Below are positions 1 to 64,000 of a stretch of DNA of 64,000 nucleotides, piece after piece (within the stretch, counting starts at the first letter, position 1; each line of letters begins with the position of its first letter). The stretch is from Microbotryum violaceum (Eukaryota), in NCBI GenBank assembly GCA_001244265.2, contig CDLV01000005.1:124001-188000 (forward strand). The letters run 5' to 3'. A program made the translations under genes and the position numbers. The notes below the pieces were generated by a model that was not told the origin of the DNA, did no database searches, and saw only the letters and a list, made by a program, of their open reading frames with translations.

Positions 1-207
1 CTTATTAGCTTTACGCTTCACTTTCTAGCCTTCCGCGAGTCTGTCTCTTAGTCTCTGGCCACTCTGTTCTCGTCCCTGTTCATTGGACTGAGTCGTGGTC
101 ATCATCAGGTCAGCTCTTTGGAATCTTACCTTACTCTGTTCTCGTCCCTGTTCATTGGATTGAGTCGTGGTCATCATCAGTTTCCACTTGAGAGCATTTC
201 TGCGACA
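1..207. mobile_element. Partial LTR, cut by the window edge; same family as solo LTRs at 13953 and 53636; contains an internal ~48-bp duplication
   Basis: 1-108 and 133-207 are near-identical to the reverse complement of parts of 13953-14090 and end ...CTGCGACA at 207. The ACTCTGTTCTCGTCCCTGTTCATTGGA.TGAGTCGTGGTCATCATCAG block occurs at 61-108 and 133-180. Confidence 0.8.
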
Positions 208-3200
208 CATAGTAGGATCCGAGTTAGGACAAGAGGTTGATGATGAGAGGGGTGATAGGAGTTTACTGAGGACTTGATCAGACCATATGGTTAAACGCAG
301 TTATGGCAGTATCGTATCTTTATCATCACTTGGGCTCTCCATTCTGCCCTGACTGCAAGGCATATGCCAGCTACTTGTAGGGAGGCTGGCTGCTTGTTAA
401 TTAGCTTGCGCCTGAGTTACACTTCTTCCGTTCTGATTCTTCATTCGCTCTCTCAAGAAGACTGACTGGAGTGTAGCTCAGGTCGTTTATATGCGAGGTT
501 CACAGCGTCTCACCCACCTACCACAATAGTATTGACCTGGGTGAATTTGATGATCTCACAGCGCCGCCCCCTTTGATAGCTTCAAGGCTTCGAGTATTGG
601 GAGGATAGAGTTCCCCTGACGCGCCGGGGATCCATGCATCAATGCATCAACATGTTGTTGTATTCCAAGCGGCTCAAGACGGGTCGCCAGTGACACGATC
701 GGGGCGGCAAACACCAGCACGGAGTAGATGAATCCCATCTTCAAATCCGAGAGGAGGGGAGAGGAGCAACACATGGTCAAATCGCCAACTTGAGCGCGCG
801 CCGGGAGGTCGATGACAAGGTGAACGGCGTGCGACCATTATTTGAGCGAGAGCGCAACGATTGCGTTAAAAGTTGTGGCGAAAGACGCAATAGGCATGGT
901 GGCCATGACCAGGCGGCGTCTGGGATCATATAAGCTAGTCAGCTTATATAATGAGGAGTAGCGCCAGGTTAAAGGAGGGATCCTCGACCTCCACTCACGT
1001 CCTGATGGTCGCATGCGCTATATTCACGCTCCTAGACTTCGCTTTGAAAGCAAGGGATTGCATGGCCAACCCACTCAGGGCCAAGCTGAGCCCGACGGAG
1101 ATGCAGGAGATTGGGTCAGAGTATAGTGTGATGTTAAAGTATAGTTGAAGACTGATCCAGCTGAGGTTGAAAAGAATCAGGAGGATGCCGGCTGGTCTAG
1201 GCGACGATCGAGCGAGGAGCCACCATGTTCAGCTGGGCAGTCAGGAGAGGAGAGGAGCAACTCTGTTGAAAGAGGATTCGGTGCATGCATCTTGTGGGGA
1301 TGCCTTCACTTTTGGTGTACGGGTTAGGCAACCAGGATGGTTTACAGCAAAAGAGATGGGAGCCTCGCGCTATCGGTGGGTCAGGAACACTTTCATCTCG
1401 TGGTTGTGGAGAGAGGAAGCGAGAGGGTGCGGTGTGGGCTTGGGTAGGGACGTGAGGATGGGCGGAAGTGGGAGTGGATCTGAGATGTCGACTCTTGGAA
1501 AGGAGGTGAGGTGGGCAATGACCGGTTAGCACAAGGGTCCCAGCAAGTTGGTGGAGATAAGAGCCGTGATGATGGACGCATTATCAGTGACCCCTTACCT
1601 TGGTTGTGGAATTAAGTAGGCCAACCCCCGTGTGATCTTCTCGGTGGGGGTTGGATAAAGCTGGGAGAAGGTAGAGAGGGGAGAGCGAGAGCCCAGCTGA
1701 AGCTCCGGTCGCGGCCCCCACACCGGCCGTTGAGCGTCATCGCGTCATCACTCCGAATGAACCGAGCTCTGCTAGGCTTTGCCGGAATTCTTCCTCAGGG
1801 GCCAAGGAAAGCAAAAGAGAAACACATGGTGTAAGCAACATGCGGTCCAAAGATTACGTGCGTTACAGAGAACAAAGAACAGAGACCACAACGAAAATAA
1901 GCACGAGGGTGCCATATGCTGTAGCACCAGGGAGGCGGCGGGTGACTAGAGAAGACTTCATAGTAGGTCAGAGTTTCTCTGGTCGTTGGGTGCTTCGCGT
2001 GAAGGGTAAAAGCAGCTGTGTGCAGGGAGAGCTGGGCAAGCGATAAAGAGCGTCAAGATTGTTGACCTCAAAACATCTTGGGGGAACATGCGGCCAGGCA
2101 AATCCGAGGCATCGGCTGGCCGTCTAGCCCCCTGTCTGTGAGCGCGCCAATGTTCATCACCTCCGGCCGACCGAGCGGTAGCCGCCGATCGGCGAATACC
2201 GAATTGCCGTTGGATTGATCACATCGCATGCCCCTCTTTTATTGAACCGAGCCCGATCATCACCGAGTCACCCACCCATCAGAGCTCGTGAGCTCTTGTC
2301 GAAGTCAGAGGTGGTGCAACTGTATGCATGCGTTCGGACCCACCATGGACCTGAACTTGAACGCCATAACTTCGTGTTTTCATCGTGACCCTCGCCGGCC
2401 GTATAGCTACAAAAACATGTCAGAGCTCCTCAGGTCTTCTTGTTTTACGTTTTTAGCCTTTCTAGGAAGATGGTGATCCCTCGGTAGCTTGAACTATAAC
2501 GCTCGGTCTTGGCTCCTGAAGAAGCTCCCCGCACCTCGCTTGGTGCGACCTTATTCGGAGGACCGGCCAACGGCCGACGCGGTGGCTGCTGCGAGGTCCA
2601 TGGCTCTCTTTTTCTCCTCCATCATCCACCCGCTCGGAGCTCACACACGCACGCGTACCCAAAAACACAGTCGAGGTGAGTATCTTCCTATCATGCATTC
2701 ATCTTCACATATCTCAGTTCCTCCCACTTGAACATGCTCGTGATGATCGATCGGAGCCGCTGCTGGTACCGACCTCACCTCCTCTCCTTATTTTGACTTG
2801 CAAAATGGAGCAGCCAGGCTCGCAAGCTGCGCCTGCACCCACGCCCGCACCCGCACCCGCCAGCGGACCTCACCCTCTCGACCAATCTCACAAGCAACCC
2901 TTAAGCCGCAGGGTCCACCCCGGGGAAGGGCGATGAGTTCAACGAGCTGTCTACCATCCCGGTGCGTTGGACGGTTTCTGCACCTCGCATTGCTTCGTCG
3001 CTGAGTGATCCGCTAAAGCTCTTTCGGATGTTGGGCAGCGGGAGTAGCTTTGATAGGATGTATGGTCGCTTCGGCGATCTTACACGCGTTGATCTGCTGG
3101 CGGGCCCACGACGACGTGCTATACCGCACAAGTCGGGGCCTTAGCCTGACCGCTCTTGGTTTCGCGGCTGTCGCCAGATTCGACATCGGGGCCGGACTCG

Positions 3201-3290
3201 ACAGAGATATCGAACCGACAAGGCCTTGGATGTGAGTGACTTTGTTGGCTCTACACCTAATCATCGGATCACTGATGTCTTCCTCGCAGA

Positions 3291-3781
3291 TTCTCACAGA
3301 AAAGAACTAGTCGACAAGAGTTTCGACACTGCCTCTCATAGCGTCGGCAATCGTCTTGTGGGAATCGTACCGAAAACACAATATCGTCGATCAAGTCCTT
3401 CAGAAGCGGTCGAATGAAAAGATAAGGGAAAAGGAGCGACTAAGAGAAATCAGTCAAAAGGAGCTCTTAGTCGCTCCTTTTCCCTTATCTTTTCATTCGA
3501 CCGCTTTGCTCTACCATAGGACGTAGAAGAGGTAGGCCAGACAGGCGGAATAAACCAGGTATTCGATGGTGGCGAAGCCGACAAGAAACATTTGAAATGG
3601 TGCCGGCATCGTCGTTTGAGGAATCTGAAGGACTTGATCGACGATATTGTGTTTTCGGTACGATTCCCACAAGACGATTGCCGTAAGACGATTGCCGCAA
3701 GACGATTGCCTCAAGACGATTGCCGGCGCCATGAGAAAGTTAATGTCGAAACTCTTGTCGACTAGTTCTTCTCTATGAGAA
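3291..3781. mobile_element. Nested inverted-repeat (foldback/MITE-like) element
   Basis: Outer arms 3291-3403 / 3624-3781 (right arm expanded by 4x ~13-bp AAGACGATTGCC repeats). Inner perfect 43-bp arms 3404-3446 / 3464-3506 with a 17-nt loop. Confidence 0.75.
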
Positions 3782-3784
3782 CAT

Positions 3785-6700
3785 GCGAGTGAAAGTCAAA
3801 CCCCTGCGGCCCTGCGCGCACAGAGCGCTGCGCAGATCAAAACCCGCCGAGCACCTAACGCGGACTCCAGCGGGCGGTGAGTACTGCTGCCGCTTCACGT
3901 CCCAAGAGCGGGAGCAAAGATACTCGAAAACCAGGCAAGAGCGCCTAGAGAAAGAAGGGGGAGAGTATACAGAAAGTCACAACTGGGGATACGGAGAACC
4001 AGGAATACTAAGACAGAGGAGGGGAACACACCCGAGGGGCCAAGGGAGGGGGTCGAAGCCGGAGGTAGAGGTCCCCAGGGACTAACAGGCCGCAGCCAAG
4101 CCCCAGCTACTCGTCACCCCGACAGCGCCTGATGTCCTCCCTTGGCTGAATCTCGAGTGCTGGCTGTTGAGCCGTCGGGGCCGAGAGAAAAGCGATCCAG
4201 TACAACGAAACGAGCCTCGCCTTGACGCGAGGATATTGACCAGAAACGAGCGACCTTCCTTCCCGAGCCATGCCGTAGATCTTGACCGACGCGAACGAAC
4301 GAACCATTCAACGGAATCCAACACACGGCTTAGGAGTAAAAGGAGAAGTGGCTGAAGCGTAGTCAACAACCGAGCAACAGGAACGAGAAGAGGAAGGGAA
4401 GGGAAAAAAGGGGGGAAAGGAGAGGGAAAAACTTCACAAAGCCTCCAACGCAAAGACAATCGACCTGGCTTGCCGATCCATCCAAGAACAAAAAACCGCT
4501 ACTGCGCAAAGTAGAGAGAGAGAGGGAGAGGTGCGCAGCCTTCCACTGCGCAACAAGTTCCAAGACAGTCAGCTTCTAAAAGAGGAGTCGACCTCCGAAA
4601 AAGAAAGGAGGAAAGGAGGGGAGGAAAATGGGAAGGAAGGACTTAACTCGGTCATCACACCTCCCAATCTCGAGCCCCAGGCACAAAACCCGCTCGAGAG
4701 AGAAAATCTCGCTCGAACGCTCTGAGTGCACTGGGGAGCGAGGGAGGGGCCACGACCTTGTCCAGCTCGAACCGCTGATGAACGCGCCAGCGGAGCAGGT
4801 GCAGCCGCTGGAAGCCGATCGCGCAGGCCAGCCGAACCCACATCCATCTCGAGGTCGTTCTCCCACGACCCCGCAAAAGGGGGAGCCCCATAGTCAGCTG
4901 CTCCGGAGTGAACGTCGACGGATCGACGTCGGTATCCTCGATGCCCAGCTTGTCGAACAGAATGCGAAGCACCCCACCCCAGAAGCTGGTCGAGTACGCG
5001 CACTCGAAGAAGTAGTGCGACACCGTCTCGATGACCGCTGCATCGTTGCCGCAGAACAGACACGTCGGCGAAGAGGCATGACCCTGAGTATGCTGCCTCT
5101 TGCGCGTCGGCGTCACGTCGTACATGAGCCGCCAGTGGGTGTCCTGCTCCACAGCAGACGCAAACCGGTCATGAAGCCATCTCCAGAAGCGCTTCCTATC
5201 GCTCTGAGAAGTCCCATCACGGAAACGCTTGACACGATCCTCCCTCCCTGGGAACCGAACCACGTTCACAAGCCGACGAAGCTTGCGAATAGTGAACGGT
5301 CGGGTGAGCCCAAAGAAGTTGAAGCACCGAGGACGGGGAGCCTCCTTGAGAGGTATCCGAGCAGGTCGCAACGCGGTCTTGGGCAGCAAGGCTTTCGCCT
5401 TGAGCAACTGACCCACGCGCGACCACACGTGCTCGTGCTGTAGGGCGGGTTCCTTAGAGTGCTGCCAGAACCCGCGTCGATGACCAACCAGAGCCCAGCC
5501 CTTCCCTTCGTCCCTCCAGTACAGGTCCGCGATCTGCGCAAACTTCGCCACTGCGTCCGCATCGTCATATGCGTGCTTGGCACCTTCAGCATAGAGTGAA
5601 GGGAGGCGAGGCGGAAGCGAGAGCAATTCGGGGAGCGTAAGGAGTTCGGACTTGATGGTTGGAACTGTGACCCTGGCCGCTGCAACGACTGCCCCCCAGC
5701 GCGTCGAGTCGCGATACAGCTTCTCGACCCGAGCCGTGCTGCTGAAGAACCCCCACGGACTGAAATCGCGGGTCGCAGCGACGAGGGACCTCCAGCTCTC
5801 GCGAGCTAGGGGCGCCCAGATCGCCTCGTTCGAGCCCGCCACAGCATCCCAAAATCGAAGCGCCACCGAATGAACGATGTCGCCGATTGAAATCAAGCCC
5901 AAGCCACCGTCCTCCCGAGCCTGGAACACGAAATCGCGAGCGACGGTATTTCGCCCTGCTCCTCCCCAAACAAAATCCGTAAGTGCTGTCTCCGCCGCCT
6001 TAATGAACCATTGAGGCGGTATGTCGAAGGACAGCACGTGGAGGACCGTCGAGATGATATGAGCGTTGGCATAGAAGACCTTCCCACTCGGCGAAAGTGT
6101 CCGGTCTCCAGCGGCGCGGGTCTTGGCCTTGATCCTGTCAAGAACATGGGTCCAAAACAGTTTCGAGTCACCGTGGCGAAAGAAGGCATAGCCGCACCAC
6201 TTGAAGCTCTCCCCCTCCTGCACCGTTGGCAGCGCCTGCGCAGTCTCGTCCCGAAGCCAGTTCGGTCCGAGTGGTAGCACCAGCGTCTTGTCCGTGTTGG
6301 TCTTCCCGTTGGTTGCCTCGTACCACGTCTGCGACAGCGTTTCCAGCTTCGACAATGCCGCCGGTGACTCCACCACCACCACAGCATCGTCGGCAAACGC
6401 CAGATGCGTAAGCTGCGCACGCGGCCCCCCTGGCCACACCTTCTGCAGGTCGAGCGCGATCCCGCGCCGAACGAGGGCGTCGAGGAAGGGCTGGAACGTG
6501 ATGTTCCAAACCGGGCACGAGAAGGGATCCCCCTGACCGAGACCACACAGCAACCGCACCAACTCCGTGGGGAACCCATTGATGAGGTAGCGCACCCCCA
6601 GAGTCTCGGGATCGTACAGAGCGCGCAGCAGGGAAATGAAACGCTCACCAAAGCCAAAGGCCTCGAAGACGTCGAAGATCCATGCGTGATCGACCCGATC

Positions 6701-8567
6701 GTACGCGCTCTGCTGATCCAAGGACAAGAGGGCGCCCTCGGGAAAACTTCAGTGCCTAGCGACTTGAGTTTTTCGAGAAGGAGAGTGAGATGACTTCCCG
6801 CGTCTGCTGAACGTCTTGATGGCATGCACCCGTGTTGCGCCGGCGGCAAAAGCTCGCCGAGCACCCCATTGAGTCGCGCCACCAAGACCTTGCTGAGGAC
6901 CTTGTAGGTCGTCTCGCGCAGTGTGATCGGTCGATATGCCCCAGTGATTTCAGATTGGCCCCCGGTTTGTTCTTGGGCAAAAGCCGCACCAGCCCCTCTG
7001 CCAAGGACGCCGTCATTTTACCCCCTCCCAAATCGAGTTGAACAAATCCAACAGCTTGGGAGCAAAGTAGGTTGGCAGCGCCTTGAAGAGCTCGTACGGA
7101 ATGCCCGAGGGCCCCGGTGATCGCCCCGAATCCGTCTTCTTCAACGCCGCTTCAACCTCGAGGAGGGTGAAGGGCTCGTCAAGCGCCACTCTCGCTTGAC
7201 GAGGCAGCCGACGACCGAACGTAGGGTCCGAGCGGTCGTCATCGTAGCATTTCGCCGCGCGAATAGGGTCGAGCAGGGACCGACGTGGGTTCGTCGGGTC
7301 GCCACGAGCTGGGTCCGGCGTGAAGAGCGACTGTGCGTGCCGTGAAGCAATGCCCAGCGCCTCCTGCATGTCAACGGTCTCGGTGCCATCCACATCCTCC
7401 AGCGAGACGATGCTCGTCTGGCGACTCCGGCGGTTGAGACGCGTGCGAATGCTTGCCGATTGACCTTCCCTCGAGTCGACTGACGGCACATGCGCACGAA
7501 TGCGCAGCCACTGAGCCTCCTTTACCGCCAACTGGTCCAACCGCGACTTGGCAAAAGCATACGCATCGCGCTCGGCCTCATTCATGTGCTCACCGCGTGC
7601 CTCCAAAGCCTCCATGACGGATTGGCTCTCGGACCGCAGTCGGCGCATGTCGGCACGAGTCGAGCGGTATCGTGCATGGCCAGCGACTGCAACCGCCCGC
7701 AGAGCGGCGTCATAGACGTCGCCGAGCGGAGCGGTCCCCTCGAGCCTTCGATAGACCTCGTCGACGACCCCGGGAATCGATGCGACAAAGTCTTGATCGT
7801 CAAAGACCGTTGGGTTGAGCCTCGAAATGAGATCGCTCGTAGAGGGAAGAGAAAGGGGGGGTTCGGCATCAGCGTTCGACGTAGGCAATGCGAAAGTCGC
7901 AACTACAGGTCTGTGGTCCGAACAGGGCGCGTCGAAGAGCGTAGAAGCGCTCAACAACCGGTTTACCCAACTGCATTGGTCAAGAATATAGTCGATCCGC
8001 GACCACGAGCAAATCTTTCGCTCCTCCCCTCTACCACGGTAGTGAGGACGAGTGAATGCGGGGGTGCAAGAATGGACATGTCGGACCGTGTCGAGTGCCT
8101 TGAACGCGATCTTTGACAGCAAAGTCTGCCAGTGCGATACAGGAGTCCAAGCGCGATCGGTGATGGACACTCGGTCGATCGATACATCCGGACAATCATT
8201 GAGATCGCCGGCCAAGATCCGAAGAGTCTTGGGTCTCGGGGCGTTGAAATGCAGGAGCCCGAAAAAGTCGCGACGATCGTCCTCCTGTACCGGCGCGTAC
8301 ATGTTGATGATCTCAACATCGAGCTCCTCAAGACGAAACACCGAGCGCAGAATCCGACCGTCGAGACGAGGAGCTCCTGCAAAGACGACCGGGGTAGAGG
8401 AAAGGAGATGGCCCGCCAAAGGTGAGCCATCGGGTATGAGGGTAAGGACATGAGGAGTGAAACGAATACAAGCCCCTGGCCAAGCACTCTCGAAGCCTTC
8501 GCGCGACGCGTTGTAGCTGAGGTGGTGCTCTTGCAGGAGAATGGCCGCAGGGGCCGGCCCCCTCGGA
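3785..8567 (-). mobile_element. Non-LTR retrotransposon, L1/Tx1-like (element E3): slightly 5'-truncated ORF2 plus 3' UTR
   Basis: APE endonuclease motifs (LLQEHH, INMYAP, AGDLND, SRIDYI, SDHRPV). RT motifs (SPGPSGIP, YRPITL, LDQQSAYDRVDH, GLGQGDPFSC, AFADD). C-terminal zinc finger CLFC...HYFFEC. The 3' end is not clearly defined. Confidence 0.92.
4655..8567 (-). CDS. ORF2 polyprotein (APE-RT-zf-RVT, ~1300 aa) with three -1 frameshifts at ~7022, ~6940 and ~6741
   Basis: ORFs 7013-8605, 6756-7031, 5893-6885 and 4655-6727 join into one continuous protein if one base is added to each of three G/C runs. Confidence 0.85.
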
Positions 8568-9917
8568 TTTTTTTTGTATGCATTTTTTTTTTGTATGAAA
8601 CTCATCGCTAATTTGCAAGACGAGAAACCCCCCTACGGAACTAAAGGAGATGCTACCCAGTATGCACGATGATGACCACAACCGCCGCTTGATGCGTTGT
8701 AACTAGCAGAACAGACCAACCCGATACATCCGAGTTCAAGTCCCCCCACCCACGGTTGCTCCCTCCCAGAGACGAATGAAAGGAAGGTTGAAGATAATAC
8801 ACGGGGAATCTGGAAACGATGGAAGAAATGTTGGTGGTGGTACATGTGTTGTACAGGTGAATCCGATCATAATTGTACAGTTGAACCTTCTTCGATCTTT
8901 TGACTTCAGACCCCCCTGAGACTGCCATACTCCTTGAGGCCCTTAATTCTTTGAGACGCGTCGAACAAGGCCTCCGATGGCACAAACATCCCGCTCAATC
9001 CGAATGATTCACGTGGTCCAAAAGGGGGAATGTAACCCCTGCGACCGCAGCAATCACATACCCCTTGTACCCGTCTGCGCTGGATCTCCACCGCGGAGTC
9101 CAACCCCCTTTTCGGTTACCAAAGTCTGCCCCCCCTCGCGACCGCACGACCCCAGATCACCCCCATTTCAATGACTGCAACTGCGAAACAGGCCTACTTC
9201 GCACAAAAACACACAATCCAGAGATTTCCGGGGAAAGTCACGGAGCATGTGACAGTCCATTGGACACGCCTCGGTCGGGTGCAGCGCGGGCGGGTGGCCG
9301 TCAACACCGGCGCGCAGCTGGAGACAAGAGGCGGGGTATACCTTCCGCAGGGGCCTCGCTTCCCTGCGGCGTACTCCCAATCTCGGAACGCACACTCGAG
9401 TCCCGTTGTACGTGCAGGTGGTTCCCAATCACCGCAGATACTGGGGAAAGAAGGAGCATGAGGCCCACGACGGTGATGTCATTGGGTGGGACCTCGCTCG
9501 AGTGTGGATGTGTATGGCGGTTCGGTACCCGAGTCACCCGCCGCGCGGCCGCGACTCCGAGCGAGCAGCAAAGCAAGGAGAGGCGAGCCACGCAGGCAGT
9601 TTGTGCCGGCCTTGAACAGGAGATCACGGAGTCGCTCGACCGAAAGAGAAAACAGACCCGGCCCTTGAGGGGAGTGGAAAAACTCACGGCGTAGTCCAGG
9701 AGAGGGCCGAGGGGATCCGCTTTCGCTGTGTGTCATCGTGATGTGGCAGAAGCTCGAACCAAGGGCGACGATGCTCCCCGGCGCAAAGAACTCGAGGCTC
9801 CTGGGGAGTACGGAAGCCTATGATGAGGAATGGCAAAAAGAGCGAGAGAAAACAGGTTCAGTATGCTGGCGTTTTTGGGAGACAGTGGAGATTGAGAAAG
9901 AGGGAAAGGGGACTTGT

Positions 9918-9952
<35 letters not shown>

Positions 9953-11210
9953 GTTTTGGTTTGGGTAGGGAGGGAGCGCCGTCTACTTCATCGTGCCAGT
10001 CTGAGCTCCAACCTCTCCTTCAGTCCGGCCATCTCCTTGTCCATGCTCGACATCGCTCTGGCGTGGCGATGGAGATGCCAGCGTCGGTTGCTGAGAGTGT
10101 CAAGCGCCAGCGCAATGAAGGCGCGGGTTGGGCGCTTTTTCGAAGCCGGAAGGCGAGCGCGCAGTCGAGGGAGGCCGTGCTCGATCTGAAGTGCCGTGTA
10201 GTCGAGGTCGAGGATCGACACGACCCCCAGCGCGTCGCAGAGAATGGACCTAGCTGCTTGCCAAAACTGAGAAGAGTCAGGGCAATCATGCCAAAAGTGA
10301 GTAAAGTCATCCTCCACCCCTGCCAGGCTGCATGCCTGCACAAGGCAGCAGGCTGAGTCGCCATGCCGCTGCACAAACTGGCGCTTCCGCGTTGACGTGA
10401 AGTGGTACGCCAGCTTGAAGTGCACCTCGCGCTCGCGGGCCGTGGCGGGCCCGGTGTTGAACCACCCCCAGAAGAGTCGCCTTTCTTTGGGTGTGGCGAG
10501 TGATCCAGGGCGTTGTGTGTCGTCGAAACGTCGATGGTTGATGACGCGTCGAAGTCGCGCAATGGTGTAAGGTCTGTCCAAGCTCAACATTCTCCACTGA
10601 TCAGCACGCAAGGGGGCGGAGGGGAGGGAAAGTTTTTGATCAGGCATGCCGACCGGAGTCGCTCTGGGCAAGATATGCTCGAGGGGACCACCGGGCCGGA
10701 CTCCAGGTGCTCCAACAACACGAATGACGGGTGGTCGACGTGCGAGGACGGGAACAGGAGGCGGAAGCGGCGGGATGAAGCGATCGCCTGCGACCTGGAT
10801 CCACGCCTGGACTTGATCGCGCTTCCATTGCCACAGGTTGGACAGCTCCGAGCCGTCGCCTTGGGGATGCTTCTCAGGGGTCCAGGGCACCGTTGGAGCT
10901 GCGGGGTATTGGGCTCGCGCATAGATGTCAGCGATGGTGCGTTCGAAACTGAAAAGCTTCGCCAAACGCTTATCCTGCTCCGAGAACACCCGCGAGTCAT
11001 GCAGACCAGGTTGGAGGGGAGAAAGAGAGAGAAAATTGGAGACCGAAAGTTTGGCAGGATCGACGACGGCAGGGTAGCGTTCAGCGACCGAGAGCACCGC
11101 TCGCCAGCGGGGATGTAGCTCCCGGGGTGCGTCGGCGTTCCTCCACGTCCACAGATCCGTAGCAAAGTCAAAGGTTGGAAGCGCTCGCCGGATGGAACTC
11201 CGAGCCAGCT
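8568..11210 (-). mobile_element. 5'-truncated L1/Tx1-like element (E2): ORF2 C-terminus 9988-~11210, poly(A) at ~9918-9951, further presumed 3' UTR, A-rich tail 8568-8595
   Basis: ORF 9988-11097 aligns by eye to the E3 C-terminus (PYTIARLRR~PFTIRKLRR; FWGWF..TAREREVHFKL..TSTRKRQ; C..C..HFWHDC). 9917-8568 could instead be a separate UTR-only insertion. Confidence 0.82.
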
Positions 11211-12438
11211 AAGATGTTTTTTTTTTTTTTGTATGTTTTTTTTTTTAAGATGTTTTTTTTTTTTTTTTTTTGTAAGATTTTTTTTTGTAGAAAACGTTCA
11301 TCATATTGCCCCAGTTCCTGTTCCCCCTGTTTTGGCCTACGGAAAAACTAGATGGAAGACTACGATGATAACACAAACCGCCCGCAAAAGTGCGAGAAAC
11401 GAGCCAAGTCCACCAATCCGAGATTCGGATTCAAATGCCCTAGCCAAGCGGTTGCTCCCCCCCGGAGACTAATGAGAGAGAAAAAGAGAGATGAAGAGAA
11501 AAAGAAAGAAAAGAAATGTACTAACGACAGAAGGCCCACCCCACAGCCACTTCCCACTCGGTCGAGACGAAGACAAGAGCACGACTGCGCAACCACCACG
11601 ACCCTCGACGCTCCAAGTCTCTGCTCAGTCACAACAAGACGCGGTGAAGGTCCCTCAAAACCTCCCCCATCGGCAGTCCCTGGCCCCTCAAAGCCGACTT
11701 TCTGCCTGTGTCCGCTGATCCCTCCCTTGACTCAGAACCCCGAAGCCGAAGAGCGCGAGCCACACCGAGTCGACGCCAAATCGCGAGATGGTCCATGATC
11801 CGCAACGATGAACCTGTAACAAATGAAAGATGAAAGCGATCTATTTAGTGTACAGTAGGAGAAAATGATGTCACGAGAATTTGGTGTGTGTGTGTGTGTA
11901 GTGGTGGTGGGGGGAAAGTCGAACCCAGCCTCTACTGCCCTCTCCTCCCCCAAGCTCCTCCCGCCCTCAGCTTCAACCTCTCCTCCAAGATGATCCTCCT
12001 CCTCCCAACACCCTCCATCCTCGTCCCCCACTTCTGCATCCCCCACCTCCCGCTGCTGATCATCTCCAAGACCAGCCCGGTGAATATTTCGATCGTCCTC
12101 CCCGCTCCTTCTTGATCGCGTAGACTGGCCTTGAGCTTCGGAAGTCCGAACATGCGTTGAACAGCCGTGTAATGCGTGTTGTCGATCGTGTCGAGCCCCA
12201 GTGCGTCGCAGAGCACGCTCCTTGCCGCTATCCAAACGTTCCCAGAGTCAACGCAGTCGAAAAAGTAGTGGTCGGTGTCGTCCACCGGCGCTTCGCAGAC
12301 GAGGCACGCGGAGAAGTGTCGTGATTCTGTTGGTGTTGCAGCTTGCGCGTCGGGGTGAAGCGGAGAATCAGCTTGAACCAAACTTCCCTCTCCCTCGCCG
12401 TCAGTGCCTTCGAGTTGACCGCCTTTTTTTCCGCCTTC
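11211..12438 (-). mobile_element. Heavily 5'-truncated L1/Tx1-like element (E1): zf-RVT C-terminus, 3' UTR, composite A-rich tail 11213-11288
   Basis: Minus strand 12425-12315 reads KAVNSKALTAREREVWFKLILRFTPTRKLQHQQNH, then after a -1 shift CLVCEAPVDDTDHYFFDC...WIAARSVLCDALG (stop at 11932). Tail is (A)n interspersed with TCTTAC/CATCTT/CATAC. Confidence 0.82.
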
Positions 12439-12497
12439 CGTAAAAATGGTGGTACTTAAATTATATTCTGCATAATCGTATGAGGCCTCGTATGAGA

Positions 12498-12581
12498 GGG
12501 GGTATAGATCAGTGGTAGATCGCTCGCTTTGCATCATTAAGTACTTGCGAGAGGTCCAGGGTTCAAGCCCCTGTGTCTCCA
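12498..12581 (+). tRNA. tRNA-Ala(TGC) with ~12-nt intron (about 12534-12545)
   Basis: GGGGGTATAGATCAGTGGTAGATCG-CTCGC-TT-TGC-A[intron]T-GCGAG-AGGTC-CAGGG-TTCAAGC-CCCTG-TGTCTCCA. G3:U70 Ala identity pair, A/B boxes, TTTTT terminator at 12586-12590, AT-rich box ~35-40 bp upstream. Confidence 0.9.
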
Positions 12582-13256
12582 TAAATTTTTGTCGTCTCAC
12601 GTGTTGGGGAAGCTCTTTCTTTCTCATTCTCGTATCAAGTAAGGAGTGCGCGGTGCTTTGCATCGACCCGGATTCGCTGCCCCGGCCTTCACATCCTTTT
12701 TGGGACTATTTTGCACCACGCGCGTTCGACTGAAGCAACCAGCCTCCTTATTTGTATAGTACGGTGCTGTCCGTCAAAGCCAGCTACGGGCGCACTCCCT
12801 GTTCAAAGTTGACCCGCCGTCATTCCCCTGGGTAAGTATTAAATGTCTCGCTGACGTCTCGGATGTTTTGCTCCTGAAAATAATCAACCTTGGGCCGGAT
12901 TCGAGCTGCAACATAATCCACGGCGCGTCCCACTCGGGAAAGTCATATCCGGATCGTGGTGAAAACGCTTCGGCGGGGCGCCTGTCTTCCCCTTCGGACA
13001 CCGGTTGCCTGTCCCCACGACGTTGGCAAGCGCCGAACTTGGTGTTGCATAACTACTCATGCCGATATTTTACCTTCTTTCACCCATCTCCTCGCTTCGC
13101 ACATACCTCGCAGTATAGCCCGTCGCCTTCTCTCTGCATCCGCCACGCTTTCGCCGATGATTTGGCCGAGCCCACCCCCACATCAACCGGCCAACACTCC
13201 CGGCCGCGCCAGCTGGCTCATTTGAATCGCCCCGACCGAAGACATCACATCGGCAC

Positions 13257-16212
13257 ATGTCGCCTGCGAAGCCTGCTCACCTCAATGTGTTGATCATCGG
13301 AGCTGGTCCGGCAGGATGTGAACCATTTGCGTGGGTATGCGGAAACCTTCGTCCCACCAATGGCCTCGCGAATGAAGCCGAGCTGTTTCGTCCTCCTTGT
13401 TCGCCATTTCAGTGATGCTCGCGACTTGGCTCTCCAAGCTCAAAAACTCGACGCGCATCGTCGACAAGCGCAATACCAAAGCCTTCACGGGTCAAGCCGA
13501 TGAATTCCAATGCCGGTGGGTGACCTGAAGGAACCCTCTTGCTTGCGTATCAGACGAATCCTAACGAAGTTGCGCCACGACATCACCCTCGCAGTACGAT
13601 CGAGTTTTCCAGTCTGTCGGGTTCGCGAAGCGAATTGTCAAAGAGGGCACACACATCAACGAAGTGGTGAGGGAGAAGGCCTGCATAGATCCTCGATTGT
13701 CGACTATGCCTCCTTGTACTGAAGGTCTTGAGTCTTCAATTAGGTGTTCTGAAATCCCGACGGCTCGAACGGGATCGTCCGAACTAAACGAACTCCTGGC
13801 AATGCACCCGGAACATCCCGCTTCCCACATGCGGTCTTGACTCAAGGTCGAATCGAGAGGTTCATGCTCGATGTCATGAAAGACTTCGGTAAGATGCGTT
13901 GTTGTATTCTGCGCCTAAGTAACTCGGTCGAGCTTGTTGCTGAGCCCAGATATGTCGCAGAAATGTTCTCAAGTGGAGACTGATGATGACCACGACTCAG
14001 TCCAATGAACAGGGACGAGAACAGAGTGGCCAGAGACTAAGAGACAGACTCGTGGAAGGCTAGAAAGTGAAGCGTAAAGCTAATAAGGAAAGAGAATAGA
14101 GACTGGTAAAGTAGGGAGATTGAGTGACTAAGGAGTGAATGACACGCCGCTAGGCTCAATCCCAAGTACCATAATAGGAACGATAATCAGATGAAGGACG
14201 GAACAACCCATATGACCATATACAAATGACAAGATAGACCTGTCAATTCTCAGACGGTTTGGAAGTCGAAAGGTCTCGTCTGCCCATGTCGATGCAAGTC
14301 GACGAATCGCTCCTCAGCGACCCCCACGCTCATGCACGCTGATAGTGCGGTACGTCCTGTTGGATCTACCTTGGGACCCATGTCAACCGTCACTCACCTT
14401 GTGAAAGGCACGAGATTGCTCTCGAGCCTCACTGGTTACGAGTCCAGACTGAAAGGATCAAAAGGTGTAATTCGCAGGCGAAGAAAGACTACTCAAAGGA
14501 CTAAGGTCAAGAGACGCGGCGGCGCCGCGCGCGAGGGCAAGCGTGAGGCCGCAGAGGTTGGCATGAGGTCGTCGTGAGGCGTAAGCGGAGCGGCGACTTA
14601 CACCTTGCTGCTTAGTCGGACAGGGAGCTACGTGAGGCGTGCTCGATGCCACCGTTATGACGTGAGTATTTCCGCAAGTGATCTTCCTCTTTTTTCTAGT
14701 GCTGAGTAACCTCCCTTCTCGCGCTGTTCTGTAGTGATTTTCCCGACATGTGAGCAATGTTCCGAAGGTTCGTCTAACTTGGACGGTCGCACTGATCCTC
14801 CAAGTCCGGCAAATCGACCGACAGTCGACTGAAATGTACTCTTCACTCCAAGGATTAAGGCTCCACACTAATCGTCTCGTGCGCTTCTACGTCCAACTCG
14901 GTTCGATCAACCCCGGAGAGCCTTACGACCGCGACTCGGTAACGCCGGCGTCGATCCTCGCCAAGGCGTAGGCGATCATGCACCCTTACAAGCTCGAGAC
15001 ACCGTTCGTCGAATGGTACACACGTTATGAGAATGGGCAGAGGATCCGTAAGGACGTCACGAGGGAAGGAAGGGTCTTTATTGCTGGAGGTGGGTTGATG
15101 CGGATTTCGAGTGATCGCTTGTTCACCGACATCTATCGAATTTAACACCGAGGGACCCCCCACACCTATCTTCCCAATTCAGATGCCTTTCACACCCACT
15201 CGCCCAAAGCCGGTCAATCTCGGCATGAACGTGTCAATGGGTGACAGCTACAATCTAGGATGGAAGCTAGCTCACGTGCTCCAACGCAAGGCGGACCCCA
15301 GCCTCCTATCGGCCTACGCCTCGGAGCGGCACCAAACCGCTCAAGAGCTGATCGATCTCGACCACAAGCTATCGCGTCCGCACCTTCAACGGACGAAGGT
15401 GAACCAGATGGGGTCTCATTGAAAGAGTTCACGGCATTTGTAATCAAGATGGGCCACTGGGCATCGGGTACGGCAGTGCATTACAAGGAATCGATCGTTG
15501 TCGCCGCCGAAGCGACTATAAACCTCGTCGCTCCTGGTCTCCCGCTTGGCAAGCGGTTCGAATCTCACCAAGTCGTCTTGATGGCCGATGCCAGACCTTG
15601 GCATCTGGGCGATCGACTCGAGTCGGATGGAAAGTGGAGGATCATCCTTTTCGCAGGGGGCGTTCGGGATTTGACGCAAAGACAAAAATTGGACGAGGTC
15701 GAGGCTTACCTCGGTTCGGTCGTTCCTATACACCTCCGAATAACGACTTGGATTCCGTGCTTGAAATTCTGACCGTTATTTCGAACCCGGCGTGACGCAT
15801 GAACCGAATGACTTTCCGTGCGTATGATTTCCGCGTTCGGAAAGCCCCTCTCCGCACTGACAGACTCGACTTTCTCCCTCCGCGACCGTCGTAGCGACAT
15901 CCTCTGGCCCCAAAAGGGCGCGTTCGGTTCCCGTGACTATCTCAAGATCTTTTCCGACGATGAGAGTTGGTTCTCCGGCCATGGTCAGATTTATGAACGC
16001 CTTGGGATCGATAAGCAAAAAGGTTGTGTGGTGGTGGTACGACCTGATCTGAGACGGTTTCGTTGGTCGTGGGTTTGGACGAGGTGAAGAGGGTCGGTGA
16101 GTGCTGAGTGTCGAAGGTGATGAAAAACTAAATCTTGATTCTGACTATAATGTTCTTATTTGGTGTACTAGGGGAGTTCTTCGCCGGCTTCATGATGCCG
16201 GTTGTAGCGTGA
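13257..16212 (+). pseudogene. Phenol 2-monooxygenase (FAD-dependent) pseudogene
   Basis: VLIIGAGPAG, QGRIERFMLD, RVFIAG, HTHSPKAG, GMNVSMGDSYNLGWKLA, Y.SERHQTAQELIDLD, DGKWRIILFAG, GCVVVVRPD. In-frame stops (TAG ~14969 in AKA*AIMHPY; TGA ~14633 in YV*GVLD) and frameshifts. Confidence 0.85.
13953..14231. mobile_element. Solo LTR (279 bp) in an intron of the monooxygenase pseudogene
   Basis: TGTC...GACA termini; 5-bp TSD AGATA at 13948-13952 and 14232-14236. Confidence 0.9.
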
Positions 16213-16682
16213 AAAGGTTGAATTTGCGCAGGACCCAGGCGCCTGCTGCAAAGCGTAATTTTAATGGTCTTGGATTAACGATTTGGATTATTTGTGGTGT
16301 TGGGAGAGCAATCGGGAACCCAGGGTATTGTTCCACTGTTCAATATTTGTCCAGTTAGTACGGCCTCCTCTGACGGAGCTCCGAGTCGTCTTTGCTCGCG
16401 TCCAGCAGGCGTCGACGCGTGACTTTGCGCTGGGACGCGCTTGGGCTTTGACTCCCAACCCGTCCGCACAGCTGCATCCCGCTTGACCGCATTCTTCCGT
16501 CAGCTCGGTCGTGTTTGGTACGATTTGTTCGGCAACGTCGCTAATCTTCAGTCAGCCGGAGTGACACACACACCTGCTCGCTTCGTCGCCGATTGCACGC
16601 GCGCCGTACGACCGACCACCGACGAGACTCGGTCGCACCACAACACCCAATCCTCCCACTCCCCTCCACCCAGCAGCCCGCC

Positions 16683-18326
16683 ATGTCACGACCACCGACC
16701 TCGGCACCGTTGATGCCCCAACCGTCGAACCGACCGGTGCTGCCACCGCGATTCACGCTCTCCTCCTCCGCAGCGGCTGTTCCGCCCTTGACGCCGCTCG
16801 CGAACCCGCACGAGTACGGCACCCGCCAAGCGCTCTACACGACCTATCCCGCCCGAATGCGACTCGGTACGAGTTCCCTGATGCAACCCTCCGCCGCGCC
16901 CAGCTCGAACCAGAACGGCAACGGCAACCATCCGAGCTCCTCATCGCGCGCCGTCTCCCCTCCTCAGGCCGGGATCGTGCTAGGCAAACGCACGAGGGCA
17001 CCCGTCAACTATGCCGAGATGACAGGCTTCGACCTCACCGCCGCCGGCAACGGTCGACCGTCACTCGTGGCTTCGAGCTCGAGCAACGATCTCCTGCGCG
17101 CCAGTTCGGACGGACCGGATCCAGCCGGCGCAAGCAACCTCCCGTCGACGACCGGCAACAACACCGCCTCGACCACCACCTCGACCACGAATGCCAAGGC
17201 CGTCATGTGGGGGGATGGCAAGTCGTATCTCGGCACACTGCCCCCGGGGAACTTGGTCATCGTACAGCCCGCCAAGATAACTCGCCATGGCGCATTGTGA
17301 GTGTCAAGATCGGGTCTATGCCACCCTGCCCCAGAGACTGACCTGATTGACCTTTTCCGCTCTCAGCACCGAGGATCAGTTGGAAGACCAGGCGGAGCAA
17401 CAGGCCGTGTTCGTGCCGATACAGATTGATCTCGAAGTTGACACGTTCAGGATCAGGGACTCGTTCGTATGGAACATCAACGGTAAGCTGATCCATCTCC
17501 TACCGGAGCACCTTCTTCAACACTCGTCCTCCTCAACTCACGCCTCTACTCTTCGGCCGCAGAAAAACTCATCACGCCCGAATCGTTCGCTCGGATATTC
17601 TGCGACGACCTTGATATCCCGCCTTCGTGCGCATCCGAAGTCGCGAGGCAGATCAAGGAGCAGTGCGGTGAGCAAATGGGCGTCGCCGAGATTCCCGTTC
17701 GCGCGGCCGAAGATGAACTCGCCGAGATCGAAAAGGATCTTCGCGTCATCTTGCATGTAAGTAGTCTACAATCCAAATTCAGGAAGGAGACGATGGCGCC
17801 TGATTTATCGCTGTATTCTCTCCCCAGCTCAACGTTATGGTCGGCACCTTACACCTCGTCGACCGTATCGAATGGGACCTCTCATCGTCCCTCACGCCCG
17901 AACTCTTCGCCTCCGTCCTAGTTCGCGACATCTCCCTCCCCTCCTCCGCCTCCCCCCTCATAGCCACAGCGATCTACGAAGAACTACACCGACTCAAGAA
18001 AGATTGTCTTCAAATGGGTTTAATGGGGGAAGAAGAAGGTGGAGTTCCTAGACGTCGTGGTCCTAGACCTTTGGAAGGCGTTTGGAGGGATTGGAACGAA
18101 ACGAAGGATTTCGGTCCGAATGTTGAGATTTTAACGTTGGATGAGATGGATAAAAAAGAGGCTGAGAGGGATAGGGCTCTGAGGTACGTACCCTTTTGCT
18201 CGTTCTTGGTAACGTGGGTTTTGGGGGGGGCATGAGTGGAGGGTACTGACCTCTATCTTTGGTTGATGCAGACGAGCCAAGAGGGACAAGATGACGGGTG
18301 CGAGGACGACGGGTCGGCGGAGATAG
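16683..18326 (+). CDS. SFH1: SNF5/SFH1-family chromatin-remodelling subunit (RSC Sfh1-like), multi-exon
   Basis: VPIQIDLEVDTFRIRDSFVWNIN, EKLITPESFARIFCDDL, LVDRIEWDLSSSLTPELFASVLVRDISL, FGPNVEILT..E..KKE.ERDR; GT-AG introns. Confidence 0.85.
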
Positions 18327-18608
18327 GGGGGGGGGGGGTAATTCACAGCATGTTGTAGTCCGTCGGGTGACAATTCAAGTATTATGTTATGGCGCACGAG
18401 ACTCTTCGGGAGGAGGCACGGCAAGACGATGAGACCCTTCACCATTTCATTTTCGACACTTCAGACTATAATAGGGAGATAAATAAGAGATAAAGAGCAA
18501 CACGGGTAGATCAGAAGGAGGTATCACAATTGGTCGAGATCAAAGAAGGAGAGCCATCAGATAAGGGGCAGAGAAGGCACAGTAAGCCACAGAAGGTCCC
18601 GGGTACGT

Positions 18609-21160
18609 CTACAATCTCGCGTCGACGGGGAGCGCGAGCTTCTCACGCAGATCCTCATCGATGAAGCGAGAGACCGAGTGCGACAAGGACAAGTTCGTGA
18701 TCATAGGGTTCACCGCCGAAGCCGTAGGGAAGATGGACGCGTCAGCGACGTAGAGCGAGTGCGTACCCCATACGCGCGCACGAGGATCGACGACCGAGTT
18801 CGTCGGCTTGGTCCCCATCTGGTTCGAGCCCATTTGGTGGGCGGACCCGACACCGCACAACGTCGGCTTGACACCGGCCTTTTTCACCTTGGCGATCCAG
18901 GCCTTCCAAGCAGGGTCGGAAAGACCCTTGTGGCCCGGCGCGGGGATGTAGTCCTCGACGAGGGACTGCGTCGTGAGGATGCGATTCGCTCCAGCAACGA
19001 GGTGCATCTCGGCCATGGCGATGATACCTCGTAACAGGCCTTGGGCGTCGTAAGGATCCAAGACGTAGTCGAACCGAGGCTTGTCCTGTTCGTCGAGGAA
19101 GATGCGGCCCGAACCTCGATCGCGGCAAATGGCGATGAGCGTCGACGACTTGCCGAACTGCACCAGGGCCTTCTTGTGCTCCGTCGATCCGGCCCAGGGT
19201 TGGAACGAAGCCGCACGACCACCGGGGAAGGATTGGATGACCTCGATCTTGACACCGTGATGTGTGCCATCCCAGTTCTCGTGCACAGTCGAGACGGCGG
19301 TCATGATCGCGCCGTCCCAAGGATTGATGTCCTCGTCGAAGAAACCGGTGACGTACGTCGTCGGGTGCAAGCGTAAGTTGCGGCCGATGCGAGGGTTCTT
19401 GAGGCCCGAACGCATCAACACGGCGGGAGAGTTGATCGATCCAGCCGAGACGACGACGGCTTGCTTGGCACGGATGACGGCAATCTGTCCCTTGGCGTCC
19501 TTGACGAGCGCACCAATGCAGTGGCGCCTCGTCGCGCTGGGGTAAAAGTCGTTCAAGTTCGAAACCGTCGGCGGCGGCGGGTTGCGGGTCGACGCGAAGA
19601 GCAGACGCTCGACGGTCGTCTCGACCATAAACTTGGCACCGTCCTGAGCCGCCGATTTGAGCCAGCAAACGGGACCGGACTGCTTCTCGCCGTAGATGCA
19701 GCCAAACCCGCAGGTACCGCACGGGTGAGCGGTGCCGCCGGTATTTTGCTGGGAATTGTGAAAGGGGCGGTTAAGTAAGCGTCCAAATTGCAACCCGGTT
19801 GAGCCAACTGTACTTACAGGAATGGTAGCACATGGGTATCCAAGCTTAAGCGAAGCGTCAACCATTAACGAATTGGGCTTGTTGTGCTTGAGGTGCTCCG
19901 CCGAGACACCCATCTTGTTGCAGACGTTCTCGACCGAGTCTGCAAAGTCGGACGAGAGGAAGTAGTCCAAGCCGTGCATCGATGCCCATTGCTCACGCAG
20001 ATAGTGTTGAGGTCGGAGCGATGCGGACCAGTTGACTGTTTCGATGCCAAACACATGCATTGGATCAGCCGCCACATCTTCCGTCTCGGGAGTTCCTTCG
20101 TGAGGGACTCACCAGTCGTTCCACCTCCGAAAGTAGATCCGGCAAGAACGTTCATCGCACCATCCTCGGTAGCAATCATACCTGCACCTTCATAAAGCTG
20201 CTCGAATCCATCCTTCGGCTTGCCCGACATGTCTTCAGGTCGGACATACAGGCCCTTCTCCACCACGAGGACCTTCCATCCCTTCTTGGCCAACTCGGAC
20301 GAGACGACGCCCCCACCCGCCCCGGAACCGACGACGAGGATATCGGTGTCGATGTACTGGTAGGGCACGCTGATATTCTCAAAGACGAAGGCATAATGAT
20401 TGCGCAGGCGGTTCTTGTCGGCGAACCGGTTGGCCTCGCCGAGCGCAGGGAAGCCGGTGGCGAGCGCGATTTGGTCAAAGTTGGTGTAGGCGACATACAG
20501 TGCGACCGCTTCATGTTGCAAAGTGAAGGTTAGATTTTTTTCTTCGCATACATGATAGACCACAGCTTGACCCGAGACTCACAGACAAATCCTCGGTACG
20601 CTTGGCGCATCAACGCGAGATTGGACGATCCCCAGTTTTTGAGAATCTGCTCGCGTTGCTCGACGGATAAATTGACGAAAAAGCCGGTGTGACCGGTCAA
20701 CACGAGTGTTCCGGCACGGGTCGAAAGTAGAGTCAAGACGAGGCCGATCGAATCGACATTGGTTTTGGAGAGCGAGATGGCAAATTGGTGAGCCAAGGCT
20801 GGAACGGCACCGGGTAACTGGTTGGCCAGCAGGGAAAGGTCCAAGCGCACGAAATGGGTTGCGCCGAATGCGTGGAGCGTCACGGAGCAGGCACATACAG
20901 CGGCAGCAAGGAAGACGAGACAGGGGGAGGAAACACAGTGTCAGTTCGGAACGCAGGAGACCACACCCAGCCATGGCACTTACAGCGCTGTACTTTGCTC
21001 GAGCGAGGAAGCGCACATGCTCCCGCTGCTCGCTCGTGAACGACTCGGGCGCGACCGACAGCAGTTCGTTCTCGTCGCATTCGTGGAAGATGGCATCGAC
21101 GATCGCAGACAGCACCTCCATCTGGTTCGCATTGTACGGCGTCGAGAGCTGGACCGACAT
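18609..21160 (-). CDS. Long-chain (fatty) alcohol oxidase, GMC oxidoreductase family
   Basis: DILVVGSGAGGGV, VLAGSTFGGGT, C..CGFGC, AGSINSPAVLMRSG, IGRNLRLHP, SAHQMGS, LYVADASIFPTASAVNPM. Confidence 0.9.
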
Positions 21161-22105
21161 ATTGTGAATGGAAGTGGCACTCGTAGGGGGGTGTTGAGTG
21201 GAGGCTAAGAAGGTGAGAGCGCCTTCGTGTGAGGTAACGAGATCAAGTGGGGTTGCGGCAAGCGGGGCGTGTGGCAACCTTCTGCGTCGGATCTGCGATC
21301 GAAGCGGGGCGAAGTGACTCCGCTCGACAATTCCGTCCGCCCCTAGCCATTTCGACAAGCTGTGGTTTTGACTTTTTCAAATTATGGGTTCAAAGTTTTC
21401 TTCTCTCACACCTTTTTTTTTTTCCGACCTCTATCAAATACACCCGCCAGCCAACCCGCATGCAGAGTTTCCGAAGGGCCTTGGCTGTCACCACCGGCGA
21501 GGAATCGGCGACCTCTGGAATCCGATCCGCGTGAGAGCGATTAGAGTCACCGGGCGTCGGAGCTTCCCACCACCGCCCAATCTTTAATTCGAGGACGTCG
21601 AAGGGTACTTGACGATCGAGAGCACTTGAGACCCCTGATAAAGGGGGGAGTGTGTTGGTCGGACGTTAGAACTACTCCGTCGTTCTAGACCAATGGGCGC
21701 TTGCACCTTTTCCCACCGAACGTGCACCGAGTTTGCAATTGGCGCCTAGCGACCGGCTTACTTCCCTTGACTCTAGTCGATCATTTTCTTCAGGAGCCTA
21801 GGTTAAGTGATCCGAATCCATTCGTCGGCCCGCGGAGAGTATGAAGACGTGTCACATGGACATCACAGTACATTGAACAAGTTCCTTCAGGGTGGTAGTC
21901 AAAGGAGAATCACACGCACCACACCCGTAAATGACGAGCATACAAAACCCTCGATCGTAATCGGGACGGAGGTGAACACATGGCAGGGGTATCGCAGAGT
22001 AGAGGGAGATCACAGCGTAAGGGACATATAAAAGTTCCGAGTAGTGTTCTTTGTTTGTAATCACTCATCATCATCGCTCAAGTCTTGGCGACTCTTGCGA
22101 AGCGA

Positions 22106-24320
22106 TCACTTGGAGCGCTTGCCACCTCGACTACCACCGCCAACGCTGACGCCGGCGGCCTTGAGCTCGGCTTCGAGTTGGGTCGCCTCGAGCTGGCACT
22201 GTTCCTTGCACGTCTCGTAACCCGACGTCTCCCACTCGCCTTCGCTCTCGCCGGACGCGGAGGGGTAGTCGAATGTGACGAGACCGTTGCCGATGATGTT
22301 GCCATGTCGGTGCTGAGGAGAGGACCAAGCGATTGGCGTCAAATGCGATCTCTTTTGGAACACCAGCTGAAGAAGACGGGTACTTACGTAAGCACCACGG
22401 CCACGGATGTAAGGGTCGAGGACAAAGTACTGCGCCCTCATCTTGAACATAAGGATGCGACGCTGCTTGGCAATGTTGGGGTCGTCGGACTTGATCCATT
22501 GGCGTGTCAATTGGGTGTACTGCTCGATCAAGTCGTCGCGTTCCGCCTGTAACCTTTTCCGCCCCTCCTTGTCCTGCTGTGCGGCGTTCTCTCCTGGCTT
22601 GATGGGAGGGTACTTCCATGTCCAGGACGAGGATCCGCCGAGCTCCTTGACCAAGTGGTTGCGAGGGATGTGAACGACCAAGTCGTCGGTCGACTTGGTG
22701 AAATCGATCTTGGCACGCACGACAGGATCGAGCATGGGACCAAGAACCTTCCAGATACCTTGGAAGACCCAAGGGGCTGTTTGAATGCAATGCAGATCGG
22801 AAAGATGAGCCTATGACCATACATTTGAGGCGAGGACTGACCGCTACTGACCGTTGTGGATGAGCATGACGTTGAGGGATTCGGGGTAGTAGGCTTCCAA
22901 GCACTTGACGATGAAGAGGATGCATCGCCAATCCATGTTACGGATACCGAAACCGGTCATGTCAAAGACCATGACGATCTTGTCAACGGGGGGTGAGAAA
23001 AGGCACCGAACAGACTCCATCTGGAAAACGACGAAATCTTCTAACGCTTTAGGCGACTGGTCGAAAGTGCGATGTTTGGCGACGTGAATGTAGACGACCG
23101 GTCGGCCGTAGCGATCGGTACCTTGTGTGTAGGTCTTTCCAGTTTCCTATTTGATTTCGGCAGAAAAGTCGGTTCAGCGAGGTGAGCAACGAAGCAAGGG
23201 CGGGTACCGGGGTAACCACTTACCATCTGCATGATGAAACCTTCCGCGTCCTTCATGCCTTCTTCACCCTTTTCGAAAATCTTTTCAACGTCACCACCTG
23301 GTAAAAGCGCAAACGGACACTTCAGCAACCTGACTTGGTGATGGGCTCGACGGTTGTGCTCAGCAGGTCCGGCTTACCCATTCGCCATTTGATGCACGCG
23401 CACAGCATGGCGACACCGGCGGACCCGGACCATTTTCGTGCTCGCAAGAAGCGGAGCATAATTCCATCGGGGTCATCCATGGCAACCTGATCGATGCGTT
23501 TACATGTCAGTACGAGCGTCGCTGGCCCTCCCTGGGCGGACGGGGCTCACCAATCGCCAGAACGAGGCGACAAATCGACGACTCCCATCTAGTGTATAAC
23601 ACAATGTCGGCTTATCAGTATCTTTGACTTATCACCGAAACGCCGCTAAGACCGTATAGGCTCTTTGAGCAAAGCGAGGCTAGTTGCCGACTACTCGCTT
23701 TGACCGGCCTGCCAGCCATGGCCCACGGTCGCCGCGCGTGTGCCACTACAGTGCCGCAAGGTTTCCCAAGATGGGTTTACTCACATTCTTGGAAAGCAGC
23801 AGCAGCATCGGCACGTTCTTGTTCGGCACGAGCAGCGGCCTTGGCGTCATCGCCCTGGATGGAAATTCGGCGCAAGTGGGGAACCCGTCAGCGCACGGGC
23901 TCGGCGTCACGGAGCGGCGACCTCGAAAGCGCGGAAGGCGCCCGCCTATCTCCAAGCCGGCACGACCCTATTGCTGGCCTCTGCGCGCTGAGGCTCTCGA
24001 GTTTGAACTGACCTTGGGTTGACTGCCCTTGTCGGTGTTGACTTCGACAGAGGTGGTCTTGCCATTACCTTCTGTGGGTGCGTTGTCGATCAAGTCGAGG
24101 AACTCGCCCCATGCGGCCTGTGCTCAATACGAACGCGAGGCCGAGGAGAGGTACGGGGAACGAGGGGTTTGCGCGATCAGCCCCCGCATACGGGTATGAC
24201 GATCGTCGACGAAGTGACGACGCCGGCCGACCGATGACTGACCTTGAGATCCTTCTCCTGCCTGTCGGTTAAACGGCCCACAACCCCGTCCGTAGGCAAA
24301 GGGTTGGCAGGGTTTCCCAT
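22106..24320 (-). CDS. CRAL-TRIO/Sec14 phosphatidylinositol transfer protein (Csr1/Sfh2-like)
   Basis: N-terminus MGNPANPLPTDGVVGRLTDRQEKDLK; MLRFLRARKW; DRYGRPVVYIH; FDMTGFG..NMDW; LEAYYPESL; LDPVVRAKIDFT; HLVKELGG; LDPYIRGR. Confidence 0.88.
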
Positions 24321-25042
24321 TATTTGGTGTTGATAAGTGGTAGGTCAAAGAACGAGTAGCGGTGAAGGATAAGGGGGAACGAGAGAGAGAGAGAGAGGTC
24401 AGAGATCCAGCTTGCTCCGCTCCTCCGATTTGTGGGGGGGGCGACCTTTTTCGAATGGCCGCCCGGCGCCCCGCTGAAGCGCACGGTCGACCGTTGGTCC
24501 GTCTTTCACGACGAGACGGGGGCCGAGGGCAAAGACGACGCGATCATGCTAGTCCTTGCCGGGGCCATGTCGTCGGCCAGAAATTACCGTGGTTCGTCCT
24601 GCACAGCTTGCAAAACACCACTAGAGCAAAGCAGTCTAGTGTTCCTAGTAGGCCACATCTTCGCGATTCGGGTCAACTTTGCTGTGCAGACGGACTTAAC
24701 ACGCATTTTCGCCGACGGACGGTCCAGCTCGATCAGAAATTGACCGACTTCGCCGTCGCAGTTTTAAACACGGCATCATTATCGGAAAGGATAGGTTCCA
24801 GCGTGCATGTCCTGTACTAGCTGAGTGCCTCGTGTTACCACAGAGAACACCCGCTGTGCAAGCCGTTCTCTTCCATTCGGTTCCGATTCTGGAGTCGAAC
24901 TCGCCTTCGGACCAGCTACGTAGTGGCCAGCGAACGTCGCTGACGAAGTCGGCGGAGGACGGCGGCAGGACTTGTCCATTGCTCGAATATCCGCTATCTA
25001 CTACCCGGCGTCCTTCTCTTCATCCGATATAAGCTTGCTCCT

Positions 25043-26890
25043 TTACCACTCTAGCTCACTCCGAAGAGCCTGACATTCATTCTCCTTGTCCTCAAGCATG
25101 TCCAACAAACCCCTCCGAATCTGCTCAAGTACCTCAACCCTATTGGTCAAATTTTCGCACCGTCGTTCCGTCGCTTCCAGTCGCCTCAATTTGCCTCGCA
25201 ATCGCACGATCTCATCATTTTGTTCATCGATTATCATCTGATGACTCTCGACGAGCGCTTTCGTGGCCGCCGTTTCGCCGCGATAGCTATCGAGCATGCG
25301 CGTGAGGTGAGTCGTGAGACCTTCAGGGGTTAACGGCACGAGGCGGTGGGTCGGTCGTTCAGGTACGGGTGTGTACTTGGCCATGAGGTAGTCGAGCGAG
25401 GTGCATTTGTTTCTTGGATGAACAGGTATGAGGTTCGCCTTGGGAGGGGCGTGCGGGCTCGTTCTTGGGCCCAGAGGTGTGCGAGGCTCGACTGATGGTC
25501 TCTGGACCTTGTCTTTGGCGGCCTCACTCGAGAGTGCGCGAAGAGGCCCCGACGGGGACGACACTAGATCGAGAAGGTCGGTCCCGAACTTGCGAGCAGA
25601 AGAAGAATAGGGATCTGCATGCACTTGGCTCCTCTTTCGACGTTCCGCGAATGGTGCAATATCATTTGCTTCCGAGCCGAACGCCTTAGGGGCCGGCTTC
25701 GGTGATCCCCATGGGGCCGAGGGTAGAGGTTCTTGCGAGCTGCCCCATGGTCCAGAGGTCTTCACGGTCAAATCCTGCATTACCAAATTTCATAAGCTAG
25801 AATATCATGTCTACTCACCGGTCGTCGGTCTCTTCTGCAGCATACTCGGGGACGGCGGCTTCGAGCTCGTCCTTTTCGTCGTCGCTAAAGGCGAGGTCAG
25901 CCTCAAGGTTGCCACTGGCTTCGAGTTCCTCAAGGATCCTGGAGAGATCTTCTGACGTCTCCCGTTCCCCGAAATCGGTCTGATATTCATCGTAGCGATC
26001 AACCTCCTCGGGATCCGATGACTGCGTGCCGAAGTCGGAACCCCTTCCGTGCATCGACTGAAAGCGAGGCTGAATGCTCGACTGACCCAGCCGAATATGC
26101 CGAGCAAGCTGACTGGGCAGCTCAATCGATGACGACAATTCGGTGTCGAAAGTTTGATCATTCGAATCGTGATCTTTAGAGAGTATACACGGTCGCGTGT
26201 GATCCTGCGAAGATTGTGAGTCTGGTATGACGATCTCGCCAAATTCGTCGTACTCGGGCAGCAGGATCAGCGTTGGTGGGGGTGGAAGAGTCGATGGACA
26301 GGTGGTAGGCTCAGCCGTGCCGGTGTACGACTTGCACTCAGTTATATCGGTTTCCTCACGAATGGTTTGGATCTTGATTCGTTTGCGTGGTGAATGTGGT
26401 GCACAGGAGGCTTGCTCGGTACTTCTTTCTTCTGAGGTAGGCTCGGGTGGCGGTCGATAGCGGAACTTCTCGAGAGCGGGTGAGACGGGCAGGTTTCGTG
26501 CGAGTGGTGGGATGGAAGTCGAAGGACCAGCCGGGATGGATGTGATTGAGGTATGAAGTGATTCATTTTGGGCCTTGGGCGGCAGGATCGTGTTGGGCTG
26601 AAAGTTCTTGGTCCGACCAGGCTGAGCCAGCGATGACTTGGTGACTTGCATAGGCCGGATTAGAGCCGGATCCGAGTTTGGATCTCGATCGGTCTGTGAT
26701 TTTCTGGTGCTCGAAGGTTGTAAGGGCTGCACTAAGCGAAGCGACTGAGGTAATGAAGTGGCGCACTTGTTATTGGACTCCGCTGTTTTCGGTGCGAGTC
26801 CCGGATGCTCATGCGACGATGACGATGACGACGACTTGGATGGGAACGAAAGTGCATGACCCATGCGTGAAGAACGTTCGACTGCCACCG
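25043..26890 (-). CDS. Hypothetical protein: disordered S/P-rich N-terminus, acidic stretch, C-terminal coiled coil
   Basis: Two long ORFs (25815-26888, 25043-25786) separated by a short GT-AG intron-like gap; start uncertain. Confidence 0.55.
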
Positions 26891-27482
26891 CTTAAGGCGC
26901 GTGGTGAGAGCCCATGAGAGAGCAGTGGACCTGGTGATGGCACTTGGGGGGGTTCTGAAATGGTCGCGATTCCGCTCCGAGGAAGTGATCGAAAGGAGCG
27001 AGAAGCTCCTGAGTCACGCGCAACGATGAGGCGAAGTTAAAAAGGAGAGCCGTCGCACAGACTCGGAGTCGGCCACGGATATGGCAGCCAGAGTGGAACT
27101 GCCAGCCACCAAAAAAAAAGGGGGGGCAAAACTGTGAACACTGCAGCCATGTCTCGATCTTTGAGACAGCAGGATCTCAACTCGGCCTGATTTCCCAAAT
27201 AAACTCAACTCAGCGGCATGATCTCCGGTCTGGACCCAGCCGGTGCGACCGACCGCCCACAGGAGAGAGCGGGACTGAGCGGGAACTGAGCGGGAACTGA
27301 GCGGGAACGCGCTGCGGTTGCCCCCTGGAACGTCATCGCGCGCACCGCCGGCTCTGTCTAACCACCACCAGCAACCCTCTGATGACGTGAACGGGGACAC
27401 AAGGGACTTGGCCTATTCGATCACTAGCCTCTGGGCCCGCTCCTCACCTGTAGTTGTGTTTGTCCGTGTGGATACACACGCC

Positions 27483-30400
27483 ATGGCCGCCGCGGGGTTA
27501 CCCACCGCAACAACAGCAACACCCGCTCCTCCTCGGCTGGTCGCGACTCGCTCCGACCTCGGTAATCGCGTCGCGCCCCAGCTGTCGTCCGAGTATGACA
27601 GGCGCCCTTCGCGATCCAGCAAGCCTTCGATCGGCGGTCAGAGTGTGGCTGCCTTACTCCGGTGAGTATCGCACTCCCCGCTGTGTGGTGTGCTCGACTA
27701 AACCAAGCTCGAGTCTGGCTGGTTCGCAGCGAGGCCAAGGCGTTGACGCTCGACTTGCGCACCGCCATCAAACGCAAAGACCCGTGGGATCGCGAGGTCG
27801 AGTTCCAGAGAGAGAGGTGCATTTCATTCCGTGCTCCGACGCGTCTCCCGGGGGCCATCAGGGCAGCTCGACTTGGAGCTGACATTCCAGTTCCTGACTC
27901 ATGCCCTGCTTGCCGCACCGCGCGCAGTGTTCGTAAAGCCTATTCGCGTGTCCTCTTCTCCAGCACGGTAGGAACGTCCTCGTCGATTGCTCTCTTGGCC
28001 GCGTCGTCATCGAACCCAGTCTCTGGACCGTCCAATGCCCTCGGCTCGACGACCTCGCTCGTTTCGCCCTCGGCCAGTCATTCGACTCGGTTACTCGAAG
28101 CTCTTAACTCGTTATGGCTCGAGACATCCCATTCCATCATCAAAGCCTATCGATCACGCATCTCGGCCATGGACAAGACCCTCGCCGAAGCGCCTCAGGC
28201 CCATCGCAAAGGCGGAGGAGGAGCAGCGCGTGGCGAACCCCCACCGCCGGGGCCGACCGCTCGTAGAAAGCTCGTCCATTCGTTTAGAACCTTCCTTGCC
28301 AAGGAGGAAGAGTACTTTACCACATTATTGGGTCGACTTGCCAGTGATCTCAGCCCGAATGATCTCGAAGGGTTCAACGCCCTCGGCGTTGTTGTCGAGC
28401 CGGTAGAGGTCGTGGAGGGCCTCCCCCCGACATCGGAAGAGGACAAGCGCCGAGCCAGATCAAAGGCCGTGCCACTCGTTCACAAGGCCCTCATCTGCTT
28501 CGGGGATTTAGCGCGGTACCGCGAGCTCTTCAACGAGCATTCGGGTCCGCAGGCCAAGGAGCGGGGCGGCCGGAGAGGTAACAAGAGTAAGGTTACCTCG
28601 GCCGGAGGTTCTGAGCGCAACAAGCCAAAGAACTATTCCCGTGCTTCAGCGTGTTACACCCAAGCAAGGCTACTGATACCAGAGAACGGTGAGTGCTTCG
28701 TTTGGCCATGGATTGAAACAATTCTAGTCCAATCAGCTGAACGATCTATCTCTTCCGACTTGCGCAGGCAATCCATCTAACCAACTCGCCGTAATATCCG
28801 GGTATACGCACGATACCCTTTCTTCCACCTACCACTATTTTCGCGCGCTCTCGGTGCGTATACCCTTCCCGACGGCGCGGATCAACCTCGAGTTGGCATT
28901 CAACAAGGCGGTCACACGATGGTTCGAACGGCCGAGTGGGAGGCGCGAGCCCACACCTGACTTTGTCACTGCTTTCATCGCGCTCCACGGTTTGCTCTTC
29001 ACCAAAACGAGGTGGGTCGAGCGATCTGGTAGAGCACAGCCGAGAACAAGGAGGCTGACTGCAAGGGGAGTGTCCGCCCGTAGACTATCGGACATCGCAC
29101 CACTCTCTTCAAAAGTCGAGAGTTCCTTCCAACAAGCCATCACATCGCTGGAGCTATCACCAGACACCATCATCAAAATCGTGGTGACCGGTTTATGCTC
29201 CTTGTGGGATGCGCGGGTACATCGATCGAGCAGCAACCCTCGGAAAACACCGTCGAAACGATCGGCCGAGGCTGGCTCGAACGCAAATTCTGCACCTTCC
29301 GTCAACATCAATCTCGAACCGCACATCCTCCTGCATGTCCTGTCCATGTATACAATTCTACTTCGGATTTGCACCAACGAGACGGCGGAAGCCTACCTCG
29401 CGGACACGACCAAGCAAGCACCCAAACCTGGCTTGAACCTTGCCCAGAACATCAGTGCCGTCGTCCGTCGGGCCCTCCCGGTCCTTCGTGTGCTTTCCAA
29501 ATGGTTGTCAGGCCAGCTTGACTATATTCATCGAGTTGAATCCCGCCTACGAGCGAAGGAGGTCAAGATCAATCGAGCCAAAGCCGCTGACAGCGCTACT
29601 CAGGCGTCCCAGGCCGACACGACCCAACGCAGCAGCTCGGTCAGCGATGGGCAACATGTCGAATCAAGCCAGGACCAGTCGATGGAAACGGACCATGTGA
29701 ATTCGAGGTCGCTCGAAGACGCCTTGACGGCGTTCTGGACCTCGTACGCCGATTTCGCGAACTCGTTCAAATTGGTGTTCCCTACCGAAGGCCTGCCTAG
29801 TCCAGCAGATGGTGGACTATGGTTGGAAGAGGATGTCGATCTACTCGGCTTTGCTCCGCTACGCAGCAGCATGAAGGACGTCAAAGGGACGGATCTGGCT
29901 GTTGAGGCGTCCAAAGTGGGGAAGGAGGTGCATCCCAACGAGGAGCACCTAATGCGCATTGCCGAGTTGCAGAGCGATGCGGCGCTGATCGTCGAATCCG
30001 AGGTAAGCTTAACTGATCGTTCGCACTCTTCTCTGCGCATAATACTGATGTTTTCGACCACACTTTCAAGATCTGCCCGGTGATCGTTGAATTGGGCGCT
30101 TACGTTCTGGCCCCGCCTAAGTCCTCCGCCGCCACGACGATAGAGGATGAAGTAGAGGAAGAGGACGAAGAGGACGAAGCCGCCCCCATACCTGCCTCGT
30201 CGCCAACGAAGGCATTGTCCAGAGGGGTGGATTCGCTTGATCTGTTCGAACAAGCGGATGAAGGATCCGAGCCGACCGAAGATGATCCCGTCGATTTGGC
30301 GATGAGGATCGCCGCTGCGGATCGACTGGAGATGCAGGACATCACGGACGAGGAAGACGATGACGAAGATGACGATGACGGGCACATCGTCTATCGCTCA

Positions 30401-31150
30401 AGACTGAACCTGGGCAACATCGGGACGGCGACACGAACACCCCCATCGGTGGGTATCTCACCTCGAATGGGCACGCCTGTTCCCAATTCCGCCGCGTCGT
30501 CAAAGCGAAATTCGATGGATCTGAGATCGCTCTGGGCTCGTCCACCGGGCGATTCTCCTGTTCCGGCAGCGCACCACGCTCTCCCACCACCACACCAAAG
30601 TTCACGGAGTTCGTTCGAAGCGTTGCCCAACATGACTCATCAAGGTGCCTCCTACGCACCTACGCAGTCACCTGTCGGAGGCGGATCGACCTCTTCGATC
30701 TGGGCTCCGACTTTGAATGAAAGTGGGCACTCTTCGCCTTCTTTGCTTCAGCGGCAAGGATCATTCGCCGCCCCTTCTCCTCTCGGTGCGCCTCCGGGAT
30801 TGGCTCAACCTCCGTCCGCGGCGCCGATAGGCTTGTTCGGCCCTGCTTCGCCTTTCCCGCCTCCTGGTGGCGTTCCCGTCGTCCCGAGGCACTCGAACTA
30901 CCATCCAGCCTCAAGCACTCCATACGATTCAGGCTCTTTCAATCCCTTACCCTATCATGCTCCACCCCTATTCCCTTACTCGAATACGACCTTCGGACCC
31001 GTCCCGACTGGGTCTCAATCAGACCTGTCGCCCTCGGCCTTCCCATTCATCAGCGGTGGCTTTGGTCTCCCACCTCCGAGTCAGGTTGGTTCTGGTAGTA
31101 GTGGCTGGCCCGATCACAGCGGTGCCTACTCTGGGAGCTTTGGATCTTGA
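27483..31150 (+). CDS. Est1/SMG6-SMG7/Ebs1-family protein (NMD or telomerase regulator)
   Basis: HKALICFGDLARYRE, ACYTQARLLIPENG|NPSNQLAVI, YHYFRALSVRIPFPTARINL, LEEDVDLLGFAPL; low-complexity C-terminus with no visible PIN domain. Confidence 0.85.
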
Positions 31151-31420
31151 GGATTGCCATTTCGCTTACAGGGCGAATCGTTTGCGAGACGCATTCTCCC
31201 CTGTTCGTTATTCTATGTTGTTCTTGGTTCTGCAAATAAATAAAAATGCAGAAGCGCTACCACATAAGAAGCCCGCAAAACGAAAAGAGACTCAAGGACA
31301 CATATTTGCATGTGAGGCGGGTTCGAAGTCCTGTGACGGAGCTCAACCGGAATTGGGGTATGATGGGCTACATTGTTAATACAGATAAGGAAGGGGCTAC
31401 TTCGAGAGCACCACATACTT

Positions 31421-34140
31421 CTAGTCAAAGAACTCAAAGTCCAGACTCGCCGGATCGACATTCTCATCCGCGCGATGCACGATCCTCGCCCACTCCAACG
31501 TCAACCGGAACATGTACGCCGCCATATCTTGTTTCCTCCAATGGTCCCTCGCCCATTCCTTTCCTTGCAAGCCTATCTTCTTCCCCAACTCATCGTGCGC
31601 TCCGGTTCCATCTGGAGCACCGCGAAAGAAGGTGAGAGCGTCGTAGAGGTCCGAGTAGTCGACCTTGATGGGAACATAGTGAACCCAGGGTTGGATACGG
31701 TCGCCGTACCATTCCGGAAAGAGAGTCGATTTGAAGACGCACGCTTTCATCGACATGAGGCGGTGAAAACGACCGGACCACTGTGTGAATGAGAAATCCG
31801 ATATAGCTCAGTGTGTGTAGGTGAGTGGGAATTTTGGTGATCTAAAAAACTCACGCCGTTGCCATCGACGTCGAACACGTATTTGTACTTGTACGAATCC
31901 GTCAAGCCCATCGTCGGCCTGAATTCGATCTCCTCCTTCATGATCGCACACGTCTCGTCGTCGCATTGCACCGGACCACCAGAGAACGACACGTCGCATT
32001 GCGCCTTGTTGAGGTTATGCATCTGCATCATCTCCTCCTTGATCGGTCCTTCCTCCTCGGATATCAAGACGTTCTTTTGGCCCTTGAGATCGTTCGTCAA
32101 AAAGTGCAAACGCGCGCGCTGAGAACTTCTCCAGTCATACCCGACGGCGAACTCGGCACCCGTCGTCGACCCGCGCCACATGAGTTTGTTGTACTCTTTT
32201 TTCTCCCAGTCCGGGTCGTAACCGATGTAAGTATCCGAGTACTACTCGAGAGGTGTGACGAGGATATCAGAGTGGATATTGGTTTTGGCGAAGGTGAAGA
32301 GAGGGACAAGTGGTCCTGGGTTGGTGCCGATCGCGGTCGTGAAACCATGCAAGGGCATAATCTCAGGATGTTGGCAGATGTCGAGCGCGGAGGAGTAGTC
32401 GTAGATGTACGACCTCTTCTGTGAAAATTCAGTCGCGTACGCCTTTCGAAGCTTGGCCTGGATGGAGGCCTTGTCGGCCGGCTGACCAGCAGCTTCGAGG
32501 ACCTCGGTCTCGATCTTGCGCAGCGGCAAATCGGGGGGACACCCGTTTGCCCAGTTGGTGAGCGGCAGATCGCTCTCGGCGATGAACTCGGAGGGTCCAA
32601 AGTCTGTATCATCATGGAGCTTCATCAGTCCGTGCAGTTTTACTATACCTGAGAGACAATGACCCACGTTCGCCTTCACCGGCCAACTCAAGCATTCGTT
32701 CCTTATGGAACCAGCCCAACTGGCAAGCGGGTTGGTCATGTCGCGTGAAAGTCAGGTTCACGTTCGGCACATGCTTCGACACCCTTGCGATCAATTCCCT
32801 AAAATCCTTGGCTCGTTTCAGTTGTGCTTGTTCGCCCAACTCGAACACCTCGCCGTCTTTGACTTGGATCGTAAAAGTTTCTTCTCGCTCTTGCATGACA
32901 AGCACGCGGTGCTTTAGGTCATGCGGCTCCCTGCACAACGAAAACATATCCCCTTGAGTATGTCTACGTCCGCCTTTGACTAGATATCACCCCTGATCAC
33001 TCACAGTGCCCAGAACGGTTGTAAATCCTTGAAGATCTGATCGTATTCGTCGGTGAGGACGATCCGATTCGCCTTGGCATAAGCCCACCATTCGTCGAAC
33101 CCTTTGGGTGGATTCCTCCGGTACCTCTTCCGATACTCGTACACGGCCTCCCTCAACGTCTTGCTCTGCCTTTGCACTCTGTTATTCCACTCGTGCTCGG
33201 CGCGTTGGATAAGTGTCAGGATCGGATGGGGTGCTGGAGGTGCCTTGCCAAAAGTCGAAACAGGTTCGACGATGAGATGCCCGTTCGAATTGAATTCGTG
33301 AGGTGTAGTCACCGTCCAGGTCGAGTCATCGTCCTCTGGCCCAGGACTGAGATGAGGCGTGTATACAAGATCCTTCGAACCGTCGTCCGCTCGATTGGCC
33401 CAGGTTTCGATAAAGTCATGGTTGCGATCGGGCAGAGCGTCGGGGAGGACACTCCAGCATGGGTCAAGACGTTATGCGCCGCCGATCGATGCTTGGCCGG
33501 TAACAGTAGCAATGTTAAAATTGAAACGAGCATCAAGGTGATCAAGAACCTCGGTCGACAACAAAGGACCCTCCCTCGGCCCATACGAGCGATATGACGA
33601 ACCCTCCTCCCCGGGGATCCGAGCAGCGGCGTATCGGGTGCGACCACGAGGAGCGAGACGGTCTCGTAGGGGTCCTCACCGGGTCGGATCCCGTTCATGG
33701 GCGCTATCCCTGCATTATAAACGTCTACGCCGACGCCGGGTTTCCTCCTTGCGTTCAATTCGATGTGTGGATCTTCTCTCGGTGTCGCCCACGGAGACGA
33801 GATAGACGTCGACCTTCCATGCGGGCCTGCATTTCGCCCGAGGGGTCCCTTCCAAAGGAATGTGAGGCGAGAAGGTGCTACCTGAAGCGATAGTAGCAGA
33901 CGAGGATGACAGTGGTTGTCGTGCTCCGCCTCCTAAACCAGAGGTTGAGCCATGCGAGCCTCCATGTTGCTGTCCCGCTGCTGCCGCCGCCGAGATCCAA
34001 CGACTTGGGATCGAAGTCGACGGCGTCAGGGGGGCTTGGGGGCGAAACGAAGCCAGCTCGATAAGGATGACCGGCGACGGAGCCGGAGAAAGGGGTACGC
34101 CTTGAGCAGGAAGGAGTGAAAGCTATGGTCGTCGTCAAGA
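31421..34140 (-). CDS. Glycosyltransferase family 90 (CAP10/Cxt1-like), paralogue A; start approximate, apparent frameshift ~33446
   Basis: HPILTLI..AE.EW...QSKTL.EAV.EY..RY.RNPPKGFDEWW, MWRGSTTG, YKYVFDVDGNG, WSGRFHRLM, FKSTLFPEWY, PWVHYVPIKVDYSDL; N-terminal TM segment. Confidence 0.88.
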
Positions 34141-34834
34141 CGCAGCACTGCGGAGAGTGTGGGAACAGAGCAGGGAGTGATCCGTGGATATTCAGGAAAG
34201 GCTGGCGGGCTGGCGCGGGCGGGCCGAAGCGCCTCTCGCTCCCGCCTGTCTCAGATTGGCTTCGTTTGGGGTCTCGGGAACGAGATTGGACTCCGAACCC
34301 GCGTCCTGCGCGAGCGCGCCGACGTCATCATGATGAGTCTTGCCGAAAGCTGCCTACTTCAGTTAAACCGGTCTCCGGCAACCTGATCATAGGATTGCCC
34401 AACAGTTGACACACGTAGCTCAACAAAGTCTTCACAAGTCCGTTCCTAGCGATCCCTGTACAAGTTGATCAACACTCCTAAGTTTTAGGAGAGCTACCGG
34501 CGCGGGCAAGTTCGGCGGAGCTCACTCCCCACCGTGACTTCGACAGGGTGCTCGGCCCATGCAAGCAGCTACGTCACATAGCGACAGGGGCAAGAGGCCA
34601 CTTGGAGAGGTTCTCTATTGGTGATATTTCTGCTTGACCTTAAACAAGACATTCGAGAGAGACGAAGTAACAGACAAGCAACTACAAAAAATAAATCAAG
34701 CGGAAAGTAAGCGAGGAAAATCCTAGAACGTCCATCATAACACTTTAAGGAGTAGTCCGAGCGACCTAGGCAACAACAGCGCATGTTGGCTACAGGATCC
34801 CCAGGCTGCGGAATTATACAGTTTGCGCAGGGCT

Positions 34835-37299
<2,465 letters not shown>

Positions 37300-38101
37300 G
37301 GCGAGAGGTGATGCGGAAACAAGAACAAGAGGGCTGTCGGCGACAAGTTGGACGAAGCAAGAGAGGGGGGGAGGCCCAGGAGAGCCCCCGCCCTGCGAAA
37401 CACGTAGCCCAGCCCCAGCAGGCCCCTGCTCGCCCCGGCCGGCGTGTTGGGCCAGACCACCCGCCTCGATCGGCCCAAACTCAGACTCTCCGAGCGGAAG
37501 CCGGAATATGGCCGGCCACCTGGATAGTAATGCTATCACTACCGTCTGAACTTTGAAATTCGTCACTGTTCATTCATCAAGGCCTTCTTGACGTGGCATG
37601 GCTTGCACCCGGCCAATACATTCCAGAGCTTTTCCAGTTCGGCTAGCAGGTTTCACCCTGCCGGATTCGGACACGGGGCCGCTGGGCCGCGGCGGCCTCG
37701 ACGTGGGCCGAGCCAGGTGAGACATGCTGTCATCTTCCCCGTGCTGCCTGAGCAGTGAGCACAGCGGGTAGGTCCTGTGTTTTCTCACTCGCTACTTTGG
37801 TGAGACTAAAATGAAACTTTCACTGACTGAAGCGCGTAAGCTAGCTTCTTCCCCTTTCTGATCGGTGCATCCCGCAAGTGACCCCTAGAACGCGCCGAAA
37901 GGTGTAAAGAGCGGGACCGTCGAACGCCGCCGGAGACGATTATGTAGCTTGGTTTTCAGCATTTCGTTTGTCTCGGACTGCCCGAACAGGCACAAGAAGG
38001 AAGCAGCTCTACGACCAAGATAAGGGAAAATGGCCCGGATGATTGGTCCCAGACCTTTTCGGCACCCGATCTCAAATATCTACCTCACAACGTCCCTCCG
38101 T

Positions 38102-40009
38102 TTAGTTTCCGGGGTTCTTGGCGACTGCAAGAGCATACGAGAAAGCGCACGAGGTTAGTACACGATAGGCTCATGAATTTTGGACAATCTTGTCAACCAC
38201 GTACCAAAGTCCACACCGGCCTTGATGTTCTTGGCCAAGTCGGGGAGGCACGCCTTGAGCAACTCCTCCTCGGAAGGGTGGAGCTTACCGACGGGATGGA
38301 TCTCACCGACGATACCCTCGGACTGGATGGGACAAACGAGTCATGATCAGTCTTCATTTCTCGAACTTGACCACCGGCTTCGTTAGAAACACTTACGTTA
38401 AGGGTGACGGGCGACGAGAAGAAGTCAACGCCGTCCTTGGCGTAGAGGGGCGATTCCACGTAGGTGCAGAGCGTGACGTTCTTCTCGCCATCGATGGCAC
38501 GGAGGATAGCATCCGTAAACTCGGCTCCGGCTGATTACAAAATCACCCCGTCAAATATGGATGTGGTCAGGTCCTGTTCAAGCAGAAGCGCGCGGCCGTT
38601 CGCGCGCGGACAGGACTGACCGTAAGCCATGGAGAGAGTGGCGGATCCGGCACCGTCCTTGGCCTTGACGACCTCGTCACCGCCGAACTGGGTGCGCTTG
38701 ACAAGAGCAGCGAGCTCCTCGCCGCCCTTCTCGACGATCTTCTTGCCCTCAGGGGTTTGCGAGAAGAGGGGCACGATAGTTACGCCGGAGTGACCACCGA
38801 CGACGGGGATATTGGTGTCCTTGGGATGTGTGCCGGCAATGCCAGAGACGAAGGCCGAGGCACGAACAATGTCGAGAGTGGTGACACCGAAGAGACTGCG
38901 GGCGTTGGGACATGATCACGCAGGATGAGCATCTGCTTCTCCCTTCTCCCTTCGTGCACATTCGCGGTGCCGTGCTTCGCTCGGCTTCGAGAAAACTTAC
39001 CGCTTGGGGTCGTAGACGCCGGCCTTCTTGAAGACCTCGGCGACGATGGGAACGGTCGAGTTGACGGGGTTGGCGATGATGCCGATGCGGGCCTTGGGTG
39101 CGACCTTGGCGGCGGCGATGGCGAGGTCACGGACGATCGAGGCGTTGGTGTTGAACAGATCGTCACGGGTCACTTTGGGGGGGACCGAGCGACGAATGAG
39201 TTCATGCTCCGTACTTTGACTTGCAAAAAATCCCCTAGACTACTCACTTCCGGGCTTGCGGGGCATACCGGCGGGGATAATGATGACCTCGGCACCGGTG
39301 AGGGCCTTCTCGAGGCCGTTGTTCTCGGCAGCGTAGCCAGCGACCTGTCAACATGCAACGTCAGCACTGGGCGTTCTCATCTGATGGTGTCGATGATGTG
39401 GTGTAGTCGTCGGTCGCTCGATCGTTTGTGGCCTTGCAAAAAGCATGCTTCTGTCCCGTGCTACCCAAGATGACGCATGCAAGATGCCTAAGTTGATCCA
39501 GAGTGATGCCACGCCGTAGAGGGGCTTTGAAGCACCTCTCGAGTGCGAGCATGCCTTTGGGAGCGTTCGCACTCGGTCGGCACTCGGCACTCGGGTTGCT
39601 CCGTCCCAGATCGATGGCGGGCGAAAACAGAATAGCCACGGCGCTCATCGCTGCTCCTCCCGACTCGGCGCCGACTTTGCGACAACGGACAAACTGATTT
39701 CAATGGTGTATCACTCACGGGCGAAGGGGTGTTGACGTGCGACAGGTCAGCGGCGACACCGGGGCAGCCTCGGATGTCGTACAACGACAGCTCCGTCACA
39801 CGCGGGTTCAGCTTCAACAGCAGCGACAACGGTTGGCCGATACCACCTGCGCGATTCGGGCAAGAAGTGAGCACATGTGGTCACTGCTAGTGAGTGTTGT
39901 TAGGTCAATACTGACCAGCAGCACCGAGAACGGCGACCTTGGTAGCGGCAGAGCGCGAGGTCGAGAAGGCACGACGGCCGAGAGCGCGGGTAGCGATGGG
40001 GGAGATCAT
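38102..40009 (-). CDS. MDH1: Mitochondrial NAD-dependent malate dehydrogenase
   Basis: Presequence [99 protein letters not shown]. Confidence 0.95.
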
Positions 40010-40410
40010 GATGACTGGAGGGGCACCAAGGTAAACCATCAGTATTACATACGTTGCCGTAACGAGGACGGTACCCACTTTTTGGGGGGGAAGGTGTGTT
40101 TACGGCGGGAAGGAGAGCGATGACGGAATTGGCAGCGGCGCGGGCGGCGCAGTGCATTTGTCCGAGTTCTTCCGGCGGTAATAGTGCGGTAATGCTCGCT
40201 TGCAAGGGCAGGGAAATCCGAAATGGAGCAAGATTCCTCTCGACTTTATGGCATCCACGCCGCTTGGGGCAGTGCATTGACGAAGAGAAGAGGTGCTACA
40301 ATGCACAAATGTATAGTATACAAGATGGGCACTAAGAACTCGCCGAACACTCTAGCATCGACGCGGCAAGAGTTTTCGCCGCCGCTGCCCAGCGCCGACT
40401 TGGGGACCCT

Positions 40411-43227
40411 TTACTCCAGCTTGACTTCCCCTTTCCACACAGGTTCAATCGATCTGTAGTACAAGCTCATAAACTCAATCTCTGCCACCAATTCGAGTCC
40501 GACAGATCCGTTGAAAAATCACTCACGTATCACCATTAAAGTCCTTGGACCCCGGTTCGGTCTCGTCATTGTACAGCCTCCCATACTCGAGCATCAACCT
40601 GAACTGGTAGGTCTCCAAATCGGCCCAACGGTAACACGACCTGACCCACTCCTTACCAGCCATGGCGATCTGCTTCCCCAAAGCGTCGTGCGCGCCTTCG
40701 CCGTTGATCCCGCCACGGAAGAAGGCGAGAATGTCCCACATGTCGCTGTAGTCGACTTGCATAGGGATGAAATGCAACCATGGGATGGCCCAGTCCGTCC
40801 AAAATTCGGGAAAGATCGTCGCTTTCACGACCGCCGCGTTGGATAGCATCAATCGGCGGAAACGACCGGACCAACTATTGCCATCGACGTCTGTGGATCA
40901 AATTGGGCCCGTCAGCAAATAACACCTTCAGAGGTCGTGCGATCATCGGTGGCACTGACCTAATACGTATTTGTACAAGGCAGCTCGGTCAAACGAGATG
41001 CGCTTGTCGTAACCTTGAAACACTTCTTGCATCTCGTCGCACGTCCCATCCTCCTTGACGCACTGCACCGCCGGGCCGACCATCCCAGTATCCAAGAACA
41101 ATGGGTTCAACTTGAAGTTGGGCACCTCAACGAGGCGCATCTTGTCGTCCTCGTCCGTCAAGGTGATGTTGCGCGTCCCCGATTCCTGATGCGATAAGAG
41201 ATGCAGACGAGCACGTTGGGTCGTGCGCCATGGCGACGTCTTCTCCCATAGCGGGCCACTCGTCTGCCCGCGCCATTGTAGTGACGAGAAAGGCCTCTCC
41301 TCCCACTTCGGATCATGCTTGGCTTCGAGTTCGAGTTGTTCGACAATCAGAGAGTGCACATCGCCAAAAGTCGTCTGTACACCGGGCGTGAAAAGGGGGA
41401 CGACCGGCGTCGGGTGGTGTGGGTAGACCCATGACGTAGTCGCGTGAAAGTGACGGTACTGCGGCGAGTCGCAGACATCTATATACTGCTTGAAGCCGTC
41501 GACCAGGCTGCCAATCGAGCCGGGAACGGGGGCGGGCATTTCGTAGCCGGTCGAGTCCATGCTCGCCCAGCCATACTCGAAATCCTTCCCTCGGACCGCA
41601 GTTCCATTCGGGCAGAAGGCGGGCATCGAGTGGTGAGGCCAAGGTCCCGTCTCTTTGGGTGGGTAAGGTGCTCCTTCATCAGGCTCATCTGTCAAGGCAG
41701 TTACACGCCCTTTTGTCGTCAGTACGGAGGTGTTTGCAGTGCAGCCCGCTGAGACCGGTGTGAGGGGCTCACATTCTCCTTTCTTGACCAAATTTTCCAG
41801 TCGAGCCCGTTCTTCGGCGGCCATCGCAATCCTCGCTCCATCATGCCCATTGTACATGATCGTCATATCGGGAAGCAAATGTGCGAATCTCGACGCCAAG
41901 AACTCGACTCCTCTCGCTCGGTCGTGATTCTCGAGTTGGCCCGCACGAGAGATCACACCGTTGGTAACGGTCATGTTCCACAGCATGTCGAGGTACGTAG
42001 ACGTGTACTTAACGCGATTGCGGAAATGAGGAGGATCAAAGGCCCGGTACATGAGCAGATCCTTGTCAATCAAGTCAAACTCGTCAATCAGAACGACCTT
42101 GTGTGCTTTGGCAAAAGCATACCTGTGCTCAAAAATACGATCAGTTCAGCTATCATGTATCACCATCTCTGGACGTGGGAAATGACTCAAGCTTACCACT
42201 GATCGAAACCTTTTGGCGGCTTGCGTTGGTATCGCTTCTCGTACTCTGCAACTGCCTCCTTGAATGTCTTGCTTTGTCGCCCCTTGAGCTCCTTCCACTG
42301 CCTCTTCGCTCTTGCCATCATCGCCGGAATCGGATGCACCTCCCCCTCCTTGAGCAATAGCCTTCCATCCCGCCTCGCAGGGGGTAGTTCGACCGCAGTT
42401 GAAAGCGTACTCTTGGCCTTGGGGAGCTTTCCCTGTCGAGCCTTGGTCGCCTCCGTCGGCTTTTTGGACCCCGGTGGTGTATAGTCCGATTCTTCATCAT
42501 CTAGGCCCGCTCCGCTTTCGGCCTCTTCTGAAGCTCGATTACGCCAACTAATCGCCGATGCCGCCCTTTGCGGAATGTAAGGTCCAACCGCGCCCTGCAT
42601 CTTCAGCTTGACCTTTTGCGACGAAGGCGAGGTCGAATACGTCAGGAACAAGCCGAAGCAGATCAGCACCAGCAAGAGGGGGATGAGCGGACCCCTTCTC
42701 CCGACGAGGTAGATCGGTCGCAGTATGACATCTCGAACAAGTCTCAAGGTGCGTTTCCATCCAGGTTGACTTTTCGTAGTGTAGAACGCTCTCCGTGCGC
42801 CGCCGTATGAAGGGAGTCCGTTCGCATTCACATTCACGTGTGGGGTTCGAGGCCCACTCGATGTGGAGCCTCTCGAGCCCGCGCCATTCGAGATGTTCGA
42901 GTTGCCGAATAAGGCCGGAACCGATCTTCTTAATGCACCTGGTCTATCGAGCAACGGACTCGGGAAGGATTCCTTTCGGATATGTTGTCCCTGGGAGAAT
43001 GCGTTGGTCCCAATTCGTCCCGAGTCTTGCAGGCTAATCAGGTGAGGTGAGGCCGACGACCGCGCAGAGCTGTGCGAGTAATCGATCGGGTCGTCTTGGT
43101 AAGCTGGCGAGATATTGACTGGGACAAAAACAAAAGGGTCAGTGTGAGCAGAAATGCGATACAAGTCGGAGGGTTGGAACTGTCTGCGAGGTGACTTCGG
43201 CCAAAGTCCGCGGCGACTGGAAAGCAT
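40411..43227 (-). CDS. Glycosyltransferase family 90 (CAP10-like), paralogue B
   Basis: TM helix, HPIPAMM..A..QW..LKGRQSKTF.EAVAEY..RY..KPPKGFDQW, QWRGQTSG, DVDGNSWSGRFRRLM, KATIFPEFW, PWLHFIPMQVDYSD. Confidence 0.9.
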
Positions 43228-43613
43228 GAGTGCCAGCCAGGTCGGGTGACGATGATTCACTCGCTCAACTGCTGGCCAGTTACCGGGTGCTCACCTGTGG
43301 TGGCCGAAGGTCGACGAGCCAGTGGAGCTTGTGGCTCCATAGTCGGCTTCGATGTTTCCCCGAAGAAACGCAATGCGAGCTGTACGGGGCTGAGACAAGA
43401 GGGCAGCAAGCGAACAATGATCCTCTCGCCCGTGCCATCGCCAGCCTCGCCGGATTCCGAAGGAGGCTTGGACTGTCTCAGATCTCGCAACGACGAATTC
43501 AACGAAGGGAAGGGTATGCACATAGTCTCCGTTACATATGCACGCTACAGAGCAAAACAATGGATGCTTTGCTCATGCAAGATAAACTTAAAATCAATAT
43601 CAAGAGGATGCAA

Positions 43614-45924
43614 TCAGATTTGATCCCACAGTGCCGAGACCTGACTGCTCGGGAACCACCAACCGTCCACACTGCGCACGCGACCGCCCAAACCATGGCC
43701 AGAGATCTCCCGAGGACCTACAACAGCGTCCTCTCCAGCGAGCAAGAGCGCAAGTCGACCAACGCTTGATGTACCTGTTCAGAGAAGTATCCGCATTGGC
43801 GGTCCGATCTAAAGCTAAAGATGAGGCTATCTGGCGACTCACCGTGGACGACAAAGGCGTCGGCGTAGAGCGCGAGCGTCGTCAAATCGCGCAGTAGGTA
43901 CTGCATATGCAACTCGCATCCGTCAATTATCTGGCCTGAGACCGGAAGAAAATGACTGTAGATGATCCGACCTACCCTCGTCAGAAGTACCCTCAGTGAC
44001 TTGGGCAACGCGTTGAAAGTCTTTTGATCAAACTCGGTCACAACCTTGGTCGTGTCGCTTCTAGCGTTCTCGACATCGGCCAAGTCGCTCCACTGTCTCA
44101 ACTCCTCCGCAGGAGGGGGTGAGGTCCTCTTGATGTCCATGTTCCGTGCCAGATCGTTCTGCGCCAGCTTGGCCACAATGTCCGCGTCCTTCTCACCCGA
44201 GACGACCACGATATGGGCCTTGGCACCGCTCGGGAACAAGGTAGGATGGTTGCGCGAGTAGGAAGGTTCCGCGATCGAGTTCTTGGACAGCCGACGAAGT
44301 GCGTCGTTGACGCCTTGCATCACGAGCCCGAATCGATTATCCGTCGGTGCCCGTTGCACGCCAATCAGCCGTAGCTCGGCGGCAGGCAGCCGTTCCGCCA
44401 AGAGCGGGACGTGCACACCGATCACCGGCCCTCGGTCGTTCCTTTCAGCACCTGATTGCTGATCATAATCCCTCACATCCTCGTCGACCTGTTCGGCTTC
44501 AGCTCGACCCGTGTTTTTCGACTCCTCGGGGCGTCGCTTCACCCCTCCCCAGGTCGGCGAGTTTTTGCGGCCGCGGACAGCACCGTCGCCGAGACCAAGC
44601 TCCATCCTTTGCCTTCGCACCATCGTGGCGAGTTGATCGTGGGGTTTCCAAAGCTCACGCAATACGGCGGACGCATCGGCAAAGACTTCTTCCAATGGGG
44701 CGGGCAAGGTCTCTCCCTCGGGGAGGATGGGCCCGAGCTGACGATTACGCATCTCGTTCATCGCGTCAGGATCCAAAGTCTCCTCACTGTTTGTTCACAA
44801 CGATATCAGCTTTTTTTGGTGTTGACGAAGGCATAGAACCACAGGTCGAGTGAAACTTACCGGATCCAGTCATCGGCGTGCTTCATGTGCTGCCTCGAGA
44901 ACCAGATTCGGTCCTGGCTCTGCCACCTTCGCGAACCCAAAGCCGTCGCACGTTCGGTCATGAACCAGTCGCTGGGTGGTCGACAGTGGATTGACCGAGG
45001 AACAAAGTAGTCTATGCATGGCAGTTGTCGGGAGGCGAAAAGATGGAGTTGATCGATTAGAAGAGATGGAGCGCAAATCGTTCAAGAAGACATGGAGCGA
45101 TAAACGTTCCCCACGCTGCAACGTCGACATCTGATAGACGCTCACCTCGTAACGAGCCGTAGTTCCACTCGACATCATCCGCAAGCAAAGTATAGCCCAA
45201 CTTGTTGGCAATGACGCCGGCTCGGACGTAGGCCAACATCTCGGACGCCAAACCCTCGGTACTTTAGCACGGGTCAACACGAGACTTTGTCGTTGGTCAG
45301 CAGTTCTTCAGTCCCAGGCGTGACCTGCGTAGAAAGAGACGTACCTCGTGAATTTGAAAAGCATCACTCTCTTGCACTGGGGCAGACTTTGGCTGCCGGC
45401 GCTGGAAGGACGTTCGTCAGCTTCCCTCCACCGTTTCGGCAGGACGTGCGATTCGCCGGCGCCTGCCATGAGCGTCTTCCTCTCGCGTCCGATTGCGACG
45501 ACACGGCGTTGGTACTTCCATGAGCTGAGATAGTACCCCATGACGTAAACAGCTGCGAGGCCGAGGGCAAGACGCAGCAGGAAGCGATTCCGACGACGTG
45601 TTGCATGGACACTGAAGGCATCCGCCGTAGCTGAGAAGGGAGGCGTAGTGTTCTAGTTAAGCGCTGAGGGCGGCCTGTACGATCAGCACAGTAGTCTTGT
45701 GCGGACCTACTGCTGCGACTGTCCCTCCTGTTCCATGCGTCTCGGGAAAATTTGGCCGGCGGGGGATCCTGGTGGTGGTTGGAGGAGGACGTGCTGTCGC
45801 CTGGCGCGTTCGTCTGCACGTGCACCGCGGTCGAACCAGCTGTATTAGGTCGTCGTTGGTACGCGATCGATTCACCGCGTACATGCGCACGAGCATCCTG
45901 CCCGGTGCCGTGTAGGGAGCTCAT
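43614..45924 (-). CDS. Putative GT-B glycosyltransferase, GT23/NodZ/FUT8-like type II membrane protein; start uncertain
   Basis: Hydrophobic N-terminal segment; LASEMLAYVRAG...NYGSL; PVIGVHV; spliced C-terminus YLLRDLTTLALYADAFVVHGTSSVGRLALLLAG...RVRSVDGWW, resembling FUT8/NodZ motifs. Confidence 0.55.
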
Positions 45925-47021
45925 AGTCGTGAGTTGAGCCCCGAGCTGACCGTAAGTGGGGGCGGCGGGAGGGAGGAGGCCGTTGCGCTCGATCGAATCC
46001 GCTTCGGTCGCGCTTAACGCGTTCACTGCAAAACGCCCGAGAACTTGACCGATATTCACCCGCTCCATGCTCACAGAAGTCGGCGAAAATTTGTATGAGA
46101 AACTGGGGCGGTACGCGATTACATCTTGAATTGCTTCAGATCCCCCAGCTACAGATTTCAACAAACACACGACAACTGGCACTGCTGTAGATCATTGTAC
46201 GTTCGAGGAAGAATCGACATTTGCACCTTGACTGTTGATTCCCCAACTCCGACTACTAGCTATAGTGTGTGCGGCTGCCCTGAGAATATCACTCGACGTT
46301 CATACCTACCCAACGAGGTGATTTTCTCTCCTGGACCATAGTCTGCGATGCATGAAGCAACGATGTGGTAACCGGTCCGGGGAGACGCATTCACCAAGTT
46401 GGCAGTTGGACCCGGTCGGACCCTTCGGCGCGGACTCTTGGCAAACGCGTCGACTCGACTCGCGGCCGGGCCGCTGTCGCGCATGTCCCGATGGAAATGG
46501 TCAACGAGCGTATAAACTGTCCCAATGCACAGTGTACATGTCGACCACACATTAAACCGCTGCAATGTGCTCATTGGCTGTTTGCCATCTACAAAAGGGA
46601 CCACCCGTGGTGATCACCTAGTCACCACTGCTGAAAACGGCAGTGAGCTAGGCACATACCGCTCCGAAGACATCGTAACGAGGTCCCGAATGAGCCTCGT
46701 TATGAAGAAGGCGATCTCCAGTGGGAACCGGCCGGACCTGACAAGCACAGCTCGTCGCGAAGGCGCGACAGACCGGGCAACGTTCGACTCGGACTCCGGC
46801 GGCTCGCGCACACGAACGTCTCTTCTCTTGGCTCCCACTTCTATATACACTCTTGCGCGTGTGCTTCTCATCACCAACGCAACTCTTCAGTCCCCTGTCG
46901 CCGCTCTAGTCGCGTGTCTAGGCTCAGTGTGCGCTCGCTCGCCCACAGTTCGCTCGCGCAGATCCAAAGTCCGTACAGAAGTGCTTCCCGGTCCGGCGCG
47001 TGTCGCGAGGCTCGTACGAAG

Positions 47022-49571
47022 ATGTCGGCCTCGCTACAGCATGCGGTCGTAATCCCCGTCGAAAAGGAAGACAGGACCTCCTACGAACTCGAACACGTCT
47101 CGAATGATGGTCGATATTGGAAGGACAGTGCAGCACCGCTGCTAGGGTCACCAGAAACAGAGTACGATGAGGATGACTGGGTCTCCTCCGCGCCACATCC
47201 CCCTCGGCCCTGGCTGGGCTCACGCTTCGGGATCCGCCTCCCCGACGCAGTTTCTGATCTCGCGTCAAGACTACCCGGATCAGCAAACCATTTTGGGCGA
47301 CCATTACATGCGACACAGTGGTTCAAACTCGCTACGGTGCTCGGGCTCGCGGCTACCCTCATCGTAATACTTCTTTGGATGATATCAGGGCGGGATCACG
47401 AGCAGAAGCCGGCTTTCATGCTCGCAGCGTTCCGGAATCTTGAGTTTCCAACCAGCCACGGCCTTCTCATGTTCCCGGCTAGACGACGGGGCTCGTCCGA
47501 AGTACCTCAAGAGCAGCCCCACCCGATCCACCTGCTCTTGGCCGAAGCGCGTGAGAAGTGGGATCACAAAGTCGCCGTGCAGTCCAAGACGCTCGAGGAC
47601 GCGGTAGAAGAATACAAGCGACGATACGATATGAACCCTCCTTTAGGGTTTGACAAATGGTTCGAATGGGCGACCCAGCACGATTGTCAGCTCTTGGACG
47701 AGTACGACTCGATTCACCGACGCATTTTGCCTTTCCATTCACTGAGCGGAGAGACAATACGCGCGAGGGCCAAGGAGATGCAAGACGAACAAAGCGCGAT
47801 TCTCCACAACAACTGGTTCGCTATCGATATTGAAAAAGATGGGAAGTCGTTCGAGGTTCGCGGACCAATGCCGAGATTTAATGTCGACATGCTCAGGGAG
47901 GTCAGGGAACTCATTCCTTTCGACCTCACTTTGACCTTCAATGGTAAGAAACTTGCCTCGCTCTTGCATCCTCTATGACCGGCTTCCTCATTTGTTCCGC
48001 ACGCAGGTCAAGACGAGCCCAAGGTTTTGGTCCGAGGAGAAGCATTCCAACGCCACATGGAGCATGCGCTCGCCCATGAATGTGAGTCTTGAGCCGAATA
48101 CACGACCTCGGAATGACCTGGCAACGGTATTGCTCACCTGTCCCATATCTCTTCCGTCTCCTGCCGCGCCTCGCAGTCATGCCGGAAGAAGAGGAGAGAG
48201 CACTCCTCATTAGGGGCGAAGTCAACGGTTACATGGAAACATGCCCTCCCGGGTCAGCCATTCGCACCGCCGGTCGATGGGACAAGATCGACTTTGTCCC
48301 CGACTTGACGCGGCCCACATCTTTCATCGAGGAACATCGCGCGAGTATGTCATTCTGCGATTGGCCTGCGAACGAGGCCCTGCATGGATCGAGTTTCCGG
48401 GTGTACCCTAGCCCCGAGCTTCTGCGCCCCGTATTCTCTTGCTCCGTCATGGCGATGCATCATGATCTGTTGATTCCGACGGTTGATCAGTACGACTGGA
48501 GCGTAGGGCCTGATCCATCTTGGTATCACAAAGAATACAACAAGGTTCTGTGGAGGGGCTCGACGACAGGGACAGATGGCGATGATCACACTATGAAGTA
48601 TTCGCAACGGTTCCGCTTGACGCACTGTATGTAAATGTACCAAGACAAGAGCGAATGTGACCGCCCGTGAACTGACCCTAGATCGTCTCCTATACTTTGA
48701 TCAGTGACCCGGCAAACCGGCAATATCTCGCTCATGCTTGCACAGTCCGACACCGATAACGGTCCAGGACCGACCACGATTGTTAACGAGTCGATTTCCA
48801 TGCTTGCGAACAAGTACTTCGACTTCTCCTTCACGGGCGAACCAATCCAATGCTCGGAAGAGGCTTGCAAGAAAATGGCCCAACATAACCAGTTCAAGGA
48901 GGTAATGTACACGGAGGAGCAGAACAAGTATAAGTACGTGATCGATGTGGATGGAAACGGATGGAGTGGGAGATTCCATCGCCTGATGAGGAGCAACACG
49001 ATGGTACTCAAGAGTACAATTTTTCCCGAGTGGTAAGTAGACCTGACAAGGTGCTCTGTTCTTTCGTCGTATAGACGGCGATCACTGATCTCATCTGATG
49101 ATCGGACCGATTCCTTCGCTTTGCGCTTTGCCCAGGTACACGGATCGAATTCAACCGTGGCTGCAGTGAGTATCTTGACTTTTGTCTCTGCGGAAATGCC
49201 GGGTATTGATCGCATTGCCTCCATTCCTTCAAGCTACGTTCCTGTCAAAGTCGACTATACCGACCTCATTCCAATCATGGCCTTCTTTATGGGCGACCTC
49301 GAGGGACGCGGGGCGCATGATTACTTGGGCGAGCGGATAGCTACACGGGGCCGGCTCTGGACCGAAATGTATTGGCGGTACGAGGATATGCAAGCGTGTG
49401 AGTTCCACCTTCCCCTCACTTCAAGAAGAGCCCGGAAATCTGAAAAGTGGGTTCACTGATCATCTCAAGATGCGGCTGGCAGACTTCCTGCGCTTGGTAC
49501 TCGAGTACGGACGAGTCTCGAGCAAAGAGTATCCGACCGACACGCGATTCGATTATATTGCTTCAGTATAG
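47022..49571 (+). CDS. Glycosyltransferase family 90 (CAP10-like), paralogue C
   Basis: TM helix, HPIHLLL..A..KW..KV..QSKTLEDAV.EY.RRY.MNPPLGFDKWF, LWRGSTTG, YKYVIDVDGNGWSGRFHRLM, KSTIFPEW, YVPVKVDYTDL, RLVLEYGR. Confidence 0.9.
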
Positions 49572-49843
49572 GCGGAGACATCGTGGGGTTTATCTTTTAT
49601 CCGTATTTGCTTTTGATTGTCTTGCAATCAAGTGTGTATCGCAGTAGCCTACCGTTGTCAAAGCCAGGTATCCCCTTTCGGGAAAGAGCAATCTGCACGG
49701 TATTGCAAGGATGTGAACATCTCCAGGTATAGAATCAGATGGCTACGAAAATTATATGGTTTCGAAAACGTCCTGCTAGTGCTGTACTGGGGGTAGGCAA
49801 GAGCTACTACGTGCGCTTGGAAGCCAGGCCCCCTTTACCCTTC

Positions 49844-50886
49844 TCATTCACCCCGGAGCACGTTCACGGTCACTATCGAAACATTACCGTCGGTACGGAT
49901 GGAGTGGTTGATTCCATGTTTCTTGTGGGGGGTAAGAACGTGAGGTTTTGACTCGTCGCGAAGAACCTTATCTGGGAGGCAGGAGAGACCGTTCCGTTGT
50001 GGGACGTTGCGTTGCCTACGAATTCGTCCCGACCACGATCGTATCCGTTGGGTACAATATTGTGTCCCTCGCCAAGCGATTTCTCGACCGAGGCGGCGAG
50101 GAACCAAGCACTGGAGTTTGCCTTGGGGCCGTTCTGTTGCCAGTAACGAAAATGCGGGCCACCTTTAACGATCTCCGTCCATGTGCCAAGCTGGAGGTCA
50201 AAGTAATCGTATCGAAGCAGGTCGGTTTGATTATCTAATCGTACCAATAAACATTAGCATGGCTGGGAATGCAAGAGGTCCCGGCTCTGGAACCCCCTGA
50301 TTGACACCTTACGACGTCCAACGACCGCACTCACGTGGTCCGTTCCCATCGCCGAGGTCGGCGAGTTGCTTCCCACCGAGTGTGATATCGCCGGGTTGAA
50401 TCGCGTATTGAATCGACAAGCACCAATCTTGGAAGCCGTGTTCGGTCAGGATGTAAGAATCCGAGTTGCCGGAGATGACGATGTTGATGGGTTCGCCGAG
50501 AGAGCCGTTATGGGCCGCGTACTTTTGCGGATCGAGTACATGGATCAGCGTCTGAGTGTATGAGAAGCACAGCAGCCCGACTGCGGACTCTCTCCGGAGT
50601 GTCTCATGCGAACGACCTGTGCGCCGCGTTCGGCGTCCCTAGAGCGCCACGCTGCCTGGAGCTGGGGTTCACGGGAACGGCCTCAAGCAACTGCACTCAC
50701 CGTCAGCCACCTGCCCCCACCATCCTTAACGTCGTAGAATCCCAATCCTTGGTAGCCCTTAGGTTCGCTATCACTGAGCGCGGCCGTGAGGCGAGGCGCG
50801 GCGTTGACTGAAAGAGGGCTCAAGCTGACGAGGGCGACAAGGGCCGAGAGGAGGGGTATCGCACGGAAGCGGCTGTTGAGCGCCAT
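49844..50886 (-). CDS. Secreted protein of unknown function, copy 1 (1-bp homopolymer shift near 49930)
   Basis: Signal peptide MALNSRFRAIPLLSALVALVSLSPLSVNA; GGGRWLT; GEPINIVISGNSDS; NQTDLLRYDY; GGPHFRYWQQNG; AWFLAASVE; IVPNGYDRGRD. Confidence 0.72.
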
Positions 50887-51094
50887 GCCTTTGTCGAAGG
50901 CCAAGGATCTGATGACCCTGTTGTGATGTAACTGATTGTGGTATCTGAAGCTGACCGAGGAAAAGAGAAGGAAGAAACCGGTAGGAGGGAGAAGTGTCTC
51001 TGCCGAATGACACGATGTCAGACTTTGTCTTAGAACAAGACTAGTTGCGAAAAGAGCGCCAGTTTCGGCATGTCTCCTGTCTACGGAGTGAGAT

Positions 51095-51336
51095 AGGACC
51101 CTGGAAAGCTCAGCCGAAGGTGCGTCTCGAAAAACCCCGTTTTTAGGCCGATTTTGTACACCGAATATCCCTATATAAGGGTGTATGTATTCCGGTGTAA
51201 AACCAGATTATCGGGTTGTGTTGAAAAAGTTACTCTACCATGAAAAATCACGTCATGTAGCATATCACAAGGCATAAATGGGCCCGAAAAGTACAGATCT
51301 CCGAGACGCACATTGGGCTGAGCTTTCCCGGGTCCT
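51095..51336. mobile_element. hAT-like MITE (242 bp), copy 1
   Basis: ~35-bp imperfect TIRs AGGACCC.GGAAAGCTCAGCC.AA.GTGCGTCTCG; 8-bp TSD AGTGAGAT at 51087-51094 and 51337-51344. Confidence 0.85.
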
Positions 51337-52065
51337 AGTGAGATCTACACGGGCAACCCTATGGGGATCCGTTTCTGGTTTCCGTAAGTCCGGCTGGCGG
51401 GGCGGGTCGTATGGATTCCGTAGTCTAACAGACTAGAATGATCGGAATTACAATCCACTTCTCGCCAAATCCCATATTTCGGCATGAGAAACACAACAGA
51501 CGACCGGTACATGCTCTGAGGTCTTATATAACCTTTTCATCCGTGATATTTGCTGACAAGTCGATGTTGTCATGTTTTACAAACTATAAGAAATCCAGCA
51601 GGAAAACGCATGCGAGGGTTGACATTCAAAGAAGACGTGTTGAAGGGAATTGCTGCTTGGTAGTTTCCCATTAGCTCCCGAACAATCCCACACCAAGAGC
51701 ACAATTCATGAAGTTACTTACTCGAATCCGTAGCTATACTGCATGCTGCAGCCGTTTCTTTGAGAAAACTTGTCCCGTATTCGTTGTAGAGCTTCCACGA
51801 TGACCGCTTCAGGTGTCGCGAGCTCGAGGCCAATTTGTCTCGAGCACAGTTCGGGTCGGCCCACCAGTTCAATGTCCGCATGTTTGTTTGCGCTTGCACC
51901 GTGCCGCTGTTAGTATAGGTAGGGTCTAAAAGTCAGGCAAGGACTAATACTTACAGAGAGATGCAGTACCTCAACTTTCCCCCTAGAAGTCAGCATTGAT
52001 GATGCAAGCGTCGACGATTTGTGTAGGCGATGACTTGGGAATAACGGGAAGGCATGGCTTCGGAT

Positions 52066-54060
52066 CCTGTGGTACTCGGGATCTCGGGATCCCGTCGCGT
52101 GCAGCAAAGTCGGAAATGAGACCCCTGATGTCGGAAATGAGATAGGACTCCTGATCGTTGTGGAACTCGGGATCCCGTCGCGTGCCGCAAAGTCGGAAAT
52201 GAGATGGGACTCTTGATCTCGTCGGCTGAATCAGAGTACTCGGGTCACGCGGGCGACGGCTAATTCGGTGGTCTCGGGGATCGGGCTGGAGTCGCCTAGT
52301 CGGGAAGTGCAGATTCGGCTAACTCGGCCTAGCGCCACATGAGCGGATAAAAGTTCAGGACGAAGTATGGCGTGATCGGAGGGCCGAGTGTCGGAAAAGA
52401 GGAGGAAGCTGGCCCAGAGGGATTGGAGTGTCCTGGCGTCGGAGAGGAGTTTGCTTCTTGTTCTTAGGAAGACCACTTCTAGGATCCGATACAGCATCTT
52501 AGCTGGTTCTCACTTTCTGTGTGTTTCGTTCTCGTACTCGGTCTCGTTTTCCCTTGTCATTTCATATCATCTTTGATCGACCGCTTTGCTATACCATAAT
52601 CCCCTGTGATGTTACAGTCGAACCGGTCAGTTAATCATGCTGCCCTGCGCTTTGCTTTTGAAAGATTGGCACACACCTGCCAGCGCGACTGCCACGGGAT
52701 GGTGAGCCGCAGTCAGTTTTTCCGCTGTATCACTGACGTCCAATGTCTGTTTTTCGTAGCAGCTTGTCCGTCATATCTAAGACTGCACAGCCATGTCAAG
52801 GGATAACTCACGCATGCAGTGTCACCAGCCGACGGTGAAGAAACGACTCAAGGGTTGACATTCAAAGAGGACGTGTTGAAGGGAATTTCTGCTTGATAGT
52901 TTTCCATTAGCTTCTGAACAATCCCACACCAAGAGACAGGATGGGGATGAAGGTGGCCGGTATGGTATAGCAAAGCGTTCGATCAAAGATGATATGGAAT
53001 GATAAGGGAAAACGGTGGAACCGAGACCGAAGACGAGGAAGACGAGAGACGAGAGACGACAGACGACAGACGACAGACGAGAGAGAGAGCGACAGGAACG
53101 GCCGAGAGACGAGACGATGAAGGGGCCCAAACCGAGAAACGAGACCGAGAACGAGAACAAAACGCTGAGACTGGAGACTGGAGACGAGAGACGAGGCCGA
53201 ACGAGACTTGAAACACGCAGAAAGGAAGAACCAGCTAAGCTGCTGTATTGGATCCTAGAAGTGGTCTACCTAAAAACAAGAAGCAAACTCTCCTCAAACG
53301 TTCCGACCATTCAAACCGCTGCGCTCCTTTCATTCCCCTTCATCCCTTCAACCGCGCATCCGGCCCCACTCAAATCCCGCCACATGATTCGTCGCTGAAA
53401 GTCAAGCCTCGAGTCACCGAAGTACTGAGTTTATCCGGGACCGCTGAACCGCTGAGAAATCTGCCAAAACCGGCGTTTTGGCCCTGCCCGGACTAGGGAA
53501 ACTGAAACGACTCCCGATTCGGCTCTCGAAACGACTTCGGAACTCGACCCTGCTTCAACCGAAACGACTTCGGAACTCGACGCTGCTTCGATCGAAACAT
53601 TCCGCTACAGCCGCTGCTTCCGACGGAATCCCGAGTGTCAAGGATAGCTGGTTTCACCGTCCTCATCCGATTACAACATCTAAGTTGGTTCTTGGGATTG
53701 AGCCCAACGTGCCTTCATTTGGCCCGTTGGTATCTCAATCTCCCAGCTCTAATTGTCTCCTTAGTTCCTCTATTATTGCAGCGCTTTACTAGTTAGCCTT
53801 CCGCAAGTCTGTCCCCTAGTCTCTGGCCACTCTGTTCTTGTCCCTGTTCATTGGACTGAGTCGTGGTCATCATCAGATTCCACTAGAGAACAAACCGTGA
53901 AACCGAGTACCACAGACCCCGCTAAAATGACGCGATCCCGCTACAACCGAAATGACTCCTGACGGATCCCGCTATGTCCGAAATGACTCCGACGGGATCC
54001 CGAGACAACCTGAACCCGGCCCGCTATGTCGGAAATGTCTCCGACGGGATCCCGGGTACA
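52066..54060. mobile_element. Long degenerate inverted-repeat (foldback-like) structure with subterminal repeats, copy 1
   Basis: 52448-52598 is inverted relative to 52961-53292 (the latter with a GAGAC/GACGA expansion). CTGTGGTACTCGG (52067) pairs with CCGAGTACCACAG (53903). Repeated GGGATCCCGTCG and GTCGGAAATG motifs at both ends. Confidence 0.6.
53636..53902. mobile_element. Solo LTR (267 bp), diverged member of the 13953 family, copy 1
   Basis: Starts TGTCA, ends TGAAA (degenerate TGACA); 5-bp TSD CCGAG at 53631-53635 and 53903-53907; shares the ~60-bp core with the other LTRs. Confidence 0.85.
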
Positions 54061-54089
54061 TACCACACCGGTCCGGCGATCTTGCACAC

Positions 54090-54490
54090 GTAGTTGGAGG
54101 GGAACTAAATATCTCAAAGGTCATATAGACCGAGCTCAACAAGATGTTGTAGTCGTATGTTCCGGTCATGTTGAGGTCAGCCTCGAGACCAGCGAGGCGC
54201 GCACTGCAGGACAAGGTCCCGAAAGATGTGAGTACCGAGATTAGAATTTCAAACTCCCTGAGCAATCCACACACATGCCAATGTTTGTTCGATCGTTGAC
54301 GCTATGCTGTCTTGGTAGTAGATCAGAGAGCAGACCGAACTCTTTTCGGGCACTCACCAAAGCAGGTGATGGATGGCCACGGTGAAGATCAAGCTTCCAC
54401 CGAAGTTCCGCTTCCGCCTTTTCATCGGCGGCAATCAACGAGTTTACGTGAATATCTGTCGCCTCAAGTCCCTCCAGTGCAATCGAGTGG
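54090..54490 (-). pseudogene. MFS transporter (Dal5/allantoate-ACS family) N-terminal fragment, copy 1
   Basis: DEKAEAELRWKLDL, DRTNIG, ARLAGLEADLNMTGTYDYNILLS; truncated and frameshifted. Confidence 0.7.
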
Positions 54491-54970
54491 ACTTTGAGCG
54501 TGAATGGAGACGGTACGGATGTTAGTATCTCTTTGGTAGGGTTCGTGACTGGCCGTCGCGAATGCTCGCTCACCTTTATGGAGTTGCAGCTTGTCCGATC
54601 AATGATCATCACTGCGATAACTCGGAAGCGGTGTCTAAATCGCTAGTAATGACCGTGCATCAGCTTGCGTCGTCTTTTACGAATTTTCGGAGTCGGTGTC
54701 TCACGAGATCATGAAACCCAGGCAGAGGTGAGGGCTGGCCGCTAAAAACCAATTGAAACTCGTTCTCATACTTGGATAAGCCCGTCGCCTCGGAACTCAT
54801 CTCCGAGCTTCGTGGCAACGGCTCGAGCTCGAGGAAGGCTCTTGGTGCTCAAACGGCAGGGCCACTACCATCTAGCTCAATATTTTCATCGTGGCCAACC
54901 CAACATAGATCGTCACTCTAGGCTGTAGCTTGCTCGTTCTTGATCGCGCATCGCCGCTGTCGGCGCAACT

Positions 54971-55395
54971 GAATTTAACCGTGGCTGCAGTGAGTATCTT
55001 GACTCCTGTCTCTGCGGAAATGCCGGGTATTGATCGCATTGCCTCCATTCCTTCAAGCTACGTTCCTGTCAAAGTCGACTATACCGACCTCATTCCAATC
55101 ATGGCCTTCTTTATGGGCGACCTCGAGGGACGCGGGGCGCATGATTACTTGGGCGAGCGGATAGCTACACGGGGCCGGCTCTGGACCGAAATGTATTGGC
55201 GGTACGAGGATATGCAAGCGTGTGAGTTCCACCTTCCCCTCACTTCAAGAAGAGCCCGGAAATCTGAAAAGTGGGTTCACTGATCATCTCAAGATGCGGC
55301 TGGCAGACTTCCTGCGCTTGGTACTCGAGTACGGACGAGTCTCGAGCAAAGAGTATCCGACCGACACGCGATTCGATTATATTGCTTCAGTATAG
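54971..55395 (+). pseudogene. Duplicated 3' exons of GT90 paralogue C (no 5' part)
   Basis: Near-identical to 49147-49571. Confidence 0.88.
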
Positions 55396-55667
55396 GCGGA
55401 GACATCGTGGGGTTTATCTTTTATCCGTATTTGCTTTTGATTGTCTTGCAATCAAGTGTGTATCGCAGTAGCCTACCGTTGTCAAAGCCAGGTATCCCCT
55501 TTCGGGAAAGAGCAATCTGCACGGTATTGCAAGGATGTGAACATCTCCAGGTATAGAATCAGATGGCTACGAAAATTATATGGTTTCGAAAACGTCCTGC
55601 TAGTGCTGTACTGGGGGTAGGCAAGAGCTACTACGTGCGCTTGGAAGCCAGGCCCCCTTTACCCTTC

Positions 55668-56710
55668 TCATTCACCCCGGAGCACGTTCACGGTCACTAT
55701 CGAAACATTACCGTCGGTACGGATGGAGTGGTTGATTCCATGTTTCTTGTGGGGGGGTAAGAACGTGAGGTTTTGACTCGTCGCGAAGAACCTTATCTGG
55801 GAGGCAGGAGAGACCGTTCCGTTGTGGGACGTTGCGTTGCCTACGAATTCGTCCCGACCACGATCGTATCCGTTGGGTACAATATTGTGTCCCTCGCCAA
55901 GCGATTTCTCGACCGAGGCGGCGAGGAACCAAGCACTGGAGTTTGCCTTGGGGCCGTTCTGTTGCCAGTAACGAAAATGCGGGCCACCTTTAACGATCTC
56001 CGTCCATGTGCCAAGCTGGAGGTCAAAGTAATCGTATCGAAGCAGGTCGGTTTGATTATCTAATCGTACCAATAAACATTAGCATGGCTGGGAATGCAAG
56101 AGGTCCCGGCTCTGGAACCCCTGATTGACACCTTACGACGTCCAACGACCGCACTCACGTGGTCCGTTCCCATCGCCGAGGTCGGCGAGTTGCTTCCCAC
56201 CGAGTGTGATATCGCCGGGTTGAATCGCGTATTGAATCGACAAGCACCAATCTTGGAAGCCGTGTTCGGTCAGGATGTAAGAATCCGAGTTGCCGGAGAT
56301 GACGATGTTGATGGGTTCGCCGAGAGAGCCGTTATGGGCCGCGTACTTTTGCGGATCGAGTACATGGATCAGCGTCTGAGTGTATGAGAAGCACAGCAGC
56401 CCGACTGCGGACTCTCTCCGGAGTGTCTCATGCGAACGACCTGTGCGCCGCGTTCGGCGTCCCTAGAGCGCCACGCTGCCTGGAGCTGGGGTTCACGGGA
56501 ACGGCCTCAAGCAACTGCACTCACCGTCAGCCACCTGCCCCCACCATCCTTAACGTCGTAGAATCCCAATCCTTGGTAGCCCTTAGGTTCGCTATCACTG
56601 AGCGCGGCCGTGAGGCGAGGCGCGGCGTTGACTGAAAGAGGGCTCAAGCTGACGAGGGCGACAAGGGCCGAGAGGAGGGGTATCGCACGGAAGCGGCTGT
56701 TGAGCGCCAT
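55668..56710 (-). CDS. Secreted protein of unknown function, copy 2
   Basis: Repeat copy of 49844-50886; last exon in frame to ...DGNVSIVTVNVLRGE*. Confidence 0.72.
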
Positions 56711-56917
56711 GCCTTTGTCGAAGGCCAAGGATCTGATGACCCTGTTGTGATGTAACTGATTGTGGTATCTGAAGCTGACCGAGGAAAAGAGAAGGAAGAA
56801 ACCGGTAGGAGGGAGAAGTGTCTCTGCCGAATGACACGATGTCAGACTTTGTCTTAGAACAAGACTAGTTGCGAAAGAGCGCCAGTTTCGGCATGTCTCC
56901 TGTCTACGGAGTGAGAT

Positions 56918-57159
56918 AGGACCCTGGAAAGCTCAGCCGAAGGTGCGTCTCGAAAAACCCCGTTTTTAGGCCGATTTTGTACACCGAATATCCCTATATA
57001 AGGGTGTATGTATTCCGGTGTAAAACCAGATTATCGGGTTGTGTTGAAAAAGTTACTCTACCATGAAAAATCACGTCATGTAGCATATCACAAGGCATAA
57101 ATGGGCCCGAAAAGTACAGATCTCCGAGACGCACATTGGGCTGAGCTTTCCCGGGTCCT
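56918..57159. mobile_element. hAT-like MITE, copy 2
   Basis: Same TIRs and AGTGAGAT TSD. Confidence 0.85.
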
Positions 57160-59458
57160 AGTGAGATCTACACGGGCAACCCTATGGGGATCCGTTTCTG
57201 GTTTCCGTAAGTCCGGCTGGCGGGGCGGGTCGTATGGATTCCGTAGTCTAACAGACTAGAATGATCGGAATTACAATCCACTTCTCGCCAAATCCCATAT
57301 TTCGGCATGAGAAACACAACAGACGACCGGTACATGCTCTGAGGTCTTATATAACCTTTTCATCCGTGATATTTGCTGACAAGTCGATGTTGTCATGTTT
57401 TACAAACTATAAGAAATCCAGCAGGAAAACGCATGCGAGGGTTGACATTCAAAGAAGACGTGTTGAAGGGAATTGCTGCTTGGTAGTTTCCCATTAGCTC
57501 CCGAACAATCCCACACCAAGAGCACAATTCATGAAGTTACTTACTCGAATCCGTAGCTATACTGCATGCTGCAGCCGTTTCTTTGAGAAAACTTGTCCCG
57601 TATTCGTTGTAGAGCTTCCACGATGACCGCTTCAGGTGTCGCGAGCTCGAGGCCAATTTGTCTCGAGCACAGTTCGGGTCGGCCCACCAGTTCAATGTCC
57701 GCATGTTTGTTTGCGCTTGCACCGTGCCGCTGTTAGTATAGGTAGGGTCTAAAAGTCAGGCAAGGACTAATACTTACAGAGAGATGCAGTACCTCAACTT
57801 TCCCCCTAGAAGTCAGCATTGATGATGCAAGCGTCGACGATTTGTGTAGGCGATGACTTGGGAATAACGGGAAGGCATGGCTTCGGATCCTGTGGTACTC
57901 GGGATCTCGGGATCCCGTCGCGTGCAGCAAAGTCGGAAATGAGACCCCTGATGTCGGAAATGAGATAGGACTCCTGATCGTTGTGGAACTCGGGATCCCG
58001 TCGCGTGCCGCAAAGTCGGAAATGAGATGGGACTCTTGATCTCGTCGGCTGAATCAGAGTACTCGGGTCACGCGGGCGACGGCTAATTCGGTGGTCTCGG
58101 GGATCGGGCTGGAGTCGCCTAGTCGGGAAGTGCAGATTCGGCTAACTCGGCCTAGCGCCACATGAGCGGATAAAAGTTCAGGACGAAGTATGGCGTGATC
58201 GGAGGGCCGAGTGTCGGAAAAGAGGAGGAAGCTGGCCCAGAGGGATTGGAGTGTCCTGGCGTCGGAGAGGAGTTTGCTTCTTGTTCTTAGGAAGACCACT
58301 TCTAGGATCCGATACAGCATCTTAGCTGGTTCTCACTTTCTGTGTGTTTCGTTCTCGTACTCGGTCTCGTTTTCCCTTGTCATTTCATATCATCTTTGAT
58401 CGACCGCTTTGCTATACCATAATCCCCTGTGATGTTACAGTCGAACCGGTCAGTTAATCATGCTGCCCTGCGCTTTGCTTTTGAAAGATTGGCACACACC
58501 TGCCAGCGCGACTGCCACGGGATGGTGAGCCGCAGTCAGTTTTTCCGCTGTATCACTGACGTCCAATGTCTGTTTTTCGTAGCAGCTTGTCCGTCATATC
58601 TAAGACTGCACAGCCATGTCAAGGGATAACTCACGCATGCAGTGTCACCAGCCGACGGTGAAGAAACGACTCAAGGGTTGACATTCAAAGAGGACGTGTT
58701 GAAGGGAATTTCTGCTTGATAGTTTTCCATTAGCTTCTGAACAATCCCACACCAAGAGACAGGATGGGGATGAAGGTGGCCGGTATGGTATAGCAAAGCG
58801 TTCGATCAAAGATGATATGGAATGATAAGGGAAAACGGTGGAACCGAGACCGAAGACGAGGAAGACGAGAGACGAGAGACGACAGACGACAGACGACAGA
58901 CGAGAGAGAGAGCGACAGGAACGGCCGAGAGACGAGACGATGAAGGGGCCCAAACCGAGAAACGAGACCGAGAACGAGAACAAAACGCTGAGACTGGAGA
59001 CTGGAGACGAGAGACGAGGCCGAACGAGACTTGAAACACGCAGAAAGGAAGAACCAGCTAAGCTGCTGTATTGGATCCTAGAAGTGGTCTACCTAAAAAC
59101 AAGAAGCAAACTCTCCTCAAACGTTCCGACCATTCAAACCGCTGCGCTCCTTTCATTCCCCTTCATCCCTTCAACCGCGCATCCGGCCCCACTCAAATCC
59201 CGCCACATGATTCGTCGCTGAAAGTCAAGCCTCGAGTCACCGAAGTACTGAGTTTATCCGGGACCGCTGAACCGCTGAGAAATCTGCCAAAACCGGCGTT
59301 TTGGCCCTGCCCGGACTAGGGAAACTGAAACGACTCCCGATTCGGCTCTCGAAACGACTTCGGAACTCGACCCTGCTTCAACCGAAACGACTTCGGAACT
59401 CGACGCTGCTTCGATCGAAACATTCCGCTACAGCCGCTGCTTCCGACGGAATCCCGAG

Positions 59459-59724
59459 TGTCAAGGATAGCTGGTTTCACCGTCCTCATCCGATTACAAC
59501 ATCTAAGTTGGTTCTTGGATTGAGCCCAACGTGCCTTCATTTGGCCCGTTGGTATCTCAATCTCCCAGCTCTAATTGTCTCCTTAGTTCCTCTATTATTG
59601 CAGCGCTTTACTAGTTAGCCTTCCGCAAGTCTGTCCCCTAGTCTCTGGCCACTCTGTTCTTGTCCCTGTTCATTGGACTGAGTCGTGGTCATCATCAGAT
59701 TCCACTAGAGAACAAACCGTGAAA
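59459..59724. mobile_element. Solo LTR, copy 2
   Basis: Same termini and CCGAG TSD as 53636-53902. Confidence 0.85.
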
Positions 59725-59911
59725 CCGAGTACCACAGACCCCGCTAAAATGACGCGATCCCGCTACAACCGAAATGACTCCTGACGGATCCCGCTATGTC
59801 CGAAATGACTCCGACGGGATCCCGAGACAACCTGAACCCGGCCCGCTATGTCGGAAATGTCTCCGACGGGATCCCGGGTACATACCACACCGGTCCGGCG
59901 ATCTTGCACAC

Positions 59912-60312
59912 GTAGTTGGAGGGGAACTAAATATCTCAAAGGTCATATAGACCGAGCTCAACAAGATGTTGTAGTCGTATGTTCCGGTCATGTTGAGGTC
60001 AGCCTCGAGACCAGCGAGGCGCGCACTGCAGGACAAGGTCCCGAAAGATGTGAGTACCGAGATTAGAATTTCAAACTCCCTGAGCAATCCACACACATGC
60101 CAATGTTTGTTCGATCGTTGACGCTATGCTGTCTTGGTAGTAGATCAGAGAGCAGACCGAACTCTTTTCGGGCACTCACCAAAGCAGGTGATGGATGGCC
60201 ACGGTGAAGATCAAGCTTCCACCGAAGTTCCGCTTCCGCCTTTTCATCGGCGGCAATCAACGAGTTTACGTGAATATCTGTCGCCTCAAGTCCCTCCAGT
60301 GCAATCGAGTGG
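59912..60312 (-). pseudogene. MFS transporter fragment, copy 2
   Basis: Repeat copy of 54090-54490. Confidence 0.7.
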
Positions 60313-60792
60313 ACTTTGAGCGTGAATGGAGACGGTACGGATGTTAGTATCTCTTTGGTAGGGTTCGTGACTGGCCGTCGCGAATGCTCGCTCACCTTTA
60401 TGGAGTTGCAGCTTGTCCGATCAATGATCATCACTGCGATAACTCGGAAGCGGTGTCTAAATCGCTAGTAATGACCGTGCATCAGCTTGCGTCGTCTTTT
60501 ACGAATTTTCGGAGTCGGTGTCTCACGAGATCATGAAACCCAGGCAGAGGTGAGGGCTGGCCGCTAAAAACCAATTGAAACTCGTTCTCATACTTGGATA
60601 AGCCCGTCGCCTCGGAACTCATCTCCGAGCTTCGTGGCAACGGCTCGAGCTCGAGGAAGGCTCTTGGTGCTCAAACGGCAGGGCCACTACCATCTAGCTC
60701 AATATTTTCATCGTGGCCAACCCAACATAGATCGTCACTCTAGGCTGTAGCTTGCTCGTTCTTGATCGCGCATCGCCGCTGTCGGCGCAACT

Positions 60793-61217
60793 GAATTTAA
60801 CCGTGGCTGCAGTGAGTATCTTGACTCCTGTCTCTGCGGAAATGCCGGGTATTGATCGCATTGCCTCCATTCCTTCAAGCTACGTTCCTGTCAAAGTCGA
60901 CTATACCGACCTCATTCCAATCATGGCCTTCTTTATGGGCGACCTCGAGGGACGCGGGGCGCATGATTACTTGGGCGAGCGGATAGCTACACGGGGCCGG
61001 CTCTGGACCGAAATGTATTGGCGGTACGAGGATATGCAAGCGTGTGAGTTCCACCTTCCCCTCACTTCAAGAAGAGCCCGGAAATCTGAAAAGTGGGTTC
61101 ACTGATCATCTCAAGATGCGGCTGGCAGACTTCCTGCGCTTGGTACTCGAGTACGGACGAGTCTCGAGCAAAGAGTATCCGACCGACACGCGATTCGATT
61201 ATATTGCTTCAGTATAG
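60793..61217 (+). pseudogene. Duplicated 3' exons of GT90 paralogue C (third copy)
   Basis: Repeat copy of 54971-55395. Confidence 0.88.
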
Positions 61218-61489
61218 GCGGAGACATCGTGGGGTTTATCTTTTATCCGTATTTGCTTTTGATTGTCTTGCAATCAAGTGTGTATCGCAGTAGCCTACCG
61301 TTGTCAAAGCCAGGTATCCCCTTTCGGGAAAGAGCAATCTGCACGGTATTGCAAGGATGTGAACATCTCCAGGTATAGAATCAGATGGCTACGAAAATTA
61401 TATGGTTTCGAAAACGTCCTGCTAGTGCTGTACTGGGGGTAGGCAAGAGCTACTACGTGCGCTTGGAAGCCAGGCCCCCTTTACCCTTC

Positions 61490-62532
61490 TCATTCACCCC
61501 GGAGCACGTTCACGGTCACTATCGAAACATTACCGTCGGTACGGATGGAGTGGTTGATTCCATGTTTCTTGTGGGGGGGTAAGAACGTGAGGTTTTGACT
61601 CGTCGCGAAGAACCTTATCTGGGAGGCAGGAGAGACCGTTCCGTTGTGGGACGTTGCGTTGCCTACGAATTCGTCCCGACCACGATCGTATCCGTTGGGT
61701 ACAATATTGTGTCCCTCGCCAAGCGATTTCTCGACCGAGGCGGCGAGGAACCAAGCACTGGAGTTTGCCTTGGGGCCGTTCTGTTGCCAGTAACGAAAAT
61801 GCGGGCCACCTTTAACGATCTCCGTCCATGTGCCAAGCTGGAGGTCAAAGTAATCGTATCGAAGCAGGTCGGTTTGATTATCTAATCGTACCAATAAACA
61901 TTAGCATGGCTGGGAATGCAAGAGGTCCCGGCTCTGGAACCCCTGATTGACACCTTACGACGTCCAACGACCGCACTCACGTGGTCCGTTCCCATCGCCG
62001 AGGTCGGCGAGTTGCTTCCCACCGAGTGTGATATCGCCGGGTTGAATCGCGTATTGAATCGACAAGCACCAATCTTGGAAGCCGTGTTCGGTCAGGATGT
62101 AAGAATCCGAGTTGCCGGAGATGACGATGTTGATGGGTTCGCCGAGAGAGCCGTTATGGGCCGCGTACTTTTGCGGATCGAGTACATGGATCAGCGTCTG
62201 AGTGTATGAGAAGCACAGCAGCCCGACTGCGGACTCTCTCCGGAGTGTCTCATGCGAACGACCTGTGCGCCGCGTTCGGCGTCCCTAGAGCGCCACGCTG
62301 CCTGGAGCTGGGGTTCACGGGAACGGCCTCAAGCAACTGCACTCACCGTCAGCCACCTGCCCCCACCATCCTTAACGTCGTAGAATCCCAATCCTTGGTA
62401 GCCCTTAGGTTCGCTATCACTGAGCGCGGCCGTGAGGCGAGGCGCGGCGTTGACTGAAAGAGGGCTCAAGCTGACGAGGGCGACAAGGGCCGAGAGGAGG
62501 GGTATCGCACGGAAGCGGCTGTTGAGCGCCAT
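61490..62532 (-). CDS. Secreted protein of unknown function, copy 3
   Basis: Repeat copy of 55668-56710. Confidence 0.72.
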
Positions 62533-62738
62533 GCCTTTGTCGAAGCCAAGGATCTGATGACCCTGTTGTGATGTAACTGATTGTGGTATCTGAAGCTGAC
62601 CGAGGAAAAGAGAAGGAAGAAACCGGTAGGAGGGAGAAGTGTCTCTGCCGAATGACACGATGTCAGACTTTGTCTTAGAACAAGACTAGTTGCGAAAGAG
62701 CGCCAGTTTCGGCATGTCTCCTGTCTACGGAGTGAGAT

Positions 62739-62980
62739 AGGACCCTGGAAAGCTCAGCCGAAGGTGCGTCTCGAAAAACCCCGTTTTTAGGCCGATTTTG
62801 TACACCGAATATCCCTATATAAGGGTGTATGTATTCCGGTGTAAAACCAGATTATCGGGTTGTGTTGAAAAAGTTACTCTACCATGAAAAATCACGTCAT
62901 GTAGCATATCACAAGGCATAAATGGGCCCGAAAAGTACAGATCTCCGAGACGCACATTGGGCTGAGCTTTCCCGGGTCCT
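62739..62980. mobile_element. hAT-like MITE, copy 3
   Basis: Same TIRs and AGTGAGAT TSD. Confidence 0.85.
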
Positions 62981-64000
62981 AGTGAGATCTACACGGGCAA
63001 CCCTATGGGGATCCGTTTCTGGTTTCCGTAAGTCCGGCTGGCGGGGCGGGTCGTATGGATTCCGTAGTCTAACAGACTAGAATGATCGGAATTACAATCC
63101 ACTTCTCGCCAAATCCCATATTTCGGCATGAGAAACACAACAGACGACCGGTACATGCTCTGAGGTCTTATATAACCTTTTCATCCGTGATATTTGCTGA
63201 CAAGTCGATGTTGTCATGTTTTACAAACTATAAGAAATCCAGCAGGAAAACGCATGCGAGGGTTGACATTCAAAGAAGACGTGTTGAAGGGAATTGCTGC
63301 TTGGTAGTTTCCCATTAGCTCCCGAACAATCCCACACCAAGAGCACAATTCATGAAGTTACTTACTCGAATCCGTAGCTATACTGCATGCTGCAGCCGTT
63401 TCTTTGAGAAAACTTGTCCCGTATTCGTTGTAGAGCTTCCACGATGACCGCTTCAGGTGTCGCGAGCTCGAGGCCAATTTGTCTCGAGCACAGTTCGGGT
63501 CGGCCCACCAGTTCAATGTCCGCATGTTTGTTTGCGCTTGCACCGTGCCGCTGTTAGTATAGGTAGGGTCTAAAAGTCAGGCAAGGACTAATACTTACAG
63601 AGAGATGCAGTACCTCAACTTTCCCCCTAGAAGTCAGCATTGATGATGCAAGCGTCGACGATTTGTGTAGGCGATGACTTGGGAATAACGGGAAGGCATG
63701 GCTTCGGATCCTGTGGTACTCGGGATCTCGGGATCCCGTCGCGTGCAGCAAAGTCGGAAATGAGACCCCTGATGTCGGAAATGAGATAGGACTCCTGATC
63801 GTTGTGGAACTCGGGATCCCGTCGCGTGCCGCAAAGTCGGAAATGAGATGGGACTCTTGATCTCGTCGGCTGAATCAGAGTACTCGGGTCACGCGGGCGA
63901 CGGCTAATTCGGTGGTCTCGGGGATCGGGCTGGAGTCGCCTAGTCGGGAAGTGCAGATTCGGCTAACTCGGCCTAGCGCCACATGAGCGGATAAAAGTTC

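Follow-up and report, generated by a model that had tools for sequence, protein, structure and literature searches.

Results

A tRNA-Ala gene flanked by a LINE array

The window analysed here is a 64-kb stretch (64,000 nt) of Microbotryum violaceum contig CDLV01000005.1. It contains a tRNA-Ala gene and, upstream of this gene, a head-to-tail array of four dead, 5'-truncated L1-like LINE copies from three or four related families, together with the following features.

3283..3789, no strand assigned: palindromic (foldback-like) element of 507 bp, from a repeat search
3790..8559, minus strand: E3, a third family with nearly full ORF2, from Pfam, a PDB relative, gene models and contigs
8560..8567, minus strand: 8-nt segment tccgaggg separating the X tail from the E3 head, from the sequence and the E3 head position
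8568..9917, minus strand: X, the fourth element, from blastn to the end of the E1 3'UTR
9918..11210, minus strand: E2, 5'-truncated element of a second family, from ORF reading and gene-model identity
11211..12425, minus strand: E1, 5'-truncated L1-like element, from ORF2 alignment, paralog contigs and gene models
12426..12497: AT-rich spacer of 72 bp from the tRNA 5' end to the E1 head, from the sequence and a contig-depth boundary at 12425
12498..12581, plus strand: tRNA-Ala(UGC) gene, from Rfam RF00005, ARAGORN and reading by eye

On the plus strand, Rfam RF00005 matches 12498-12581 at 55 bits, above its gathering score of 29, and this match, the anticodon, a G3:U70 pair seen by eye and a T5 terminator at 12587-12591 bear out the first-pass annotation, which had read the locus as tRNA-Ala(TGC). 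A 12-nt intron follows position 37, also by eye. ARAGORN in bacterial mode placed a tRNA at 12498-12581 and labelled it Cys-gca, a label ruled out by the anticodon loop, which reads by eye as TT-TGC-A and gives Ala(UGC). The gene is apparently functional, and it is the sole tRNA in the 64-kb window, no second one having been found there. The spacer holds a TATA-like ttaaattatatt at approximately 12456-12467, about -31 to -42 from the tRNA. At the other end of the spacer, immediately next to the E1 head, lies an A5 run (minus strand, 12426-12430), and the 7-mer aaggcgg is present on either side of this run.

Anatomy of the array

Read along the minus strand, the array runs E1 (12425-11211), E2 (11210-9918), X (9917-8568) and E3 (8559-3790). 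The first-pass annotation had described a minus-strand, head-to-tail stack of three elements; the array stands, but it has four members, because a separate element X, earlier merged into E2, follows the E2 A33 tail. The two junctions it had placed near 11211 and 8568 likewise hold (E1 tail to E2 head at 11211/11208, X tail to E3 head at 8568/8559), but its list was incomplete, a third having been overlooked where the A33 tail of E2 ends at 9919 and X begins at 9917. All three internal junctions are tail-to-head with 0-8 nt between, the head abutting an A-rich tail in each. No target-site duplication is recognisable at any junction of the array. The contigs of four runs contain no joint at unique depth that bypasses E1, E2, X or E3, and summed contig depth across the array is 20-170x that of the unique flanks. 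The E1 head is fixed at exactly 12425, where summed depth falls from 4950 to 88 and beyond which the family sequence runs on in paralog contigs of X1, X13 and X22; it faces the tRNA-Ala gene, as had been claimed, across a gap of 72 bp to 12498.

E1 retains the last ~165 codons of ORF2, including the zinc knuckle and a stop at 11932-11934, with a 1-nt deletion at 12309 (a G after 12309 is present in contigs of all four runs). Its 3'UTR of ~630 nt ends in a compound A-rich tail at 11211-11303, composed of (A)9 tcttac (A)18 catctt (A)11 catac (A)14 catctt, and Microbotryum gene models match the element at 86-99% identity. The ORF2 C-terminus of E2 is open over 406 codons (9991-11208; stop 9988-9990) and is followed by a 3'UTR of ~35 nt and a pure A33 tail (9919-9951); E2 is 97% identical to gene model P0030 and 95% to P0053. 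Element X gave no match to ORF2 by tblastn; blastn aligns its final 215 nt with the end of the E1 3'UTR at 65% identity (E 2e-13). A shared hairpin is predicted, its summed contig depth is high and its tail reads catac(A)10 tgcatac(A)8. X may represent a non-autonomous element that accompanies the E1 family.

E3 is truncated at about codon 32, its head being set at 8559 by continuation of the family in contigs of X6 and X13, and comprises an APE region (7013-8559), RT and C-terminal domain (4655-7017; stop 4655-4657) and a 3'UTR reaching 3790. Comparison with contigs shows that E3 has lost single nucleotides at two places, after 6739 and after 6938. Its identity to P0001 is 99%, and its N-terminus aligns to P0010 and P0039. 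No A-tail was found on E3, in contrast to E1, E2 and X. Its 3' end is abutted or interrupted at 3789/3790 by the foldback-like element, whose nested inverted repeats show 100% complementarity over stretches of 60 and 43 nt and which also includes four tandem units of 14 bp. The neighbourhood is rich in transposable elements, other repeats lying there besides the foldback element, and outside the array the 64-kb window yielded no further LINE DNA or ORF2 match. No LINE is present at its other homopolymer runs (T11 at 21413, A9 at 27111).

Families and order of insertion

The ORF2 C-termini of E1, E2 and E3 are only 32-38% identical to one another, in agreement with the earlier proposal of independent insertions by distinct families. 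Their description as APE-type L1-like LINEs is also upheld. In E3, Pfam matches RVT_1 (E 5.8e-13) and zf-RVT, the latter weak in E1, and the closest solved structure to the E3 RT is that of human L1 ORF2p (E 2.9e-11), with R2 behind (1.2e-8). The E3 APE ORF itself gave no sequence match in Pfam or PDB; it carries the APE motifs NMYAP, GDLND and SDHRP, recognised by eye, and aligns at 33-36% to P0036 and P0026, and PF03372 is present in the relatives P0036, P0095 and P0096. The C-terminal zf-RVT knuckle identified by Pfam is the sole pointer to the Tx1 clade.

We infer the order of insertion from divergence from abundant family contigs, used as a proxy for age. The first-pass annotation held that each new insert displaces the older ones, and such strict proximal insertion is contradicted, because the distal E3 (~0.3%) is among the least diverged copies whereas the more proximal E2 (2.0-2.8%) is the most diverged. 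Insertion into older A-rich tails, as in Zorro3, fits the growth of the stack at least as well as repeated insertion at the tRNA site does.

Gene models from other loci

As a proxy for other loci, we read ~124 annotated Microbotryum LINE gene models as proteins and scanned them by eye, mainly for antisense tRNA motifs. Thirty-three begin inside the 3'UTR or A-rich tail of another element, and stacking is therefore the rule; contigs from other loci also contain tail-to-head joints. Five models (P0068, P0072, P0080, P0249 and P0269) begin with antisense tRNA-like sequence, one of them with a complete tRNA-Gly(GCC), so that tRNA-like sequence does lie beside heads of these families elsewhere. The tRNA is antisense to the LINE in the window and in 5/5 of these models, a count biased by a scan that sought mainly antisense motifs. 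Overall there are ~6 tail-head junctions to each tRNA-head junction.

The complete tRNA comes from P0068 (M. silenes-dioicae), where hand back-translation of residues 1-24 gives the antisense of a 70-nt tRNA-Gly(GCC). Its 21 of 21 stem pairs are compatible, and the conserved positions U8, A14, R15, GG, A21, U33, A37, G53, T54, T55, C56, A58 and C61 fit. An E1-family head lies ~60 nt (+/-9) past this tRNA, in the divergent orientation seen in the window. A search with residues 1-44 of P0068 returned P0068 itself as the only match. P0080 matches a tRNA in its T, anticodon and D arms, with an A-run in place of positions 1-7, and in P0072, P0249 and P0269 the T arm alone fits, the head following it directly in P0269. 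Distances read from proteins are uncertain, because gene models may be spliced. P0249 and P0269 have the same tRNA-like flank in two species and heads of different families, and one orthologous tRNA may thus have been hit by different families in sister species. Among related Sporobolomyces-like metagenome loci, neither of two had a tRNA near the truncated head (L001, 3 kb upstream; L002, 10 kb upstream).

One practical warning for annotation follows: many of the "proteins" in Microbotryum gene sets are chimeric, joining stacked LINE fragments with 3'UTRs, A-tails and antisense tRNAs.

Discussion

Targeting of tRNA genes as safe havens represents a convergence of yeast LTR elements and amoebal LINEs. 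Our literature search turned up no earlier account of fungal LINEs associated with tRNA genes, in line with the first-pass annotation, which knew of no such description in basidiomycetes. In the table of a 2018 review, non-LTR examples of tRNA targeting are from dictyostelids only (PMC5911963).

Taken together, the window, the complete tRNA of P0068 and the partial tRNA-like models indicate that the tRNA association of these LINEs is probably, if not provably, real and TRE5-like. Stacking occurs at many loci, and one further tRNA-LINE junction is complete and has the geometry of the window; this complete tRNA, at the single extra locus of P0068, was obtained by hand back-translation. From this pattern we infer a targeting preference rather than survivorship, and on balance we lean towards these families preferring sites ~60-75 bp upstream of Pol III-transcribed tRNA genes, where they land with their 5' end facing the gene, arrays growing thereafter. 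With the 26 Mb, 134 tRNAs and 392 LINE copies that PMC4469406 gives for the M. lychnidis-dioicae genome, simple arithmetic leads to a very low chance expectation: across the whole genome, ~0.03 heads would fall, correctly oriented, into a 30-bp interval upstream of a tRNA. The ~6:1 ratio of junctions is that expected from arrays anchored at tRNA genes and as such counts in favour of targeting, as do the abundance of the families, with their 5'-truncation gradient, and the ORF1-like part with a CCHC knuckle in the full-length relatives P0096 and P0099. Against it, the four partial tRNA-like models are inconsistent in geometry, neither of the two metagenome relatives has a tRNA close by, the junctions show no target-site duplication, divergence is lowest for the distal E3, and the neighbourhood is rich in transposable elements.

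Most likely, the elements would recognise either the Pol III pre-initiation complex or the AT-rich, nucleosome-free flank that this complex maintains. A first insertion ~70 bp upstream of a tRNA gene, in divergent orientation, would seed an array, which would then grow by further target-primed reverse transcription. New copies would enter either the tRNA-proximal site or the A-rich tails of resident copies, and new heads would for that reason abut old tails.

The strongest competitor, which we nonetheless regard as rather unlikely, is that insertion is directed by A-tracts and tails only, as in Zorro3, which integrates into poly(A), with poly(A) on either flank (PMC7175516). T-rich DNA would be nicked and arrays would grow around any earlier insertion, the tRNA being incidental or hit through its AT-rich flank with a short A/T run. 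The 33 stacked gene models, the tail-to-head form of every internal window junction and of joints at other loci, the A5 run beside even the E1 head, and the low divergence of the distal E3 all agree with such a process. However, it predicts no tRNA beside heads, whereas the window and P0068 share a spacing of ~60-72 bp and an orientation, and it leaves the tRNA-like parts of four more models unexplained. Further, the heads of P0068 and P0072 lack preceding K-runs (A-runs in translation), and T11 at 21413 and A9 at 27111 in the window are without a LINE.

Survivorship, in which insertion is near-random or AT-biased and selection keeps copies in harmless places such as tRNA flanks and other transposable elements, seems improbable as the main cause. 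It draws on the gene density of the genome (mean inter-CDS distance 1.2 kb; PMC4469406), on the truncated and dead state of 4/4 array copies, and on the foldback element and other repeats that share the region, but alone it gives neither the narrow ~60-72 bp spacing nor the single orientation, and it does not account for heads abutting tails within 0-8 nt. We consider it just as doubtful that the tRNA lies by chance beside a patch rich in transposable elements, the other tRNA-like N-termini being chance motifs or duplicated copies: the tRNA is complete in P0068 only, P0072, P0249 and P0269 match the T arm alone, P0244 and P0249 have one common flank and are adjacent on the same chromosome, the truncation points of E1, P0085 and P0084 fall within a few nt, and the finding was chosen post hoc from a large scan, but the window (tRNA-Ala, head KAVNSK) and P0068 (tRNA-Gly, head ESILPHPI) have neither the tRNA nor the point of truncation in common and are therefore independent events, the chance expectation calculated from the figures in PMC4469406 is far below one, and a PGVEPG T arm with a perfect 5-bp stem occurs in two species.

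Returning to targeting, it is conceivable, if somewhat short of probable, that a group of Microbotryum LINE families evolved, independently of TRE5, a divergently oriented and Pol III-directed integration ~60-75 bp upstream of tRNA genes, which together with re-insertion into resident tails would build multi-family head-to-tail arrays beside many of the ~134 such genes. If so, fungi would have their first non-LTR retrotransposons targeted to tRNA genes, and the habit a third independent origin, in a genus that is genetically tractable and well resequenced. This would open the questions of how an element using target-primed reverse transcription reads a Pol III complex, how arrays of transposable elements at tRNA genes arise, and whether such arrays affect tRNA expression or serve as recombination substrates in Microbotryum genome evolution.

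Comparison with known systems

Ty3, Ty1 and other fungal LTR retrotransposons also use the flanks of tRNA genes as landing sites (PMC5911963). Unlike the Microbotryum LINEs, they are LTR elements whose integrase is tethered to TFIIIB or Pol III, without target-primed reverse transcription. [quoted passage not shown] Sequence-specific LINEs of this clade are, like those of Microbotryum, APE-type with a C-terminal zinc knuckle; they insert at a fixed sequence inside a repeat or gene, whereas the Microbotryum elements lie upstream at a roughly fixed distance from an intact tRNA. Zorro3 of Candida albicans (L1 superfamily) is similarly a fungal L1-like LINE that integrates at poly(A) tracts (PMC7175516). 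It is not known to prefer particular chromosomal sites or tRNA genes. In Microbotryum, by contrast, the target A-tracts are mostly tails of related elements, and arrays result; these tails are compound, with A-runs broken by tac, catac and catctt.

The closest likeness is to TRE5-A and NLTR-B of dictyostelids, which share with the Microbotryum LINEs an ORF2 with APE, RT and zinc-finger, an ORF1 or ORF1-like part, an oligo(A) tail (missing from E3), frequent 5' truncation and, in the window and at P0068, a tRNA gene some tens of bp away that is transcribed in the opposite direction. TRE5 inserts 40-54 bp and NLTR-B 39-64 bp upstream of tRNA genes (PMC5911963), whereas the Microbotryum spacing is somewhat larger, at 72 bp in the window and ~60 bp at P0068. 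In TRE5-A, the ORF1 protein contacts TFIIIB (PMC5911963). In contrast to TRE5, the Microbotryum host is a basidiomycete, and copies of several families pile into long head-to-tail arrays. Any likeness to TRE elements may be convergent.

Results

LINE remnants on the minus strand extend from 12425 down to 3790, upstream of a tRNA gene that is the only one in the whole 64-kb window.

The tRNA gene, the L1-like LINE pieces (E1, E2, X and E3) and the adjoining palindrome
12498-12581, plus strand: tRNA-Ala(UGC) gene (Rfam RF00005, 55 bits)
12425-11211, minus strand: E1, with ~165 ORF2 codons remaining and one nucleotide deleted at 12309, then a 3'UTR of ~630 nt and a compound tail
11210-9918, minus strand: E2, whose 406-codon C-terminus is open and is followed by a very short 3'UTR and a tail of pure A33
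9917-8568, minus strand: X, a separate element with its own A-rich tail
8559-3790, minus strand: E3, beginning at ~codon 32 of ORF2, lacking 1 nt at each of two places (after 6739, after 6938) and without an A-tail
3283-3789: palindromic (foldback-like) element of 507 bp, meeting E3 at 3789/3790

The first-pass annotation had described a head-to-tail stack of three elements; the stacking is real, but its members number four, X having previously been merged into E2. Between tails and adjoining heads (the truncated 5' ends) the gaps are 0-8 nt, and the tail of E1 is made of A-runs interrupted by tcttac, catctt and catac. Target-site duplications were sought without success at the junctions of E1, E2, X and E3, and no further LINE DNA or ORF2 matches occur elsewhere in the 64-kb window. 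Pairwise identity among the ORF2 C-termini of E1, E2 and E3 is just 32-38%, which places them in separate families, rules out tandem duplication of one element and upholds the earlier reading of independent insertions by distinct families. No ORF2 similarity was found in X, the last 215 nt of which are 65% identical to the end of the E1 3'UTR (E 2e-13), with a common hairpin predicted from only these two sequences; contig depth over X is at least that of the autonomous parts. X is possibly non-autonomous, using the machinery of the E1 family by way of this common 3' end.

E3 matches RVT_1 (E 5.8e-13) and zf-RVT, and its best solved relative is the reverse transcriptase of human L1 ORF2p (E 2.9e-11), with R2 ranking lower. 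Its APE part gave no direct Pfam or PDB sequence match and aligns to relatives bearing PF03372. Protein search assigned the window to Microbotryum and found a M. silenes-dioicae gene model 99% identical to E3, dozens of paralogues across M. silenes-dioicae, M. saponariae and M. intermedium, and relatives at 33-35% identity in Sporobolomyces and Rhodotorula; full-length Microbotryum relatives carry an ORF1-like part with a CCHC knuckle. We class the elements no further than as APE-type L1-like LINEs. The palindrome, placed exactly at the 3' end of the tail-less E3, has nested arms of 60 nt and 43 nt with 100% complementarity, holds four 14-bp tandem units (ACGATTGCCnnAAG) and has a contig depth near single copy.

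ARAGORN, in bacterial mode, assigned the tRNA as Cys-gca; the sequence itself shows the anticodon loop TT-TGC-A with a 12-nt intron after it, together with a G3:U70 pair and a T5 terminator, and the gene is therefore tRNA-Ala(UGC), in agreement with the first-pass annotation. Its antisense orientation relative to the LINEs and its complete gene structure, intron and terminator included, led us to reject a SINE reading of the tRNA. A TATA-like box lies at ~-31 to -42 relative to the tRNA, and an A5 run directly precedes the E1 head. The 7-mer aaggcgg occurs twice within 12419-12437 (minus strand) as aaggcgg-A5-aaggcgg, one copy being the first bases of E1 and the other lying in the flank on the tRNA side; a simple target-site duplication does not account for this arrangement.

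Contigs from four public runs with three organism labels were aligned to the window. Paralogue contigs continue beyond 12425 and beyond 8559, where they code for the next residues of the respective families, and summed depth at 12425 falls from ~4950 to 88; this continuation sets both heads, that of E1 and that of E3, to the exact base, and the E1 head, which faces the tRNA as first proposed, thus lies 72 bp from the tRNA 5' end. The tRNA-E1 junction itself is unbridged by any contig, unique contigs ending at 12439 or 12442 with 33 or 45 letters unaligned, and no unique-depth contig joints skipping E1, E2, X or E3 were seen in the four runs. Over the array, depth is 20-170x that of the unique flanks, evidence of abundant families, and it is greater in 3' than in 5' parts.

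An inverted repeat at least 140 bp long (1-210 and 13950-14088; 94-100% identical) encloses the tRNA and LINE region; its left arm extends past the edge of the window and contains an internal duplication of 72 bp. The segment 13676-14500, which is highly repeated, with a depth of 2300-4250 in the public-run contigs against ~84, is probably another transposable element family; contigs from other loci join LINE heads (e.g. at 8205) to sequence from 14401 on. Ordinary genes flank the region: a GMC oxidoreductase (18609-20108, minus strand) and an Est1/Ebs1-like telomerase-activating protein with EST1 and EST1_DNA_bind domains, intron-split into three ORFs (27599-31150, plus strand).

Truncated LINE copies annotated as genes served as a proxy for junctions elsewhere, as their N-termini translate the DNA upstream of the head. 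Among ~124 such LINE gene-model proteins, drawn from two homology searches, one profile search and three cluster look-ups, 33 start within another element's 3'UTR or A-rich tail: MMNVFYKKK translates the end of the E1 3'UTR and its tail, MSFIQKKN the tail of X and MVRSFALVKIYGMAREG the E3 3'UTR, and MSPSQKKKK is another N-terminus of this type. In these models a truncated head, from the same or a different family, follows directly after the peptide, and one model (P0093) comprises two stacked LINEs. Head-to-tail stacking is therefore normal for these families, in both family orders. Many annotated "proteins" are chimeric (e.g. P0002, P0004, P0030, P0067, P0079, P0093 and P0094), joining truncated LINE ORF2 and copia pol to antisense tRNA and to translated LINE 3'UTR or poly(A); such LINE models are an annotation artefact that inflates Microbotryum proteomes.

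An antisense-tRNA-like N-terminus was present in five of the ~124 models: P0068 (BQ5605_C014g07657), P0080 (BQ2448_3285), P0072 (BQ5605_C008g05363), P0249 (Chr6-3g08958) and P0269 (BQ5605_C007g04847); P0239, with a GVRT motif, was too weak and was left out of this count. Cloverleaf fits were made by hand, residues 1-24 of P0068 being back-translated codon by codon. Coding nt 3-72 of P0068 can be read, in reverse complement, as a tRNA-Gly of 70 nt, its anticodon GCC being read from the fixed codon TGG and the next C. Each of the 21 stem pairs can form (7 in the acceptor stem, 4 in the D stem, 5 in the anticodon stem, including one G-U, and 5 in the T stem), and U8, G9, A14, R15, G18-G19, A21, U33, A37, G53, T54, T55, C56, A58, C61 and an A discriminator fit. 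An E1-family head (ESILPHPI) follows 60 +/- 9 nt past tRNA position 1, if the model is intron-free there. Since both tRNA and truncation point differ from those in the window, P0068 records a separate, independent event of the same geometry; a database search with its residues 1-44 returned only the self-match.

In P0080, from M. intermedium, the T arm can pair at 5/5 positions, the anticodon arm at 4/5 (U33 being present) and the D arm at 4/4 (A14 and U8 being present); an A-run takes the place of the 5' acceptor strand and leads into a head. For P0072, P0249 and P0269 the T arm fits and the rest of the cloverleaf failed by hand, introns allowed. P0249 (M. saponariae) and P0269 (M. silenes-dioicae) have in common ...MINKRR(E/R)TAGPGVEPG, in which PGVEPG corresponds to a perfect 5-bp T-arm-like stem, and the head that follows this peptide belongs to the E1 family in one of the two species and to the E3 family in the other. 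Judged by these peptides, the two may represent one orthologous tRNA(-like) locus that was separately hit in two species. A metagenome scan with a pattern from a 6-sequence alignment gave 215 matches and two confirmed loci, both Sporobolomyces-like, 5'-truncated copies; in this other genus ARAGORN and Rfam found a tRNA upstream of neither head (0/2; 3 kb scanned at L001, 10 kb at L002), and the A-run before the head was absent at both.

Discussion

From the figures for M. lychnidis-dioicae in its genome description (26 Mb, 134 nuclear tRNAs and 392 LINE copies; PMC4469406), simple arithmetic gives a genome-wide chance expectation of ~0.03 LINE heads within an oriented window of 30 bp on the upstream side of a tRNA. 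Against this stand two clean cases (the window and P0068) and four partial ones, in a small and unfavourable sample, and on this basis we have good, if not full, confidence that the LINE-tRNA association is real. The roughly six tail-head junctions per tRNA-head junction are the ratio expected from tRNA-anchored arrays. The position- and orientation-specific targeting proposed in the first-pass annotation finds partial support in the like geometry of the window and P0068 and in the incomplete fits of the four other models. An orientation-specific preference for tRNA upstream flanks is likely.

The same annotation had newcomers displacing older copies at the tRNA. Strict tRNA-proximal insertion would make E1 the youngest and E3 the oldest element. 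By a rough divergence proxy, the window copy against high-depth family contigs, E3 differs by ~0.3% (3/1078, 6/1698), E1 by 0.3-0.9% (1/348, 4/450), X by 1.2-2.5% and E2 by 2.0-2.8% (34/1234). The distal E3 is thus not the oldest, and displacement is not supported as the sole mode of growth. A mixed insertion history fits, in which E1 would have entered at the tRNA side and E3 the tail of X, with tail-directed insertion contributing at least equally to array growth. Zorro3 of Candida primes in A/T tracts (PMC7175516), and priming of this kind accounts more readily for the 0-8 nt head-tail gaps than does a protein ruler from the tRNA.

We found no description of LINEs associated with tRNAs, whether in Microbotryum, in Pucciniomycotina or in other fungi, in the literature searched, many subscription journals and supplements being outside the search, and the earlier suggestion that such targeting is undescribed in basidiomycetes is in keeping with this. 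The fungal entries in a review (PMC5911963) are LTR elements only. If confirmed genome-wide, the Microbotryum elements would represent the first group of fungal non-LTR retrotransposons targeted to tRNA genes.

By analogy of position and orientation, their nearest functional counterparts are the dictyostelid TRE5-A and NLTR-B, L1-like elements with APE, RT and zinc finger that lie 40-54 bp and 39-64 bp, respectively, upstream of tRNA genes in opposite orientation, the ORF1 protein of TRE5-A binding TFIIIB (PMC5911963). Like these, the Microbotryum elements are L1-like, and those of the window and P0068 lie upstream of tRNA in opposite orientation; the ORF1-like part of their full-length relatives bears the CCHC knuckle. 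The abutment of heads on A-rich tails in the array recalls, in turn, the A/T-tract priming of Zorro3.
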